From a virus (Duplodnaviria; Caudoviricetes), in IMG/VR virus record IMGVR_UViG_3300038426_000018, positions 1 through 56,331 of that record: DNA of 56,331 nt. One strand, 5' to 3'. The position numbers and the translations under genes are program-made. Below are positions 1 through 56,331 of this stretch, in pieces. The notes under the pieces were generated by a model, which was not told where the DNA came from, did not search any database, and saw only the letters and a program-made list of their open reading frames with translations. Position 1 is the first letter of the stretch. Each line of letters starts with the position of its first letter.

Positions 1-252
1 CACAATAACGGACTTGTTCAACAGTATGCGGACTGGAAAATCAGCGGGTCCGCGCAACGTCATATTCGCGCCGAAGATGGAGGGATATTCGAACCTTTTG
101 AGAGCGCATGGTGGGCAAATCCTTATTCCAGCACATACGTCAACACCTTAACCGGCACGCCCGGTTTCAGCATCGCTTTTGCTGATTGCAGGACAGGCGG
201 ACAGGCGCGTTTCTATGCGCAGAGTTTCAGCGGATCCGCGACCGGCAAAAGA
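1..252. repeat. Terminal direct repeat (copy 1 of 56080-56331); circular assembly overlap
   Basis: Bases 1-252 match 56080-56331 except T127 vs G56206; the reading frame runs through the junction. Confidence 0.95.
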
Positions 253-1398
253 TTCATCGTTCAATCGAACAGCCATATTGGCACCGGAGGACACGCGCTA
301 ACCTGGTTGCCTGGCGACACAGCCGGCGAACTCGACGGTACCGGAACTTATGACGACACAGTGAGCGCCGCGCTCATAGGAACTGGCAGCGCGCCCAGCG
401 CAACAATTTATCTCGAGCCCGAACTTCCAGAAGAACCGTTTATGATTCCAGGGCCAGAGGGCAAAAAGGGCGACACTGGAGGCATAGGCCCCGCTGGCGG
501 TTCTGGCGTTCAAGGCCCCCCGGGAGTAGCTTTGATTTTAGAGCCGGATCCGTCTGAAGATCCAATGATGATTCCGGGTCCTATCGGAGCCACTGGCGCA
601 ACAGGAGCGGCCGGCGGACGCACTCAATTAACTCAGAACACAACTTACTATGTGCGCACGGATGGCAACGATTCGAACGACGGCAGCGCAAACAACTCCG
701 GTCATGCGTGGCTGACTCTGCAACATGCTATCAGTGTTTATCAGAGTTTGGACTGCAACGGCTACGATGTCACGATTTCCGTAGCGGACGGCACCTGGAC
801 GGCGGGGATGAATATTACTGGCAGACAGGGAGCCGGGAATTTATATCTCACAGGGAACGCGACCACTCCCGCGAACTGCGTTATCAACGCCACCAGCTCC
901 AACTGTCTCGGCGCTACCGGGCATCCGATGGGAAGCATCATATACTTCAATGGATTTAAGTTGACCACTACCACATCCGGCCAATGCATCTATGCCGCTG
1001 CGGGATCTCAGATTTACTATCATAACATTGAGTTTGGTTCTTGCGCGGGCTATCACATTCTGGTGCAGGGTGGCGCATCGCTTGTCTTGCTTGGAAACTG
1101 TAAAATTTCCGGAGGCGCCGGCAGTCACGTACTCGCCCAAACACAAGGAGGATGGTTCAACGGCACAAGCGGCGTCACTATAACCATAACTGGAACTCCG
1201 GCGTTTTCTCTGGCGTTTTTCTACATATCGGTACTCGCCCTTGCCGCTATTTCGAATACAGTAACCTGGAGCGGATCCGCAACCGGCAAAAGATACGTTT
1301 CAGATTCACTCAGCATCATAAATACCAATGGTTCCTCTTCAACCTATTTGCCCGGAAATGCTTCCGGTACAACTTCCAACGGAGGATTATATGTTTAG
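1..1398 (+). CDS. 3' part of fibre/spike protein (gene starts at 55477, about 666 aa joined): two beta-helix-like domains separated by a collagen-like linker
   Basis: Frame 1 is open from base 1 to 1398 and continuous with 55477-56331; Gly-X-Y runs (GPEGKKGDTGGIGPAG, GPIGATGATGAAG); YVRTDGNDSNDG...HAWLTLQHA...DGT domain start. Confidence 0.8.
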   Translation, partial: HNNGLVQQYADWKISGSAQRHIRAEDGGIFEPFESAWWANPYSSTYVNTLTGTPGFSIAFADCRTGGQARFYAQSFSGSATGKRFIVQSNSHIGTGGHALTWLPGDTAGELDGTGTYDDTVSAALIGTGSAPSATIYLEPELPEEPFMIPGPEGKKGDTGGIGPAGGSGVQGPPGVALILEPDPSEDPMMIPGPIGATGATGAAGGRTQLTQNTTYYVRTDGNDSNDGSANNSGHAWLTLQHAISVYQSLDCNGYDVTISVADGTWTAGMNITGRQGAGNLYLTGNATTPANCVINATSSNCLGATGHPMGSIIYFNGFKLTTTTSGQCIYAAAGSQIYYHNIEFGSCAGYHILVQGGASLVLLGNCKISGGAGSHVLAQTQGGWFNGTSGVTITITGTPAFSLAFFYISVLALAAISNTVTWSGSATGKRYVSDSLSIINTNGSSSTYLPGNASGTTSNGGLYV

Positions 1399-2248
1399 TG
1401 CGATTAGGCGATTGAGTGTTTTTGTGTTTCTGTCTCTGATTCTGATTTCAAGCGTTTCTTTCGCTCAAAGACAACTACTCAGCCAGAATACAACATTTTA
1501 TGTCCGCGTCGACGGAAGTGATTCCAACGATGGCTCGGCGGACGATCCGGCTGACGCTTTTCTCACTATCCAGCATGCAGTCGACGTGTACCAATCAATA
1601 GACTGCGCGGGATTCGATGTCACAATTCAGGTGGAAGACGGCGCATACACAAAGGGCGTCTTGATAACTTCTCGAGTAGGAGCAGGCAATTTGTACCTTA
1701 CCGGAAATCCAAACACGCCGGCGAATTGTTGGATAGCCGTTACCGGAGGCAATGCTATTTCCATTCAAGGTCACCCGCAAGGCAGCGTCGTGATTCTGAA
1801 TGGCTTCAAACTGAGCACCATTACCAGCGGTGAATGTCTTTTCTCCCAGGGCGGAGCCCAAGTCTTTTATAAAAACATCGAATTCGGATCGTGCGCAGGA
1901 TTTCACTTGAACGCCAACGAAGATGGGATTTTCTATTTAATAGGCCCTTGCAAGATTTCAGGCGGAGCGATAGCGCATATCGTCGCTCAAGTGGGCGGAA
2001 AATGGCTTAATATTGCGGGTCCGGTAACGATAACGATTGTGGGAACGCCCGCTTTTTCTCAAGCCTTTTGCTGGGCTGTCAATTTGGGTTTTGCGGGTAT
2101 AACCAATCAAATAACCTGGAGCGGATCCGCGACCGGAAAGAGATACGAATCCGATAACCTATCGGTTATCACTACATACAGCGCGGGAGCGAATTACTTG
2201 CCGGGCAGCATAGCGGGAACGACAATGTACGGCGGAGTCTACATTTAA
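1391..2248 (+). CDS. Stand-alone paralog of the fibre beta-helix domain with a predicted Sec signal peptide (285 aa)
   Basis: GGAGG at 1381, ATG at 1391; MFSAIRRLSVFVFLSLILISSVSFA|QRQ; remainder is colinear with the last domain of the upstream gene. Confidence 0.8.
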   Translation: MFSAIRRLSVFVFLSLILISSVSFAQRQLLSQNTTFYVRVDGSDSNDGSADDPADAFLTIQHAVDVYQSIDCAGFDVTIQVEDGAYTKGVLITSRVGAGNLYLTGNPNTPANCWIAVTGGNAISIQGHPQGSVVILNGFKLSTITSGECLFSQGGAQVFYKNIEFGSCAGFHLNANEDGIFYLIGPCKISGGAIAHIVAQVGGKWLNIAGPVTITIVGTPAFSQAFCWAVNLGFAGITNQITWSGSATGKRYESDNLSVITTYSAGANYLPGSIAGTTMYGGVYI

Positions 2249-2273
2249 GGCAATCATTTAAAAGGGGGAAACC

Positions 2274-2645
2274 ATGGCAGCAAACAAACAAATCAGATTC
2301 GGCCCTGTGGCCTTAGGGAATACAGCCGCAAACATCGTCAACCCGGCCCTGGGCGCTCTCACCGGCCCGGTGGGATTCACCATGACGCAGCTTTATGTCA
2401 TCTTGAAGCATATTCGCCTCGTCAACAAAACAGCCGGCGCTATCACCGTCTCTCTGTATGTCGGAGCAACCGCAGGCAGCGCGGCCGGAACTGAATTTCT
2501 TGGGACGGCGCTCTCTATCCCAGCCAATTCATATGTTGATTGGTATGGGGCGCTCAGATTGGATTCCGCAGATTTCCTAAGCGGACTAGCCAGCGCGGCA
2601 ACCTCAATCACTTTCGTAGCTGAGGGCGAAATCGGAATTTCGTAA
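2274..2645 (+). CDS. Small beta-rich virion/decoration-like protein
   Basis: Purine-rich RBS; 123 aa; structural-module position. Confidence 0.65.
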   Translation: MAANKQIRFGPVALGNTAANIVNPALGALTGPVGFTMTQLYVILKHIRLVNKTAGAITVSLYVGATAGSAAGTEFLGTALSIPANSYVDWYGALRLDSADFLSGLASAATSITFVAEGEIGIS

Positions 2646-2657
2646 CAAAGGAGATTT

Positions 2658-2726
2658 ATGGGACCAGCGGAAATATGGCCTATGATTGCGGGCGGCGCTG
2701 CCGTGGTTTTCGGCGCCGCGAATTGA
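2658..2726 (+). CDS. 22-aa hydrophobic micro-ORF MGPAEIWPMIAGGAAVVFGAAN
   Basis: Strong AAAGGAG RBS; fills the intergenic gap; resembles the N-terminus of 19050-19517. Confidence 0.4.
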   Translation: MGPAEIWPMIAGGAAVVFGAAN

Positions 2727-2735
2727 GGTGACGCG

Positions 2736-3593
2736 ATGGCCGTCCAACAGATCAGCGAAAAGATGATCGGAACCGCAGACGGGACGAACGCGGTGTTCAA
2801 CACGTCGAAGGTTCCCAACGCGGACACGATCTCGATTTTCGTCGACGACGCGGCAGTCGCTATGGCTTCGGTGGACCCGAACGACCCGACGAAGTTCACC
2901 CTGGCTTCTCCTCCTGCGTCGGGGCATCGGCCGTTCGCGGTCTACCTGTTTTCCGCAGCGGACGACATCGACTTCGTCACGGTCGCACAGGTCAAAGGCA
3001 TCGGAGAGATAACGACCTCGAAAGACGACGGCCAACTGCAGGATCTCATCACGTATTTCGCGGAGTTTTTCAACGGCCAAACCGGCTGCCGCGTCCACAA
3101 CAGAATCTTGCCCATCACCGATGACCCGCCTTATGACGGACCCGGAGGGCAGAAACTTTTCTTGCGCAATTATCCGATCCGGTCGATTCAGACCGTCATG
3201 GTCAACGGCGTGACTCTCCCGATCGCTGCCGGCAGAACCGACGGCGGGGTGGTGATAACCAATAACGGCCGCGCGATTGCCCTGCGCCCTCCTGCAGGCT
3301 CGATGCAATGGAGTTTCCAATCGTACCCGTTGGGCATCGGGGCCTGGCAGTTCTCCCAGGGAATCGCGAACGTGTACGTGGACTACACCGCAGGCAACGA
3401 CGGGACGCCAGCGGACCTCTCGCAGGCCACGGCCGAGCAGATCGCGATCGAGTACAAGCGGAAAACCTATTTCGACATGAGGTCGAAAGTCCAATCGGTC
3501 GGAGGCGGGAGCGCAACCACGACCTATCGGGACTGGCACCTCACGCCGAAGATGCAGCGAATCTTGATGAAGTATTCGAGGCTCACCGTATGA
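2736..3593 (+). CDS. Head-tail adaptor (gp6/gp15-like) with N-terminal small beta domain
   Basis: YDGPGGQKLFLRNYPIRSI, VDYTAG..PADL.QA motifs; position after the head genes. Confidence 0.75.
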   Translation: MAVQQISEKMIGTADGTNAVFNTSKVPNADTISIFVDDAAVAMASVDPNDPTKFTLASPPASGHRPFAVYLFSAADDIDFVTVAQVKGIGEITTSKDDGQLQDLITYFAEFFNGQTGCRVHNRILPITDDPPYDGPGGQKLFLRNYPIRSIQTVMVNGVTLPIAAGRTDGGVVITNNGRAIALRPPAGSMQWSFQSYPLGIGAWQFSQGIANVYVDYTAGNDGTPADLSQATAEQIAIEYKRKTYFDMRSKVQSVGGGSATTTYRDWHLTPKMQRILMKYSRLTV

Positions 3594-4228
3594 TTTATTC
3601 GTTCTCGAACACCGACCAGATCCTCGTGGCGAAGTTGCGCGGGCGAGGCCCGATCCTGATAAAGGCCCTTTCGAACAAGTTGAACAACCTGGGCCTGCGC
3701 CTGCAATCGAAGATCCGGACCGAGAAGCTGGAAGGAGGAACGCCGCTGCATCGGAGGTCGGGCGAGCTCTCCCGGTCGGTGCAGTTCTTTCCGACCGAGG
3801 CCTCGGGCAGCCGGTTGGAAATGCGCGTCGAGGCGGCCGGGGCGACGGCCTTCTACGGAAGGATTCACGAGCGCGGAGGGCGGGGCACCTACGAGATCGT
3901 TCCGAAGAACAAACAGGCCCTCGCCTTCGGAGCCGGTGAATTCGCCGTGCCTCTGCGCGGGGGCGGGGTCGCTTCGAAGTATCAAATTTTAAAAGCCCTG
4001 TCGAGCCGCACCGAGTCGACCCACGCCTACGGAGCCAGGCTGGCGCGAAGAGCGCCGATGGCCGAATTCGAAGGCGGTCAGATGACTTCTTCCGGAATGG
4101 TTGTCGTGAAGAAAGTCGTCCACCCGCCGCTGCCGGCGAGGCCGTTCATGAAACCCGCGTACGAAGAGATGAGGCCCACGATCGTTTCGGAATTGCAGCA
4201 GACGACGAACGAGGCCCTGAAAGGTTGA
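3590..4228 (+). CDS. Neck/tail-completion protein (HK97 gp10-like)
   Basis: RSGELSRS, YGRIHERGG, HPPLPARPFMKPA motifs; ATGA overlap with the upstream gene. Confidence 0.75.
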   Translation: MIYSFSNTDQILVAKLRGRGPILIKALSNKLNNLGLRLQSKIRTEKLEGGTPLHRRSGELSRSVQFFPTEASGSRLEMRVEAAGATAFYGRIHERGGRGTYEIVPKNKQALAFGAGEFAVPLRGGGVASKYQILKALSSRTESTHAYGARLARRAPMAEFEGGQMTSSGMVVVKKVVHPPLPARPFMKPAYEEMRPTIVSELQQTTNEALKG

Positions 4229-4689
4229 CCGTGAAAGGCAAACCGAAAAGAGAAGATCTTTATCAGGCTTTGTTCAAGCACGTGTGTCAGACGCCTTGCC
4301 CCGACGGGCAATCCTGGGGAAAGCAGATCCGGGGATTCGTGGAGGTCGCGAACGTGGCTTCGGCGGACCAACCGGCCATGTGCCTCGCGAAAGGATTCGA
4401 GCGGGCGGTCCGCAGGCGAGAGGAAGGCGTCACCACTTGGGATTGGGTTTTCGGCTTGTGGATTTATTTCCGCGTCAACGCCACGGTCGTCGACGCCGAT
4501 TGGAAATTCACGGACGACGTGATGGACGCCCTCGACGCGAACCTGGCGGCCTTCCCTGCAGACATGCAGTCGCTCGGGGGGATCGTCAACGATTGTTTCA
4601 TCGAAGGCGAAATCGCGCCGATGCCCGACCCGGAACAAACTCAGCAGCAAACGTTGATCGTGCCGATCGTCGTCGTGACGGGCGACTGA
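4225..4689 (+). CDS. Putative tail terminator protein
   Basis: Size and position before the tail tube gene; QSLGGIVNDCFIEGEI C-terminus. Confidence 0.65.
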   Translation: MTVKGKPKREDLYQALFKHVCQTPCPDGQSWGKQIRGFVEVANVASADQPAMCLAKGFERAVRRREEGVTTWDWVFGLWIYFRVNATVVDADWKFTDDVMDALDANLAAFPADMQSLGGIVNDCFIEGEIAPMPDPEQTQQQTLIVPIVVVTGD

Positions 4690-4704
4690 TCCGATAATAC
4701 AACC

Positions 4705-4727
4705 GGGGCGCGAAGGCGTCCCCTTTC
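4705..4727 (+). terminator. GC hairpin with short T run (weak terminator/attenuator)
   Basis: GGGGCGC-GAAG-GCGTCCCC-TTT. Confidence 0.35.
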
Positions 4728-4742
4728 AAAGGAGACAGATCC

Positions 4743-5492
4743 ATGAAGCAATTCGGCATCGGTTTGGTGGTCGGAGTTCCTACCAGCGCAGGAAACCTCG
4801 CCACGCCTTCGTTTCCCCAACGGTTCGGCGTGATCAAGGAAGCCCAGGTGGAATTTTCCGGCAAGCTTGAAAAACTTTGGGGCCAGAACAAACTGCCGGA
4901 CGACATCGCGGCGTCCGACATGGAATTCAAAGGCAAGGCGGCCTTCGCGGAAATAGAGTCCGACGTCTACAACTCTTTGTTCTTCGGGGACGTCATTTCG
5001 ACCGGGTCGAAGAAGATGGTTTCGGACGAGGCCCCCGCAGCGGTCGCGGGCAACAACTTCACGGTCGCGAACGGCGGCAACAACTTCTATCAAAACTTCG
5101 GGCTGCGCTACGCGTCGACGGGCGTCACCCTCGAACAGGTCGGAGCGGGGAACGAGGCCACCGGCAAGTACAGCGTCAGCGCGACGGGCAAATACACGCT
5201 CGGAGGGAACGACGCGGGCAACAACGTGTTGTTCCTGGTGTCCTACGCCTACACGTCGACGGCCGGGAAAACCCTGTTGGTTACCAACCACCTGCAAGGG
5301 TACGGCCCGGTGTTCGAACTCTGGCTGTCGATGCCTTACCAGGGTGACAACGGCGTCCACCTGTTCCAATGCAAGTCGTCGAAAATGAGCCTGCCCCTCG
5401 ACAGGGCGAAGCACGTTTTCTCGGACTTCGAGTTCGAGTCGTTCCCGAACGCGGCCGGAAGCATCATGGAGTTTTTCCAAACCACCGCGTAG
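4743..5492 (+). CDS. Major tail (tube) protein
   Basis: AAAGGAG RBS; 249 aa beta-rich; position between terminator and chaperones/tape measure. Confidence 0.75.
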   Translation: MKQFGIGLVVGVPTSAGNLATPSFPQRFGVIKEAQVEFSGKLEKLWGQNKLPDDIAASDMEFKGKAAFAEIESDVYNSLFFGDVISTGSKKMVSDEAPAAVAGNNFTVANGGNNFYQNFGLRYASTGVTLEQVGAGNEATGKYSVSATGKYTLGGNDAGNNVLFLVSYAYTSTAGKTLLVTNHLQGYGPVFELWLSMPYQGDNGVHLFQCKSSKMSLPLDRAKHVFSDFEFESFPNAAGSIMEFFQTTA

Positions 5493-5500
5493 GAGGTCCG

Positions 5501-6736
5501 ATGGCGTTCACACCCAAGAAAACGTTGTTCACGCTGGCGGTCGACGATTACCCGAAGGAGATCACGGCGCTGACCTTCCCGATGCTGCAGGGATACGCGG
5601 AGAAGATCGGCGCCGACTTCCACGTCATCACCGAACGCCGTTTCCCCGATTGGCCGGTGGTCTGCGAGAAATGGCAGATCCACCGCTTGATGCAGGAACT
5701 CGGGAGCATGTGGGGCGTCTTCTTCGACGCCGACGCGCTGGTGCACCCCGAGACTCCGGATTTCACGGGCCTGCTGCCGTTGACCACCGTCGCGACGTGG
5801 AAACGGGACAGCGCGGGCCTGCGTTACAAACTCGATCGCCATTTCATCCGGGACGGCCGCTCGATCGGGACCTGCGGATGGTGTTCCATCGCCAGCTACA
5901 TGTGCCTCGACCTGTGGAAGCCGCCCGACGACCTGACGTTCGAGCAGGCGCTCGACCAGGTTTACCCCACGGTCGGGGAAGCCTCGAAAGGAATGGAGCG
6001 CAGCCACCTGTTGGACGACTATATTCTTTCGCGGAACATCGCCGAACGGCATTACGATTTCATCACCCTCGAAAACCTCCTCGGCAAACTCAGCCTGTTG
6101 AACATGAGTTTTGCCGTTCACGGTTACCTGATGAGCGTCGAGGACAAAGTGGACCTCCTGAAGACGACCCTTCGGACCTGGCGTTGCGGCCCGCCGTTGC
6201 CCGAGCCGGAAACGGTCTACAAGTCGCCCGGGATCGAAGGCTGGATCACGGACGAAGAGTTGCAGTGGTTGTTCGAACAGGCCCGGAAGCGCCGAAGCGT
6301 TTTGGAGGTCGGCTCTTGGTGCGGCCGGTCGACCCACGCCCTGCTGTCCGGATGTCCGGGGATCGTCATCGCGGTCGACACCTGGAAAGGTTCACCGACG
6401 GAACGGGCGGGACCCCACCGGAGGGCAGCCGAGGACCCGGAGTCGGTCTATTCCGATTTTATGAAGAACGTCGGGGCCATGCCGAACCTGCAGATCCTCC
6501 GCATGGATTCGATCGAGGCTTCCCGGAAGTTCGGGAACAAGTGCCTCGACATGGTGTTCCTCGACGGCAGCCACGAGTACGAGGATTTCAGTCGGGACCT
6601 GGCGGCCTGGATTCCGAAAACCCGTTTCATTTGCGGGCACGATCGGAACCAGGAAGGCGTTCCTTTGGGCCTGAAGGAAGCCGGGATTCAAATCTTGGAA
6701 GGGCCAGGGTCGATCTGGATAGGCGACCTGGTATAA
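5501..6736 (+). CDS. Glycosyltransferase-like (GT-A, DAD) domain fused to class I SAM methyltransferase (Methyltransf_24-like)
   Basis: AGGAGG RBS; YAEKIGADF..GVFFDADALV in N half; VLEVGSWCGRST, AVDTWKGS, DMVFLDGSHEYE, ICGHD in C half. Confidence 0.8.
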   Translation: MAFTPKKTLFTLAVDDYPKEITALTFPMLQGYAEKIGADFHVITERRFPDWPVVCEKWQIHRLMQELGSMWGVFFDADALVHPETPDFTGLLPLTTVATWKRDSAGLRYKLDRHFIRDGRSIGTCGWCSIASYMCLDLWKPPDDLTFEQALDQVYPTVGEASKGMERSHLLDDYILSRNIAERHYDFITLENLLGKLSLLNMSFAVHGYLMSVEDKVDLLKTTLRTWRCGPPLPEPETVYKSPGIEGWITDEELQWLFEQARKRRSVLEVGSWCGRSTHALLSGCPGIVIAVDTWKGSPTERAGPHRRAAEDPESVYSDFMKNVGAMPNLQILRMDSIEASRKFGNKCLDMVFLDGSHEYEDFSRDLAAWIPKTRFICGHDRNQEGVPLGLKEAGIQILEGPGSIWIGDLV

Positions 6737-6868
6737 GGCTATGGCTTTGCGTACCGCAGCACCGCTGCAAAGAGATCGTGACAAGGCGTGGGTGTTTACA
6801 TTACCCTCGTCCCCGACCTCGACAGCGACCGTTTAAAACGAAGTTTTCGTTCGGGAAGGAGAACGAGC

Positions 6869-7204
6869 ATGCGAACCAAGGAAATTGACATCGACGGGCA
6901 GAAATACAAGATCGGCGCACTGAGTTTCGACCAGGTGGAAGCCTACCTCGCGCCTATGCCGGAGAACCTGGAAACCGACGACGAGAAGGCGAAAGCCTAC
7001 AGGACGCGGGCGATCGAAATGATCTGCAGCGGACTGAACAACGGCATCCCGGAATCGAACGGGAACGTGCAGAAGGGTTGGGACGAAGCCCGGTTCCGCA
7101 AGGAGTGCGATTACGTGGTGTTCAACAAGCTGCACGACGAAATTCTTATCTTCTCCGGCCTGAAGCTGGAGACCCCGAAGCCCGAACTGCCGGGGGGGGT
7201 GTAG
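6869..7204 (+). CDS. Tail assembly chaperone (gpG-like)
   Basis: AAGGAG RBS; directly upstream of tape measure; ends on a G8 slippery run. Confidence 0.75.
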   Translation: MRTKEIDIDGQKYKIGALSFDQVEAYLAPMPENLETDDEKAKAYRTRAIEMICSGLNNGIPESNGNVQKGWDEARFRKECDYVVFNKLHDEILIFSGLKLETPKPELPGGV

Positions 7205-7521
7205 GCTCCGAAATCGATTTCGCCGACATTAGGAGCCGGATCGCCACGGCGACCGGGACGTCCTGGCCCGACATCGGCCGAATCCCCTGGCCCGACGTTT
7301 TGGCCTTGCATCGGCATTGGACCATGTTCCCACCGGCGCACGTGACCCTGGCCCTGATAATCGGAGCGGCCGGGAAAGCGACCTCGAACCAACCAGATCG
7401 GATCCGCGAGGAGGAGGACCGAGCGTTCGCCTCGTTGGGACCTGCGAGATCGTTCGATTCCCTGCCTCCGGTCGTCCAAGAGTTCCTGAAGGAAAACACC
7501 GGCAAACAGAAAGAGGTCTAA
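7192..7521 (+). CDS. -1 frameshift extension of the tail chaperone (gpT-like)
   Basis: CCG GGG GGG GTG TAG; the -1 frame is open to 7521, has no evident RBS/start and abuts the tape measure ATG. Confidence 0.7.
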   Translation, partial: GGGVGSEIDFADIRSRIATATGTSWPDIGRIPWPDVLALHRHWTMFPPAHVTLALIIGAAGKATSNQPDRIREEEDRAFASLGPARSFDSLPPVVQEFLKENTGKQKEV

Positions 7522-10056
7522 ATGGGAAGCACCGACGCCTTACGCATCTTGACCCAGATGGACATCGGCCCGATCCTGTCGGGAATGAACGGGGCCGCCG
7601 ACGCGGTTACTTCTGGAACCGGCAGGATGAACGCCGACTTCCAGAAAATGCAGGCTCAATTCGAGTCGACCGTCGCGGGCATGAGGGCCGAAGCCGAGCA
7701 GCTGCAGGCCCGAGTCGCGGAACTCGAAGCCCAACTCGCGAACGTGGGCAAGCGCGGGATCTCAAGCGCGACCGAAGCCCGACACGCCATGCGGGGCCTG
7801 GGCGAGGAAATAGGCATCCACATGCCTCGCTTCGTTTCCACCTTCCTGTCCTCCTTGGGTCCGGTCGCCACGGTCGCGGCCGCCGCCTTCACCCCGATCG
7901 CGATCGTCGGAATGATTCAAGTCCTCGGGCAGATCCCCGGCGCGATCGAGAAGGGCATCAGTTCGCTGCGCGGTTGGGACGCCGAAGCCAAGAAGACTTT
8001 CGAGGACTCGCAGGCCCACATCATCGCGATGACCCGCGCCATGATCGACGGCGCGAATTCCATCTCCAAGGCGCAGGCCACGGCCGGGAAAAGCGGCCTG
8101 GTCCGAACGGCCGCAGAGAAGGAAGCCCTCGACAAGGAGATCGCCAACTACGAGAAATACCAGACGACCCTGAAGGCCCAACTGTCCGCGTCTGAAAACG
8201 TGAAGAAGTCGATCGAGGTTTCCTGGAAAGGAATCGGCAGCGAAATGCTGCACGCGTTCGAGGGGATGCCCTCGCCGGAATCCTCGAAACTTTTCCTGCG
8301 GCCTTTCATGGGACCCGAACTCGACCAGGCGAAGACGAACATCGGAAACCTGAAGAAGCAGATCGAGGACCTCGACCTCACGTTGGTTCGGCTGCGGGCG
8401 CAGGCCAAGATCGTTCCGATCGAATCCGCAGGAGAGAGCGCCAAGGAGATCGACGAAACCAAGGACGCCAAGATCACCGCCGACCATCAGGCCGCGCTTG
8501 CCAAGGTCGAAACCGACAAAGCCGCGTTGGAAGAAGAACGACGCTTGAACAAAGTGACCCTGGACGAGTACGTCGCCCAGGCGAAAGCGATCGCCGCGCA
8601 GGAACTCGCGATCAACCTGGCGACGATCAACCAGAAACGCGCCCAGGCCCGCGCCGAAGAGAAGACGGTCGGGACTCCTGCAGGCCCGAAGATGGAAGCC
8701 CTCCGGGGCGAAGAAGTCGCGGCGCGGGAAACGACGGCCCGCGAGGTTCAGAAGATCGAAACGACGGCTGCGGCCGAGCGGATCACTCTGAACGAAAACG
8801 AAACCAAGGCCCGGATAGAAAACCAGAAGCGGTACCAGCTCGCCGTCGTCGCCGGCGAAGAGGAAGTGATCAAGGAACAGTACGCCGCGCACCAGATTTC
8901 GGCGGCGCAGGAGACGGCCCGGTTGACCGGCGTGGCCGACCAGAGGTTCGGAATCGAGAGGGCCGCGCTCGTGAAGGAAGTCGAGGAAGCGGGGAAGCAG
9001 GGCGAGAAGAAACGGGCGCTGTTGATAACCCTGCTCGGGCAACTGCAGACCCTAGAAGTGGAACACGCGAACTCTGTGCAGGCTATCAAGGCCGAGGGTA
9101 CGCGAAAGGAAATAGCAGACCGTCAGATCGCCGAAGAGATCGCGTTGCGCGACGCCGAGGAAACGGCCGCGATGGAGTTGAAGTACGCACAGTTCGTCGA
9201 CGCGCAGAAACTCAAAAGCCATCAGATCTCGATGAGCCAGTACGCGAAGGATCAGCAGGCCGCGCTCGACAAAAACTTCAACGACATGCGGACCGCCATG
9301 GACAAGTGGATCGCTTTCATGGAAGCCAACAACGAGAAGGGCACGCGGCAATACCAGATGGCCCTGGCGAAGCGAAAGGAACTCTACCAGAAATACATTC
9401 TGGATTCGGAGAAACTGACGGCCCAACTCAACGCGAAAGAGCAGGCGGCCATCCTTCAAATGCAATCGCTGTGGAACGGCGCGTTCACCCAATGGATCAC
9501 GGGGCACGAAACCCTGGCGAAGGCGGTCGTGAAAGCCTGGGACACGATGCTGGTCGGGATCGTCAACAACCTCCTGAAGATGCTCGAACAAATGTTGGTG
9601 AACTACGCCATGCAGAAAGCGGCTTCGAGTAAAAACATCCTGCAGCAGGCCAAGGAAGCGGCCGCGAAAGCCTACAACGCGATGGCGGGCATCCCTTACG
9701 TCGGCCCCGTTCTCGGCGCTGCGGCTGCGGCGGCCGTGTTCGCGGGCGTGATGGCTTTCGGTACGGCGGCGAAAGGCGCGGTGGCTCCCGAGGACATGAT
9801 GATGTTTCAGCACGCGAAGGAAATGACTTTGCCGGCGCACCTGTCCACGGGCGTCGAGGCCATGGTGAAAGCCTACACCTCCGGAGCGGGCGCGGGAGGA
9901 CCGGCGGCCATGCGAGGCCCCGCTCCCACGATCAACTACCAGCCCACGGTGTACGGTGAGAAACAGTGGGCGAAGAAAATGCTTCGTCAGCACTCCGACG
10001 AACTCGGTGCGATCGTCCAACAACTGATGCGCGACGGAAAAGTTCGCGCCTATTGA
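7522..10056 (+). CDS. Tape measure protein
   Basis: 844 aa, Ala/Glu/Lys-rich helical; AMAGIPYVGPVLGAAAAAA C-terminal motif; position. Confidence 0.9.
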   Translation: MGSTDALRILTQMDIGPILSGMNGAADAVTSGTGRMNADFQKMQAQFESTVAGMRAEAEQLQARVAELEAQLANVGKRGISSATEARHAMRGLGEEIGIHMPRFVSTFLSSLGPVATVAAAAFTPIAIVGMIQVLGQIPGAIEKGISSLRGWDAEAKKTFEDSQAHIIAMTRAMIDGANSISKAQATAGKSGLVRTAAEKEALDKEIANYEKYQTTLKAQLSASENVKKSIEVSWKGIGSEMLHAFEGMPSPESSKLFLRPFMGPELDQAKTNIGNLKKQIEDLDLTLVRLRAQAKIVPIESAGESAKEIDETKDAKITADHQAALAKVETDKAALEEERRLNKVTLDEYVAQAKAIAAQELAINLATINQKRAQARAEEKTVGTPAGPKMEALRGEEVAARETTAREVQKIETTAAAERITLNENETKARIENQKRYQLAVVAGEEEVIKEQYAAHQISAAQETARLTGVADQRFGIERAALVKEVEEAGKQGEKKRALLITLLGQLQTLEVEHANSVQAIKAEGTRKEIADRQIAEEIALRDAEETAAMELKYAQFVDAQKLKSHQISMSQYAKDQQAALDKNFNDMRTAMDKWIAFMEANNEKGTRQYQMALAKRKELYQKYILDSEKLTAQLNAKEQAAILQMQSLWNGAFTQWITGHETLAKAVVKAWDTMLVGIVNNLLKMLEQMLVNYAMQKAASSKNILQQAKEAAAKAYNAMAGIPYVGPVLGAAAAAAVFAGVMAFGTAAKGAVAPEDMMMFQHAKEMTLPAHLSTGVEAMVKAYTSGAGAGGPAAMRGPAPTINYQPTVYGEKQWAKKMLRQHSDELGAIVQQLMRDGKVRAY

Positions 10057-10062
10057 GGCGTC

Positions 10063-10791
10063 ATGAGCAACGACGTTTACCCGAACGCGGTACGAGGCTT
10101 GACTTTCACGGTGGTTCGAGCTCCGGAATTTTCCACCGTCGTTCACTCGGCCCCGAACTTTCAGCAGACCCGAATCAGGCAGGCGGCCAACCCGCGCTGG
10201 CATTGGGAATTGAAGTACGATTATTTGAAAAACATCCCGACCGACCTGGCGCCGACCCTGACGCAAACGGACCTGGCGACCCTCTTCGGTTTCTTCCTCG
10301 GGCACTGCGGCGAGTGGGACGACTTCGTTTTCAACGACGCGCAGACGCCGGACAACTCGGTCGGACCCGCCCTGATAGCGGGGAATCCGAACCCGAACGC
10401 GCAACTGCAACTCCTGCAGGACAGCGAAACGTCGGTTTGGTATTCGCCGATCCAAAGGAATTTCGGCGGCTGGTTCCTCGAAGACATCGCGGACCTGAAC
10501 GGCGCGATCGCCGTGTACGACAACAAGGTGCTGAAGACGTTGAACACTCACTACCAGGTCCTCGGACCCGGACTCGCGATCCCCGGATACTCGTTCGCCG
10601 GCAAGTACCTCGAATGGCTTTACACGCCGACGGGTCCGATCAACGTCGCGTTCAATTTCTATTTCCGCGTCCACTACGAAATGGACCGCCTGGACTTCGA
10701 AAAATTCATGGACCGGCTTTGGACGGGCGGGGGACAGCGGGGCGGCAGTTCCATTAAAATCGAAACGTCGAGGATATACATCCCGTCATGA
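10063..10791 (+). CDS. Distal tail protein (DUF2460-like)
   Basis: PEFSTVV, PRWHWEL.YDYL, LFGFF..G.WDDFVF, FNFYFRV motifs; follows tape measure. Confidence 0.75.
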   Translation: MSNDVYPNAVRGLTFTVVRAPEFSTVVHSAPNFQQTRIRQAANPRWHWELKYDYLKNIPTDLAPTLTQTDLATLFGFFLGHCGEWDDFVFNDAQTPDNSVGPALIAGNPNPNAQLQLLQDSETSVWYSPIQRNFGGWFLEDIADLNGAIAVYDNKVLKTLNTHYQVLGPGLAIPGYSFAGKYLEWLYTPTGPINVAFNFYFRVHYEMDRLDFEKFMDRLWTGGGQRGGSSIKIETSRIYIPS

Positions 10792-11714
10792 AAAGAGTCA
10801 TCAACGGAAAGAACATCGACACGACGACCTCGGTGATCGCGTGGTTGAAGTCCATCAACAACCCGATGATCTGCTGCCTGTACCTCATCGGGGAAGTGGA
10901 CGACCCGGACGCGCTGTTCCTCACCGATTGGGATTCGCCCTTGCGCTATTCGCTTTACGGGACCTTCTGGCCCGCCGTGATCTCCCGCGCCCAGGTCCCG
11001 AGTAAGATCGGTTTCGAGGTCGCGAAGCTGCAGGTCAGTTACTCTCCGAAGTCGGCCCCGACTCAGTCCATGGCGACTGCGGACCCTTACCAGCGGGCGC
11101 AGGAAAGTTTCTACGACGATTGGCCGATGCGGATCTGGAATTGCTACATGCCCACGCGCGGCGACGCGAACACGTACGGGTGTTCGGAACTCTTCGGAGG
11201 CCGGATCGGGGACACCGAAATCGACCGCGGCGAAATCCGTTTCGCCTGCACGAGCTTCCTGGACGTGGTCAACCAGATGGTACCGGCCCAGGTGATCGAG
11301 ATCACGAACCCGATGGCTGCGGCCACGGGCGCTGTTCCTCCTCCGGGCATGTCGCAGATCCCGCAGTTCAACGTGATCGCCGGCAGCACGCAGACGGAAC
11401 TGATCTGCGATTGCACCTGGCCCGACGCGCACCACCTTTTCGCGGACGATTCGTTGCACAACGGCTTCATCGTTTTCAACAAGGCCCCAGGCGCGACTCT
11501 CGGCGGGCAATGGTCGGGGATCCAGAACAACAGGACGATCAACGTCGGAGGGAACAACTACAACGCGATCACCCTGTACGCGCGGATGCCCTTCGCGCCG
11601 ACTCCCGGATCGGACACCTTTTATCTTTCGGGCAAAGCGCCCGTCAACCAGGGAGACCAGGGCGCGGACTATTACGGCTTCCCGTATCTGCCCATGCCGG
11701 AGTCGAGCATATGA
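10788..11714 (+). CDS. Baseplate hub protein (DUF2163/BR0599-like)
   Basis: LFGGRIGD.EIDR, C-terminal YGFPYLP.PE; GTA-type gene order. Confidence 0.75.
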   Translation: MKRVINGKNIDTTTSVIAWLKSINNPMICCLYLIGEVDDPDALFLTDWDSPLRYSLYGTFWPAVISRAQVPSKIGFEVAKLQVSYSPKSAPTQSMATADPYQRAQESFYDDWPMRIWNCYMPTRGDANTYGCSELFGGRIGDTEIDRGEIRFACTSFLDVVNQMVPAQVIEITNPMAAATGAVPPPGMSQIPQFNVIAGSTQTELICDCTWPDAHHLFADDSLHNGFIVFNKAPGATLGGQWSGIQNNRTINVGGNNYNAITLYARMPFAPTPGSDTFYLSGKAPVNQGDQGADYYGFPYLPMPESSI

Positions 11715-12181
11715 CCGAAGACGAGCTCCGAAAGAAAGTGATCGAAGAAGCCTTGACCTGGCTCGGGACTCCTTACCACATCGGAGCGAGGATCAAAGGA
11801 GTCGGGGCCGATTGCGCGACGTTCATCCTGCAGGTGTTCGTCGACTCCGGGATCTTCACCGACGAACGGCTCGGGAATTTCTCGGGCGATTGGTGGTGCC
11901 ACGCGACCGACGAGAAATACGCGATCCACGTTTTAAGGCACGCCCACAAGGTCCTCGAATCCGTCTGCTATCGGTCGCTGAAGATAAAGCCTGGGAGCAT
12001 CGTCCTCGGGAGAGTCACCAGGTCGAAGGTGCTGAACCACGGCGCGATCGTGATCGACTATCCGAAAGCGATCCATTGCATCGCCCCGCGCGTGTGCTTG
12101 ACGAACCTGTCGATCGACGCGCTTTGGTCCTACGTTCCCATCGAAGTGTTTGATCCTTTCCAGGAAAGGAAACCGGAATGA
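11711..12181 (+). CDS. Tail-associated NlpC/P60 peptidase
   Basis: WLGTPYH..IKGVGADC, NHGAIV, AIH motifs. Confidence 0.85.
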   Translation: MTEDELRKKVIEEALTWLGTPYHIGARIKGVGADCATFILQVFVDSGIFTDERLGNFSGDWWCHATDEKYAIHVLRHAHKVLESVCYRSLKIKPGSIVLGRVTRSKVLNHGAIVIDYPKAIHCIAPRVCLTNLSIDALWSYVPIEVFDPFQERKPE

Positions 12182-15100
12182 GTCTCGGGAAGGCAAACAA
12201 CGCGGCCGTTCGGCCTTCGGGCCTGGGAACCCAACTGCAGTCGTCGACGTACGGTTCTGTGATCCCGACCATCATCGGGCGAACGCGCACGACCATGTCG
12301 TTGATCTGGTGCAACAACCTGCAGCAGCACGGCGGCTCGGGCAAGAAAGGCAAAGCGGGAGGAGGGAAGAAAGGCAGCGCCACCACGTACACCGAGGCCG
12401 TGGACTTCCTCCTCGGGTCGAACCCGATCGTCAGCCCGCTGCAGATCTGGGCGGATCAAGATCAAAACTATCTTCTCAACTTCACGGCGCACACTTCCAT
12501 CTGCGTGTCGGGCGGTTCCGAAACGGTTTCGTTCGTCGACAACCGTTTCTATTGCATCCTCGGCGTGTCGCTCATGACGAAGTACGACGTCACGTTCGAC
12601 GATTACGGAGGAGGAGGGCCGCAGGAGTTCTCCAACCTCTTCGACCAAACCCCGCTTTGGAACGCGGCGACCGCAGGCCCCGACCCGACGAATCCGACGG
12701 CGTATCGCAAATGGCCCTTCTGTTTCTACTGGCTTCCCGGCTCCGGGCCTTCGATAAAAATTCCGGCGATCCCGCTCGGACTTTTCGACCCGTTCGTGAA
12801 CGACCCCGGATACATGCGCGTGACGATCTACTACGCTCAGTTGCAGCCGGGAAAACAAAGCCCGGTCGCGCAACTGCGCCTCGGGTTCGAGCCTCAACTC
12901 GGAGAAGGAAACGAGTACAGCGGGTTCGAGGACCAGCAACTCATCTATCCTCCTTTCGCCGGACTCGGATCTCCGAACTTGGACCTCGGCGGCGGCGGTC
13001 TCATTCCGAACATACGGCTCGAAGTCGTCGGGTCGTTTCCTTACTACAGCACCGGCGACGCCGAACACGCGGACATGGTCGAGGACATTTTCAAGGCCGC
13101 CCAAGCGCAGGCCGCCTACGGGTTGGCCCAGGCCCGCACTTCCCTGCAACGGGGCCTGCAGTGTTACGAGTTTCCGGGAGCCACGCAAAAGAAAGCCTAC
13201 GCTTGCGCCGACGGAACGAAGTCGCCCATGCAAGCGCCGGTGTTCGATCTCGGCTGCGGCTCCGGGGTCCTCCTCGCGGCCGCGAGCGCGGCTTCGGGTT
13301 GGAGTGCGGCCGCCACGATTTCAGACGACGCCGGACACGTTTGGAACGCGCTGGTGCCCGACCAGCGATCGGCGCAACGGCAGATCTGGTACGCCCTGCC
13401 CGACGACGTGGGGAACGCCGCGATCGACCCGGTGGCGTTGAACCTGGCGGGAGCGAACGCCGACTTGCAACTCCTCGAGATCTCGGGTTTAGATTCGGCC
13501 GCCCTCGACGCGTACCAGGTTTATCAGTCAACGGGATCCGGAGGGCAGACGAGCCTGACGGGTTCCATCACCACGACGAACGACCCGGGGAAGCCCGCGT
13601 ACATCGTCGCGTGGGTGTTCTCCGCGAGCCCGATGGACCCGACCAAGTGGAAGCCTCGAACCCCGTTGAAAGTTTTGATCGCTCCTCAAACCGGAAGCCT
13701 GCAGCGGAGCGATTACGCGATCGTGCGCAACCCCGGCACGTACTCGTTCACCTACGACCTCGCCGGAACGATGGGAGACTCCCAAGAGTGGACGTTGGTT
13801 CTCGTCGCCCTGAAGGCGACCCAACCGGCAAGCTACGCGAAGCCGCTGCAGAACATCCTCGACGACGACACGCTGGACCTGTGCCGTTTGCAATGCAGGG
13901 CGAACGGCCTGAAGGGAAGCCTTTGCATGGACTCCCAGAAGAAGGCTTCGGATTGGTTGGGAGACATCTACACGGCGATGAACGCCGCGCCCGTGTGGTC
14001 GGGCTTCCGGTTGAAATCCATTCCGCTCTCCGAAGTCTCAGCCGTAGGCAACGGGGCTGTATATACAGCTCCGACGGCGAGCGGACCCGTCGTGGACCTG
14101 GGCGAATCCGATTTCGTCGCGGACCCAGGCCAGCCGATGATCACGATCAAGCACAAGGCCCGCGTCGACTCTCCCAACCTCCTGCAGATGCAGCATCCGA
14201 ACCGCGCCAGCAACTACGTCGACATCAACACGTCGGACCCTTACGCCGGTTCGATCGCCAACTACGGGACGCGCAAGAGCTCGCCCGTGGTCAACCGGAC
14301 CGTTCAGGACGACACGATCGCGCGGATGCTCCTCGGGATCATGACTCGCCGGCAGAACGTGCTGCGCAACGATTACCAGTTCACCCTGCAGGGCCGTTGG
14401 AAGCTGCTGGAAGCGATGGACCTCGTCACCATCAGCGATTCGATCCTCGGGCTTTATTACTTCCCCGTTCGCCTGAAGGAAGCCAACGAAAACAAGGAAC
14501 ACGACGTCGAGTGCATAGCCGAGCCTTTCGTCTACGGCCTGCACGCGCCGATCGAGGCTTCCATCACCGACCACGTTCCTTACGATCCGGGAAAGCTGCA
14601 CGTGCCCGACAGCGTGAACGCGCCCGCCTTCATCGAGGCCGTCGCCGGAATGGAGGACTCGCCCACGGGTCCGGAACTCTGGATCGGGATCTCGGACGCA
14701 GATCCTTTGTACGGCGCGTGTCAGGTTTACGTTTCGACCGACGGCGGGACCTCCTACAAACTCCTGGGGTCCGCGATCGGCAACGCGGTCACCGGCGCGG
14801 TCCAAACCGAATGGCCCGGAGGACAGGACCCCGACACGACGAACGACCTGCACGTGGACCTCACCGAATCGCTCGGCGCTTTGCTCTCGTACGGGATCGC
14901 GGACGAGGACGCGTTCGTCTATCCTTGTTACGTCGAGGGCGGCTCGGCCGAGGTTCCTTACGAGGTCATGTCCTACGCGGTCGCAGATCCCACGGGCGCG
15001 AACAAGTACGCGCTGAAGGCCACCGGAGGAGGAAACCACCTTCGGCGCGGCGCGTTCTTCACGGCGATCGCGGACCACCCGGTCGGGAAGCGTTTCGTTT

Positions 15101-16731
15101 TTCTCGACCCCACGTCCAAAGGAATTTTCAAATTCGCGCTGGACCCGACCTGGATCGGGCAGACGTTGTATTTCAAATTCCCCGCGATCAACAAATACGG
15201 CTTCGGCCTGCAGGACCTCTCGGACTGCACGGCCTATCCTTTCACGCCCTTGGGAATCTGGAAGGCGGTCATCCAGACCAACGCGCCCGATCAGATTTGG
15301 AGGATCGGCGTTCTGCGCGGCGACAACATCCTGTTCGGATGCCTGGCGAGGAAGAACAACGCTGACGTGGACGAAGCCGAATTCCGGGCCTCGCTCGTTC
15401 CGATCGGAACCACGGTCGATCACGTCGACATGCGGCTGCCGGCAGAAGGAGGGACGTTCGTCCCGGACGGCGTCACGAAGTATTCGGTCACGGGCATCAA
15501 ATCGACCTGGGCCGGGGCGCATTGGGTGATCTTCTTCACCACGCATCGGGGCCAGTGGTATTACACGTTCCGGCTTCACAGCCAATCGGGCGGGTGGTCG
15601 AACTGGACCGAGGGCAACCTCGTGCCTCAGTACGTGGTCGACTACGTCAACACGGAGCAAAGCAGCCTGGTCGATTCGGGTCCTCCTGCAGGCTGGACCG
15701 TTCAGGTGATCGCGGGTCCGATCGACGGCACTTGTCAGGTCGTGGCGAGCCGACCCGCGACGAACGGCCACCGGATTCCCTTCGTTGAATTCCAGGTCCG
15801 CGACGCTTCGTCCTCTGGTGCATGGCGGGGCCTGGACGAAGACGCGGGCGCGGCCGCCACTTACTACGACGGCTCGGGAGTTTCTCACACGTACGACCCG
15901 GTCAATCAAACTCTGACCCGCGACGACGCGACGCCCTTCGGACTCAGCGGCGACAAGGCGTACATGCTCATCTACGATCAACGCGCGGGTCTGTTCAACA
16001 AGCAATACTGCGATTGGGGCGGCCTTTCGATCGGGCAAGTTTCCGGCAGCGTCATAAGCGGGTTGACCATCCAGTTTTCGTTCGCGCCCACGGGCGGGCT
16101 TTACCACAACGTCCGGATAAAAATAATCCGCGCGCCCTGGGATTGGAACGACTCGAACCCGACGAACGACGACGGATTCCAAGGCATCAACGGGTACAAC
16201 GGCCTGCAACTTTGGGATCAACCCTCGGCCGGAGACTTGAGCAGCCGGACCTTCACGAGCGCACCGTTTCAGATCCCCGCAGGAAAAACTTTGCAGGACA
16301 TGCAGGGCCGCGTTTGGTTCGCCAACTATTATTCCTTCAGCGACGACGCCACCGTTTCGCCCTCGCCTTCTCCGGACGCCCCGACGGGTCCGAGTTTCAT
16401 CACGTATCTCACCGACGCGCCCGTCGTGAATGTCGACTGCAGCCAGGGGCCTTTGTTCAAATTGAAGCTGACGGGCAACCACGCGCTCGGGACCCTGACG
16501 AACATGTACGACGGCGAGTTGATAGGAATCGTGCTCCAACAGGACGTGGTCGGCACCCGCACGTTCAGCCTCGCGTCGAGCACTCCTTCGGTCCGCTTTG
16601 GAACTCAGGTCAAGTCGAGCGATTACGTTTTGTCGACGACGCCCGGAGCGCAAGATTATTTGATCCTGTGTTACTGCGCGGCCGACAACGTCTTCGACGT
16701 GGTTTCCTTCACTCCGGGATACGGTGCATGA
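12178..16731 (+). CDS. Large tail tip / central fibre protein (GTA megatron/Phage-tail_3-like)
   Basis: 1517 aa; QSSTYGSVIP..GR..LIW N-terminus, LLEAMDLVTI, YFKF.AIN.YG...QDLSD; C-terminal fibre-type domain. Confidence 0.85.
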   Translation: MSLGKANNAAVRPSGLGTQLQSSTYGSVIPTIIGRTRTTMSLIWCNNLQQHGGSGKKGKAGGGKKGSATTYTEAVDFLLGSNPIVSPLQIWADQDQNYLLNFTAHTSICVSGGSETVSFVDNRFYCILGVSLMTKYDVTFDDYGGGGPQEFSNLFDQTPLWNAATAGPDPTNPTAYRKWPFCFYWLPGSGPSIKIPAIPLGLFDPFVNDPGYMRVTIYYAQLQPGKQSPVAQLRLGFEPQLGEGNEYSGFEDQQLIYPPFAGLGSPNLDLGGGGLIPNIRLEVVGSFPYYSTGDAEHADMVEDIFKAAQAQAAYGLAQARTSLQRGLQCYEFPGATQKKAYACADGTKSPMQAPVFDLGCGSGVLLAAASAASGWSAAATISDDAGHVWNALVPDQRSAQRQIWYALPDDVGNAAIDPVALNLAGANADLQLLEISGLDSAALDAYQVYQSTGSGGQTSLTGSITTTNDPGKPAYIVAWVFSASPMDPTKWKPRTPLKVLIAPQTGSLQRSDYAIVRNPGTYSFTYDLAGTMGDSQEWTLVLVALKATQPASYAKPLQNILDDDTLDLCRLQCRANGLKGSLCMDSQKKASDWLGDIYTAMNAAPVWSGFRLKSIPLSEVSAVGNGAVYTAPTASGPVVDLGESDFVADPGQPMITIKHKARVDSPNLLQMQHPNRASNYVDINTSDPYAGSIANYGTRKSSPVVNRTVQDDTIARMLLGIMTRRQNVLRNDYQFTLQGRWKLLEAMDLVTISDSILGLYYFPVRLKEANENKEHDVECIAEPFVYGLHAPIEASITDHVPYDPGKLHVPDSVNAPAFIEAVAGMEDSPTGPELWIGISDADPLYGACQVYVSTDGGTSYKLLGSAIGNAVTGAVQTEWPGGQDPDTTNDLHVDLTESLGALLSYGIADEDAFVYPCYVEGGSAEVPYEVMSYAVADPTGANKYALKATGGGNHLRRGAFFTAIADHPVGKRFVFLDPTSKGIFKFALDPTWIGQTLYFKFPAINKYGFGLQDLSDCTAYPFTPLGIWKAVIQTNAPDQIWRIGVLRGDNILFGCLARKNNADVDEAEFRASLVPIGTTVDHVDMRLPAEGGTFVPDGVTKYSVTGIKSTWAGAHWVIFFTTHRGQWYYTFRLHSQSGGWSNWTEGNLVPQYVVDYVNTEQSSLVDSGPPAGWTVQVIAGPIDGTCQVVASRPATNGHRIPFVEFQVRDASSSGAWRGLDEDAGAAATYYDGSGVSHTYDPVNQTLTRDDATPFGLSGDKAYMLIYDQRAGLFNKQYCDWGGLSIGQVSGSVISGLTIQFSFAPTGGLYHNVRIKIIRAPWDWNDSNPTNDDGFQGINGYNGLQLWDQPSAGDLSSRTFTSAPFQIPAGKTLQDMQGRVWFANYYSFSDDATVSPSPSPDAPTGPSFITYLTDAPVVNVDCSQGPLFKLKLTGNHALGTLTNMYDGELIGIVLQQDVVGTRTFSLASSTPSVRFGTQVKSSDYVLSTTPGAQDYLILCYCAADNVFDVVSFTPGYGA

Positions 16732-17294
16732 GCGACTGGATCGAACGCCAACCCGCAGGAGCGGTCGACAAACTTTGGGATTGCCTCGCCGGCAGCGGCG
16801 ACGGAATGACCCTCATAGTTTGCGCGGCGAATTCCCGGATCTGGGTTTCCACGAATCGCGGTATTTCCTGGACCGAAGTCCAACCGGCCGGGAACGTGTC
16901 GCGGAATTGGCACGCGGTGGCCTGCAGCGCGAACGGCGCGGTGATGATGGCGGCCTGCATCAGCACCAACGGCCGCCTTTACGTTTCCACCAACACCGGG
17001 TCTTCCTGGTCGGAAGTCCAACCGGCCGGGGCCGCCGATAAAAACTGGATGACCTGCGCCGTCAGCGGAGACGGCCAAACCATGTTGGCGGGAATATACA
17101 CGGGGCGGCTTTATCTTTCCACGAACCAGGGATCGAGTTGGTCCGAGGTTCAACCGGCCGGGGCCGTGAGCGCGATGTGGACCTCCTGCGCGATTAATTC
17201 CGACGGGACCAAAATGATCTGCTGCGCCCAGACGGGGCGCGTTTGGGTTTCCACAAATCAGGGCGGCGCGTGGACCGAGGCCGTTCCTTTTTAG
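16728..17294 (+). CDS. Asp-box-like beta-propeller protein, 4 blades (5' part of an interrupted gene)
   Basis: ATGA overlap; repeats of RLYxSTNxGxSWxEVQPAG; stops abruptly at WTEAVPF. Confidence 0.8.
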   Translation: MSDWIERQPAGAVDKLWDCLAGSGDGMTLIVCAANSRIWVSTNRGISWTEVQPAGNVSRNWHAVACSANGAVMMAACISTNGRLYVSTNTGSSWSEVQPAGAADKNWMTCAVSGDGQTMLAGIYTGRLYLSTNQGSSWSEVQPAGAVSAMWTSCAINSDGTKMICCAQTGRVWVSTNQGGAWTEAVPF

Positions 17295-17302
17295 AGGGCT
17301 AA

Positions 17303-19039
17303 ATGTCGAGTTGGGCCGAAAGACAACCAGCGGGCGCGAACAACAAACCCTGGTTCGGCGGCGCGATGAACAACGCCGGCGACTATCTTTTTGTCGGGGC
17401 CTCTTCGGGTCGGCTCTACACGTCCACGAACGGTGGAAGCAGTTGGACGGAGCGCCAGCCGAAAGGCGCTGCTGACGGATCGTGGTTTTGTTGCGCCATG
17501 AGCAGCGACGGCATGACGTTGATCGCGGGCGACAACGCCGCCCGCATGTGGATCTCTTTCGACAACGGCGCGACCTGGTCGGAGATCCAACCGGCCGGGA
17601 ACGTGAACAAAAACTGGATGACGGTCTGTTGCGATTTCACGGGCCAAGTCATCTATTGCGGCGTCAACTCCTCGCAAAACACCATCTATAAATCCCTCGA
17701 CGGTGGAACCAACTGGTCGACTATCACGTTGAACGCGAGCACGTTCACCTGCCAGCAGATTTCGTGCGACGAGACGGGGCAGAAAGTAGTGGTCGCCGCG
17801 ACCGGGACGAGCGCCGGTGGGATTTACGTTTCGCTCGACGGCGGCGCGACTTGGTCGAGGAACACGGCCACCGCTGGAACGAGCGTGCAAATGGCGGCCG
17901 TAGCCAGCAACGGATCGCTTTACCTGATAGCGAACGCGACGCGGATGTACATGTCCACGGACGACGGCGGGAGCTGGACGGAAACTCAACCTGCGGGCAA
18001 CGTGAACAAATCCTGGCACACCAGCCCGCGCGGGATCTCTGCGGACGGGCAGACGGCCCTGGTGGGCGTTTGGAGTTCCACCACGACGGGACGGCTTTAT
18101 TCGACGACGAATCAATGCGGGAGTTGGACCGAGGAACAACCTGCAGGCGCGGTCGACGCGGCTTGGCGCGGCTGCATGGTCGTCAGTTTGGACAGCAGTT
18201 ATTTCATGGCGGGCGTTTTCAACGGGCGTCTTTATTCCACCACCCCGACGCCGACGATTCCTTCGGGCACGAATCGGAATTGGACGAGAGTCGCGATCAG
18301 CCCGGACGGCGCGAAGGTGATGGCCTGCGCCGGGATGTCCCGCGTCGGCTCGTCGACGAACGGCGGCTCCTCCTGGTCCGAAGTTCGACCCGCAGGGAAC
18401 GCGAACAAAAACTGGCGCACCGTTTCCGTCAGCGACGACGGCACCGTCATGATGGCCGGGATCGGGAACGGCCGTTTGTATAGTTCGGTGAACAGCGGGT
18501 CCTCCTGGAGCGAAGAACAGCCAGCAGGCGCGGTCGACAAATATTGGAACACGTCGACCTGCGGCTCGACGGGCCTCATGAAAACCGTGGCGGCCTACGG
18601 CGGCCGGTTCTACACGCAGGGAACGCTCGCGCCGGTCGGAAACATCTCCGGGTATCCTTATCCGAAAAGCGCTTCGCTGATGGGAAAGATCGTCACCGGC
18701 TCGATCTCCGGTTACCCGTACGTGAGATCCCCGATGGGAATGATTTGCACGGGATCCATTTCCGGATATCCTTATCCGAGGTCGCCGATCGAGACGGGGT
18801 TCACCGGCAACATTTCAGGCTATCCGTATCTGAGGAGTCCGATCGAAAAGGACCTCGTCGGGTCCATCAGCGGTTACCCGTACCCGCATCACTCCCTGGA
18901 ATTCGACGCGGCGGGTTCGATCTCGGGCTTTCCTTTTCCGCTGAGCAGCTATTCGTTCACGCCCGGTGGGAAAAAGAATTTCACCGAGTTCTATTTGCTT
19001 TTGATGCAGGAACAGCGGCGAAAAATCCGCAATCCTTAA
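17303..19039 (+). CDS. Beta-propeller protein (7+3 blades) with C-terminal GxISGYPY repeats; probable receptor-binding/virion protein
   Basis: About 10 SxDxGxSW/QPAG repeats, then six ~18-aa repeats. Confidence 0.8.
   Translation: MSSWAERQPAGANNKPWFGGAMNNAGDYLFVGASSGRLYTSTNGGSSWTERQPKGAADGSWFCCAMSSDGMTLIAGDNAARMWISFDNGATWSEIQPAGNVNKNWMTVCCDFTGQVIYCGVNSSQNTIYKSLDGGTNWSTITLNASTFTCQQISCDETGQKVVVAATGTSAGGIYVSLDGGATWSRNTATAGTSVQMAAVASNGSLYLIANATRMYMSTDDGGSWTETQPAGNVNKSWHTSPRGISADGQTALVGVWSSTTTGRLYSTTNQCGSWTEEQPAGAVDAAWRGCMVVSLDSSYFMAGVFNGRLYSTTPTPTIPSGTNRNWTRVAISPDGAKVMACAGMSRVGSSTNGGSSWSEVRPAGNANKNWRTVSVSDDGTVMMAGIGNGRLYSSVNSGSSWSEEQPAGAVDKYWNTSTCGSTGLMKTVAAYGGRFYTQGTLAPVGNISGYPYPKSASLMGKIVTGSISGYPYVRSPMGMICTGSISGYPYPRSPIETGFTGNISGYPYLRSPIEKDLVGSISGYPYPHHSLEFDAAGSISGFPFPLSSYSFTPGGKKNFTEFYLLLMQEQRRKIRNP
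18637..18945 (+). repeat. Six tandem coding repeats G(N/S)ISG(Y/F)P(Y/F)
   Basis: Visible directly in the translation. Confidence 0.85.
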
Positions 19040-19049
19040 CGGAGGATTT

Positions 19050-19517
19050 ATGGGACACTTTCTGTTCATGGTGTTGATGGCGATGGGCGCGGCCCTGCTG
19101 TTCGGCGTCGGGTTGATCCCGGACGCGGCCGAAGTCACCTGGTTGAAGATGGTGACGAACAACACGGCGCCGCTGAACGTCATCCTGAAGCTGTACAAAA
19201 ACAACTACACCCCGGTCGCGGGAAGCACCGAAGCCAGTTTCACCGAAGCCACCTTCACCGGGTATAGTTCCATCGAACTCGCGGGCGCGAGTTGGGGCTT
19301 CACGCAGGCTTCTCCCTCTCACGCGGACTACGCGCAGCAGACTTTCACGAGCTCGGCCGACCAGACGGCTCAAACCATCTACGGTTATTATCTCGTTCAA
19401 AAAACGAGCGGCTACATCATGGGTGCCGAAGCCTTCGCTTCGCCGTTCACGATCGCCAACAACGGCGATACCATCAAGGTCACCCCCGTCTTGTACCTGA
19501 GAGAAGCGACCGAATAA
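19050..19517 (+). CDS. Small virion-type beta protein with N-terminal hydrophobic leader
   Basis: GGAGG RBS; LKLYKNNYTP, FTEATFTGY, IYGYYLV, FTIANNGDTIKVTP. Confidence 0.7.
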   Translation: MGHFLFMVLMAMGAALLFGVGLIPDAAEVTWLKMVTNNTAPLNVILKLYKNNYTPVAGSTEASFTEATFTGYSSIELAGASWGFTQASPSHADYAQQTFTSSADQTAQTIYGYYLVQKTSGYIMGAEAFASPFTIANNGDTIKVTPVLYLREATE

Positions 19518-19546
19518 CGCACCACCACTTTCCAGGAGACGACCCG

Positions 19547-19903
19547 ATGCCCGAGCACAAAAGAGCAACCGACGCGGAAAACGACGCCGTCGTGATCAAA
19601 CCCAAAACGGTAGGAATTTTCGGACTGATCGTTTCGACCGTCGCCATCCTGGTCGGAGTGGGAATCAGTTGGGGCGAAACGCACAACGAAATCGGAAATT
19701 TGCAGAAACAGTACGCGCAAACGGACGCGAATCTTCAGGCGCTGGCGAAAGAATTCCACGACCATCAAGCCACGGCCGACATCCACATGGACAAATCGTT
19801 CAAAGAGGACATGCTTCGACGCATGGACGGCCTCACGAATTTGCTCGTGGAACACATGGGCGTCAAACTGCCGCGAAGGGCCGTCGATCCTTCAGGGCGC
19901 TGA
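19547..19903 (+). CDS. Single-TM coiled-coil protein, putative holin/lysis accessory
   Basis: AGGAG RBS; TM GIFGLIVSTVAILVGVGISW; immediately before the lysin. Confidence 0.55.
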   Translation: MPEHKRATDAENDAVVIKPKTVGIFGLIVSTVAILVGVGISWGETHNEIGNLQKQYAQTDANLQALAKEFHDHQATADIHMDKSFKEDMLRRMDGLTNLLVEHMGVKLPRRAVDPSGR

Positions 19904-19965
19904 CGGTTTTTATTGCTTCGATCGTATCCGGCCGAGTGTATACTGCGCCGAAGGAGGTCAACCCA

Positions 19966-20442
19966 ATGATTCAAACTTCTTGTTTCCTAATCGCGCAACG
20001 TTTCGTCGGATTAAAAAAGATTCACGACAAGGTGGCGAACCCTCAGATCGTCGCCATGCTGCAGCTTGAGGACCCCGGCATCACGCAGGACGAAGTGCCT
20101 TGGTGTTCGGCCTTCGCCAACTACGTCGCGTGGTTGCTGCGCCTGCCTCGAAGCAAAAGCCTGGCAGCCCGATCGTGGCTGCAGGTCGGGAGCGTGGTTT
20201 CGATCCACGACGCGATCGTCGGAAACGACGCGGTGATCCTGAAACGGGGCCCGGAGCCGCAACCAGGTCCGGACGTGATCGACGCGCCCGGACACGTCGG
20301 CTTCTTCGCCGGCGCAGGTCCGCTCGGAGCGAACGGCTGGCCCTCGTCGGTGTATCTTCTCGGCGGCAACCAAAACAATTCGGTCTGCGTCGAACCGTTC
20401 CAAACGTCGGCCATCTTAGGAGTGCGAAGGTTGAATTCGTAA
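19966..20442 (+). CDS. TIGR02594-type NlpC/P60 (CHAP-like) cell wall hydrolase, putative endolysin
   Basis: DEVPWCSAF, SLAARSWL, GHVGFF, LLGGNQNNSV motifs. Confidence 0.85.
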   Translation: MIQTSCFLIAQRFVGLKKIHDKVANPQIVAMLQLEDPGITQDEVPWCSAFANYVAWLLRLPRSKSLAARSWLQVGSVVSIHDAIVGNDAVILKRGPEPQPGPDVIDAPGHVGFFAGAGPLGANGWPSSVYLLGGNQNNSVCVEPFQTSAILGVRRLNS

Positions 20443-20548
20443 ACATCTTGTCGCGGCCTAGCCTTCCATGGGGCGAAAAGAGAACGCCTTCCCGCTCTCC
20501 CCGGCCGCGGCAATTCCAAACGCGGGAAGCAGTCAGGAAGGTGACACA

Positions 20549-21616
20549 ATGCAGCATCCGAACGTGCATCAACCTTGGGCCTCATGGTCCGAGGCGCAAA
20601 TCCTTCACGTAGCTACATCCTACAGCAATCCGTTCCGGTGGCGCACGCGGCGGGAGTTGGTCAACGACTTTCGCCGGCACATGGGGTCGTCCGCGAACGT
20701 GGCGCTGCACGTGGGCGAACTGGCGTACGGGGATCGGCCGTTCGAAGTGACGAGTCCGGAAGATCCTTTCGACGTGCAGCTGCGCACGCGGCACGAACTG
20801 TTCCACAAGGAAAACATCTTGAACCGGGTCATTCAGGCTTTCCCGTCGGATTGGCAATACGGGGCCTGGGTTGACGCCGACTTCCACATCACCCGGCACG
20901 ATTGGGCGCTGGAAGCGATCCACCAACTGCAGCACTACGATTTCGTGCAGTTGTTCTCGGGGTACGCGGACCTGTCCGGAAGCACCTACGGGATCGCCCA
21001 CCTGCCCACGAGGATCACTCCGAGTTTCGCCTTCAACTACGTTCAAAACGGCTATCGTCTGCCCGACGGGTACGAAAACGGCGGGTGGAGGAAGAAGGGC
21101 GTCGACCTCGGATATTACGGCAAGCCGATGCCTCCGGGAGTCCGGGGCGGGGTCGGGGCGACGGGCGGCGCATGGGCCTTTCGTCGTTCCGCTTTCGACC
21201 TGGTGGGACGCCTGTTGGATGAGTGCATCCTCGGGCACGGCGATTGGTTCATGACGTTCGGCCTGGTCGGAGAAGAAGCGCCCGACATGCACATCGACGG
21301 ATACTCGGACGACTACAGGAGAGCGATCCTGTCTTGGCAACGCAACGCGGCCCGCATCAAGAAAAACATCGGGTACGTCGACGCGTTCGCCGTCCACCAC
21401 TTCCACGGGTCCAAGGCTCGGCGCGGGTACGCCAGCAGGGACACCATCCTCGTGAAGCATAAATTCGCGCCCTCGTCGGACCTGCGAAGGGATTGGCAGG
21501 GCATCTACCAGTTGACGCCGGACAAACCGAACTTGCGCGACGCGATCCGCGCGTACTTCATCTCGCGAAGCGAAGACGATCCGAATCTTTACGGATCCGA
21601 AAAACCGTTGATCTAA
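20549..21616 (+). CDS. Putative GT-A glycosyltransferase
   Basis: FHKENILN, AWVDAD, VQLFS, GGAWAFRR, ILGHGD, HHFHGSK..RGY. Confidence 0.65.
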   Translation: MQHPNVHQPWASWSEAQILHVATSYSNPFRWRTRRELVNDFRRHMGSSANVALHVGELAYGDRPFEVTSPEDPFDVQLRTRHELFHKENILNRVIQAFPSDWQYGAWVDADFHITRHDWALEAIHQLQHYDFVQLFSGYADLSGSTYGIAHLPTRITPSFAFNYVQNGYRLPDGYENGGWRKKGVDLGYYGKPMPPGVRGGVGATGGAWAFRRSAFDLVGRLLDECILGHGDWFMTFGLVGEEAPDMHIDGYSDDYRRAILSWQRNAARIKKNIGYVDAFAVHHFHGSKARRGYASRDTILVKHKFAPSSDLRRDWQGIYQLTPDKPNLRDAIRAYFISRSEDDPNLYGSEKPLI

Positions 21617-21637
21617 ACTGAAAGGAGAAAATCCACC

Positions 21638-22387
21638 GTGCAAATTTTCAAACTTGGAAAAGGCCCGCGCAAAATCGACGCGCGAAATTTGAAACTCTCG
21701 AATTACATCAAGGCCCTTCCGACCCCGCCAGGTCCCGAGCAAAGTTGGGTGATGGAAGTGATCGATTGGCCGATGTTCCTGAACGACCAGCTCGGCGACT
21801 GCGTCATCGCAGGCGCAGCCCACATGATCCAACAATGGGATTACTACTCGCGCAAATCATTCCTGCTGCCCACCGATCAACAGGTGCTGAAAGCCTACGA
21901 GGACGTGGGCGGTTACGTCCCCGGAGATCCCAACAGCGACAACGGGTGCAACATGCTCGACGCCCTGAAGTATTGGAGGAAGACCGGAATCGCCGCGCAC
22001 AAGATCGGCGCGTTCGTCGAGGTCGACCCCAAGAACCTGTACGAGGTGGCCGTGGCCGTGTGGCTTTTCGGGAACCTCTACACCGGCGTCGCCCTTCCGA
22101 TCTCGGCCCAAGGCCAGTCCGCGTGGGTCGTTCCGGAAGGAGGAACGAAGAGCGAGCAGGGCCAGCCGGGAGGTTGGGGCGGCCACTGCGTGCCGATCAT
22201 GGCCGTCAGCCCGAAGACGCTCACTTGCATCACCTGGGGCATGCGGTTGAAGATGTCCCACAATTTCTTCGCGGATTACTGCGAGGAAGCCTACGCCGTT
22301 TTGTCTGAGGATTGGATCAATCGACTCGGAATCGCGCCCAGCGGGTTCGATTTCGACACCCTGAAAGCCGATCTCGCGCAACTGTAA
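21638..22387 (+). CDS. Papain-fold (C1-like) cysteine peptidase
   Basis: NDQLGDCVIAG (Cys), GGHCV (His), ITWG; AAGGAG RBS with GTG start. Confidence 0.7.
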   Translation: MQIFKLGKGPRKIDARNLKLSNYIKALPTPPGPEQSWVMEVIDWPMFLNDQLGDCVIAGAAHMIQQWDYYSRKSFLLPTDQQVLKAYEDVGGYVPGDPNSDNGCNMLDALKYWRKTGIAAHKIGAFVEVDPKNLYEVAVAVWLFGNLYTGVALPISAQGQSAWVVPEGGTKSEQGQPGGWGGHCVPIMAVSPKTLTCITWGMRLKMSHNFFADYCEEAYAVLSEDWINRLGIAPSGFDFDTLKADLAQL

Positions 22388-22427
22388 GCAACAGGCTTTT
22401 TAACTTTCGAATGAAAAGGAGTCTCCC

Positions 22428-22961
22428 TTGAGACATCTAAAATCTTATGTCGCGGTTTTTCTCGTCGCGTTGTTGTTCTCCTCGTGCAGTCCCGAGACTA
22501 CAATCACGATCGCCTTGGACGCGATCGCCGTGGCCTCGGAAGCCGTTCCCGCGATCGTCGCTCCTTTGGCGGCGGCCGGGAAGATCGACCAGGCCACGGC
22601 GAACGCCATCTACGCCTATTGTCAGGCCGTCAGTTCGGCCGACGTTCAGGCCATCCAGGAATGGCAATCCACGGACCCGCTCCCGATAAAGATAACGAAG
22701 ATGTCGGCCGCGTTCGCGGCTGCCGTCGCTCCGAACATACCGGGGCTTCCTCCTGAAGCGCAGGCGGCCATCCGGGCGATTTCGGCGGCGATCCAGGATC
22801 TTCTGTCTTTGCTCTCCCAACAGCAGACCCGGAAACTCGGCGTCGCCGGCAGCCCGACTCCTTCTCCTCCTCTTTCTAGCAAGGACCTGAAGAAGCTGGA
22901 GAAGTCGCTGGCCCTGGCCCAGAAGACGATCGCGACCTGCAAAACCAACCTCCGCAAATGA
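22428..22961 (+). CDS. Predicted lipoprotein
   Basis: MRHLKSYVAVFLVALLFSS|C lipobox-like signal; AAAGGAG RBS. Confidence 0.7.
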   Translation: MRHLKSYVAVFLVALLFSSCSPETTITIALDAIAVASEAVPAIVAPLAAAGKIDQATANAIYAYCQAVSSADVQAIQEWQSTDPLPIKITKMSAAFAAAVAPNIPGLPPEAQAAIRAISAAIQDLLSLLSQQQTRKLGVAGSPTPSPPLSSKDLKKLEKSLALAQKTIATCKTNLRK

Positions 22962-22968
22962 CCTCCTC

Positions 22969-23030
22969 GGCGCGGGGTCCTCAGGGGCCTCGCGCCGGTC
23001 CTCCTTCCTTCTATTCTTCCTTTATTCTCA
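22969..23030 (+). terminator. Terminator-like hairpin ending the late operon
   Basis: GGCGCGGGGTCC..GGGCCTCGCGCC stem followed by a long pyrimidine/T-rich tract. Confidence 0.55.
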
Positions 23031-23046
23031 TGTTTTATCATTTATA

Positions 23047-23075
23047 TAGACATATGTTTCGTTATCTTTTATAAT
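23047..23075 (+). promoter_or_regulatory. Sigma70-type early promoter, probably leaderless
   Basis: TAGACA (23047-52), 17 bp spacer, TATAAT (23070-75); AT-rich upstream; ATG at 23084 with no SD. Confidence 0.8.
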
Positions 23076-23083
23076 CCCCGATC

Positions 23084-23293
23084 ATGAAAACCAAAACGCA
23101 AACCCAAACCCTCGGAATGAAACTAAAACGGTATCGAGATGAGCACGATTTAACGCTCGCGCAGGTCGCTGAAAAAACCGGCCTCAAAGTCCTCACGATC
23201 TGGCGTATTGAAAAGGATCGGGTTAAGCCGTTCGGACGCACGATCTATAAACTCGAACAAGCCTTGCCGGGATTCAAGGCCCTGCAGGAGTAA
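23084..23293 (+). CDS. XRE/Cro-like HTH regulator
   Basis: LKRYR.EHDLTLAQVAEKTGL...TIWRIEK. Confidence 0.9.
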   Translation: MKTKTQTQTLGMKLKRYRDEHDLTLAQVAEKTGLKVLTIWRIEKDRVKPFGRTIYKLEQALPGFKALQE

Positions 23294-23298
23294 CGATA

Positions 23299-23985
23299 AT
23301 GCCCGCACTGATTGATCTAACCGGAAAACAGTTCGGCAGGTGGAGAGTCCTCGAACGCGCGTCTGTTAAAAAGGGAACGAGCGTATGCTGGATTTGTCTT
23401 TGCGACTGCGGCAAGAGACGGGTTGTAGCCAGCGCCAATCTTATCCGAGGAGACAGCCGATCTTGCGGATGTTTTAACCGCGACAAGATCCGCGCTGCCT
23501 GCCTTGTGCATGGAAATTCACCTAAGAAAGGCCAGACTCCGGTCTACAACTCTTGGTGCAAAATGATCGGCAGATGCGAAAACCCCCGAAACCGAGCGTT
23601 TCCTAATTATGGCGGGAGAGGGATAACGATCTCTCCGAAGATTCGCTCCTTTCAAAATTTTTACAGCTTGATGGGTGACCGTCCAGCAGGGATGGAGATC
23701 GAGCGGATATGTAACGATGGCGACTATGCGCCTGGGAACATTCGATGGGCTACGCACAAGGAACAGCAGAGAAACAAACGCAATAACCATCTTTTGACGT
23801 ACAACGGGAAAACCCAATGCGTTACTGCCTGGGCAGAGGAACTTGGATTGAAACGAGCCACAATCGAAAAACGCATCCATCACGGTTGGCCCGTTGAGCG
23901 ACTTCTTTCTCCGGTGAAACCTCAAAAAGTTCTAAAGGTTTCACCATCTCCTGACGATAAGAACGGCAGGAGGGAAAGAAAATGA
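23299..23985 (+). CDS. Free-standing HNH-type homing endonuclease
   Basis: DLTGKQFGRW.V, WICLCDCG, SCGC, YGGRGITI, IERICNDGDYAPGNIRWAT..Q.RN; lower GC. Confidence 0.85.
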   Translation: MPALIDLTGKQFGRWRVLERASVKKGTSVCWICLCDCGKRRVVASANLIRGDSRSCGCFNRDKIRAACLVHGNSPKKGQTPVYNSWCKMIGRCENPRNRAFPNYGGRGITISPKIRSFQNFYSLMGDRPAGMEIERICNDGDYAPGNIRWATHKEQQRNKRNNHLLTYNGKTQCVTAWAEELGLKRATIEKRIHHGWPVERLLSPVKPQKVLKVSPSPDDKNGRRERK

Positions 23986-24050
23986 GACAGACCCCGAAAG
24001 TAATCGCAACCAGGACGATTTTGATAGGAGGAAGAATCTGCACCCAATTC

Positions 24051-24214
24051 CTGATGGCGGGAATAATCCCGCGTCAGCATTTTTGGCTTACCTGCGGAGC
24101 GGCCCCGAAAGAGGCCGCTTCGTCGGTCCTTTCAGAGTTCCCGCAAGAGCGACCCTCGATTCCGCTGGCCTTCGGGGCAACCCCGAGGCCAGGGGAACCG
24201 TGGATCGACCACGG
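24051..24214 (+). ncRNA. Candidate structured RNA leader (four tandem hairpins)
   Basis: Stems at 24051-77, 24095-122, 24160-197 and 24198-214. Confidence 0.4.
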
Positions 24215-24292
24215 AAGGCGAGCGCAGGATCTTGAGATCGGTTCATCCCGTCGCGGCCTACAAAACTCAGAACTTGATCAGGAGACAAAACC

Positions 24293-24649
24293 ATGAAGTC
24301 AGGAAAGTCGATCGTAGAATTAGCGAAACAGTTGGAAGACATCCGCAACAACTCGAAAGATTTCATCGTGCCCACCGCGAAGCTGAGCATGAAGGTCGTC
24401 GGCATGGAACGGGGCCTCACCCAACCCCAACCGCTGTTGACCTTCACGAACGGCGGCGAAGTCGAATTGGAAATGAACGATTGGGCCAACCGGCAGATGG
24501 CCGAATATACCAAGATCCCGCAGGTGTATTACGACCGCATCCGGCACGAGAACCCCGCGCTTTTCCAGGACAGCGTCAACCACGGATTGACCCGCGAAGC
24601 ATCGACGAGCGCGATCGCCGGCAAGGTCGCAGACTTCAAAACGGAATAG
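24293..24649 (+). pseudogene. Truncated DUF932/DUF945-like protein (N-terminal ~100 aa only)
   Basis: MKSGKSIVELAKQLE...DFIVPT, IPQVYYDRI..NP.L...VNH resembles the start of ~350-400 aa phage proteins; ends after 118 aa. Confidence 0.55.
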
Positions 24650-24912
24650 TGGACTTATAAAATTCGTCGGATATATGATGCCTGCGCTCGCTGTAAAGAC
24701 GATCGAAAACGTAATGATCTTTATTAAAGGGATTCGAGGCCCCATCGCCTCGATAGAAGCCGGTCAGGCGATCGGCGTTGCATTTAACCAAGGAGAAGTT
24801 CCGGGTTGTTTGATGGGAACGCCTGAAATCTACGGTCAAATTCGTTCCAAAGTGAAGTCCAAGGGAAGGGCCGTCTTCACCCGAGGGCGGCCCGCTCTCG
24901 GAAAGGAGATCG

Positions 24913-25089
24913 ATGGACTCATTCAGATACAAAATCGGAGACACCGTCACCCTGAAGCTGTCCGGGGAAACGGGAATCGTGATCGGACGCGCCGAATACA
25001 TGGACGCCGAGGAAGGTTATCTCCTTCGGTACAAGGGCGCGGACGGCCGCCAGGTCGAATCGTGGTGGACCAACTCCGCGATCGCGTAA
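24913..25089 (+). CDS. 58-aa hypothetical protein MDSFRYKIGDTVTLKLSGETGIVIGRAEY...VESWW
   Basis: AAAGGAG RBS; SH3-like pattern; below the ORF-track cutoff. Confidence 0.7.
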   Translation: MDSFRYKIGDTVTLKLSGETGIVIGRAEYMDAEEGYLLRYKGADGRQVESWWTNSAIA

Positions 25090-25094
25090 AAGAT

Positions 25095-25222
25095 TCCTGG
25101 ACCCGCGCCCAGGATGCAGCAACCGGCCGCAGAGGACGGGACCCTCTGCAGTGTAGGAACTTGCGGACGGGGCCGAACGCGGCGGCCCTGGAAATAGAAA
25201 GGGCCGGTCGCAGGACCGGCCC
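25095..25222 (+). ncRNA. Candidate structured RNA (four tandem hairpins)
   Basis: Stems at 25095-114, 25129-149, 25170-188 and 25201-222. Confidence 0.4.
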
Positions 25223-25263
25223 CGGAAGTCACCCAGAAAAGTCAATCGCATTGAAAGGATACT

Positions 25264-26724
25264 ATGGAAGAGCAGGAAATCAAATTAATTAAAATGTCGA
25301 ATATCGGATGCATCGAAACGCTGCAAATCAAGCCCGACATCATTACGACGATCTCCGGAGAGAACGGCGTCGGGAAAAGCAGCGTGATCAAAGCCCTGCA
25401 ATCACTCATCGAGCCTGGAGGTTGCCCGGATCTGTTAAGGGACGGGGCCGAAGAGGGCCGCGTTGAACTGTACCTTAAAAGCGGGATCGCGATAATCGAG
25501 ATCATCACGAAGGACCGAACCCGTCGAGACGTTAAACATCCAGAATTCGGGGTTCTTCCCCGGCCCGCCGAGTTCATCGGAAAGATCATCAGCCGGATCG
25601 CTTTCGACCCGGCCGGTTTCCTTACGGCGAAACCTGAGAAGCGGGTCGAGATCTTTCTCAAGTCGCTTCCTAAGACGATCACGGCCGAACAAGTATCCTT
25701 CCTTCCTCCGAACCTGGTCGCCCTGGTCGACCTTAGTCAACATGCGCTCAAGACGATCGGCGACGACAAGTCCGGGCTGTACGGTCTGCTGTACTCGAAG
25801 AGGAAGGAGGTCAACGCAGTCATTGCCGACAAGAAGGGAATGATCGGGGAACTGGAACGGACCCTTCCCCAGGCACCCGCTCCTGACGCGACCTGGCAAG
25901 GCCGCCTGCAGGAAATGAGAGACCAACTCGCCGTGCTTGAAGACAACACGACGGTGGCTGCGACGGCCATCAACAACGACGCGGACGCGGCCTACGAAGC
26001 GAAGAAAGACATTTGCACCCACGTCACTAAGGACCTCGAAAACGGACTCGTGGCGATGATCGACAAGCTGAAGGAGGAAGCCCGCGCCAAGATCCGCGAG
26101 ATCGAAACCCAACGGGACGCAGAAATCGAACGGTGGAGGGCCGACACGGCGAACGCCGTCAAGACGGCCGAGGCCGCGCGAGATCAATCCATCGGAGAGA
26201 TCAACAACCAATGCGAAGCGGCCCTCGGTGAACTGAAGAAAGGATACAGGCCCGAGCACGATCGCCTGACGGGCGACATCGCGAAGGCCGAAACCATGCT
26301 CGAACAGGACGCCAACTCCAAAGCCGCGCGGGAGCTGGTGGGCAAAGTGAAAGGCGAACTCGCCAATAAACAGATGGAGGCCGACGCCATCAGTTTACAG
26401 ATGGAAAAACTGCTCGGCCTGAAAACCTCGCTGCTGTCCGAACTCCCGATCAAAGGAATGGAGTTGATCGAGGGGCGCTTGTTCTACAACGGGGAACCTT
26501 TCGACCGGATCAACGACAGCAAGAAACACGACATCGCCGTCGAGATCATGTGCCTCAACAAAGGGCAGTTGGGCCTGATGGTTCTTGACCGCGCCGAGAT
26601 ATTCGACGATCGCCATTGGAAGCTGTTCCAGGAAGCTTGCATCCGAAGAGGAGTTCCCATCTTCGCGGCGAGGGTGACGAACCAGCCGGGGCTGCACGTC
26701 GAAACCAAAGGAAAGGAGCAATGA
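25264..26724 (+). CDS. SMC/Rad50-like coiled-coil ATPase
   Basis: Walker A GENGVGKSS; long coiled coil; Walker B-like MVLDRAE. Confidence 0.85.
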   Translation: MEEQEIKLIKMSNIGCIETLQIKPDIITTISGENGVGKSSVIKALQSLIEPGGCPDLLRDGAEEGRVELYLKSGIAIIEIITKDRTRRDVKHPEFGVLPRPAEFIGKIISRIAFDPAGFLTAKPEKRVEIFLKSLPKTITAEQVSFLPPNLVALVDLSQHALKTIGDDKSGLYGLLYSKRKEVNAVIADKKGMIGELERTLPQAPAPDATWQGRLQEMRDQLAVLEDNTTVAATAINNDADAAYEAKKDICTHVTKDLENGLVAMIDKLKEEARAKIREIETQRDAEIERWRADTANAVKTAEAARDQSIGEINNQCEAALGELKKGYRPEHDRLTGDIAKAETMLEQDANSKAARELVGKVKGELANKQMEADAISLQMEKLLGLKTSLLSELPIKGMELIEGRLFYNGEPFDRINDSKKHDIAVEIMCLNKGQLGLMVLDRAEIFDDRHWKLFQEACIRRGVPIFAARVTNQPGLHVETKGKEQ

Positions 26725-27188
26725 TGGACAAACTCGAAATCACAGTCGGCGGGAATACATTTCCGGTGGCAATCGACAAGAAAGGATTGTTCTGCGCGAC
26801 CGCGACGGACGGCTCGCAATTATGTTGCGCTACGTGGGCGCAACTGCGGGAACGGCTATCGACGATCGTCAAATCCAAGCCCGCGAACATCCGGTTTATA
26901 GAAATAGAGGAAGACTGCGAGGGCATAACGTTCAAAGAAGGCGTTGGGCTCTCGATCCATTCCGGTAACAACAACGTGATGGTCAGGTACGGGAAGAAAG
27001 CGCCGGAACAGCTATCCCGGTGGGGAACCAATAACATTTACGACCTGCGAATCAACCGCGAAAAGGTGAAGCAATTAAAAGCAGACTCTAACCGGGCCGA
27101 AAAAAAACTGCAGGATTACCTGACGCGATTCTGGCTAGACCTCTATAAAGCCGTAAGCGATAAGGCGGGAAAGGAGAAAAGCGAATGA
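26721..27188 (+). CDS. Hypothetical protein
   Basis: AAGGAG RBS; ATGA overlaps at both ends. Confidence 0.65.
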   Translation: MMDKLEITVGGNTFPVAIDKKGLFCATATDGSQLCCATWAQLRERLSTIVKSKPANIRFIEIEEDCEGITFKEGVGLSIHSGNNNVMVRYGKKAPEQLSRWGTNNIYDLRINREKVKQLKADSNRAEKKLQDYLTRFWLDLYKAVSDKAGKEKSE

Positions 27189-28018
27189 TAGATCCTAACG
27201 ACCTGCTGGTTACGAAAAAGCGGCACCTGTCCATCAGCCAACTCAACATGCTCTCCAAGTGCGGCGAGCAATACTACCAGCGGTACGGCCTCGGAAACAT
27301 AAAGCCTCCGGGGATTGCAGCCATCGTGGGCCGCACCGTAGACAACAGCGTGACGAACAACCTCGGGTGCAAACTCAAGGGCGAACCGCTGATGTCTTTG
27401 GAGGCCGTCCGGGATCTCACCGCAGACAATTACCAACACATGATCAAAAACGAAGAGATCGCCCTCTCGCGCGAAGAGATGGCCTACGGGAAAGACATCG
27501 TGTTGGGAGAAGGGAAGGACAAGGCGATCCGGTTGGCTAGGCTTCACGCCACCGAGTTCGCGCCCAAGATCAAGCCGACCCACCTTCAGAGGAAAGTCGA
27601 AGTGATCCTCGAAAATTTTCCCTACGACCTGGTGGGGTACATCGACATCCAGGAAGGCTTGCAGGCCATCCGCGACACGAAGACGGCCAAGAAAACTCCT
27701 CCGAAGGACGTCGCGGACAAAGAGGACCAGTTGACCATATACGCGCTGATGGCGTGGCGCATCGACGGCGAGATCGTGAAAGAGTTGTCGATGGATTACC
27801 TGATTGACATCGCGATTCCGAAGGCGGTCCCGTTCAAGAGTACGCGCACCGTTTCGGATTTCCAGGTCCTCCTGCGGAGGGTCGAAGTCGCGGCGAAGGC
27901 CCTGCAGGCGGGCATATTCGTTCCCGCCAGGGAAACCGATTGGTGGTGTTCCGAAAAATGGTGCGGCTATTATCCCGAGTGCAAATACGTGAAGCGAATC
28001 AAACGACCTGAGAACTAA
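27185..28018 (+). CDS. PD-(D/E)xK RecB/Cas4-like exonuclease
   Basis: HLSISQL..C, GYID, DTKT, QLTIY, C-terminal CSEKWCGYYPEC. Confidence 0.85.
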   Translation: MIDPNDLLVTKKRHLSISQLNMLSKCGEQYYQRYGLGNIKPPGIAAIVGRTVDNSVTNNLGCKLKGEPLMSLEAVRDLTADNYQHMIKNEEIALSREEMAYGKDIVLGEGKDKAIRLARLHATEFAPKIKPTHLQRKVEVILENFPYDLVGYIDIQEGLQAIRDTKTAKKTPPKDVADKEDQLTIYALMAWRIDGEIVKELSMDYLIDIAIPKAVPFKSTRTVSDFQVLLRRVEVAAKALQAGIFVPARETDWWCSEKWCGYYPECKYVKRIKRPEN

Positions 28019-28058
28019 GCGGCTTTATTTTCCAATCATGAAAGGAGATTCAAAGAGT

Positions 28059-29147
28059 ATGGACGAAAAGAAAGAAGAAACAGGGTTGACCACGACCACG
28101 GAACAAACCGGAGAGATCGTCCCGAGCATGAGTTCGGCGGCGGTCGAAGCCGAGATCCGAGCGGCGATCACGGTCGCCCTGAAGTTTCCCCGCAACGAGG
28201 ACAAGGCGTTCCAGAAACTCATGAAAGCCTGCGACCGTCCCGCCTTCGCCGCGGACGTTTCCTACGAGTTCCCGAGAGGAGGGAAGCCCATCACCGGCCC
28301 GAGCGTGTACGTCGCGAGGGAAGCGGCCCGCGTGTGGGGCAACGTTCGCTACGGCCTGAACGTGGTGGCAGACGACGAAAACTTCAGGACGATAGAAGCC
28401 TGGGCGTGGGACCTGGAAAGCAACACGAAGGTGTACGCGCAGGACACGTTCGAGAAATCCATCCAACGTCGGCAGTACGACAAGGCAGGGAACTATACCG
28501 GGACGAAATGGATCAAGCCCGATGAAAGGGATCTCCGCGAACTCATGAACCGTCGCGGCGCCATCTGCACCCGGAACTGCATCCTGCAGTTGATGCCCTC
28601 GGATCTGATAGACGACGCGATCGCGCGGTCGAAGCAGACCCTGCAGAAGCACGTCACGCAGGACCCCGAAGCCGCCAAGAAAGCGGTGATCCTGGCCTTC
28701 TCCGGAATCAACGTCGGCGTGGAACAGCTCGAACAACTGCTAGGCCACCCGATAGGAACCAGCCAAGCCACCGAGATCGTGCAGCTGCGGGCGATCTGGA
28801 AGTCGATCGCGGACGGCAACTCGACCTGGGCAGAATACATCGCGCCCAAAGCTGCTGCCGGCGAGACGGGAGCCTTGGACATGTCCAACCTGAAGGCCCC
28901 GGAGGACCCCTCCAAAACCCCGGAAAAACCCGAGGGTGGTAATAAGGGTACCGCCGAGAACGCCTCGCCTGGGTCTGCACAGACCACAGAATCCGACGCA
29001 GAACGTCAGCGCAAGACCGATCTTGAATTTCTTGAGCGCCAGCAGGTAGGAGCGGAACAACCCTCCAAGCCTGCCACCAACGGCAAGACGGACTCTCAAC
29101 CGGCCGGGACGGGGCCGACCAACCTTTTCGACCGGAAACGGAAATAG
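28059..29147 (+). CDS. Putative recombination / ssDNA-annealing protein
   Basis: FPR..YEFPRGG..ITGPSV..A..WGN..AWDLESN; located directly after the exonuclease. Confidence 0.55.
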   Translation: MDEKKEETGLTTTTEQTGEIVPSMSSAAVEAEIRAAITVALKFPRNEDKAFQKLMKACDRPAFAADVSYEFPRGGKPITGPSVYVAREAARVWGNVRYGLNVVADDENFRTIEAWAWDLESNTKVYAQDTFEKSIQRRQYDKAGNYTGTKWIKPDERDLRELMNRRGAICTRNCILQLMPSDLIDDAIARSKQTLQKHVTQDPEAAKKAVILAFSGINVGVEQLEQLLGHPIGTSQATEIVQLRAIWKSIADGNSTWAEYIAPKAAAGETGALDMSNLKAPEDPSKTPEKPEGGNKGTAENASPGSAQTTESDAERQRKTDLEFLERQQVGAEQPSKPATNGKTDSQPAGTGPTNLFDRKRK

Positions 29148-29162
29148 AAAGGAGGAGCGGAT

Positions 29163-29801
29163 ATGGCTTTCAAGAACATCGGGGAAGTCGTGTTGAAGGG
29201 CGAGCGCATGCAGGTCGTGCAGGGCTGGTACGTCGGCAAGCGGATCGCCTATCAAATCATCTGCTCGAACGGCGAACCTTTCATGAAGGTCACCGTCAAT
29301 CTGCCGGATGCGGAATACAAACTACACAAGGGCGAATTCTGCGTGAAGACCTGGTCGGAGAACGAGCCCTATGTTGCGGACCTCCTGCGGAGCGGGCTGT
29401 TCGTCGACACCGGCAAGCGCGTTCCTTCAGGCTTCTGCGAGGCGTCCGTCTGGAAGCTGGCAGACCGGCCGCCCGTCAGGGCCAAGGAGGTTATCATTCG
29501 CGGCGATTCTGCCACCCGCCAGGTCTGGATAAACGGAAAGCTGCTCGATCCTAAGCGAAGCCAGAAGATCTTTAACCATTCGCCGGATGGTTTCAATTGG
29601 GGTTACGGCGGCTCGGGTCCGGCGCAACTGGCCCTGGCGATCCTGTTGGAGCTCGTCGACAAAAGCACGGCGGTTTCCTGGCATCAGGATTTCAAATTCG
29701 GTTTCGTGGCGCGGCTGCCGCAGGGCGAGCATTTCGAGGCCAAGATCCCGGACGCCTGGGCTTCCAGAATCCAGATGGCGAGAGAAGCGAGGCCAGCATG
29801 A
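29163..29801 (+). CDS. Two-domain protein (DUF4313-like + DUF6166-like)
   Basis: VTVNL..KTWSEN..GLFVDTG..SGF; HSPDGFNWGYGGSGPAQLALAIL. Confidence 0.65.
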   Translation: MAFKNIGEVVLKGERMQVVQGWYVGKRIAYQIICSNGEPFMKVTVNLPDAEYKLHKGEFCVKTWSENEPYVADLLRSGLFVDTGKRVPSGFCEASVWKLADRPPVRAKEVIIRGDSATRQVWINGKLLDPKRSQKIFNHSPDGFNWGYGGSGPAQLALAILLELVDKSTAVSWHQDFKFGFVARLPQGEHFEAKIPDAWASRIQMAREARPA

Positions 29802-29962
29802 GAAAATCAGGATTCTATTGGGTTGATTGGCCCGGAGGCGACGGTTGGCAACCGGCGCAATGGGATGCCGACGAGCAATGTTGGTATGCGATTAATTGGG
29901 AGTTCGCCTTGCATGATTCCGATTTCGCAGAGATCGGGTCAGAGATCGTGAGGCCAGCGTGA
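29798..29962 (+). CDS. Small hypothetical protein
   Basis: ATGA overlap; MRKSGFYWV..W. Confidence 0.6.
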   Translation: MRKSGFYWVDWPGGDGWQPAQWDADEQCWYAINWEFALHDSDFAEIGSEIVRPA

Positions 29963-30114
29963 AACTCAGGGTCGAATTCAAACTGTCTGATTGTTGGATC
30001 GGCGCTTTCTGGCGTACGTCCTACAACGAGTGGAATCAAAGGTACGAAACGGATTTATGGATCTGCCTCTTGCCGTGCGTACCTTTGCGTTTCACCTGGA
30101 AAGCGAAATTATAA
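29959..30114 (+). CDS. 51-aa hypothetical protein MKLRVEFKLSDCWIGAFW...LWICLLPCVP
   Basis: GTGA overlap upstream and TAATG overlap downstream. Confidence 0.6.
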   Translation: MKLRVEFKLSDCWIGAFWRTSYNEWNQRYETDLWICLLPCVPLRFTWKAKL

Positions 30115-30644
30115 TGCAGAAATTTCTCGGAATAGACCCAGGGAAAAGCGGAGGCATCGCCCTCTTGACCGACGACGACATCCTGCAGGTTTGGCCTATG
30201 CCGTCGTCGGAAAGGATGGTCGCGTCGTTCTTCGAGAAGCGGATCATCCCGGCCGGGATCACCTTCGCCCTGATTGAACACGAGCAGGGATGGAGCGGGG
30301 AAGCGCAGGACCGCGTCACGAAATTCATTCGGGGTTTCGGAATCCTCCTCGGAATCCTTTACATGTCCCACATCGATTTCGACGAGATCTGGGCGCAGAC
30401 TTGGCACAAGGCCCTCGGGATAAAGCAGCGGTACAAACCGCCGAAGCCGAAGCCAGGGTTCGCCCTCGTCAATTTCATACCGGAAGAAACGAAGGCTCAA
30501 TTCAAAAACAGGTTGTGCGGCCACGCCAAACAGCTTTTCCCCGGCCACGATTCGGATCTCGATCTTGACACCTGCGACGCGGCGTTGATCGCCGAGACGG
30601 CTCGCCGGATCCGCACGGGCTATCGGGGCAAGGCGTTGTTCTAA
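30114..30644 (+). CDS. RuvC-like Holliday junction resolvase
   Basis: FLGIDPGKSGGIA, ALIE, DAALIA. Confidence 0.8.
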   Translation: MQKFLGIDPGKSGGIALLTDDDILQVWPMPSSERMVASFFEKRIIPAGITFALIEHEQGWSGEAQDRVTKFIRGFGILLGILYMSHIDFDEIWAQTWHKALGIKQRYKPPKPKPGFALVNFIPEETKAQFKNRLCGHAKQLFPGHDSDLDLDTCDAALIAETARRIRTGYRGKALF

Positions 30645-30656
30645 AAGGAGGTCGCT

Positions 30657-30860
30657 TTGAAGGAATTCTCCGCAACGATAACGTGGAAAGACAAACTGCT
30701 CGGAAGGCGGTTTGAAGTCACCTTCGCCGCTTGGCCGAAAGGCCAACAGGTTCCTGAAGTCCGAGAGTTTTCGTTCATGTCTGACGCCGTCTTTTACGCT
30801 CAGAACAGCATGGTCGAGGCCCTGCAGGGCGTCAGCCATTTCCAAATCGAGGAGACGTAA
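30657..30860 (+). CDS. Hypothetical protein
   Basis: AAGGAGG RBS; TTG start. Confidence 0.6.
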   Translation: MKEFSATITWKDKLLGRRFEVTFAAWPKGQQVPEVREFSFMSDAVFYAQNSMVEALQGVSHFQIEET

Positions 30861-31138
30861 TGGCGATCGACAAAGGGAAGTTGGGCTATCTGCTGCAGCA
30901 GGCGATCGGCGCGCGAATTCGTTCCTACGCCATGATAGACGAGGTTCGGAAACTCATCGCGCCGGACGACTCGCCCGAACCCTGTCAGCAGTTGGTCGAA
31001 AACGCCGTCGCCGATTACGTGGATTGTTCGGCGCTGAACCTTTCGCCGGCGCAGGTCGCGTTGATCGGAGAAGACGACGCGAACACGCTGTTGGAGGAGT
31101 GGATCGGCCCCGTCAAAAAGGGCGAGAAGGAAACTTGA
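30860..31138 (+). CDS. Hypothetical protein
   Basis: TAATG coupling; GGAG RBS. Confidence 0.65.
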   Translation: MAIDKGKLGYLLQQAIGARIRSYAMIDEVRKLIAPDDSPEPCQQLVENAVADYVDCSALNLSPAQVALIGEDDANTLLEEWIGPVKKGEKET

Positions 31139-31542
31139 TGCTCGTATCCGCAATCATTCACATGATTGACCGCGAGTCGCTGGAGGCCCAGCCGGTCGCG
31201 GTGTTCATGAACCAAGCGACGCTCGATCGCATGATGTCCGAAATCATGGGTCCGCTGTTTCCCGACCAACCAGTTCACCTCTCCTTCTTCGTGATCGCGG
31301 GGGTGTCTGCGCTGCCGGTGGATTCCATGCCGTCCGGGTTGATCGTGCTGGTTGGCGATCGCCAACAAGTCCAACGCTTATATTCAAAAGGAGAGAAAGA
31401 TGGCGCGAACGAAGCAGGACTCCGTTCCCAAACAGGAGCGGCTGCCGGGGACCACCAACGCGATCCCCGAACTGGACGACATAGGCCACGAGTTTCACAA
31501 GATCCGAAAGCAGAGGATGAAACTAACCACCCTCGAAGTTGA
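31138..31542 (+). CDS. Hypothetical protein (3' end overlaps the next gene)
   Basis: TGATG coupling; the tail overlapping 31400 looks non-native. Confidence 0.5.
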   Translation: MLVSAIIHMIDRESLEAQPVAVFMNQATLDRMMSEIMGPLFPDQPVHLSFFVIAGVSALPVDSMPSGLIVLVGDRQQVQRLYSKGEKDGANEAGLRSQTGAAAGDHQRDPRTGRHRPRVSQDPKAEDETNHPRS

Positions 31543-31699
31543 ACTCGAAGGGCGGGCTTCCAAGGCCCTGCACAAACACGGGCTTAATTCCTATAAATAT
31601 CAGGACCTCACGATGTGGATCGAACCGGGCAAGGAGAAGGTCAAAGTCCGCGTCGACAAAAGCGGGAAGGACGAACCCGACCCGGAGGGCAATGACTAG
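31400..31699 (+). CDS. Hypothetical basic protein
   Basis: AAGGAG RBS; coiled coil then beta pattern. Confidence 0.65.
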   Translation: MARTKQDSVPKQERLPGTTNAIPELDDIGHEFHKIRKQRMKLTTLEVELEGRASKALHKHGLNSYKYQDLTMWIEPGKEKVKVRVDKSGKDEPDPEGND

Positions 31700-31769
31700 C
31701 AAGTAATACAGCGGCCGATCATATACCGGCCGGTAATACAGCACGGAATCGCACCCGGAGGAAGTCATC

Positions 31770-32054
31770 ATGCAAATGTTTTGGTTTTGGATTCTCGTTC
31801 TCGGCGGCGGGAGAATCGAGTTCGAGAAGAAGAAGAAAAAGCGGAAGGCGGTCGACCTGTATGTAAAGATCGACCGCGCCCGCTCCGAACAGATCCCGTT
31901 GCACAAAGCGGCCCTGTGCGTCAACTGCGACAACATAGTCGAGACCGATCGCTATTGTCCCGCCTGCGGTAGTTCATCCCTGTTGAACCTGGCCCGGATT
32001 TTGAACCGGGAGAAAAAGAGAGCGAACCTATGGCGACTTACGTCGACCCGATAA
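31770..32054 (+). CDS. Zinc-ribbon protein
   Basis: CVNCD..CPACGS; GGAGG RBS. Confidence 0.65.
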   Translation: MQMFWFWILVLGGGRIEFEKKKKKRKAVDLYVKIDRARSEQIPLHKAALCVNCDNIVETDRYCPACGSSSLLNLARILNREKKRANLWRLTSTR

Positions 32055-32308
32055 GGCGCACGTTGAAGAACAAGATCTGGCCCTTCGAGACGGCCTGTCA
32101 CATGATCGCGGATTCGCTGCAGGAGTTGCACGCCATGGCCGACGCGATCGGGTTGAAGCGATCGTGGTTCCAAGCCAATGCCGCCCTTCCCCACTACGAT
32201 TTGACGGCGAACAAACGGTACCAGGCCGTCAGGCACGGCGCGGTCGAGATCTCGTTCCAGGAAGTCGCAGACAAAGCGAAAGCGAAAAGGAGGTCCGCGA
32301 ATGAATAG
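32030..32308 (+). CDS. DUF4031-like protein
   Basis: YVD..CHMIADSLQELHAMA..IGLKRSWFQ..PHYDLT. Confidence 0.85.
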   Translation: MATYVDPIRRTLKNKIWPFETACHMIADSLQELHAMADAIGLKRSWFQANAALPHYDLTANKRYQAVRHGAVEISFQEVADKAKAKRRSANE

Positions 32309-33218
32309 TCAAAAGCCTGACGGCATATCGTACGTCGATTACACCTGGAATCCCGTGGTCGGCTGCACGGAGATTTCGAACAAGTGCAAGAATTGTTGGG
32401 CGCGGTCGCAGGCCCACGTTCACTATCGTCAGGAGTTCACCCACTTCGGCGTCGAAGGGGTCCGCTGGAACCAGCGGGCGAAGTTTTTCCCGGAGAGATT
32501 GGACGAACCGAAGAAGGTCAAGAAGCCTTCGCGGATCGCCGTCGCTTTCATGGGCGATCTGTACCACGAGAACGTCGCGCCGATGGCGCAGCGGCTCGTC
32601 TTCTCCTCGATCGACAACACGCCCTGGCACACCTTCTTGATCTGCACGGCGCGGCCGCAGCGGATGTGCGAAGAGATCACGGCCAACAGCATGTTCGCGG
32701 ATTTCAAGGCGCGACCTTATCCGAACGTGTGGCTCATGACGTCCGTCGAGGACCAGGCGAACGCGAACGAGCGAATCCCCTGGCTTCTCAGGACCCCGGC
32801 GCACGTGCGCGGAGTCAGCGCCGAACCCCTGCTCGGGTCGATCGACTTCCACAAGATTAAGATGGGCTGCGGGTGGGATTCGATCTCCTGCGCTTGTTCT
32901 CCCAGGGCCTGCCAACACGCGACCTTGGATTGGATCGTCGCGGGCGGGGAATCAGGCCCCAAGGCGAGGCCCACTCCTCCTGCCTGCTTTCGCGAGATCC
33001 GCGATCAATGCAGCGACGTGGGGATACCCTTCCACTTCAAACAGCACGGCGAATGGATCGGATACGACGACATCGGGGATCTGGCCTATGATCTGCCGGC
33101 GATGAAACCGAAAGTCTATGGTTGGCCGGACGGCCGCTGTTCTTATCGAATCGGCGCCAGCCTGAGCGGGCGCATGTTGGACGGCCGGGAATGGCTCGGC
33201 CTTCCGAGGGTGGCGTGA
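32301..33218 (+). CDS. DUF5131 / phage Gp37-Gp68 family radical-SAM-like protein
   Basis: TWNPVVGC.EIS..CKNCWA, MGDLYHE, SAEPLLG, WIVAGGESG, PFHFKQ.G. Confidence 0.9.
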   Translation: MNSQKPDGISYVDYTWNPVVGCTEISNKCKNCWARSQAHVHYRQEFTHFGVEGVRWNQRAKFFPERLDEPKKVKKPSRIAVAFMGDLYHENVAPMAQRLVFSSIDNTPWHTFLICTARPQRMCEEITANSMFADFKARPYPNVWLMTSVEDQANANERIPWLLRTPAHVRGVSAEPLLGSIDFHKIKMGCGWDSISCACSPRACQHATLDWIVAGGESGPKARPTPPACFREIRDQCSDVGIPFHFKQHGEWIGYDDIGDLAYDLPAMKPKVYGWPDGRCSYRIGASLSGRMLDGREWLGLPRVA

Positions 33219-33457
33219 TGCCGATAAAAGTAAGTTCCTACGCTTGCAAGTTTCGATGCGGGTGGGTTCGCGCCAATTTCAAAAGCGTAGAAAACCACGA
33301 AAAAACCTGCTTCGGAAACCCCGGGCGGAAAGCCTGCAGGACTTGTTTTTTCTGGGATCAAGACGAAGAAGGCCGCTTTTGCAGGAAGTTCGAGGACGAT
33401 CGAGGTTCGAAAGATCTCCAATTCAACTGCGAAGGCTGGTTTCCAAAACCGAACTGA
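33218..33457 (+). CDS. Small Cys-rich (Zn-finger) protein
   Basis: CKFRCG..HEKTC..NP..KACRTC. Confidence 0.65.
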   Translation: MPIKVSSYACKFRCGWVRANFKSVENHEKTCFGNPGRKACRTCFFWDQDEEGRFCRKFEDDRGSKDLQFNCEGWFPKPN

Positions 33458-33472
33458 AAGGAGTCAACCGCA

Positions 33473-33667
33473 ATGACACCGGAAGAAATGATTAACCTCG
33501 AACGCGGCGACCTAGTCCGGCTCAAAGGATCTGGCACTAGTTTCGTCGTTACGGAACAACACGGCGTGCGAGTCACGGTCGTACGAACGATGGAAATGAG
33601 CAACCCGGCCGAGTGGGAAAAGGTCGAACTCAAAAGAAAGGAGTCGAGCCGTGGAACTAAACGCTAA
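33473..33667 (+). CDS. Hypothetical protein
   Basis: AAGGAG RBS. Confidence 0.6.
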   Translation: MTPEEMINLERGDLVRLKGSGTSFVVTEQHGVRVTVVRTMEMSNPAEWEKVELKRKESSRGTKR

Positions 33668-33863
33668 AAACAAAGCCTACATCGACGGGTTGAACTACTA
33701 CCAGTTGCTTCAATACTACCGCTTCGCCCGCGCGGGCGACCCGTGGTTTCAGGGCGAGACGGGGATCTATTGGGGCGACCGCATGAACGAGTTGAGGTCC
33801 AAAGAAGGAGGGCAAGAGGCCCACGTCGCCGCGTCGAAAGGGATCGGGTGGGAAAAGCCATGA
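33651..33863 (+). CDS. Hypothetical protein
   Basis: AAGGAG RBS; RFA..GDPWFQGETG.Y, SK.IGW. Confidence 0.65.
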   Translation: MELNAKNKAYIDGLNYYQLLQYYRFARAGDPWFQGETGIYWGDRMNELRSKEGGQEAHVAASKGIGWEKP

Positions 33864-34147
33864 GGATCAACAGCAGCGTCACCAGCTACGCCCTCGTCTA
33901 TCGGGCGACCCTCAACCCGCAGACCCGCCAGGTCGAGAAATCAGATACTCCGATAGGAATGGTGGGGCCTCATCACCGCGTGGCCGACGCCGAAGCAGCG
34001 GCCAAGCGCGAATTCAAATTCGGGCCTACCGAAGCGCCGTACCTGGCGTCGGTCCCGATAGCGACTTATCGCAAGATCGAAAAGATCATGAAAAAGCAAA
34101 ACCTGGATTTCGCGGCGGCCTGGTCCGTCCACCGGAGCCGAGGATGA
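33860..34147 (+). CDS. Hypothetical protein
   Basis: ATGA coupling at both ends. Confidence 0.6.
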   Translation: MRINSSVTSYALVYRATLNPQTRQVEKSDTPIGMVGPHHRVADAEAAAKREFKFGPTEAPYLASVPIATYRKIEKIMKKQNLDFAAAWSVHRSRG

Positions 34148-34482
34148 TCTGTCCTTTCTGCGGACGCGAAGCCGTATGGTGCGAGAACAAGGCCATCTAC
34201 GGCAGGAACTTCGGGAAGTCGTACATGTGCTATTTCTGCAAGCCGTGCAACGCGTACGTGGGCTGTCACCAAAACACGCGCGTTCCTCTGGGCACGATGG
34301 CGAACGCGGAACTGCGGGCGTGGAGAATGAAGGCCCACGCCCACGTCGACCCGATCTGGCGATCAGGCCAGATGACCAGAAGGCAGCTTTACAGAAGGCT
34401 CAAAGAGATATTCGGACGGCAGATCCACATCGCCGAAAGCGACGTTGAGCAATGCCGGCAGATCTTAGAAATTAAGTTTTGA
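34144..34482 (+). CDS. Zinc-finger protein (DUF3268-like)
   Basis: CPFCG, C.PCNAYVGCH..PLGTMANAELR..R.KAH..DPIW. Confidence 0.8.
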   Translation: MICPFCGREAVWCENKAIYGRNFGKSYMCYFCKPCNAYVGCHQNTRVPLGTMANAELRAWRMKAHAHVDPIWRSGQMTRRQLYRRLKEIFGRQIHIAESDVEQCRQILEIKF

Positions 34483-34496
34483 AAGGAGTCACCCCG

Positions 34497-34826
34497 ATGA
34501 AATGTGCTGATTGCGAACGCGCCCGAATGCAGGGCACGATGACCTATTATAGTTGGCGCGGAACGCCCGTCACCATCATCGCTTGCCGGAATCACTTCCG
34601 GGAGATCCGCGACGCCCTGAACAAGGCGCAGACGAACCCGGATTTCACCGAACAAGAAATCGAGACCATCGTCGACGACCAGCTGACGACTTTGCATTCC
34701 TTCCACCTCGGAGGCTATTCCGAATGCAAAATCGACGAATGCCCTCTCGAACACTTCCACGAACTCGAAGCCGACGAGATCCACGCCCGTCAGAAAATGC
34801 TCAAACTGCTCGGGGGTGCCCGATGA
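34497..34826 (+). CDS. Hypothetical Cys/His-rich protein
   Basis: AAGGAG RBS; CADC..C..H. Confidence 0.6.
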   Translation: MKCADCERARMQGTMTYYSWRGTPVTIIACRNHFREIRDALNKAQTNPDFTEQEIETIVDDQLTTLHSFHLGGYSECKIDECPLEHFHELEADEIHARQKMLKLLGGAR

Positions 34827-35191
34827 CAGCCGAAGAATACGAGGCCACGTTGGTGATGATGTCTAGCGTGGGGCGAACGGTTCAACTATTGGACCTCGAC
34901 GCGTTCCTGCAGGCGATCGACTTGGCGGAAACCACCGGCGCGATCATAGATCCGACCTTGTACCGCGCGGCCATGACGAAAATGCAAGCCATCAAAAAGA
35001 TGGCCCTGGCGCTTCGGGAATTCAAGCGGGCCGTGTTGGAGGTCAAAGCGGAATTCGGAACGGAGGGGCCACGAAACCGCGACAGGGAATCAAACACCCC
35101 GACTGGCTGCTCGACGCCGAGAGGGAGATCAACAAAACTTTCGCGACCTGGCACCACGACAAATTTCCAAAGGAGATCGAAGGTTTCATGA
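34823..35191 (+). CDS. Hypothetical protein
   Basis: ATGA coupling; IIDPTLYR motif. Confidence 0.6.
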   Translation: MTAEEYEATLVMMSSVGRTVQLLDLDAFLQAIDLAETTGAIIDPTLYRAAMTKMQAIKKMALALREFKRAVLEVKAEFGTEGPRNRDRESNTPTGCSTPRGRSTKLSRPGTTTNFQRRSKVS

Positions 35192-35565
35192 TCGCGACCC
35201 CGTTGCGCCGGGGCCTGCGGGCCATCTACGGGAGTGAGGCCGCGATCGCGCGGCGGGTCCTCTGCGACCTGGCGGACGAGTTCCGGATCCGGCGAATCAT
35301 GCTGCCCTGGAATTCAGCCCGCTATTCTCTCGCGTGGGTCCTCGCGTGGGCCTGGACGCTGATCTGGCGATCGTGGCGCATGTGGCAATGGTATAGGACC
35401 AAGCATTTCAACCTTAAATACGGTTGGGGCCTATCTAACTATTGGGGCCGCCGTGAATCCCCGGAGCCGGTCCGTTGCATCGATTGTGGTTGGGCAGGGC
35501 CTCGGCGTTGGGCCTATCACAGCGATCTGTATGACGAGTGCCCGAAATGCAGGAAGGAAATATGA
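35188..35565 (+). CDS. Hypothetical protein with C-terminal Zn ribbon
   Basis: CIDCGW..CPKC. Confidence 0.55.
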   Translation: MIATPLRRGLRAIYGSEAAIARRVLCDLADEFRIRRIMLPWNSARYSLAWVLAWAWTLIWRSWRMWQWYRTKHFNLKYGWGLSNYWGRRESPEPVRCIDCGWAGPRRWAYHSDLYDECPKCRKEI

Positions 35566-35753
35566 GGACGACGCAGCCCGTTCTGGTAGAAAAGACGATC
35601 GCCCTCGGGCGAAACCTGTTCCGGATTGATTTCGCCGGCAACTGGCAGGTCCTCATGTGGGGATGGTGGCCGGACTCGGGCGAACGTCCATCCTATAGAT
35701 GGCAATCAATCGAGGCCGAACGCGTTCCGTACGAAGTAAAGAAACTTGCATAA
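35562..35753 (+). CDS. Hypothetical protein
   Basis: ATGA coupling; AAGGA RBS. Confidence 0.55.
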   Translation: MRTTQPVLVEKTIALGRNLFRIDFAGNWQVLMWGWWPDSGERPSYRWQSIEAERVPYEVKKLA

Positions 35754-35767
35754 GAGGAGAAACCGGA

Positions 35768-36142
35768 ATGAATCAGGGAACCTTTGAAGAAAAAATGCAA
35801 CACGTGAAGCTGCTCACCTATCACGCGAAGATGGCCGCGATGAGCCTTCCCCGAGGCGGCGTCTGCATCGTCGACGACGAGACGGCGATCATGGATCGGC
35901 AATATTTCGATCAACTCGCGACTTACGATATCAGTCTCCCGACGGGGACCTATTTTGGCAAACGTTGGAAGCGGGATGCGAGTGTCCGCCTGGAATATGA
36001 TTGCCAAGTTCGTTATGGGGAACCTCGTTGGATGATGGGCGAGTTCTATGACCTGGGAAGCGACAAGGAAATTGGAATCCGCTGGCGGCGAATCATCGTC
36101 GAGGAAGGAAAGGAAAACGATGGACACCGCGAATCGTCCTAG
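35768..36142 (+). CDS. Hypothetical protein
   Basis: GAGGAG RBS; Y..SLPTGTYFGKRWKR. Confidence 0.65.
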   Translation: MNQGTFEEKMQHVKLLTYHAKMAAMSLPRGGVCIVDDETAIMDRQYFDQLATYDISLPTGTYFGKRWKRDASVRLEYDCQVRYGEPRWMMGEFYDLGSDKEIGIRWRRIIVEEGKENDGHRESS

Positions 36143-36197
36143 AATAGTTTGTCTCTGCGGCTCGTCGCGTTTCATCGAACTGAAAGGAGATTTATAA
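36120..36197 (+). pseudogene. 25-aa gene stub MDTANRPRIVCLCGSSRFIELKGDL
   Basis: AAGGA RBS; IVCLCGSxRF resembles the start of a longer phage Rossmann-like family; cut off at the HNH RBS. Confidence 0.45.
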
Positions 36198-36898
36198 TGC
36201 CTTGGCCGGAAGGCACTCCTCATGCGCCTGAAACAATCGTGAAAATGAAAGCAGTCGTTCACAAGCGCGGGTGGCATCATACCGCAGAAGCGAAACAAAA
36301 AATCAAACTGAAACGATTAGAGCGGGAGGCGTCGAAACCTCCGAAAATTAAACCGTCCCCAAAGCCGCATAGTGGTTGGAAGTGGACGGACGAGCAGCGG
36401 CGCAATGCGAGCGAAGCCCATAAAGGTTTGCGTTTTTCTGAATCCGGGCGAGCGAAACTCAGCGCGAGCAGGAAAAGGGCTTGGAGATCTTTATCACCAG
36501 AAGAAAAAGAAAAACACCTCGCAGCCTGGCGCAACAAAAACACGGAGGGATACTTGAAACCTCCGTCAAGAAGAAGGCCGAGCGGGAATTGCAGTAAATG
36601 CGGGGCCTGGCGACAAAGCCTGCACCGTGAGCACATAATCCCGAAATTTAAAGGTGGCAGCGAAGATCCGAGTAACATCCAATACATCTGCGCCAACTGC
36701 CATGAAGACAAAACACGGGAAGATCTACGGGGCATGCCGAGCGCCAACAAGGGAAAAAAGTTCAGTGATGAGCACAAGAAAAAATTAAGAATTGCAGCTA
36801 TTAAAAGGTCAACAGGAAACAAACAACCGTACGAAGGAGTGGCAGATGCGAGAGCTGATGCGGTACCGAACTATTGCCACGAGGATTTATGCAGATGA
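36197..36898 (+). CDS. HNH endonuclease with NUMOD3-like repeats
   Basis: H(T/S)xExKxK repeats; CSKCG..HREHIIPKFKGGS..NIQYICANCH. Confidence 0.85.
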   Translation: MPWPEGTPHAPETIVKMKAVVHKRGWHHTAEAKQKIKLKRLEREASKPPKIKPSPKPHSGWKWTDEQRRNASEAHKGLRFSESGRAKLSASRKRAWRSLSPEEKEKHLAAWRNKNTEGYLKPPSRRRPSGNCSKCGAWRQSLHREHIIPKFKGGSEDPSNIQYICANCHEDKTREDLRGMPSANKGKKFSDEHKKKLRIAAIKRSTGNKQPYEGVADARADAVPNYCHEDLCR

Positions 36899-37745
36899 AA
36901 AATTCAGGTCACTTTCGAAACCCGCGCCGAACGGCCAAAGCCTTTTTATCTACCTACTGACCGGGCCTCACACGACGAACCTTCCGGGGCTTTTCTGCAC
37001 CGGAAAAGCGGCGCTCGCCGAAGCGCTGGAATGGAATGCGGAAGGCTTCGACAAAGCCTTTCGGGAAGTCTTCCGGGAAGGGCTTATAAAGGTAGATTTA
37101 AAAGCCCGTTTATGGTGGCTTCCGAATGCGACGAAATACAATCCACCCCAAAGCCCAAATGTAGTTAAATCGTGGCGTAAAGCATTTGATGAACTACCGG
37201 AGTGTCAACTTAAAAATGAAGCGTTTAATAAGTTTAAAGCCTTCCTTGAAGCCTTTAGTGAAGACTTCCGAAAGCCTTTCAGGAAGCCCCTCGACGAGTC
37301 AAAAAATCGCTCAACAGGTCCCTTCGCGAAACAGGAACAGGAACAGGAACAGGAACAGTATAAAGAAACTACTTTTGTCCGGAGCGATGAAAAAGCCATC
37401 GCTTCCGGACCGAACCCGCCGGAGGAGATCTTCACCGAATTACCTCTTAAAGGAAAGAAAACCACCCACGCGGTGACGCGGGCCTACGTCGCGGAAATGA
37501 AACCGCTGTACCCGCGCGTTGACATAGAGGCCGAAACCCTCCGGGCGAAAGGCTGGCTCCTGAACAACCCGGAGCAACAGAAAACCCAAAGAGGCATCAA
37601 GCGATTTCTTGGAGGTTGGTATGACCGAGAACAAAACCGAGGAGCGAGGACGAACGGAGCCGATCAAAGAAACGGTGGCCCGAGTGGAAACGTCAATCCG
37701 ACAGGAGTCCTCCGATTCGACCCGGACAAAGTTCCAAAGGGATAG
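36846..37745 (+). CDS. Phage replication initiator protein
   Basis: F.SLS..LFIYLLTGPHT...PGLF N-terminus; EQEQEQEQ linker; C-terminal YPRVDI..W...NP..KT.RGIKRF..W; followed by DnaC-like gene. Confidence 0.8.
   Translation: MRELMRYRTIATRIYADEKFRSLSKPAPNGQSLFIYLLTGPHTTNLPGLFCTGKAALAEALEWNAEGFDKAFREVFREGLIKVDLKARLWWLPNATKYNPPQSPNVVKSWRKAFDELPECQLKNEAFNKFKAFLEAFSEDFRKPFRKPLDESKNRSTGPFAKQEQEQEQEQYKETTFVRSDEKAIASGPNPPEEIFTELPLKGKKTTHAVTRAYVAEMKPLYPRVDIEAETLRAKGWLLNNPEQQKTQRGIKRFLGGWYDREQNRGARTNGADQRNGGPSGNVNPTGVLRFDPDKVPKG
37041..37358. repeat. Iteron-like ~12-bp repeats (RAAGCCTTY) and (CAGGAA)x4 inside rep; candidate origin
   Basis: Arrays at 37041-37088 and 37236-37295; AT-rich context; hexamer run 37332-37358. 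Confidence 0.55.
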
Positions 37746-38418
37746 CGAAGCCGAATTGATCTTCTGTCCGAAATGCAGCAACACCGGGTGGGTGCCCTTC
37801 GAGGAAACTGGAGGCGTCGTGAAATGCGAGTGCGCGAAAAAACAATTCAGGCAGGACCGCATCCGGGTGATCCTGGAGGAGTGGAAAAAGTATCGCGACG
37901 CGGAACTGGAAACCTTCGCGCCTTACCGGGACGTGCCCGGACAGGCCGACGCGATCCGCGAGTTGCGGCAAAAATCCTACGATAGTTATTTGATCACCGG
38001 AGGGTACAGCAGCGGCAAGACTCACCTGATGATCGCGCAATACCGATTCATCGCGCTCGCCGGCATCAAGTGCGTTCTCCGGAGCGCCAGGGACGCGATC
38101 GAGGAGTTGCGCAAGGCCGACCTGGTGGAACCCGGAGGAGGAGAGCGGTTCGAATCGCAGATCCTCCAAGTGCTGAACGGGGCCGAGAACGGGCACGTGT
38201 TCATCGACGACATCGACAAGGCCCCGGCGCGAACCGGCTTCCGTCAGGAAATGCTGTTCGACCTCTTCGACACGATCATGCGCCGGGAACTCAAACTCAC
38301 CGTCACGAGCAACTATCCGCTGAAGTCGGACGACCCGCGCCTGCAGGACCTCCGCGGTATTTTGGGCGAGTCGGTCGCCGCGCGGATACATCGGATCTGC
38401 AAGGAGATCAAACTATGA
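37621..38418 (+). CDS. DnaC/IstB-like AAA+ helicase loader
   Basis: CPKC..GW..CEC; Walker A GGYSSGKTHL; VFIDDI; VTSN; start codon uncertain. Confidence 0.85.
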   Translation: MTENKTEERGRTEPIKETVARVETSIRQESSDSTRTKFQRDSEAELIFCPKCSNTGWVPFEETGGVVKCECAKKQFRQDRIRVILEEWKKYRDAELETFAPYRDVPGQADAIRELRQKSYDSYLITGGYSSGKTHLMIAQYRFIALAGIKCVLRSARDAIEELRKADLVEPGGGERFESQILQVLNGAENGHVFIDDIDKAPARTGFRQEMLFDLFDTIMRRELKLTVTSNYPLKSDDPRLQDLRGILGESVAARIHRICKEIKL

Positions 38419-38636
38419 GCGAATCGAACGAAGGGGCAGCCGCGAAGCGGCTGCGCTGCGAGAAGTTTTTAAGCGAGATCGAAGAATGCGGCAACACCTT
38501 GGAGCGGGGCCTCACCCGCAAAGAAGCGATCGGGAGACTGCAGGCTCTGGAAAAAGTTTTTGGAGATTTCATCGCGTGGTTGGAACAACTGGACGATGGA
38601 GATTGGGAAATTTTGAGGAGCAAGAAAATTTTGTAA
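38415..38636 (+). CDS. Hypothetical protein
   Basis: AAGGAG RBS; ATGA coupling. Confidence 0.6.
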   Translation: MSESNEGAAAKRLRCEKFLSEIEECGNTLERGLTRKEAIGRLQALEKVFGDFIAWLEQLDDGDWEILRSKKIL

Positions 38637-38645
38637 GGAGGAGTC

Positions 38646-38993
38646 ATGCGCTTCGACGATTCACCCGATCTTTTCGGGTGCGGCCACGGCGTCAGCACCG
38701 TGGGGCAAACAACGTGCGAGTTCTGCGGGACCACTTACCACAAAGACAACGAAGACGGAAAGGGAAACGTGATTGATCAATACGCAGATCCTATCGGAGA
38801 AACTCACTTCGCCGGCAAGCTGGTCTGCGATTGTTGTTGGGAAGCGATCGAGGCCGAGGTGCTTCGCCGCATGCCCGACATTCTGCGCTGGTACGCCAAG
38901 ATCCTGCAGGCCCGACGGACGAAGCTGGAAGGCGCGGAGGACCTGATGAGGGAGATTTACAAAACCGTGAAAGGAATGACCACAGCGCAATGA
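38646..38993 (+). CDS. Hypothetical Cys-motif protein
   Basis: GGAGG RBS; CEFCG..CDCC. Confidence 0.65.
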   Translation: MRFDDSPDLFGCGHGVSTVGQTTCEFCGTTYHKDNEDGKGNVIDQYADPIGETHFAGKLVCDCCWEAIEAEVLRRMPDILRWYAKILQARRTKLEGAEDLMREIYKTVKGMTTAQ

Positions 38994-39009
38994 CGCGAAG
39001 GAGGTTTCT

Positions 39010-39198
39010 ATGTTTCAGAGCGAAAAGGATGGATTAAGCACCGCGATCGCGATGGCGACTGAAAAAGCCGTATCCGATTTGGAAAACGCAAACCTATCGG
39101 ACAACGATTTCAATAAAAGACTGCTCGACCTGTGCACTTTGAACAAGCTCGAAGAGAAGGTCGAACAGGCAACCGTCTTTGATAAAAAAGGAGGTTAA
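39010..39198 (+). CDS. Hypothetical protein
   Basis: AAGGAGG RBS. Confidence 0.55.
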   Translation: MFQSEKDGLSTAIAMATEKAVSDLENANLSDNDFNKRLLDLCTLNKLEEKVEQATVFDKKGG

Positions 39199-39201
39199 AC
39201 C

Positions 39202-39420
39202 GTGCAAAAAGTTCAATCGCAAATCTTCGGAGAAACCGACCTGCTGGACGAAACCGAACCCGACTATCAACTCCTGAAGTTCGGCGTCGAGCGTTACCCC
39301 GTGAACACTTTTGGAATTCTGAACAAGATCCTGAACGCTCGGGGCCTGCTGATCCAGATCCGGCCGATCGACGGCGAAATGACCCCGACCGAACTCGACC
39401 CCGGAATCCTGAAAGGCTGA
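39202..39420 (+). CDS. Hypothetical protein
   Basis: AAGGAGG RBS; GTG start. Confidence 0.55.
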   Translation: MQKVQSQIFGETDLLDETEPDYQLLKFGVERYPVNTFGILNKILNARGLLIQIRPIDGEMTPTELDPGILKG

Positions 39421-39438
39421 GAGGGACGGAGCGCAAAC

Positions 39439-39831
39439 ATGGGCAGAGGACCGTACAAGAAAAAAACCGAAACGGCCACGCTGTTTATTTTCCACGACCC
39501 GGACTTGACCCGCTGCTGCGTCTGCGGCTGCTCGCAAGAACAGATCCCCATGCGGATCGAGACGCGCCCGACCGGACCCGGATTCAAGGTGCAACTGTGG
39601 CCTTATTGTCCGAGGTGTTGGGCCGGACAATCCGAACTCTGCGGGATCACGACCGAGGCCATGCTCGACGCCCTGGCGAACGCGAAAGCCTGCGTCGGTA
39701 AAAACGCGTCGGTCGTGAGCGACGAGGATTTGGACCGCATGCTTCGCGGAATACTCGGCGGCAAAATCTACTGCAGGCCCGGACCAAAACCCCGGCGCGT
39801 CGACGAAGACCAAGAGGAGGCCGAACCGTGA
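39439..39831 (+). CDS. Hypothetical Zn-binding protein
   Basis: CCVCGC..CPRC. Confidence 0.6.
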   Translation: MGRGPYKKKTETATLFIFHDPDLTRCCVCGCSQEQIPMRIETRPTGPGFKVQLWPYCPRCWAGQSELCGITTEAMLDALANAKACVGKNASVVSDEDLDRMLRGILGGKIYCRPGPKPRRVDEDQEEAEP

Positions 39832-40034
39832 AAGCTTGGCGAAAAGTCATCCGCGCGGAACTGTACGCGAACAAATGTTGCCCGATAAGTGCGCGGGGAA
39901 CCTTCAAATTTACGCTGGAATGCGGTCATATCGCCTTCGCAAAAGCCAGCGGCGGCATTCCGGCGAAGAAGGTTTGCCGCGACTGCCAAACCATCGAAAA
40001 CGTCTGCAAACGCCTGCATCCCTGCGGGTCTTGA
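39828..40034 (+). CDS. Small Zn-ribbon protein
   Basis: LECGH..CRDC; GTGA coupling. Confidence 0.55.
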   Translation: MKAWRKVIRAELYANKCCPISARGTFKFTLECGHIAFAKASGGIPAKKVCRDCQTIENVCKRLHPCGS

Positions 40035-40065
40035 CCCGTTTCCCGTGAAACGATGGAGGATAGAA

Positions 40066-40365
40066 GTGAGAAAACATTTTTGCAGTAAGTGCCACTTAGA
40101 GGTTCCTGTTTCAGGTGGATACTGCCGGAAATGCGCCAATGAATATATGAGAAAAGTGCGGAAACAAGGGAAATTCAGGCATGATTCGTCGGAATATAAA
40201 AAAGTTCGCGTGGGCAAAAAGGTAATCGGAAAACATCGCGTAGTTGCAGGCGTCACGAATCCGAAACTCTATGTCCACCATAAAGATCATGACCCCGGAA
40301 ACAATGATTTTGAAAATTTGGAAGTCTTAAAGCCGACGGAACATTACGCCGTCCACCATTCCTGA
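40066..40365 (+). CDS. Small HNH endonuclease
   Basis: GGAGG RBS with GTG; CSKC..CRKC; HRVV..VHHKDHDPGNNDFENLEVL...H. Confidence 0.8.
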   Translation: MRKHFCSKCHLEVPVSGGYCRKCANEYMRKVRKQGKFRHDSSEYKKVRVGKKVIGKHRVVAGVTNPKLYVHHKDHDPGNNDFENLEVLKPTEHYAVHHS

Positions 40366-40537
40366 AATCGGTTTGCGTTGCCTGGAATTTCCCCACGCTG
40401 AAAAATATTTCTTGATTGGTTCCCGCTTTAGTGGCATACATCCGTCCGAAACTCCTTTCATGTGACGGCAGCGAGCAACGCCGGTTCCCGATCCCGCCGC
40501 AAAAGGGAACCGGCGAACCACCACGGAGGGTTGGAAT

Positions 40538-41320
40538 GTGACGGAAGGGAACGGGAAGGAACCCGACTCCAAGACGGAACACGAGGGCGCGTTGCGCCCG
40601 GTGAAACTCGTCGACCTGGCGGCCCTGATACCCTTCGAACGCAACGCCCGAATCCACTCTGAAGAACAGATCCAACAAATCATCGCGTCGATAAAAGAAT
40701 TCGGTTGGACGAATCCCATCCTGACGGACGGCGACAAAGGGATCTTGGCAGGCCACGGAAGATTCGAGGCGGCGAAGAGGTTGGGCCTCGGGCAAGTTCC
40801 CTGCATCGACCTCTCGGGCCTGACGCCCGCGCAGAAACGGGCGTACGTGATAGCCGACAACAAGCTGGCCCTGAACGCCGGGTGGGACGAAACCCTTTTG
40901 AAAATGGAACTGATGTCGCTGGAGGACGCCGGTTTCGATTTCAGCGTGACGGGATTCGAGCAGTTCGAAATCAACAACCTCCTCGACACGGCCGCGCAGC
41001 AGCCCGAATCCTTCTGGGGCGGGATGCCGCAGTTCACCTCGAAAGACGGCGCTTGGCGGTCGATCATAATCCACTTTCGAAATCAGGAAGCCCTGGACGA
41101 CTTCGCCCGTTTGATCGGACAAACCGTCAGCCCGAAAGCCCGTTTCCTGTGGCACCCGCCCGAGGAAAAGATCCTCATCGCGAAAAACAAGCGCTACGTC
41201 TCCGACGCTGAAAACCCCGAGGAGACGACAGAGCAGGCGGCCGAAGGTCAGGCCGCGCCCGAAGCAAACCAAGCTGCACGACAGGCAGGCATGCCGGACC
41301 TGGCAAACCTCAATGAATAG
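40538..41320 (+). CDS. ParB/Srx N-terminal domain protein with a C-terminal domain typical of TAGT-associated genes
   Basis: NARIHSEEQI..SIKEFGWTNPIL..ILAGHGR.EAA..IADNKL; WGGMPQF..SIIIHF..DFARLIGQ. Confidence 0.85.
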   Translation: MTEGNGKEPDSKTEHEGALRPVKLVDLAALIPFERNARIHSEEQIQQIIASIKEFGWTNPILTDGDKGILAGHGRFEAAKRLGLGQVPCIDLSGLTPAQKRAYVIADNKLALNAGWDETLLKMELMSLEDAGFDFSVTGFEQFEINNLLDTAAQQPESFWGGMPQFTSKDGAWRSIIIHFRNQEALDDFARLIGQTVSPKARFLWHPPEEKILIAKNKRYVSDAENPEETTEQAAEGQAAPEANQAARQAGMPDLANLNE

Positions 41321-42662
41321 CTTTCTGCCGGCGAACGCCCGAAAAGAGAAGATCGTCAAGCCGCTCGGCGCCACGAGTCCTTGGGTGTGGTCGCTCGAAC
41401 CCACGCACGGCTGCAACCTCCGATGCGGGCACTGCAACTGCAGGCTGGATCCGCTTCCCAAGACGTACGATTTCATGGGCGAGGAAACCTGGCGAAAGGC
41501 TTGGGCCATCATCGCGCGGACGGCCCCGACCTGCCGGGTGGATCTCTGCGTCGGCGGCGAACCGACGTTGAACGAAAGCCTGCCGGACTTCCTGAAGATC
41601 GCCCGGGAGATCTCGCCGCGAACTCAGATCCAGATCACGACGAACGGCACCATGATCGCCTCGGGGCACGTCACGTATAAGCAGCTCCTCGACGCTGGCG
41701 CGAACATCGTCTACACCGACATGTATTCCCCGGCCGAACTCTTTCACCGCTTGGCCGACGAGTCCGGGTATCCTTCGTACGAATACTACAACCCGCCTCC
41801 GCAGGCCCCGAGCCCGTGGACTTATTGGGGTCCGCAGTTGAAGATGATCGTGCTGCAGGAGCAACCGGAGAACTGGCCCGAAACCCGTTTTCGCGCCGGA
41901 CTCCTCGGCACCTGGTACAACGCGGCCGTGATCGACCCGGCGAAGATCCTCGTCCTCGACAAGGTGAAGTATCAGGACGCGTACGAAACATACGACGAGC
42001 TCGGGTACGCGAAAAGCAAAGGCCCCGGAGCCGCCAGGAACTTCGCGTGGGATCACGCGATCGCCGCAGGCCACGATTGGCATTGGGTGATGGACGACAA
42101 CATCCGGCGATTCTACCGATTCGATCAGGAACAGCAGATCCCCGTGGGCGACGGGACGATCTTCCGGGCCATGGAGGATTTCGCGCTGCGGTTCGAGAAC
42201 GTCGCGATGGCGGGCCCTAATTATTTCATGTTCGTGCCGCGCAAAGATCACGTGTGCGTCTTCTCCCTGAACACGCGCATCTATTCCTGCAACCTCATCG
42301 GGAACGAACTGCCCTACCGCTGGCGCGGGCGCTACAACGAGGACACGGATCTGTCTTTGCGGATGCTGAAAGCGGGCTGGTGCACCGTGCAGTTTAATTG
42401 CTTCCTCCAACTCAAGGCCCCGACGCAGACCGTGAAGGGCGGGTGCAACAAAGATTTCTACCAGGTCGAAGGCACGTTGCCGAAATCGCAGATGCTAGTT
42501 CGAATGCACCCGGACGTGACGAAACTCAAGTGGAAGTTCAACCGCTGGCACCACGAGGTCGACTATCGCGTGTTCCGGCACAACCGGCTGCGCTTGAAAC
42601 ACGGCGTCGAGATCCCGAGCGAAGCCGACGACTACGGGATGAGATTGGCGGTGGTGTCGTGA
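41313..42662 (+). CDS. Radical SAM domain fused to a TAGT/GREB1-like glycosyltransferase domain
   Basis: CNLRCGHC, GGEPT, ITTNG; then GPGAARNFAWDH, WVMDDN, NTRIYSC, RYNEDTDLSLR, KGG. Confidence 0.8.
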   Translation: MNSFLPANARKEKIVKPLGATSPWVWSLEPTHGCNLRCGHCNCRLDPLPKTYDFMGEETWRKAWAIIARTAPTCRVDLCVGGEPTLNESLPDFLKIAREISPRTQIQITTNGTMIASGHVTYKQLLDAGANIVYTDMYSPAELFHRLADESGYPSYEYYNPPPQAPSPWTYWGPQLKMIVLQEQPENWPETRFRAGLLGTWYNAAVIDPAKILVLDKVKYQDAYETYDELGYAKSKGPGAARNFAWDHAIAAGHDWHWVMDDNIRRFYRFDQEQQIPVGDGTIFRAMEDFALRFENVAMAGPNYFMFVPRKDHVCVFSLNTRIYSCNLIGNELPYRWRGRYNEDTDLSLRMLKAGWCTVQFNCFLQLKAPTQTVKGGCNKDFYQVEGTLPKSQMLVRMHPDVTKLKWKFNRWHHEVDYRVFRHNRLRLKHGVEIPSEADDYGMRLAVVS

Positions 42663-43354
42663 GCGGCCGAGTCAGCAGCAAGCAACAACTCGAAAGTGAA
42701 GTGCGGCGATCGCAGATCCTCGAACTTCGGTTGAAGGAAAAACTCAACCAGTTCCAAATAGCCGAGCGCATGGGGATCACCCAAAGCGCCGTCAGCAAAA
42801 ACCTGGCGAAGGCGAAAGAGGAATTCCGGCAGTTCCGTTGGGACCTGCTGGACGCGGACCTGGCGTTCGAGGTCGACAAGTGCAACGACATCGAGGTGGA
42901 AGCCCGCAGGGCGCTGCGGGCCGCGTGGCGATCGTGGAAGAAATCCATCGGCGTCGTGAAAGTCACCAGGAAGATCGCGAAGGTGGTCCGGACCCAGGCC
43001 GCCCCGAACAAAGACGGCACGCACCAGGAGCCGCAGGAATCGATGAGGCCCGAGAAGATGGAAACCCGCGAGGAGATCAAGGTCGGGAACGCGGCTTTGA
43101 TGTCCGCGATCCTGAAGGCGATCGAACGCATCGACAACGTCGCGGATCGGCGCTGTCACTTGCTCGGCTTCATCGGCGGCGCCAGATCTGCGGGAGATCA
43201 GCCCCGGAAGAACGACAGGGCGGCCATCCCTGCGGACATGACCAATTCGGACCTCATGAAAGAAGTGTTCGAATTTTTCAACGAATTCGGCTCGCCTAAA
43301 GCACCAGGAGGCGGGAACGGCGACAAGGGCAATGGATCACATGGGCCTAATTAA
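42659..43354 (+). CDS. terS: Terminase small subunit (N-terminal HTH)
   Basis: RR.QILELR..NQFQIAERMGITQSAVS; RRCHLLG; overlaps terL. Confidence 0.7.
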   Translation: MSGRVSSKQQLESEVRRSQILELRLKEKLNQFQIAERMGITQSAVSKNLAKAKEEFRQFRWDLLDADLAFEVDKCNDIEVEARRALRAAWRSWKKSIGVVKVTRKIAKVVRTQAAPNKDGTHQEPQESMRPEKMETREEIKVGNAALMSAILKAIERIDNVADRRCHLLGFIGGARSAGDQPRKNDRAAIPADMTNSDLMKEVFEFFNEFGSPKAPGGGNGDKGNGSHGPN

Positions 43355-45131
43355 CGCGAATTTGCCGATCGACCAGGTCGACCCGGAACGGTTGAAGCAC
43401 GTCGTCGAGTGCGCGGCCGAGTTTCGCCGGCGCATGCGTTGGCAGAAGGATCACATCGCGTGGTGCCGCGAGCGCCTTCACATGCCGGACATCCCCGGAA
43501 TCGGGCTTCCGATCTGGGAGAAGCAGGACGAAGTTTGGCGCAGCGTGATCGAGCACCGCAAAACCCACTGCAGGTCGGGGCATAAAACCGGCAAGACCCT
43601 CGACGCGGCCATCATCGCCCTGTGGTTCCTCGATTGCTGGCGGCCTTCCCGCGTGGTTTCGACCTCCGCGTCCTGGCCCGACGTGAAAATGAAACTGTGG
43701 GGCCACATCCGCGATCGCTACCGCTCGGGCGGTTCCTGGTTCGGAGTGCCGGTGTCCACCACCGACCTGAAGATCACCGATCGTCATTACGCGACGGGCC
43801 TATCGTGCGACCGGCCGGAAGCCTTCGCGGGACACAACGAGCAGTTCGTGCTGGTGATCATCGACGAGGCCTCGGCTGTCCGTCAGGAACTTTGGGACGC
43901 CGCAGAAGCCGAAGCCACGAAGATCCTGGAAATCGGAAACCCGCTGTTGGCCGAAGGCCCGTTCTATAAGCACGCGTCCTCCTCCGAGTACAACCACATC
44001 CACATTTCCTGTTGGGATCATCCGAACGTGAAGACGGGCGTCGAGATCATTCCAGGAGGGCCGACGCTGGCGTGGTGTCAGGACCGCTTGGAGAATTGGG
44101 GCGAGACGGACCCGCTCTACAGGACTCGAGTCCTGGGAGAGTTCCCGGAGGAGTCGGCCGACAGTTTGTTCCCGATGAGTTTGATCCAAGCCTGCTTCGA
44201 TCGGTGGAAGGAAGTCAAGGACCTGGAACGGGAGCAAGACGCCGAACACGTGCGGGGCCTCGACGTGGCGCGGGCCGGTGGCGACCGCACGGAAGGTTAC
44301 GACAAGGACCGGGTGAAGTTGGGCGACCTCTCGATCGCGCGGTACAAGAAAGTCTTAGAACTGCGGAAAACCGACCACTACAGGACCCGAATGCGGATGG
44401 CCGGGATCTTCGCCGGCGACCCTTGCGACATCACGAACGTGGACGCGGGCGGGGAAGGCTCGGGCCTGGCAGACGAGCTCGCGAACACCACCGTCGAGGG
44501 ATTCGACAAGCCGATGCGGGTCCGCAGGGTCCACTTCGGAGCCAACGCCACCACGTCGGATTATTTCAACGTGCGGGCCGAAATGTACTGGCAACTTTCG
44601 CAGGCCATGAAAGCTGGCGCCGCACTCGAACCGGACGAGCAGCTCCGCGAAGAGTTGATCGTGGTCGGAGGCATGGCGACGTACAAGGAGAAGCAATTCG
44701 AAGGCGTCAAAAAGCTGGTGCGTTTCCTTCGGCCGAAGGAGGAGGTCAAAGAACTATTGGGCCGGTCGTGCGACAAGTCGGACGGCTTGGCCCTGGCGAA
44801 CTACAAACCGGGCGGCCTGGGCCTGCTGGATTTTTACGCGCAGGAAGCCAAGCGGGTTCGTCAACAAGGAGCGGAGCAACAACCGCTGGATCAATCGTTG
44901 GCCGCTGCGCAGATGACCGCCGCGGACGACGATCGGTTCGCGGTCAAGGACAAAAGCGGGGTCGCTCAGAAGTCGAGGCCCGCAGGGAAGGTTTGTCCGG
45001 ACTGCGGCCGAAGCGTTGCGCAGTACGAAGAAACCTTCAAGTGCTTTTCCTGCGGCCGGACTGGTCGCAACAACGAACTCAAATCAGGAGGAAAGAACGA
45101 TGGGAGCACTATCGGAATCCAACCCCATTAG
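43332..45131 (+). CDS. terL: Terminase large subunit with C-terminal Zn-ribbon extension
   Basis: SGHKTGKT, IIDEAS, IGNP, VLGEFP, GLDVARAGGD, DKSDGL. Confidence 0.92.
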   Translation: MDHMGLINANLPIDQVDPERLKHVVECAAEFRRRMRWQKDHIAWCRERLHMPDIPGIGLPIWEKQDEVWRSVIEHRKTHCRSGHKTGKTLDAAIIALWFLDCWRPSRVVSTSASWPDVKMKLWGHIRDRYRSGGSWFGVPVSTTDLKITDRHYATGLSCDRPEAFAGHNEQFVLVIIDEASAVRQELWDAAEAEATKILEIGNPLLAEGPFYKHASSSEYNHIHISCWDHPNVKTGVEIIPGGPTLAWCQDRLENWGETDPLYRTRVLGEFPEESADSLFPMSLIQACFDRWKEVKDLEREQDAEHVRGLDVARAGGDRTEGYDKDRVKLGDLSIARYKKVLELRKTDHYRTRMRMAGIFAGDPCDITNVDAGGEGSGLADELANTTVEGFDKPMRVRRVHFGANATTSDYFNVRAEMYWQLSQAMKAGAALEPDEQLREELIVVGGMATYKEKQFEGVKKLVRFLRPKEEVKELLGRSCDKSDGLALANYKPGGLGLLDFYAQEAKRVRQQGAEQQPLDQSLAAAQMTAADDDRFAVKDKSGVAQKSRPAGKVCPDCGRSVAQYEETFKCFSCGRTGRNNELKSGGKNDGSTIGIQPH

Positions 45132-46047
45132 TTTTCCGGATCGGGTTTTGGCTTTGGAAAAAGCAGTAACGGCGGATGAAATCTTGTACGCCGCGCTTCT
45201 CGGATCCCCGCTCGGCAGCGACGTGTACGTCGATCCTTCAAACGGCACGGACCAGGCCGCCAACGGCGGCAGTTGGACGGCCCCGTTGAAAACTTTCGCG
45301 TACGCCGTCGCCCACAAGGTCACGGATTTCACGCGCCTGCATTTTTACGGAACCGTCAGCGAAGACTCGATCGTCATCACCAACCAGGGCGTGAAGATCA
45401 TCGGGGAAGGCCCGCGCGGCACGAACGTGTGGCAGAACTCTACGGCGGACGCGAGCTTGATCACTCTCTCGGGCGCAGGTTGCCGGTTGATCAATTTCAA
45501 GGTCCGGCCGCCGATCTACAGCGCGAGCATTCCGAAGGGCATCGTGCTTTCGGGAGCCAATTACGCGAAGTTCATCGGGATGCGATTCCAGGGGCGCGGC
45601 GGGTCCTGGTACGCGGTCTATTCGGACGTCACCAGCGACGACGTGGAAATCATCGACACCGAGTTCTTGTACATGAACACCGCGTCGCACGGATACGCCA
45701 TCTACGGCGTGCCTTCCGTGGCCGGAGCGACCCACGCGGCTTGGAAGATCATGCGGTGCTTGTTCGAGGGCTGCCTGAACAACTACGTCGCGCCCTCGAA
45801 ATCTTGCTTGATCCAGGATTGCGTCATGCCCGACGTTGGACTCAGCTCGACGGGCGGTTCGTTGACTTGCGCTCTTAAAATCGACGTTCACGGCACGAAC
45901 GCGGCCTTCAACCAGGTCCACCGGAACATCCTCGGCGGGGCGGCCTTGAACAACGCGAACGGATACTACGGCGTGTCGACCGACGATTGGAGCGGGAACA
46001 TCATCCACGACGGCTCGATCACTGCGGTCACGCCGCCTACGACTTAA
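45100..46047 (+). CDS. Right-handed beta-helix (pectin lyase-like) protein
   Basis: YVDPSNG..GGSWTAPLKT..AV; VKIIGEG; regular beta-helix rungs; AGGAGG RBS. Confidence 0.7.
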   Translation: MGALSESNPISFPDRVLALEKAVTADEILYAALLGSPLGSDVYVDPSNGTDQAANGGSWTAPLKTFAYAVAHKVTDFTRLHFYGTVSEDSIVITNQGVKIIGEGPRGTNVWQNSTADASLITLSGAGCRLINFKVRPPIYSASIPKGIVLSGANYAKFIGMRFQGRGGSWYAVYSDVTSDDVEIIDTEFLYMNTASHGYAIYGVPSVAGATHAAWKIMRCLFEGCLNNYVAPSKSCLIQDCVMPDVGLSSTGGSLTCALKIDVHGTNAAFNQVHRNILGGAALNNANGYYGVSTDDWSGNIIHDGSITAVTPPTT

Positions 46048-46147
46048 CGAGATTAAATGCTCCCTCGGAGCAATTAATAGTCCGGGGCCTGGTCTAGCGT
46101 CCAACCCTGACGATCCCGCAGGCCCCGGACGGCAACAGGAGGGCAAG

Positions 46148-46339
46148 GTGAGCGATCCTTTACGGAGAGCGGACATCAACCGAATGACCCCGGCCGAACT
46201 GAAGATCCACGAGGCCATCGTCGAGGTCGAGAAGTTGGGAGCCGACGAGCGATTGACCGACGCCGTCGTGTCGCTTAGCGACGCGCAGAAGAAAGTCTCC
46301 GAGTTCATCGACGACCCCGAAAGAAAAGTTTGGCTTTGA
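46148..46339 (+). CDS. Small helical hypothetical protein
   Basis: AGGAGG RBS; TPAE..I..A...VE.LGAD.RLTDAV. Confidence 0.7.
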   Translation: MSDPLRRADINRMTPAELKIHEAIVEVEKLGADERLTDAVVSLSDAQKKVSEFIDDPERKVWL

Positions 46340-46358
46340 ACGAAAGGAGAGTCGAACC

Positions 46359-46772
46359 ATGGAGCGACGAAACTTTTTCCAGATGATCCTGGCGGCCTTG
46401 GCGCTGCCTTTTTTCCTGAAGGTGCAGAAGACGCGCCCGGAATATTTCTACCAATCCATCGACCTCGGGTGGACGTGGAAAGACGGCCGTTGGTGTCCGT
46501 TTAAAGTTCGCGTGCCCGTGCCTTTCAATTTTGCTCCTGCAGGAATGCGCTACGCCATCCGGAAGGGCCGCGATCGAGAGAACCAGCCCACGATGAAATA
46601 CCTGGAGGTTTGCCAATTCGACGATCTCCGGGCGGGCGATAGGTTTTTACTTTTCAACGGCGACCACTCGCCGATGGAAACACCGAACCGTTGGGCCGTC
46701 GCGAAGACGAACGCGAGGCCGTACGCGAAGATCTGCGAGAACAACTCCATCATTGAAATGGAGTACGTATGA
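46359..46772 (+). CDS. Hypothetical protein with twin-arginine-like signal
   Basis: MERRNFFQMILAALALPF; AAGGAG RBS. Confidence 0.6.
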   Translation: MERRNFFQMILAALALPFFLKVQKTRPEYFYQSIDLGWTWKDGRWCPFKVRVPVPFNFAPAGMRYAIRKGRDRENQPTMKYLEVCQFDDLRAGDRFLLFNGDHSPMETPNRWAVAKTNARPYAKICENNSIIEMEYV

Positions 46773-46939
46773 ACGAACGACCGATCGCGAATTGCGCCGA
46801 CTGCCGATTCTTCGCTTCCTTGCCGAAGGACAGCGCGGGAGAGTGCAGGCGGTTTCCCCGGCACGAAAAGAAGCGGCCCACCGACGGGTGCGGCGAATTC
46901 GTGTCCATCAATGAACGAAAGCCACTCAGGAAGGTGTGA
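46769..46939 (+). CDS. 56-aa four-Cys protein (CADC..GECRRFP..CGEF)
   Basis: ATGA coupling; below the ORF-track cutoff. Confidence 0.65.
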   Translation: MNERPIANCADCRFFASLPKDSAGECRRFPRHEKKRPTDGCGEFVSINERKPLRKV

Positions 46940-46943
46940 GGCT

Positions 46944-47444
46944 ATGAATGAAAACAACGGATCGAAACCGAACTTGAGGGCGGTTCCCGGCATGGTATCC
47001 GGTGACCTGTCCTTGCTTGACAAACTTCCCAAGAAGCAACCGGAGACGGCCCCGCCGCCGCAGGGCATGGCGATGACGCCCGGAATGCTTATCGCGATGA
47101 TCGCGTCGCTTATTTGTTTCGGCGGGTCCGAGCGCGAGAAGATCCTCTCGCTGTCCGTCGAGGCCCTTTGCAAAGAGCGCCACGAGAAAAACCACGTCAC
47201 CGCGACCAAGCCCGAAAAGGATTTTAGGAAATGTAAAAACCCCGTTTGCAGGGATTTCACGAAGATCCTGGATCAGCCGACCGAAAACTATCAGGCCGTC
47301 ATCCAACGATTTCAGTTCGACATGGCCCTGAGAAAAATGATCTTTTTTCAGCCGCTGCCGCCGAACCATTTCAGGATCTTCGTGCAGGACAAACCGCAGG
47401 TTGAATTAGCGACGGAAATGCCCGGAGGATTGTTCAAGCAATGA
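46944..47444 (+). CDS. Hypothetical protein
   Basis: ORF with RBS; coupled to the next gene. Confidence 0.6.
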   Translation: MNENNGSKPNLRAVPGMVSGDLSLLDKLPKKQPETAPPPQGMAMTPGMLIAMIASLICFGGSEREKILSLSVEALCKERHEKNHVTATKPEKDFRKCKNPVCRDFTKILDQPTENYQAVIQRFQFDMALRKMIFFQPLPPNHFRIFVQDKPQVELATEMPGGLFKQ

Positions 47445-47776
47445 CGAGCAAATTGATCGCCTATCTTTTCTTCGGCCGTTTCTCTCCCGCGATCATGCAG
47501 AGGATCGGACGCCGCGTGGCCTTCGGCAAGATAGACCGCCGCGCCAACTGTCCCGCCTGCGGGTACGTCTGCCGGCACGACGTGAAGTGGGACGAAAACC
47601 AAAAGGCCGTCATGCACCTGTGCAAGCGGTGCGGCGCCAGTTGGGGCCAGCCGCCGACGGTGCCGACGGAAAAATGGAGGTTGAACCTGCAGGATCAAAT
47701 TCGGGTCAACCAAATTCAGGACTACGGGAACCAAGCGCCCGACCACAACAAACCTCCTCAACCGGTGGTGCAATGA
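47441..47776 (+). CDS. Zn-ribbon protein
   Basis: CPACG..CKRCG. Confidence 0.65.
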   Translation: MTSKLIAYLFFGRFSPAIMQRIGRRVAFGKIDRRANCPACGYVCRHDVKWDENQKAVMHLCKRCGASWGQPPTVPTEKWRLNLQDQIRVNQIQDYGNQAPDHNKPPQPVVQ

Positions 47777-48117
47777 TGCGGCTGCGGGACCTCGAAGGAA
47801 GTTTGATCAAGCGCGAACTCAGGGACGGCGGCGACTATCGCGTGCCCGTCGAGGCGATCCGCGACGCCGACGGCGTAAGGTTCCTGTGCCCGAAATGTTT
47901 CTCGAAGAACGGCGGGCCCGTGGGCACGCACCTGGTGATCTGCTGGTTCGTCGGGAGAGTTCCGATCGACCTTGATCCCAAACCCGGCCGGTGGCATCCG
48001 TTCGGGCATTCGATCGAGGACTTGACGTTCATAGGCCCTGGCAACGTCAGCGTGGCGATTCAGGGCGCGTGCTGTTGGCACGGGTTCGTTCGAGACGGCG
48101 AAGCAACCTTGACGTGA
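47773..48117 (+). CDS. Hypothetical Zn-binding protein (DUF6527-like)
   Basis: FLCPKC..H..W..DLTF..SV..CCWHGFVRDG. Confidence 0.65.
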   Translation: MMRLRDLEGSLIKRELRDGGDYRVPVEAIRDADGVRFLCPKCFSKNGGPVGTHLVICWFVGRVPIDLDPKPGRWHPFGHSIEDLTFIGPGNVSVAIQGACCWHGFVRDGEATLT

Positions 48118-48125
48118 GGCCAATC

Positions 48126-50702
48126 ATGGGAAGATTTCGAGACGCTTTCAAAGCCTTGACCTCGCTCTCGGGCGGGGAACTGATCACGACGGGGCCTTTC
48201 GCCGGAAAGGACGCGCGGACCCTGGCGCTCCCGGAGATCCGCGTTCCGAAGCCGCCGACGCAGTTGCCCGACGTGACCTCCGGTTGGTTTACCCCGCTGC
48301 AGCCGATCGGCCCGTTCGCTCCTCCGGGAACGGTCCCGAGACAATTCGCCTACCTTCCGGGTACCAACATCCTGTGGCAGCCGAAGTCGGGCGAGCCGGG
48401 GCCTTCCGGAGTCACGTTCGAAACCCTGCGGCTGCTCGCGGACTCGTGGGACATCCTGCGGCTGTTCATCGAAACGCGCAAAGATCAGATGTTTCGAATC
48501 CCGTGGACCTTCCGTTGCAAACGGCAGCCGGGGGAGAGCGAAGAGCAGTTCAAGAAGCGCAACGCGAAGGACAAGGGACTGACCGCGCTCCATAAATTTT
48601 TCGAGAGGCCGGACGGCGAACACGATTTCGACATCTGGATGAAAATGTGGATGGAAGACGAGATCGTGATCGACGCCGTTTCGATCTACGCCCAACGCGA
48701 TCGCAAGGGCAAGATCGCTTCTTTCCTTCCTTTCGACGGGGCCACGTTTAACCGCAGGATCACGGACCAGGGCATCACGCCGCCGAAAGGGCAGACCGCC
48801 TACCAGCAGGTTTTGTACGGGATCATTTCCGGCAACTTCACCACGGACGATTTGATTTATTTCATGCGCAACCCGAGGACCTGCAGGCTGTACGGTTTCT
48901 CCCGCGTCGAGCAAATCCTCCTGACGATCAACCTGGGCCTGCGCCGCTTGGAGTTCCAGTTGCAGGAATACCTGTCGGGCAACACGCCCGAGGCCATCGT
49001 GTTTCTGCCCGTGGGCGGCGACTCCGGGATCACGATCGACCAGGTCAAAGACGCGCAAGACAACTTCAACGCGATGATGGCGGGCAACCTCGCCACTCGC
49101 CGGCAGATCCGGTTCCTGCCTTCCTACGGGACCAAGGGCGAACGCCCGCCGATCGTGTTTCCCAAAGAGGCCCTGATAAAAGATCCTATCGACGAATGGC
49201 TCGTGAAGATCGTCGCGTTCAACTTCGGCATGTCCACGCAGTATTTCGATCGGCAGATGAACCGCGCCAGCGGCGAAACCGCCAAGGAGACGGCCGAAGA
49301 GGAAGGCTTGTTGCCGGACGTGAAGATCGCCACGAAGATCACGAACCGTTGCGTCGAACTCCTGGGCCTGGCCGATCAGTATGAGTGCGCCTACGACATG
49401 CCGGGCGTCATGGATCCAGACAAGCAAGCCGACGCCGACAAGAAGCGCGTCGACTCCGGACTCAACACCCGGAACGAAATCCGCGAAGCCCGAGGAGAAG
49501 ATCCGGCCCCGGAGGAGAACGCCGACAGGCTCACCATCACCACCGCGACCGGCGTCATTCCTCTCGACGAAAAGCAGGACAACATCGCGGCCGGTTTGAA
49601 TCCGGACGGATCTCCGAAGGCGGCCCCGGAGCCGGTCGACGATAAACAACCTCCTGCAGGAGGAGACGGGAAGCAGCAGGCCGAGGGAGGCGAACCCGGC
49701 GGGAAGAAACCCAAGGGCAAGAAGAAACCCAAGGGCGGGGCCAAGATCATGAAAGCCGTTCCGAAACGCAGGTCCTTTATTTCGGTCGGGCAACTCACCC
49801 CGGCCACGGAGAAGGCGATCGAGGCCGCGTCGAAAACCCTGGCGGCCGCGTTCGGGAAGATGGCCGAAAAAGCCTCGGCCAAAGTCAAGGCGATCGAGAA
49901 GGCCAGCAAGCCCGACGACGTGACGGACGAAATCATGAAAGCCTTGGACGAGGAATTCCGCGCCCTTCCTCCTGCGGTGCAGGCCCAACTGGAAGCGGCC
50001 GCTTTGTCCGGGATCTCGCAGGTCGCGGCGCAGTTGTCCGTAGACGACGGCGAACTCCTCGGCAAGACGAACGAGATCGCGCGGGCCTGGGCCAAGAAGC
50101 GGGCGGCCGAAATGGTCGGCATGAAATGGGTAGACGACGAGCTCGTCGACAACCCGAACGCGAAGTGGGCCATCGACGACACCACCAGGTCGGACATCCG
50201 GAAGATCCTGACCGAAGGGTTCGCGTCGGAAGAAACCTCGATCGCGGACATCGGGAAGGCCATCGAAGAGGCCGCGTCGTTCTCCGCGTACCGATCCGAC
50301 ATGATCGCTCGAACCGAGTGCGCCCGCGCCCAGATCTTCGGCGGGCTGGAAATGTGGGAGAAGTCCGGCCTCGTGAAATCCTACGAGTGGTTGAACTCCG
50401 AGGACGAGGACGTGTGCGAGATCTGCGAAGAGTTGGGCGACGGCGGGCCTTACTTGCTCGGAACCGGCCCGCTGCCGATCGACGATTCTCACCCGAATTG
50501 CCGTTGCGTCCTTTCGGCCGTGGAGATCGCGGAGACGGAAGAGATGGCGGCGGCCGCCAGGTCGAAGCAGCAGGCTTGGCTGTTCATCAGGGCGGCGCAG
50601 GAGGCGGTCAAACATAATTCGAACGGAGGCAAACATGCAGGGCAACGACAAAGTGATCGCGGCGCTTCAGGCGGCCATCAACACGGAAGCGACGCTCGCT
50701 GA
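48126..50702 (+). CDS. Portal protein fused to MuF-like head morphogenesis domain
   Basis: IETRK.Q, RNPRT..YGFS.VE, NEIR..RG.DP; C-terminal MIARTE, W...D.DVCEIC, HPNCRC. Confidence 0.9.
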   Translation: MGRFRDAFKALTSLSGGELITTGPFAGKDARTLALPEIRVPKPPTQLPDVTSGWFTPLQPIGPFAPPGTVPRQFAYLPGTNILWQPKSGEPGPSGVTFETLRLLADSWDILRLFIETRKDQMFRIPWTFRCKRQPGESEEQFKKRNAKDKGLTALHKFFERPDGEHDFDIWMKMWMEDEIVIDAVSIYAQRDRKGKIASFLPFDGATFNRRITDQGITPPKGQTAYQQVLYGIISGNFTTDDLIYFMRNPRTCRLYGFSRVEQILLTINLGLRRLEFQLQEYLSGNTPEAIVFLPVGGDSGITIDQVKDAQDNFNAMMAGNLATRRQIRFLPSYGTKGERPPIVFPKEALIKDPIDEWLVKIVAFNFGMSTQYFDRQMNRASGETAKETAEEEGLLPDVKIATKITNRCVELLGLADQYECAYDMPGVMDPDKQADADKKRVDSGLNTRNEIREARGEDPAPEENADRLTITTATGVIPLDEKQDNIAAGLNPDGSPKAAPEPVDDKQPPAGGDGKQQAEGGEPGGKKPKGKKKPKGGAKIMKAVPKRRSFISVGQLTPATEKAIEAASKTLAAAFGKMAEKASAKVKAIEKASKPDDVTDEIMKALDEEFRALPPAVQAQLEAAALSGISQVAAQLSVDDGELLGKTNEIARAWAKKRAAEMVGMKWVDDELVDNPNAKWAIDDTTRSDIRKILTEGFASEETSIADIGKAIEEAASFSAYRSDMIARTECARAQIFGGLEMWEKSGLVKSYEWLNSEDEDVCEICEELGDGGPYLLGTGPLPIDDSHPNCRCVLSAVEIAETEEMAAAARSKQQAWLFIRAAQEAVKHNSNGGKHAGQRQSDRGASGGHQHGSDAR

Positions 50703-51117
50703 AGTTTACAAACTCAACGGTCGGGCGCTCTCGAAAAAACTCGGCCTGAAGACCGGCAAGGAATTAAAGGGACTCGGTTGCCAATGCCGGGGATACATGA
50801 AAAAGATCGCGAAGAGGCTCGAACTGTTCGAGGTCTTCGCCGAGGTCGAAGCGGCCACGGCGACCGTGGGGAAGACGACCACGGAAACGATCGACGAGTT
50901 GATCGCGATGGAACTCGCGGCCGTGAAGCAATACACGCAGGACGTGATCGCGTGTTGGAACGCGAAAGACATGGACTGCTTCCACTTCTTTCAGCACATG
51001 TGCAAATGGCACACGGTCGGAGAGAACGGCAACGTCGGCCACTTGAATTACCTGCAGCACGAGCGCAGGCAGTTGACCGAATTCGGCGAGAAGGATTACG
51101 AAGAGGTCCACGCTTAA
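50635..51117 (+). CDS. Bacterioferritin-like protein with degenerate ferroxidase centre
   Basis: MQGNDKVIAAL..E18..Y25..R61...E66..E93..GH.NYL aligns by eye with Bfr; GGAGG RBS. Confidence 0.75.
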   Translation: MQGNDKVIAALQAAINTEATLAEVYKLNGRALSKKLGLKTGKELKGLGCQCRGYMKKIAKRLELFEVFAEVEAATATVGKTTTETIDELIAMELAAVKQYTQDVIACWNAKDMDCFHFFQHMCKWHTVGENGNVGHLNYLQHERRQLTEFGEKDYEEVHA

Positions 51118-51145
51118 ACTAATTTCCTAACGCGGAGGCTTTGAC

Positions 51146-53110
51146 ATGGCACTCATGAGAGCGAAGGGCAAACCGGCTGCGTCCAAGGCCGAACCCTCGA
51201 AAATGCTTTTCCGGAAGTTCGTCCGCATCACCAAGATCGACGAAATGAAACGCGAAGTCGGCGGCGTCGTCACGGCCGAGCAGCCCGACAAGGCCAAGGA
51301 GGTTTGCGACTACGAATCCACCGTCCCGTTCTACAAGGCTTGGAGCGACGAACTTTCCAAAGCCACCGGAGGGAAGAACGTCGGGAACCTGCGGGAGATG
51401 CACCAGCTGAAAGCGGTCGGCGCGGGAAAGACGATCGAGTTCAACGACGTGGACAAAGAAATCTACATGACCTTCAAGGTGGTCAACGACGACGCGTGGA
51501 CGAACTGCCTCGAAGGAGTGTACACGGGTTTCTCGCACGGCGGCGAGTACGTGAAGACGTGGAAAGGCAACGACGGCCTCGTGCACTACACCGCGAACCC
51601 GGCCGAAGTTTCGCTCGTCGACAACCCGTGTCTGCCGAAAGGTCATTTCGATTTCGTGCGGGCCGACGGCGTGGTTGAAAAACGGGCTTTCAAAAAGCAG
51701 GGCTGCGGCGATTGCAAGTACGATCCCGAGAAAGGTTGCCCGTGCAAGGCGGAGGCGGTCGCGGGTTTTCCTTCGAGAGGATTTTTCAAATGGGTGAATC
51801 TTGCGACCCTCGAATGCGCGTGTTCAACCTGCGGCCGATTAATCAAGGCGAAGAAAAAGATCCAGGCCGTCATCGGCCACCTGAAGGGCGAAACCACGAC
51901 GACCGTTCAGTCGATCATCTTCTCGCCCAAATCCGAGTGGACCGCCAGTGACTGTCAGCAGTGGTTGAAGGATCACGATTTGAAAGCGCCCGAGGCCGAC
52001 GAGACGGAAGACAGCTATCGCTTTCGTCAGCGGGACCCCGGTGATTTCGAGGAGGACAGTTTCCGAACCATCAATTTCAAAGGAGGGAAAAAGAAAACCA
52101 TGGCGTTCGCACAGATGTCGAAAGCGCAACGGGATGTGGTCAAGGCCGAATTGCACAAAGCGGCCCTGGCGATCCTGGAAGCGAAGGCCGAAGAGATGGG
52201 CGTTGACCTCAAGAAAGACATGTACGACGTCGAACGCCTGGCAGAAATCCTCCAGCAACTCGCCTACATCCGCATGAGCGCCCAGTGGGAGCGCGAGAAT
52301 GAGGGCGACGAGTCCGAATTGCCGGACTTGATCCAAAAGGATTTAGAATCACTCGCCGAAACATTCCTCAGCATGGCTGAGGAGGAAGTCGGCGAACTTA
52401 CAACGTCCGCCAAAAAGGCGGCATCCATAGGAGGCGGTAAAATGGCAACGATGTCAGCCGTCCAAAAGGCGGCGTCAGCACTGGACCACATCAAAAAAAT
52501 GCACGCGGCGCACAAGGCTTTCCACGCGAAGATGCACAAGGCCCATCAGGACCGTGAAGCCGAGATGGACGATCACATGGACAAGCTTCACAAGATCCTC
52601 GGCACCGGCGAAACGGCACCGGCGTCTTCAGGCAACGAACCCGTGTCCACGGACCCTGCTGCCAGTGGGGCCTCTAGCACCATCAAGACGATGGAAACCA
52701 CGATCCTAGCCAAGCTGGACGAAATGGCGAAGGGCATCGACGACAAGATCAAAACCGGGATCGACACGGCCATCGGGACCATGCTCGAAGGCATGCTCGG
52801 GGAAAAAGGAGTCGAGCGGGCGCTGCAGACGGCAGGGCAGAACCGCAAAGCCGCCGCGTCTGCCGGCATCGGCGATCGCAACGACCTAGCCGAGGGCGGG
52901 CCGAAGACCCACCTCGCCGTGAAAGCCAACGACACCAGCGTCGCGGGCCTGCAGGCCCACAACGCGAACGCGGAAGTGCCCAAGGCGAACATGGAGAAGG
53001 CCGCCCAGGGCGACACCTCCGAGATCCTGAAAGCCATGTCGGGCGTCAAACCGGCCGAAGACGTGAGCGATTTCGCTCGCGGTCCTCTGTCTAAGTTCGC
53101 GCCCAAGTAA
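51146..53110 (+). CDS. Prohead protease (XkdF/HK97-like) - scaffold fusion with inserted domains
   Basis: NLREMHQ, GVYTGFS.GG, EVSLVDNPC; helical scaffold-like C-terminus. Confidence 0.85.
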   Translation: MALMRAKGKPAASKAEPSKMLFRKFVRITKIDEMKREVGGVVTAEQPDKAKEVCDYESTVPFYKAWSDELSKATGGKNVGNLREMHQLKAVGAGKTIEFNDVDKEIYMTFKVVNDDAWTNCLEGVYTGFSHGGEYVKTWKGNDGLVHYTANPAEVSLVDNPCLPKGHFDFVRADGVVEKRAFKKQGCGDCKYDPEKGCPCKAEAVAGFPSRGFFKWVNLATLECACSTCGRLIKAKKKIQAVIGHLKGETTTTVQSIIFSPKSEWTASDCQQWLKDHDLKAPEADETEDSYRFRQRDPGDFEEDSFRTINFKGGKKKTMAFAQMSKAQRDVVKAELHKAALAILEAKAEEMGVDLKKDMYDVERLAEILQQLAYIRMSAQWERENEGDESELPDLIQKDLESLAETFLSMAEEEVGELTTSAKKAASIGGGKMATMSAVQKAASALDHIKKMHAAHKAFHAKMHKAHQDREAEMDDHMDKLHKILGTGETAPASSGNEPVSTDPAASGASSTIKTMETTILAKLDEMAKGIDDKIKTGIDTAIGTMLEGMLGEKGVERALQTAGQNRKAAASAGIGDRNDLAEGGPKTHLAVKANDTSVAGLQAHNANAEVPKANMEKAAQGDTSEILKAMSGVKPAEDVSDFARGPLSKFAPK

Positions 53111-53229
53111 GTCGCTGCACCCAGAAACGCGGACGCACGGACGCGCTCCACGAATTCCCACATGGACGTTTACCAGCACGAAACCCGAGGCGGCCCTGCG
53201 GCCGCCTTAACGAGAGGAGAAAGAGCACC

Positions 53230-54780
53230 ATGTTCGAAGGAATGAGCGAGCGCACCCTTGCGCTGTTTGCCCAAATGAAGAAGGACGCCACCACCTTCGG
53301 GATCGCGACCAACTCCGGGGTGCAGTTCTACTACCTGGAGGAAACGGCCAAACAGACTTATCCGGTTTTCTATCCGATCTTGTCTGAAACGCCGCGCGTG
53401 TACCCGATGTACAACGGCGTTCGAGTCGGCGGCCCCGGCGTCAACTGGAAACAGATCGTCGGCGTCGACGTGTCCGGCTATCCGGCCGTGTCGGAAGGCC
53501 ACCGCAACGCTTACACCGCAGTGTCGGAGAAAGACGCCTACGCCCCGTACGCCTACCTGGGCAAAGACGCTTCGGCCACCTTCCAAGCTTACTCTCAGGC
53601 TTTGGGATTCGACGACGCGCTGAAGATCGCGCAGTTCACGAACCTGAACGCCCTGTTGAACGGCGAGGAGAAAATGATCATGTTCGGGAACCCCGGCAAC
53701 GGCTCGGTCAACGGATACGGCGGGTACGTCCTCGGGCAGTGCCCGCAGCCGAGCGGATTACAGTCGGCCTCGACCGGCACGTACGCCTCGGGCACTTATT
53801 ACGTGTACTGCGTCGCGCTGACTCCGTGGGGCGTCGCGATGGCGACCTCGACGGGCTGCGCGATCCCGGTGCAAAGGGTCAACGCCGACGGGTCGAAGGA
53901 CGCCATCAACGGCGGGACTTCGCAGATCTCGGCGGCGAGCTCGGGCGTTTCGCTCGACGGCTCCCACGGCATCGACGTGAAAGTCGCGCCGGTGAACGGA
54001 GCGGTCGGGTACGCCTGGTACATCGGGAAGTCCAACGCCGCAGGAGCGAAATTCAACGGAGTGACGGCGCTTTGCATGGCGACCTTTACGGCGCCGCTGA
54101 CCGGGAGTTTGCAGACGGCGGCCGACGCGGGGTTGGCGGCCGACGCCAGCTATAACCTCCTGGATTTCCCCGGCGCTTTGACCTGGCACTTCCAGACTTA
54201 CGGCGCGACGAACGGATTCACCGCCTATTTGAAAGACATCACCGGAACGGCAGGGACGCCCACCGGGTTCACTTCCAACGGCGACGGGACGATCAAGGAG
54301 TTCGAGGACGTGGCCGACTACCTGTGGATCAACTTCAAAGCCTCGATCGACAAGATCTGGTTGGGCGGCGCGTTGATCCAATCGGCTTCGCGGGCGATCC
54401 TCACTTCTGCCTCGGGGCCTGGCGCTCAGCGTTTGATCATCGACCGCGATTCCGACGGCAAGATCATCGGCGGCCAGATCGTCAGCGAGTACCATTGGAA
54501 ATATTCTTCGACCACGGCGAAGAAGACGGTTCCGGTTTCGGCTCACCCGTGGCTGCCGGACGGAACGGTTTGGTTCGACATCACCACCAACCCGTACCCG
54601 GCCGCAGGGCAGTCGATCCCTGTGGTTCGCCGAATCGTCACGCTGGAAGATCACTTCAGCGTGAAGTGGCCCTATCGTAACCTGACGCACGAGATCGGCA
54701 TCTACGCTTTCATCACGCAGCAACATTATCTGCCGTGGTGCGGAGCGGTGCTGACGGGCGTCGCCAACAAGGTCAACTAG
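53230..54780 (+). CDS. Major capsid protein with large beta-sandwich insertion
   Basis: 516 aa after the scaffold gene; strong RBS; HPWLPDGT near the C-terminus. Confidence 0.8.
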   Translation: MFEGMSERTLALFAQMKKDATTFGIATNSGVQFYYLEETAKQTYPVFYPILSETPRVYPMYNGVRVGGPGVNWKQIVGVDVSGYPAVSEGHRNAYTAVSEKDAYAPYAYLGKDASATFQAYSQALGFDDALKIAQFTNLNALLNGEEKMIMFGNPGNGSVNGYGGYVLGQCPQPSGLQSASTGTYASGTYYVYCVALTPWGVAMATSTGCAIPVQRVNADGSKDAINGGTSQISAASSGVSLDGSHGIDVKVAPVNGAVGYAWYIGKSNAAGAKFNGVTALCMATFTAPLTGSLQTAADAGLAADASYNLLDFPGALTWHFQTYGATNGFTAYLKDITGTAGTPTGFTSNGDGTIKEFEDVADYLWINFKASIDKIWLGGALIQSASRAILTSASGPGAQRLIIDRDSDGKIIGGQIVSEYHWKYSSTTAKKTVPVSAHPWLPDGTVWFDITTNPYPAAGQSIPVVRRIVTLEDHFSVKWPYRNLTHEIGIYAFITQQHYLPWCGAVLTGVANKVN

Positions 54781-54794
54781 CAGCATCCTCTTTC

Positions 54795-54833
54795 GATTCG
54801 CGAAGGAGGGCGCGGTTGGCCCTCCTTCTCGAA
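54795..54833 (+). terminator. Strong hairpin after the capsid gene (terminator or mRNA stabiliser)
   Basis: GAAGGAGGGC..GCCCTCCTTC stem; no clear U tract. Confidence 0.4.
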
Positions 54834-54857
54834 GAGAAAGCGAAAGGACGGCGACAC

Positions 54858-55133
54858 ATGTTGAAGACTTCGATCTTCGCGGTGAGCAGCACCCAGGAAA
54901 CCCCGGTCGTTCTGACGGTCCCGTGCCGACAGGCCACGATCAAAGAAGACGCGGCGACGGCGACGACCGCTTGGCAGTTGAAAGGAACCGCGCCGAATTC
55001 CGTTGAGATCCAGAAGGCTTCGGGCGAGTCGGTCACGTTGAGTTTCGCGGCGATGAAAAACGCGGGCGAGACGATCGGCTTCGTGAAGGTCACCACCGGC
55101 AGCCCGAACTTTCAGTTGGTAGAACAGCCATGA
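54858..55133 (+). CDS. Small virion protein (paralog of the next gene)
   Basis: PC..I.ED, IQK, AG.TIGFV, FQ.VEQ shared with 55130-55480. Confidence 0.65.
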   Translation: MLKTSIFAVSSTQETPVVLTVPCRQATIKEDAATATTAWQLKGTAPNSVEIQKASGESVTLSFAAMKNAGETIGFVKVTTGSPNFQLVEQP

Positions 55134-55480
55134 AAACGTTTTTGTTCTCCGTGGGCCTGCAGCCGGTACCGGTCACGGTGACGACTCCATGCACCCACGT
55201 CGAGATCGTCGAGGACCCTTCCGTTTCGGGTTGGCCCACGGTCGACTACCAGGTCATCGGAACCGTTCCGGGTTCTCAGGCGATCCAGAAGAAAGGCGGG
55301 GTCCGCTTCGTTTTCCAACGAAGGATTCCCTGGAGTGCCGGCGACATCATCGGGTTCGTGCAGATCGTGGACCCGGCGCAGGCCGGAATCATCACGCAGT
55401 TGATTTACTTCCTGACGTTCCGTTTCCTGCAGTCAGGATCTAAAACCACCACGTTCCAACAGGTCGAGCAGACGGTATGA
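55130..55480 (+). CDS. Small virion protein paralog with hydrophobic insertion
   Basis: ATGA coupling; motifs shared with 54858-55133. Confidence 0.65.
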   Translation: MKTFLFSVGLQPVPVTVTTPCTHVEIVEDPSVSGWPTVDYQVIGTVPGSQAIQKKGGVRFVFQRRIPWSAGDIIGFVQIVDPAQAGIITQLIYFLTFRFLQSGSKTTTFQQVEQTV

Positions 55481-56331
55481 GCGACATCGACGTGATTAAA
55501 ATCGAGCACGCGGACGACTCCGAGATCGGAACGTTCGCCGCGCCCTTCACGATCAAAGAAGGATCTTTGATCTCGATGGAGATCGTCGACGACAAACTCG
55601 TCATCACCGCCAGCAGCGTTCCCTCTCCGGCGCCGGCTCGAACGCTGATTCAGACATACAAAAGTTATTTTGTCCGAACAGATGGCAATGATACCAATGA
55701 TGGTTCTAGTAACGACTCAGCTCATGCCTTCGCTACGCTTCAGCGAGCCGTCGACGCGGCAACCAAAGAAATCGATGCGGATCAATGGATTGTTCTTATC
55801 AACGTAGAGGACGGAACCTATAATGCCGGCGCTGTAATTCCGGATGTCCTCGGCGGCAGCATTTTAAACTTTATAGGAAATTGGCAGCATCCGGGAAATG
55901 TCCTCATTCAAACTGACGCAACGGCTTTCTATATTAATGTCAATCAGACAACCGTTACTTTTGACGGATTCAAAGTCGAAGCGAGCAATGGAGACGGTTT
56001 TGATGTCCAGGGCGGAGGGCCGGTGTTGCTCGAAGATTTCGAGTTTGGCGATGTTCCCAATGGGGCTCACGTCTACGTTCACAATAACGGACTTGTTCAA
56101 CAGTATGCGGACTGGAAAATCAGCGGGTCCGCGCAACGTCATATTCGCGCCGAAGATGGAGGGATATTCGAACCTTTTGAGAGCGCATGGTGGGCAAATC
56201 CTTATGCCAGCACATACGTCAACACCTTAACCGGCACGCCCGGTTTCAGCATCGCTTTTGCTGATTGCAGGACAGGCGGACAGGCGCGTTTCTATGCGCA
56301 GAGTTTCAGCGGATCCGCGACCGGCAAAAGA
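55477..56331 (+). CDS. 5' part of the fibre/spike protein (continues at 253-1398 across the circular junction)
   Basis: ATG at 55477 overlaps the upstream TGA; open to the window end; YFVRTDGNDTNDG..HAFATLQRA..VEDGTY; absent from the ORF track because it has no stop. Confidence 0.85.
   Translation, partial: MSDIDVIKIEHADDSEIGTFAAPFTIKEGSLISMEIVDDKLVITASSVPSPAPARTLIQTYKSYFVRTDGNDTNDGSSNDSAHAFATLQRAVDAATKEIDADQWIVLINVEDGTYNAGAVIPDVLGGSILNFIGNWQHPGNVLIQTDATAFYINVNQTTVTFDGFKVEASNGDGFDVQGGGPVLLEDFEFGDVPNGAHVYVHNNGLVQQYADWKISGSAQRHIRAEDGGIFEPFESAWWANPYASTYVNTLTGTPGFSIAFADCRTGGQARFYAQSFSGSATGKR
56080..56331. repeat. Terminal direct repeat (copy 2)
   Basis: Matches 1-252 with one mismatch. Confidence 0.95.

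Follow-up and report, generated by a model that had tools for sequence, protein, structure and literature searches.

A stand-alone third copy of a tail-fibre beta-helix domain with a signal-peptide-like leader in an uncultured peat phage

Introduction

Fibre modules of tailed phages are usually treated as cytoplasmic parts of the particle. The closest described relative of the gene analysed here (hereafter D3) is an unnamed fibre beta-helix module, annotated as 'tail fiber protein' in the Acidovorax phages ACPWH, ACP17 and AP1, which is 31-40% identical to D3 and which is also present in DUF2793-headed prophage fibres of Hyphomicrobiales. The best match in BFVD, the ACP17 protein A0A218M356 (E 7e-20, TM 0.82), has the same fold as D3. 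In this module the N-terminus is a cytoplasmic adaptor or a stalk, whereas in D3 it is a secretion-type leader and nothing else.

Exported beta-helix enzymes are known to work on nascent polysaccharide, an example being WceF of Pantoea stewartii (PDB 6tgf), which is described as secreted with cleavage of a Tat signal and as probably acting on exopolysaccharide of the same cell (PMC7949094). Like the predicted D3, WceF is a trimeric right-handed beta-helix (Z 13.9, rmsd 3.6, 217 residues aligned), but it is the product of a bacterial gene in an exopolysaccharide cluster, has 736 aa with extra N-terminal domains and carries a Tat rather than a Sec-type signal, and a search of the PDB by sequence detected no sequence relation between the two. 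VexL (PDB 6fi2), a periplasmic beta-helix that handles polysaccharide in transit, is also similar to the D3 model (Z 15.4, rmsd 2.8, 202 aligned), but this monomeric protein is a cellular capsule depolymerase of the pectate-lyase type and has only the fold in common with D3.

Among phage proteins, Llp of phage T5 is described (PMC9586334) as a phage-encoded periplasmic protein whose gene adjoins the receptor-binding gene and which prevents non-productive adsorption. The Llp/Cor lipoproteins resemble D3 in being phage-encoded, exported (predicted for D3) and located next to a receptor-binding gene. By contrast, Llp is a 61-residue lipoprotein that is unrelated to the receptor-binding protein and targets a protein receptor from the periplasmic side, while D3 has no lipobox cysteine of the Llp/Cor type at +1 (residues 1-71 hold no cysteine at all) and is paralogous to the fibre domain. 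Another phage example is Lys44 of Oenococcus phage fOg44 (PMC6116005), which is made late, carries a true Sec signal peptide and is exported ahead of lysis. Unlike D3, Lys44 belongs to the lysis module as a peptidoglycan hydrolase and is not a paralogue of a fibre. In the open-access full-text literature we found no description of a phage whose own fibre domain has a paralogue with a signal peptide.

Results

Anatomy of the locus

The window, that is, the whole stretch of 56,331 nucleotides that was analysed, comes from an uncultured peat phage. Its ends are terminally redundant, with positions 56080-56331 equal to positions 1-252, and thus the fibre gene is read as 55477..56079 followed by 1..1398, encoding 666 aa. 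In the list of open reading frames of the window, D3 is the + strand entry at 1391-2248, with a product of 285 aa. The features are collected in Table 1.

Table 1. Features of the fibre and D3 region, in positions of the window
Feature	Position	Strand	Remark
Fibre 5' part: ~54 N-terminal aa followed by the proximal beta-helix domain, D1 (starting at ~55639)	55477..56331	+	continues at position 1
End of D1 (fibre residues to ~319)	1..354	+	
Fibre linker: 8 G-X-Y triplets in a row (451-525), a Pro/Glu-rich repeat and a second run of 4 triplets (577-618)	451..618	+	read from sequence; weak matches
D2, the distal beta-helix domain (fibre residues 408-666), stop TAG 1396-1398	619..1398	+	
Ribosome-binding site GGAGG, 5 nt before ATG 1391	1381..1385	+	
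Signal-peptide-like leader of the D3 gene, codons 1-25 (RR, 12-residue hydrophobic core, SFA before Q26)	1391..1465	+	GC 0.385
Predicted mature D3, Q26-I285, without stalk or adaptor; stop 2246-2248	1466..2248	+	third beta-helix domain copy
ORF123 (123 aa, no assigned function)	2274..2645	+	low GC3 common to fibre, D3 and ORF123

The family of ORF123 co-occurs with collagen-like fibre genes in other phages. As a marker of the exported copy ORF123 was rejected, with the beta-helix domain present in only 1 of the 80 loci that have an ORF123 homologue and a leader-bearing copy in none of them (0/80).

D3 is a third paralogue of the fibre domain

D3 and D2 are identical at 148 of 259 positions (57%) without any gap (E 2e-105), while D3 and D1 are 36% identical over 236 aa (E 1e-33) and D1 and D2 are 33% identical (E 5e-31). 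As judged by these alignments, the similarity among the three copies is far beyond chance and D3 is a third paralogue of the ~260-aa domain of the fibre, standing alone and being nearest to the distal domain, as the first-pass annotation had proposed. This is also seen in a tree of 108 domain rows, where D3 is sister to the D2 of the same phage with an SH-like support of 97. Between D2 and D3 the codon identity is 65% at position 1, 72% at position 2 and 31% at position 3; since the third positions are saturated, the duplication is old. The two copies nevertheless have a foreign GC3 in common, from which phages with both a fibre and a leader-bearing copy are expected to exist elsewhere. The identity of the two copies is 46% at the predicted trimer interface versus 60% elsewhere, a difference that we regard as uninformative.

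The domain alignments start at R27 of D3, which corresponds to the R directly after the last G-X-Y triplet of the fibre. It is noted that the 'collagen stalk' attributed earlier to the fibre stands only in part: the G-X-Y runs are present, but they are short (8 + 4 triplets) and split by a Pro/Glu-rich repeat, and the collagen-like match is weak (E 0.0019).

The leader takes the place of the stalk

Residues 1-25 of D3, as read from the translation, show the textbook features of a Sec leader cut by signal peptidase I, with an n-region M1-R7 of net charge +2 (R6, R7), an h-region L8-I19 of 12 residues with a mean Kyte-Doolittle value of 3.05, and a c-region SSVSFA that has S at -3 and A at -1 and is followed by Q26. 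The leader was called from these features and from a simple, crude rule of our own making; D3 passes the rule, as does only one, lipoprotein-like, among the 33 other genes of the phage. In the AF2 model of D3, residues 5-20 form a detached helix with pLDDT ~50, versus 93-99 for the domain. The Sec-type leader claimed previously to stand in place of the stalk (RR, hydrophobic core, SFA|Q) is seen in the sequence, and its predicted cut, claimed to lie at the domain boundary, falls one residue before the position where the alignments begin. Cleavage would leave only Q26 ahead of the domain, so that no adaptor would remain. For a Sec substrate, the R at +2 past the predicted cut is less than ideal.

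A Tat signal has the motif S/T-R-R-x-F-L-K and a long, weakly hydrophobic h-region. In D3 the RR is present but is followed by L-S-V, the leader has 25 residues and the core is strongly hydrophobic; in the NCBIfam search no Tat model matched D3.

Start codon, expression context and conservation in the population

ATG 1391 overlaps the final codons and the stop codon of the fibre gene. Further in-frame ATGs lie upstream, at 1328 and 1358, and these were chosen by public gene callers, giving 306- and 296-aa forms of D3. Between codon 12 and codon 66 of D3 there is no in-frame ATG, GTG or TTG, and thus the domain cannot be made without the leader; the true start lying downstream of the hydrophobic stretch, which the first-pass annotation had raised against its own reading, is ruled out.

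The D3 gene is located in the late operon. Beside the gene, no promoter- or terminator-like site that would set it apart was found above the shuffled expectation, and a moron with its own promoter and terminator was rejected on this ground. No match to the integrase families PF00589 or PF00239 was found anywhere in the record, and lysogeny was likewise rejected. D3 is intact in all four sequencing runs examined (4/4), one of which (depth 4) has one difference at a third codon position, and the exact D3 protein was found on 12 contigs or more, its cluster holding no amino-acid variant. Among the 24 runs listed, none is an RNA data set that contains the sequence. Over seven variants the fibre has five variable residues and D3 has none (0), a diversity that is too small for the comparison to be meaningful.

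Predicted fold and assembly

The AF2 model of D3 (mean pLDDT 92.9) is a right-handed parallel beta-helix. Foldseek gave pectin methylesterase 5c1c as the best match (E 3.5e-4), and VIA-align gave Z 14-18 to many beta-helix chains, among them the glycoside hydrolase 5mqp_A (Z 18.0, rmsd 3.2, 238 aligned) and the tailspike of cyanophage Pam1 (Z 16.8). The model thus agrees with the beta-helix-like domain proposed earlier, and D3 is predicted to share its fold with the polysaccharide depolymerases of the pectin-lyase fold (tailspikes, PL/GH/CE8 enzymes). The fold by itself demonstrates no function, and neither catalytic residues nor a family profile were recognised in Pfam, NCBIfam or the PDB by sequence.

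When predicted as a homotrimer, D3 obtains a score of 0.95, versus 0.01 for the best of three controls; the mark set for this score was attained by 20 of 30 proteins whose solved structures are same-chain pairs and by 1 of 23 whose solved structures are single chains. At least 97% of the contacts were common to the trimer runs, with a partner pLDDT of at least 96, and the predicted contacts span residues 27 to 285, the interface running along the helix. The pass may reflect the likeness to solved tailspike trimers.

The domain family and its leader-bearing members

With D3 as the query, Pfam gave no significant match, NCBIfam and PADLOC gave none, the PDB searched by sequence gave nothing below E 0.13, and PHROGs gave only weak 'tail protein' matches (E 4e-4). 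Among 1922 candidate proteins, 374 belong to the D3 family at E <= 0.001, and among family representatives 7215 match at E <= 0.001 and 1400 at E <= 1e-30, with the matches covering residues ~25-285. In alignment A1, D3 keeps 40 of the 41 invariant or near-invariant columns, the sole exception being C for Y at 187, which is common to D3 and its own D2. Across phages with a wide range of hosts, metagenomic proteins and prophage proteins the domain shows 40-46% identity, a degree of sequence conservation that is unusual for a receptor-specific tip.

Relatives that bear a leader are rare (~2%) and scattered on the tree, with 9 changes for 10 rows; as read from this tree, leaders arose several times in the family. 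Two of these relatives, L164 and L074, lie in the tail modules of other phages, and similar xFA|Q or xHA|Q leaders are found on the independent relatives L091, L164, L048 and P0100. Leaders also occur on whole multi-domain fibres, namely P0142 (809 aa) and L074 (992 aa), the latter being encoded directly 3' of a J-like gene. In the whole fibres P0142, P0224 and P0172, which have leader-like N-termini, the N-terminal motif matches that of the leaderless fibre of the present phage. Stand-alone copies without a leader, of 257-300 aa, are common in the family.

When homologous loci were checked for the leader-bearing copy, the only homologous fibre cassette found (L165, of another phage, with a fibre 47.5% identical) had no third copy, which implies that the fibre works without D3. 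No close relatives of the phage were found by the adaptor protein or D3 in viral contigs, or by the capsid protein in genome contigs. Since the domain family occurs mainly in Pseudomonadota and the nearest capsid relatives infect Brevundimonas, the host is probably diderm. A Bacteroidota host, which was considered as several leaders end before Q, was rejected because the evidence from the family and from the capsid relatives favours Pseudomonadota.

Discussion

Based on the features of the leader, D3 probably leaves the cytoplasm as a free protein and is not built into the particle. As for its role, we tentatively favour, at rather less than even confidence, that D3 is exported and forms a free trimer in the periplasm, which binds or cuts the fibre's target glycan in the envelope. 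The pathway would be as follows. An old duplicate of the distal beta-helix domain of the fibre would have had its stalk swapped for a cleavable Sec-type signal peptide. D3 would be translated late in infection, coupled to the translation of the fibre, and would then cross the inner membrane and be cut after A25. The mature protein would fold in the periplasm, or outside the cell in a host with a single membrane, and form a free homotrimer that resembles a tailspike but lacks any part able to dock to the particle. This trimer would bind, and perhaps cut, the same class of envelope polysaccharide as the fibre tip, acting before and at lysis, so that the progeny would meet fewer traps on the dying cell, the debris and the matrix. 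D3 would thus be a receptor-destroying or receptor-occupying helper. It is noted that in a diderm host the Sec leader reaches the periplasm only, and the surface glycan would be out of reach until lysis. The first-pass annotation had read D3 as a secreted receptor decoy or depolymerase; its stand-alone copy, beta-helix and leader are found here, while the surface decoy becomes less direct in a diderm host.

The same anatomy would be expected if the exported trimer only bound the receptor glycan, or its lipid-linked precursor, and blocked further phages without catalysis. Such masking is consistent with the lack of a recognisable catalytic motif, as neither Pfam nor NCBIfam assigns a family and the PDB searched by sequence gives nothing below E 0.1, and T5 Llp (PMC9586334) is an example of a phage receptor blocker encoded beside a receptor-binding gene. 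Nevertheless, we consider this unlikely. A late-operon gene that lacks its own promoter would be expressed too late to exclude superinfection, and without an integrase there would be no lysogen to protect, which together argue against an exclusion expressed from a lysogen; moreover, a periplasmic protein would be unable to coat a surface glycan in a diderm host, and the PADLOC search gave no match.

The leaders on whole fibres P0142 and L074 mean that assembly or maturation outside the cytoplasm fits these relatives as well as a free helper does. The D3 trimer could then be a part of the particle that matures outside the cytoplasm and joins the capsid or the fibre after lysis, as an extra or alternative tip; the leader-like N-termini of P0142, P0224 and P0172 with the motif of the leaderless fibre, and the leader on the fibre that follows the J-like gene, speak for this. 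It is noted, on the other side, that cleaved D3 would be a bare domain with no docking adaptor and that the fibre of this phage has no leader, and we give this reading only a small probability.

It is also improbable, in our estimate, that D3 is not exported at all, its hydrophobic N-terminus being an uncleaved membrane anchor, a docking helix or simply tolerated and D3 being a cytoplasmic side branch of the fibre. The abundance of stand-alone leaderless copies indicates that free copies need no export, but the 12-residue core is too short to span a membrane, the polar stretch and the small residues at -3 and -1 are typical of a cleaved leader, so few of the other phage genes (1/33) pass the same rule, and the similar leaders recur on the four independent relatives. 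A programmed +1 frameshift near the fibre end, making D3 a third bead of the fibre, has hardly any probability: the D3 frame is open from 1328, overlapping the fibre frame by 71 nt, but the strong GGAGG and the ATG already account for this overlap, the fibre has the normal C-terminus of the family, as have nearly all aligned members, no slippery run is seen by eye in 1328-1398, and the hydrophobic leader would turn into an internal linker.

Returning to the exported helper, a wider and more doubtful proposal is that this phage and a scattered set of other uncultured ones export a paralogue of their fibre tip that acts from within the envelope, ahead of the burst, by stripping or occupying the receptor glycan, which would be an undescribed general late function. 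If true, such export would be, by analogy, the glycan-directed counterpart of influenza neuraminidase or of T5 Llp, made by duplication of the receptor-binding module and exchange of its stalk for a signal peptide, and the recurrence of independent leader fusions to this module would mark a general late function of tailed phages.

A conserved, co-translated copy with an export signal suggests that a binding module of the fibre also serves as a free, envelope-directed factor. This bears on how progeny escape trapping by debris and matrix and on the origin of free depolymerase activities. It bears also on the reading of 'tail fibre' genes of uncultured phages, where this very large fibre-domain family (7215 representative clusters) has neither a Pfam nor an NCBIfam model.

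The third copy of the fibre domain and its leader

The 666-aa fibre contains two ~260-aa beta-helix domains, a proximal one (D1) and a distal one (D2), with a linker between them made up of a Pro/Glu-rich repeat and two short runs of G-X-Y triplets, eight and four in number, so that the collagen stalk described in the first-pass annotation is present as G-X-Y runs but is short. The 285-aa product of the next gene holds the stand-alone copy (D3), which was claimed to be a third copy closest to the distal domain; this is borne out, as the identity of D3 to D2 is 57% (259 aa aligned, no gaps, E 2e-105) and that to D1 36% (E 1e-33). In D3 the alignment with D2 starts with R27, which corresponds to the arginine after the last G-X-Y triplet of the fibre.

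Upstream of this point, residues 1-25 begin with an n-region made positive by R6 and R7, continue with a hydrophobic core of 12 residues (mean hydropathy 3.05) and close with a polar segment whose final residues, S-F-A, stand directly before Q26. The Sec-type features and their boundary at the domain start, as annotated, therefore hold on the sequence, and a signal-peptide-like leader is a well-founded reading of these residues. AlphaFold places residues 5-20 in a helix of their own (pLDDT ~50), the block means of the adjoining domain being 88-99. Under our own simple leader rule (a positive net charge, a window of 11 uncharged residues with hydropathy ≥2.3, then small-x-small), the target passes together with only one of the 33 other phage genes, the lipoprotein-like 177-aa ORF.

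The ATG at 1391 overlaps the stop codon of the fibre and has GGAGG 5 nt upstream. Additional in-frame ATGs are present upstream at 1328 and 1358, within the fibre gene, and all three starts are in use in public gene calls. A true start downstream of the hydrophobic stretch, which would remove the leader, was looked for by a start-codon scan, and no ATG, GTG or TTG is in frame between codons 12 and 66 of the target; the domain's conserved N-terminal cap, from R27 on, thus cannot be translated without the hydrophobic stretch.

Genome and gene layout

Bases 1-252 recur at 56080-56331, the single mismatch (position 127) being a site that also varies in the population. The genome is hence either circular or terminally redundant, and its unit measures 56,079 nt. 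The source collection, IMG/VR, lists the 56,331-nt record as linear and 65% complete despite the repeated ends. All recognisable genes are on the + strand and, by PHROGs, in siphovirus-like order; no integrase or resolvase was found across the record. The fibre block lies in the head module, with the capsid genes on one side and the head-tail adaptor on the other, so that a head fibre rather than a tail fibre is conceivable.

Features of the record and of the fibre
Feature	Coordinates	Strand	Basis
Fibre, 666 aa	55477, across the record ends, to stop at 1398	+	
D1	fibre residues ~55-319		
D2	fibre residues 408-666		
Target (D3 with leader)	1391-2248	+	
ORF123, 123 aa	2274-2645	+	
Head-tail adaptor	2736-3593	+	PHROGs
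Neck protein	3590-4228	+	PHROGs
249-aa ORF at expected position of tail tube gene	4743-5492	+	unnamed PHROG family
Tape measure	7522-10056	+	PHROGs
1517-aa tail protein	12178-16731	+	PHROGs
Direct repeats in tail-protein genes	16733-18883		
Additional 54-nt repeat	18679-18883		
Lysozyme-like protein	19669-20442	+	PHROGs
177-aa ORF	22428-22961		
Large terminase	43332-45131	+	PHROGs
137-aa ORF	46359-46772		
Portal ORF	47991-50702	+	PHROGs
Protease or scaffold-like protein	51146-53110	+	PHROGs
Capsid protein	53230-54780	+	PHROGs
Small ORFs 5' of the fibre	54855-55130; 55130-55480		

Several other features were noted. The 137-aa ORF between terminase and portal has a twin-arginine-like N-terminus (RRNFF) followed by a hydrophobic stretch, with no family match, and the 177-aa ORF 3' of the lysozyme region, with a hydrophobic stretch and then S-S-C at its N-terminus, may encode a spanin or an exclusion lipoprotein. 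The direct repeats, in families of 43-84 nt, encode by eye repeated S-x-D/N-x-G-x-S/T-W-type units like BNR/Asp-box repeats. The two small ORFs resemble each other, with similar ends F-x-Q-V-E-Q (by eye only), and have GC3 normal for the phage.

The stretch 600-2700 occurs in 24 runs among those listed, all from metagenomes labelled as peat or wetland; 17 of the 24 contain half of its words or more, and five are possibly the source of the record.

The domain family and its fold

No significant family was found for the domain in Pfam or NCBIfam, and PHROGs gave only weak 'tail protein' matches. The beta-helix family without a Pfam or NCBIfam model is nevertheless very large: 7215 representative clusters match at E ≤ 0.001, 1400 still do so at E ≤ 1e-30, and a single protein can contain up to seven matched stretches. 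The N-termini are highly variable, DUF2793 and several fibre-type adaptors being among them. Many proteins of the family, 257-300 aa long, consist of one stand-alone copy preceded by only a few residues. The cultured-phage search gave six records, namely five of Acidovorax phages (four phages, one twice) and one of an uncultured Caudoviricetes; the annotation is 'tail fiber protein' in one of the former and in the latter, and 'tail protein' in one other. Matches in bacterial genomes are mostly from Hyphomicrobiales and other Pseudomonadota, and the nearest capsid relatives among GenBank phages are from two Brevundimonas phages (35% identity).

The domain is modelled as a right-handed parallel beta-helix (mean pLDDT 92.9). 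The best Foldseek match in the PDB is a pectin methylesterase (E 3.5e-4, TM 0.51), and VIA-align gives Z of 14-18 to many beta-helix enzymes and tailspikes (5mqp_A 18.0, cyanophage Pam1 tailspike 16.8, VexL 15.4, WceF 13.9); these matches establish the fold and not a function, and no catalytic residues were recognised in the domain. For residues 27-285 in three copies, a trimer is predicted in which the chains touch over the full length of the helix; it scores 0.95 versus 0.01 for the best of three controls, with contact agreement of ≥97% among runs and pLDDT ≥96. Among proteins of solved structure, 20 of 30 one-chain pairs and 1 of 23 single chains attain the mark for this score, and because tailspike trimers have already been solved, the pass may come from likeness to them.

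Origin of D3 and of the fibre block

The history of D3 was analysed with a FastTree of 108 domain rows, comprising all 13 phage-own or leader-bearing rows and a random 95 of 323 others (228 left out). D3 is sister to D2 with support 97, and its end branch is twice as long (0.53 vs 0.26). Identity of D2 and D3 is 65%, 72% and 31% at codon positions 1, 2 and 3, a difference by which the synonymous sites are judged saturated and the duplication old. D3 keeps 40 of 41 family-conserved positions, the identical protein sequence is present on at least 12 contigs, and the gene is intact and free of indels in all four sequencing runs examined, one of which (depth 4) has a single third-position difference, in a Cys codon as read from the coordinates.

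The fibre, D3 and ORF123, the next gene 3' of the target, have GC3 of 0.50-0.57, against 0.71-0.83 for most other confidently called ORFs, including capsid, tape measure, terminase and both flanking genes; the three-gene block 55477-2645 (across the ends) is therefore compositionally foreign to the phage. Other lower values, 0.52-0.60, are those of 23084-23985, 36792-37745 and the lysozyme-like ORF, as called. Because D2 and D3 share this make-up yet are mutually saturated, their duplication probably preceded the arrival of the block.

At least 117 relatives of ORF123 occur in viral contigs, with 52-76% identity among the 80 kept, and in 66 of 80 loci (L165-L245) a collagen-like ORF (≥6 G-X-Y) is on the same strand, which suggests that ORF123 is a partner of collagen-like fibres. 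In three runs other contigs match only the 33 bases 2274-2306, the start of ORF123, and differ on both sides, pointing to a conserved junction common to other phages of the same samples.

Leader-like N-termini among relatives

No close relatives of the phage were found among viral contigs (by adaptor protein and target) or genome contigs (by capsid protein). As to whether homologous loci keep the signal peptide, the single related cassette retrieved, L165 from a phage of 39% GC, has a fibre 47.5% identical over residues 55-666 and an ORF123 homologue (62%), and its two domain copies are both inside the fibre; a third copy, leader-bearing or not, is absent.

Leader-like N-termini are rare in the family. 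Among 255 fetched proteins five are leader-like by eye (P0224, P0172, P0142, P0200 and P0100, the last apparently cut at its start) and three by our rule; 80 metagenome loci gave two (L048, L074), and 81 ORFs of 79 bacterial genome loci another two (L091, L164). On the 108-row tree the leader label requires nine changes for ten rows, and because many forks are weakly supported we say only that leaders would have arisen in several independent origins. The settings are diverse. In the prophage L164 a 324-aa copy is located between tail genes and endolysin. In the Hyphomicrobiales MAG locus L091 a 312-aa leader-bearing copy (3737-4675; AFA before Q, two cysteines flanking a fibre-type motif) has AcrB-type efflux and MFS transporter genes as its neighbours and none from phages close by, and may be domesticated. 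In the lambda-like tail module L074, a 992-aa fibre (5808-8786) directly 3' of a J-like central fibre gene has an RR-type signal-peptide-like N-terminus (AWS before A) and ends C-terminally in the same beta-helix domain. In P0142 (809 aa, two domains), P0224 and P0172 the leader directly precedes the N-terminal motif that also begins the leaderless fibre of our phage.

Proposed export and function of the third copy

Each part is already known, be it the beta-helix module of phage fibres, the Sec leader or the exported glycan enzymes with a beta-helix fold. Their combination in a co-translated, stalk-less, leader-bearing paralogue of a phage's own fibre tip appears undescribed: on the evidence of titles, openings of abstracts and selected passages, no description of such a paralogue was found among the papers listed by full-text searches of open-access literature.

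The target is probably exported. What the exported protein would do is less certain. It could simply mask the receptor, as the decoy reading of the first-pass annotation has it, and the want of recognised catalytic residues counts against our own reading, set out below, of action on the glycan. It could also join the particle after lysis, and the whole fibres with leaders in relatives equally fit a maturation of fibres outside the cytoplasm. Alternatively, the hydrophobic N-terminus, despite its Sec-type features, may be uncleaved or unused; an arginine at +2 after the cut is not ideal for export, which also speaks against our reading, as does the fact that the L165 cassette manages without a third copy. 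A frameshift fusion of D3 to the fibre, whose stop codon the target's ATG overlaps, is very unlikely.

Known systems serve as working parallels for our reading. The exported beta-helix enzyme WceF acts on the cell's own polysaccharide (PMC7949094), and the periplasmic Llp of phage T5, encoded next to the receptor-binding gene, prevents non-productive adsorption (PMC9586334). Both the range of the family and the relatives found for the capsid point to a diderm host, in which the exported protein would end up in the periplasm. VexL is a further working parallel, as another exported beta-helix enzyme that acts on the cell's own polysaccharide.

We tentatively favour, as one possibility among these, an exported free trimer acting on the glycan recognised by the fibre. 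The target would be translated together with the fibre, late in infection, and carried by its leader across the inner membrane; once cut behind A25, it would be left as a bare domain, able to trimerise but lacking anything to dock it to a particle. The gain of a signal peptide over release at lysis would be access to the envelope before the burst, and it is for this reason that we favour action, by binding or cleavage, on the polysaccharide recognised by the fibre or on its precursors in transit, by which fewer progeny may be lost on debris and matrix.

Follow-up and report, generated by a model that had tools for sequence, protein, structure and literature searches.

We found that the 449-residue open reading frame 41313-42662 of a peat phage, which begins as a radical SAM (rSAM) protein and continues from 41921/41922 as a TAGT glycosyltransferase, is very probably the scar of a deletion that joined two adjacent DNA-modification genes, both of which lost essential parts, within a module that is decaying. 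The window, by which we mean the whole stretch of 56,331 bases that was analysed, is about 65% complete according to CheckV. We suggest that this apparent two-domain "fusion enzyme", most likely a deletion scar, should be neither annotated nor expressed as a protein with two functions. Its intact relatives define a real ancestral module of a ParB-like protein with a tail domain, an rSAM protein and a TAGT.

Architecture of the locus

The sequence-only reading had described three overlapping genes leading into terL and a change from rSAM to a GT-A domain at about 41921, and both statements hold, with the switch now placed exactly. The frame has a ParB-like gene on one side and terS/terL on the other, and all of these genes overlap: the ParB stop and the start of the chimera share ATGAATAG (41313-41320), the TGA stop of the chimera (42660-42662) overlaps, as GTGA, the GTG at 42659 of the TerS frame, and TerS and TerL overlap at 43332-43354. 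We take GTG 42659 as the probable start codon of TerS. The protein ending at 43354 gives HTH matches only (Sigma70_r4, E 2.5e-5) and no TerS family match in Pfam or PHROGs; a TerS role is likely and fits its position directly upstream of terL. The chimeric frame has a gene-like GC3 of 0.83 and no internal stops, which would fit a recent deletion and equally a gene in use. The features, all on the + strand, are the following:

39889..40365, +, HNH endonuclease gene upstream of the module, given for context (Pfam HNH_3, E 1.7e-6; phrog_59, E 1.9e-8)
40538..41320, +, ParB-like protein of 260 aa with a ParB/Srx-type N-domain and a C-terminal tail domain (phrog_620, E 6.3e-53)
40748..40757, +, 10-bp direct repeat GCAGGCCACG, left copy, one border of the ParB::TAGT allele (P0003 type)
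41003..41206, +, ParB tail domain (about residues 156-223), W160-x-x-M163-P164-x-F166...IIIHF...W205-x-P207 (alignment A4)
41313..42662, +, chimeric ORF (449 aa), rSAM residues 1-203 in frame with TAGT residues 44 to the end
41313..41921, +, rSAM remnant with the CX3CX2C motif and the (beta/alpha)6 core, lacking SPASM (alignment A1)
41919..41924, +, deletion junction ...TWYN / AAVIDP... (alignments A1 and A3; second IMG/VR contig; cluster P0001)
41922..42659, +, TAGT (GT-A) remnant keeping WVMDDN, RYNEDTDL and the C-terminal YGM segment (Pfam, alignment A3)
42066..42075, +, 10-bp direct repeat GCAGGCCACG, right copy, the other border of that allele
42659..43354, +, TerS-like HTH protein, 231 aa if GTG 42659 is the start (Sigma70_r4/HTH matches; directly before TerL)
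43332..45131, +, terminase large subunit, TerL (phrog_2, E 2.3e-30)

Both halves of the chimera are incomplete

The first half belongs to the radical SAM superfamily, given that Pfam Radical_SAM (PF04055) matches chimera residues 29-148 (E 5.1e-12, profile positions 2-120 of 166) with 46.7 bits against a gathering cut-off of 29.5, and that the CX3CX2C cysteines are present as C34, C38 and C41 (41412-41435). In alignment A1 the chimera tracks 16 full-length rSAM proteins as far as residue 203, where the homology ends in ...LLGTWYN (codon 41919-41921), and diverges from them beyond that point. Some 120-135 residues of the C-terminal part are missing, among them the SPASM iron-sulfur domain with its conserved cysteines; the cysteines invariant in this missing part of the family are C238, C256, C257, C305 and C308. 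The intact relatives match SPASM (PF13186, E 2.2e-7 and 3.2e-6) and are thus of the SPASM/twitch type with a C-terminal auxiliary Fe-S domain, a class to which the chimera does not belong. Structure models were made of an intact rSAM (L068) and an intact TAGT (P0004). In the L068 model (pLDDT 84) strand 6 lies at residues 190-195 and the homology with the window ends at N215, and because the remnant extends past strand 6 its (beta/alpha)6 core is not short. With this core and its CX3CX2C motif complete, the remnant might still cleave SAM.

The second half is clearly a TAGT: PF20691 matches chimera residues 212-377 (E 1.8e-30, profile positions 51-205 of 205) with 106.9 bits against a cut-off of 27.5, the acidic motifs DDN and EDTD are present, and phrog_842 matches as well (E 8.2e-35). 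From AAVIDPAKILVL onward the chimera tracks the TAGT family in alignment A3, with the homology beginning at residue 44 of P0004. The first 43 residues, which are strand 1, helix 1, strand 2 and helix 2 of the GT-A fold, have been lost, and with them eight near-invariant TAGT residues (P6, Y8, S11, K12, R14, T20, L24 and E36). In the intact P0004 model (pLDDT 88.7) the missing part contains strands at 7-10 and 32-35 and helices at 19-26 and 37-44, and solved GT-A structures align with this model from residues 1-5 onward (Z 12.4-14.1), while the P0004 sequence itself has no match in the PDB at E <= 1. The chimera thus lacks a complete GT-A Rossmann-like half, of which the N-terminal strand 1-helix 1-strand 2 is part. 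Of the earlier suspicion that both halves are truncated, the loss of the GT N-terminal segment and of the rSAM C-terminal part is borne out, and the shortness of the rSAM barrel is not.

The junction and its support

The identical junction occurs in a second IMG/VR contig of 7,439 bases (L001/L082), which was also found in the metagenome search, and in the protein cluster P0001 (90%), with 6 sequences on 3 contigs. In the four runs to which contigs were mapped, out of the 24 listed (X6, X15, X16 and X18, with several bins lacking cover in X15 and X18), no Logan contig has at least 31 letters on each side of 41921, and therefore the independent support for the junction is the second IMG/VR contig together with the 3-contig cluster. 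The Logan contigs that come nearest to spanning it start at 41892 in X6 and at 41912 in X16.

These contig ends bear on the reading of the junction as an assembly artefact, a chimeric contig uniting two genes that the actual genome keeps separate. The Logan contigs do break near the junction (X6 at 41861 and 41892, X16 at 41912) without any of them bridging it by 31 letters on each side, and the population around the junction is mixed, both of which favour an artefact. However, the same junction recurs in the window, in the separate 7,439-base contig and in six proteins on three contigs, a 15,583-base X6 contig that starts some 30 letters to the left of the junction reads through it, and no long repeat able to mislead an assembler was found in the sequence at this place. 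We consider an artefact extremely improbable. An intact near-identical ancestor was not recovered, the nearest full-length rSAM and TAGT genes being about 64-73% identical.

Other deletion alleles in near-identical phages

Near-identical peat phages carry other deletions of the same module. The protein P0002 joins rSAM residues 1-255 to the last 38 residues of the TAGT; it is identical to the chimera over residues 1-203, carries 52 further family-typical rSAM residues beyond the window junction and then jumps to the TAGT. Neither the P0002 allele nor the window allele can be derived from the other, and therefore at least two independent deletions have occurred. A third type, P0003, joins ParB residues 1-73 to the TAGT (from 244), and it matches a 3,642-base X15 contig whose joint, 40747 to 42066, has 10 shared letters and lies at the repeat GCAGGCCACG. 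The depth of this joint contig (16.9) is close to that of the flanking 51,763-base contig (17.6), with the small contigs inside the deleted span at 2.5-6.2, a contrast that is suggestive, these being contig-level figures. A second X15 joint, running from 41540 through CAA to 42450, whose shorter side measures just 30 letters, possibly represents a fourth allele, rSAM(1-76)::TAGT(from 380), which we put forward tentatively. Pieces of 33 letters at 42121-42153, loose at either end, were also seen and probably represent the TAGT motif of other organisms.

All deletion alleles seen are in frame and end at the stop 42660-42662 that overlaps the terS start, although this tally covers few alleles and is biased, two of them having come from a protein search that detects only long ORFs. 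P0002 and P0003 are known as protein sequences, and the metagenome search with the chimera, which gave L082 and 79 TAGT loci but neither the P0002 nor the P0003 contig, may have omitted near-identical records. The keeping of the frame may reflect selection for translation that runs into terS/terL, and the presence of several such in-frame alleles within a single natural population makes it possible, on a small scale, to test how phage gene decay is shaped by coupling to essential genes downstream.

Intact relatives and the ancestral module

A locus search with the single L064 rSAM returned only itself, and alignment A2 was used for the wider search. Among the 27 loci that have both genes, 26 keep them separate and at full length, and the exception, with a single ORF, is of the window's own type. 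L168, L169, L176, L186, L187 and L193 show the order ParB(tail)-rSAM-TAGT. Among the best 120 matches of each "near" search there is no two-domain protein except P0001. A full-length rSAM::TAGT fusion does occur elsewhere, namely P0240 (658 aa), which retains the whole rSAM and SPASM, a linker of about 50 residues and the TAGT from profile position 4. Of the 29 full-length viral rSAM loci, 24 have a TAGT at most 5 kb away. This SPASM-type rSAM family resembles sugar dehydrogenases and occurs almost exclusively alongside TAGT. In the PDB the intact rSAM model matches BtrN best (4m7t, E 2.6e-13, TM 0.79 by target length), with DesII and SpeY next, and the rSAM sequence profile also matches BtrN (E 2.7e-12); on both sequence and model, the intact rSAM would be most like a BtrN-like sugar-type dehydrogenase.

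As the sequence-only reading had noted, no TET/JBP dioxygenase or hydroxymethylase is recognisable in the window: Tet_JBP (PF12851) was absent from the six frames at E <= 1 and from the 53 ORFs compared with Pfam, in a record that is itself incomplete, and Thymidylat_synt (PF00303) was likewise absent from the six frames and the 53 ORFs, so that a hydroxymethyl-pyrimidine pathway is not seen. Among the relatives, TET/JBP was found in 1 of 30 rSAM records and in 0 of 50 TAGT-only records, and PF00303 in 0 of 30 and 0 of 50, respectively, the PF00303 control being positive in 10 of 14 named genomes; the TAGT-only records are 50 of the 76 rSAM-less viral TAGT loci and are mostly longer records. 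This ParB-TAGT clade therefore carries no known enzyme making a hydroxylated acceptor base in the records searched, which raises the question of what is glycosylated. A replacement of TET/JBP by the rSAM was also considered; it predicts TET/JBP in the rSAM-less ParB-TAGT phages, and with 0 of 50 it is unsupported in that form. The tie of rSAM to TAGT that had been proposed stands, on the 24 of 29 loci and on P0240, whereas the proposal of an rSAM-made acceptor loses ground: of the 80 nearest viral TAGT loci, 76 are without an rSAM, and none of the 50 TAGT-only records has Tet_JBP or the thymidylate synthase domain. The linkage to packaging, also proposed, does not appear general: a homologue of the window TerL (tblastn) lies within 3 kb downstream of the TAGT in 1 of 64 loci with room for it, a weak test given that TerL diverges fast.

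The ParB-like protein and its tail domain

The ParB-like gene of the window looks intact. Its N-domain is supported by phrog_620 and by phrog_15396 (E 7.3e-48), with Pfam ParB_N at 23.6 bits, under its cut-off of 26.3, and ParB homologues lie directly upstream of the TAGT in 65 of the 80 nearest viral loci. The WxGMPxF..SIIIHF tail that the sequence-only reading had pointed out proves to be a real conserved domain and a part of the system; the residues W, M, P, F, W and P are the same in all 24 tails of alignment A4, and the domain occurs free-standing (L064, L068), on ParB, and fused to the TAGT N-terminus (L141). A model of the tail+TAGT complex scored 0.87 against 0.00 for the best of three controls, and the mark used for this score is reached by 116 of 157 solved complexes and by 2 of 215 mismatched pairs, counts that hold only roughly here, the alignments used being our own. 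The runs agree in at least 83% of the contacts and the partner pLDDT is at least 68. The TAGT segments contacting the tail in the model (L068 94-115, 135-145 and 261-280) lie within the part that the window keeps. We propose from this model that the ParB tail may be a TAGT-docking adaptor, and this docking of the conserved W-x-x-M-P-x-F tail, modelled with high confidence, would give ParB a concrete role in DNA-modification loci.

In the intact relatives, then, the ParB-like protein would sit on phage DNA with its tail domain docking the TAGT, the docked TAGT would add a sugar to a DNA base, and the BtrN-like rSAM/SPASM protein, as an optional add-on, may oxidise or tailor the sugar or the nucleotide-sugar donor without oxygen. 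We advance only tentatively, and hold as rather less than an even chance, the wider proposal that this three-part module is an undescribed oxygen-independent decoration of phage DNA with a radical-tailored sugar, needing no base preparation of the TET/JBP or thymidylate-synthase type, and that it is being lost in a peat population by recurrent microhomology deletions held in frame by translational coupling into terS.

Deletion scar, working enzyme or retained remnant

The ancestor would have had three separate genes, ParB(tail), rSAM/SPASM and TAGT, immediately before terS/terL, and a deletion of about 0.5-0.6 kb would have taken the 3' third of the rSAM gene together with the spacer between the two genes and codons 1-43 of TAGT, with the frame kept by chance, in a phage population that appears to be losing the module, as near-identical genomes with other deletions suggest. 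A deletion chimera of two adjacent genes had been raised before only as a caveat, and it is now the reading that the data favour, with the genes separate in 26 of 27 loci, each half ending at the junction, and P0002 extending the rSAM beyond it; the suggested search of relatives for the same in-frame junction found it only in the window's own type. A working bifunctional enzyme, in which the fused GT half receives a base or sugar that the rSAM half has activated without oxygen, could appeal to the open frame, to both Pfam domains scoring above their cut-offs with CX3CX2C and DDN/EDTD kept, to the link between the rSAM and TAGT families and the full-length fusion P0240 in the same order, and to the peat or wetland habitat of all 24 listed runs, which suits oxygen-free chemistry. 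However, the whole rSAM+SPASM, the linker and the near-complete TAGT of P0240 are all missing from the window protein, its SPASM domain and GT-A strand 1-helix 1-strand 2-helix 2 are gone together with the eight near-invariant residues, the architecture is limited to one 90% cluster, and the sister alleles have deleted still more of the module. The unusual functional fusion of the sequence-only reading, with the rSAM feeding the GT, is therefore not sustained, and we regard a working bifunctional enzyme as very unlikely. Most likely, the chimera is catalytically dead in both halves, because it has neither SPASM nor the two strands and two helices with which the nucleotide-sugar-binding half of the GT-A fold begins.

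A dead protein could still have been kept for a non-catalytic role, either as a translated spacer bringing ribosomes to the terS start or as a scaffold binding the ParB tail. All the alleles seen keep the frame and the stop overlapping GTG 42659, and the modelled tail-contacting TAGT segments are retained in the window, which would agree with such roles, but the in-frame alleles are few, their count is partly biased by the route of discovery, and the joint of the fourth allele has only 30 letters on its shorter side. We consider retention for such a role unlikely, although clearly less so than a working enzyme, and the deletion scar in a decaying module remains our preferred reading.

Comparison with known systems

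A literature search, with most subscription journals outside its coverage, found no paper on the rSAM-TAGT pair, and the word "radical" is absent from the main texts of PMC13326640, PMC13229309, bioRxiv 10.1101/2023.12.21.572611 and PMC8256090. The ParB-dependent 5mYOX (TET/JBP) cassettes, as described in PMC13229309, are alike in having a phage ParB-like gene adjoining a base-modifying set, with ParB as activator or partner of the modifying enzyme and glycosyltransferases as common neighbours. In contrast to them, 5mYOX is absent from the window, and it was seen in 1 of 30 rSAM records and in 0 of 50 TAGT-only records, which places the present module outside these cassettes as described there, and the ParB tail here is modelled to bind the TAGT and not a dioxygenase. 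The C5-MT/TET/GT clusters and viral DNA glycosyltransferases of PMC8256090 and bioRxiv 10.1101/2023.12.21.572611 likewise have GT-A-like glycosyltransferases adjoining ParB, terminase and replication genes, with addition of the sugar after replication as a proposed common feature; those enzymes are described there as tied to 5mYOX or to thymidylate-synthase homologues supplying 5hmC/5hmU, whereas the TAGT clade here has neither.

A radical SAM enzyme in a phage DNA-hypermodification cluster, acting after a first group has been installed, is also known from gp53 of Pseudomonas phage M6. According to PMC8989533, gp53 is similar to spore photoproduct lyase and is an rSAM isomerase acting on an amino acid appended to 5-hmdU, whereas the family here has SPASM, is closest to BtrN, DesII and SpeY, and is paired with a glycosyltransferase. 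The T-even beta-glucosyl-HMC alpha-glucosyltransferase, which gives phrog_842 its label, belongs to the same sequence family as the window TAGT, but the latter lacks the N-terminal 43 residues and its record has no hydroxymethylcytosine pathway. BtrN (4m7t), DesII and SpeY, which act on sugars and aminocyclitols, share with the intact relative the rSAM core and a C-terminal auxiliary-cluster domain, while the identity is no more than about 21%, the match in sequence is confined to the core (profile positions 28-145), and the window copy is without the auxiliary-cluster domain. Set beside these systems, the module of the window is a degenerate member of variant phage DNA-glycosylation cassettes.

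Layout of the Locus

The window comprises an entire IMG/VR virus record of 56,331 bases, linear and about 65% complete according to CheckV, and the ORF listing bears out the genes named in the sequence-only reading. Those surrounding the chimera are given here from that listing, with Pfam and PHROGs added for the chimera itself:

39889-40365, HNH endonuclease gene, upstream of the ParB-like gene
40538-41320, ParB-like gene
41313-42662, ORF of 449 codons (the chimera)
ending at 43354, frame of the HTH protein (putative TerS)
43332-45131, terL

The ParB-like gene and the chimera overlap in ATGAATAG at 41313-41320, the TGA of the chimera (42660-42662) is overlapped by the GTG at 42659 that we infer to start the TerS frame, and terS and terL share 43332-43354. 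In the 449-aa protein, Pfam, with PHROGs in agreement, places a radical SAM (rSAM) domain at residues 29-148 (E 5.1e-12) and a TET/JBP-associated glycosyltransferase (TAGT, PF20691) at residues 212-377 (E 1.8e-30), the latter covering only positions 51-205 of the 205 of its profile.

Other genes were also noticed in the window. The early/replication region holds DUF4031 (E 2.3e-21) directly followed by DUF5131 of the Gp37/Gp68 family (E 3.6e-69) at 32030-33218, and a DUF3268 zinc-finger protein at 34144-34482. A Methyltransf_24 domain (E 5.4e-12) is encoded amid tail/structural genes, in a protein of 455 aa (5369-6736), a ferritin-like domain protein (50635-51117, E 4e-6) overlaps the end of the portal/Mu-F fusion gene (47991-50702), and the large tail protein is followed by a 578-aa BNR/sortilin-type repeat protein (17303-19039), possibly a receptor-binding or glycan-binding protein.

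What Each Half Has Kept and Lost

Aligned with 16 full-length family members, the window protein tracks the rSAM family through ...LLGTWYN (residue 203) and diverges afterwards, and the family extends 120-135 residues beyond this point. The missing stretch scores as a SPASM domain and contains the invariant C238, C256, C257, C305, and C308, in the numbering of the intact rSAM of the related locus L068. In the model of the latter (pLDDT 84, pTM 0.86), core strand 6 comprises residues 190-195, and since the window homology stops only at the position matching N215, the radical SAM core is complete, and what was lost is the auxiliary-cluster domain with the C-terminus.

On the other side of the junction, an alignment with 23 TAGT sequences shows homology beginning at residue 44 of P0004, a typical 293-aa TAGT (72% identical) taken as the reference. 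The 43 absent residues hold the near-invariant P6, Y8, S11, K12, R14, T20, L24, and E36, and the absent part corresponds in the P0004 model (pLDDT 88.7) to strand 7-10, helix 19-26, strand 32-35, and helix 37-44. Given that solved GT-A enzymes superpose on this model from residue 1-5 on (Z 12.4-14.1, 193-227 residues aligned, Foldseek E as low as 2.9e-5), the lost segment belongs to the GT-A core fold, in which the N-terminal half holds the nucleotide moiety of the sugar donor. The truncation of both halves perceived in the sequence-only reading therefore holds for the C-terminal SPASM part of the rSAM and the TAGT N-terminus, but not for the radical SAM core.

Fusion Enzyme or Deletion Scar

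The junction recurs in another contig, 7,439 bases long, and in a 90% protein cluster of 6 sequences from 3 contigs. The window stretch was found in 24 peat/wetland sequencing runs, 18 of which hold at least half of its words, and Logan contigs from four runs were aligned to it; a 15,583-base contig of run X6 begins about 30 letters left of the junction and continues through it, but none in the four runs has at least 31 letters on both sides.

A functional rSAM::TAGT fusion enzyme, as proposed from the sequence, is at odds with the gene structure of relatives. Among the 80 nearest viral TAGT loci, the match is confined to query residues ~204-449 except in the window's own type. Two loci that looked fusion-like (L064 and L068, apparent match 3-448) were rejected, because in each the genes are separate: a small one for the tail domain, one for a complete TAGT, and one for a complete rSAM of 337-338 aa, in the order TAGT-rSAM. 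An rSAM-family profile search gave 30 viral loci and two close genome-contig loci, with a TAGT within 5 kb in 24 of the 29 full-length viral rSAM loci; among the 27 loci holding both genes, counted with redundancy as several pairs are near-duplicates, they are separate and full length in 26, the single ORF being the window's own type. Six loci (L168, L169, L176, L186, L187, and L193) have the order ParB(tail)-rSAM-TAGT, which we infer for the window's ancestor. The sole match when longer proteins were searched was P0240 (658 aa, 9 contigs), composed of rSAM, SPASM, linker, and a TAGT of a more distant clade from profile position 4; it supports a functional rSAM-TAGT link and shows the form of a true full-length fusion.

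Two further proteins, P0005 and P0013 (560-588 aa), carry two tandem TAGT domains each, and the top matches include several clusters of similar length. Of the two genome contigs, L192 was assigned to a Desulfosporosinus MAG from palsa peat and L193 to a Caulobacteraceae MAG. The length of the L193 contig is close to that of G025, a complete viral record bounded by terminal repeats, so both may be phage sequences that were placed in host bins.

Sister alleles bear on the same question. Two near-identical relatives came from the protein search: P0002 (293 aa) is identical to the window protein through residue 203, followed by 52 rSAM-family-like residues (HLDW...CNQPF...CCQDN...) and the C-terminal 38 residues of the window protein, and P0003 (268 aa) joins ParB residues 1-73 to the TAGT portion beginning near residue 244. 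As the window allele and P0002 each retain sequence absent from the other, the two derive independently from a longer, intact ancestor. The P0003 allele is found at the DNA level in a 3,642-base contig of run X15, where 40747 is joined to 42066, leaving out 1,318 bases and sharing 10 letters; GCAGGCCACG stands in the window at 40748-40757 and again at 42066-42075, and the joint is in frame because the ParB and chimera frames are offset by one base. Another joint in X15 (from 41540 to 42450 with three letters inserted; shorter side just 30 letters) would likewise keep the frame. In a different lineage, L141 shows another independent decay, its rSAM retaining nothing but the SPASM part, which follows an unrelated 180-aa gene without Pfam match (L141:4758-5773), and the rSAM of this family is evidently often lost. 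With both halves cut at the junction, separate genes in relatives, and sister deletion alleles, we do not sustain the fusion enzyme; the chimeric ORF is very probably a deletion scar within a decaying module.

The Intact Module

The C-terminal tail domain of the ParB-like protein is conserved and spans some 70 residues, and all 24 aligned sequences share the same W, M, P, F, W, and P. It occurs on ParB, free-standing (L064, L068), or fused to the TAGT N-terminus, as in L141:3617-4783, a natural 388-aa fusion with a full-length TAGT upstream of the reduced rSAM of that locus, and some form of it adjoins TAGT in 67 of 80 viral loci. The modelled complex of the L068 tail protein and TAGT scored 0.87 (best of 3 controls, 0.00), and the score mark is met by 116/157 solved complexes vs. 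2/215 mismatched pairs, rates that apply only roughly to a model built on alignments of our own. Agreement between runs is 83% of contacts or higher, and the partner pLDDT is 68 or higher; the contacts involve the W-x-x-M-P segment and C-terminal residues 89-99 of the tail, and TAGT residues 94-115, 135-145, and 261-280, including the conserved YGM segment. The model supports binding of these two proteins.

The best PDB match of the rSAM model is BtrN (4m7t, E 2.6e-13, TM 0.79 by target length), also first in the sequence-profile search, with the next ones, DesII and SpeY among them, far behind at E ~5e-6. These three enzymes act on sugars and aminocyclitols by oxidation or rearrangement. Because, of the 80 nearest viral TAGT loci, 76 lack the rSAM, we favour an optional sugar-tailoring add-on rather than an obligatory acceptor-making step.

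As for acceptor-making enzymes, the sequence-only reading had recognised no TET/JBP dioxygenase, and indeed neither Tet_JBP (PF12851) nor Thymidylat_synt (PF00303) was matched in the window record (~65% complete) or in any of the 50 TAGT-only records searched (viral, G031-G080; completeness of 90% or more in nine). The 30 rSAM-bearing records gave no Thymidylat_synt and one Tet_JBP, in a 305-kb phage, far from an rSAM that has no TAGT within 5 kb.

Comparison with Known Systems

Our literature search found no paper on the rSAM-TAGT pair. The window is in itself modestly interesting; it is the intact module of its relatives that merits bench work. In PMC13229309, PMC8256090, and bioRxiv 10.1101/2023.12.21.572611, DNA glycosyltransferases are coupled to thymine dioxygenase (5mYOX) or thymidylate synthase homologue (ThyS) enzymes, in contrast to the window, where neither is matched, and ParB is described as able to activate phage thymine dioxygenases. 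A radical SAM enzyme of DNA hypermodification does have a precedent in gp53 of phage M6, which is reported in PMC8989533 to be SPL-like and to isomerise an appended glycine.
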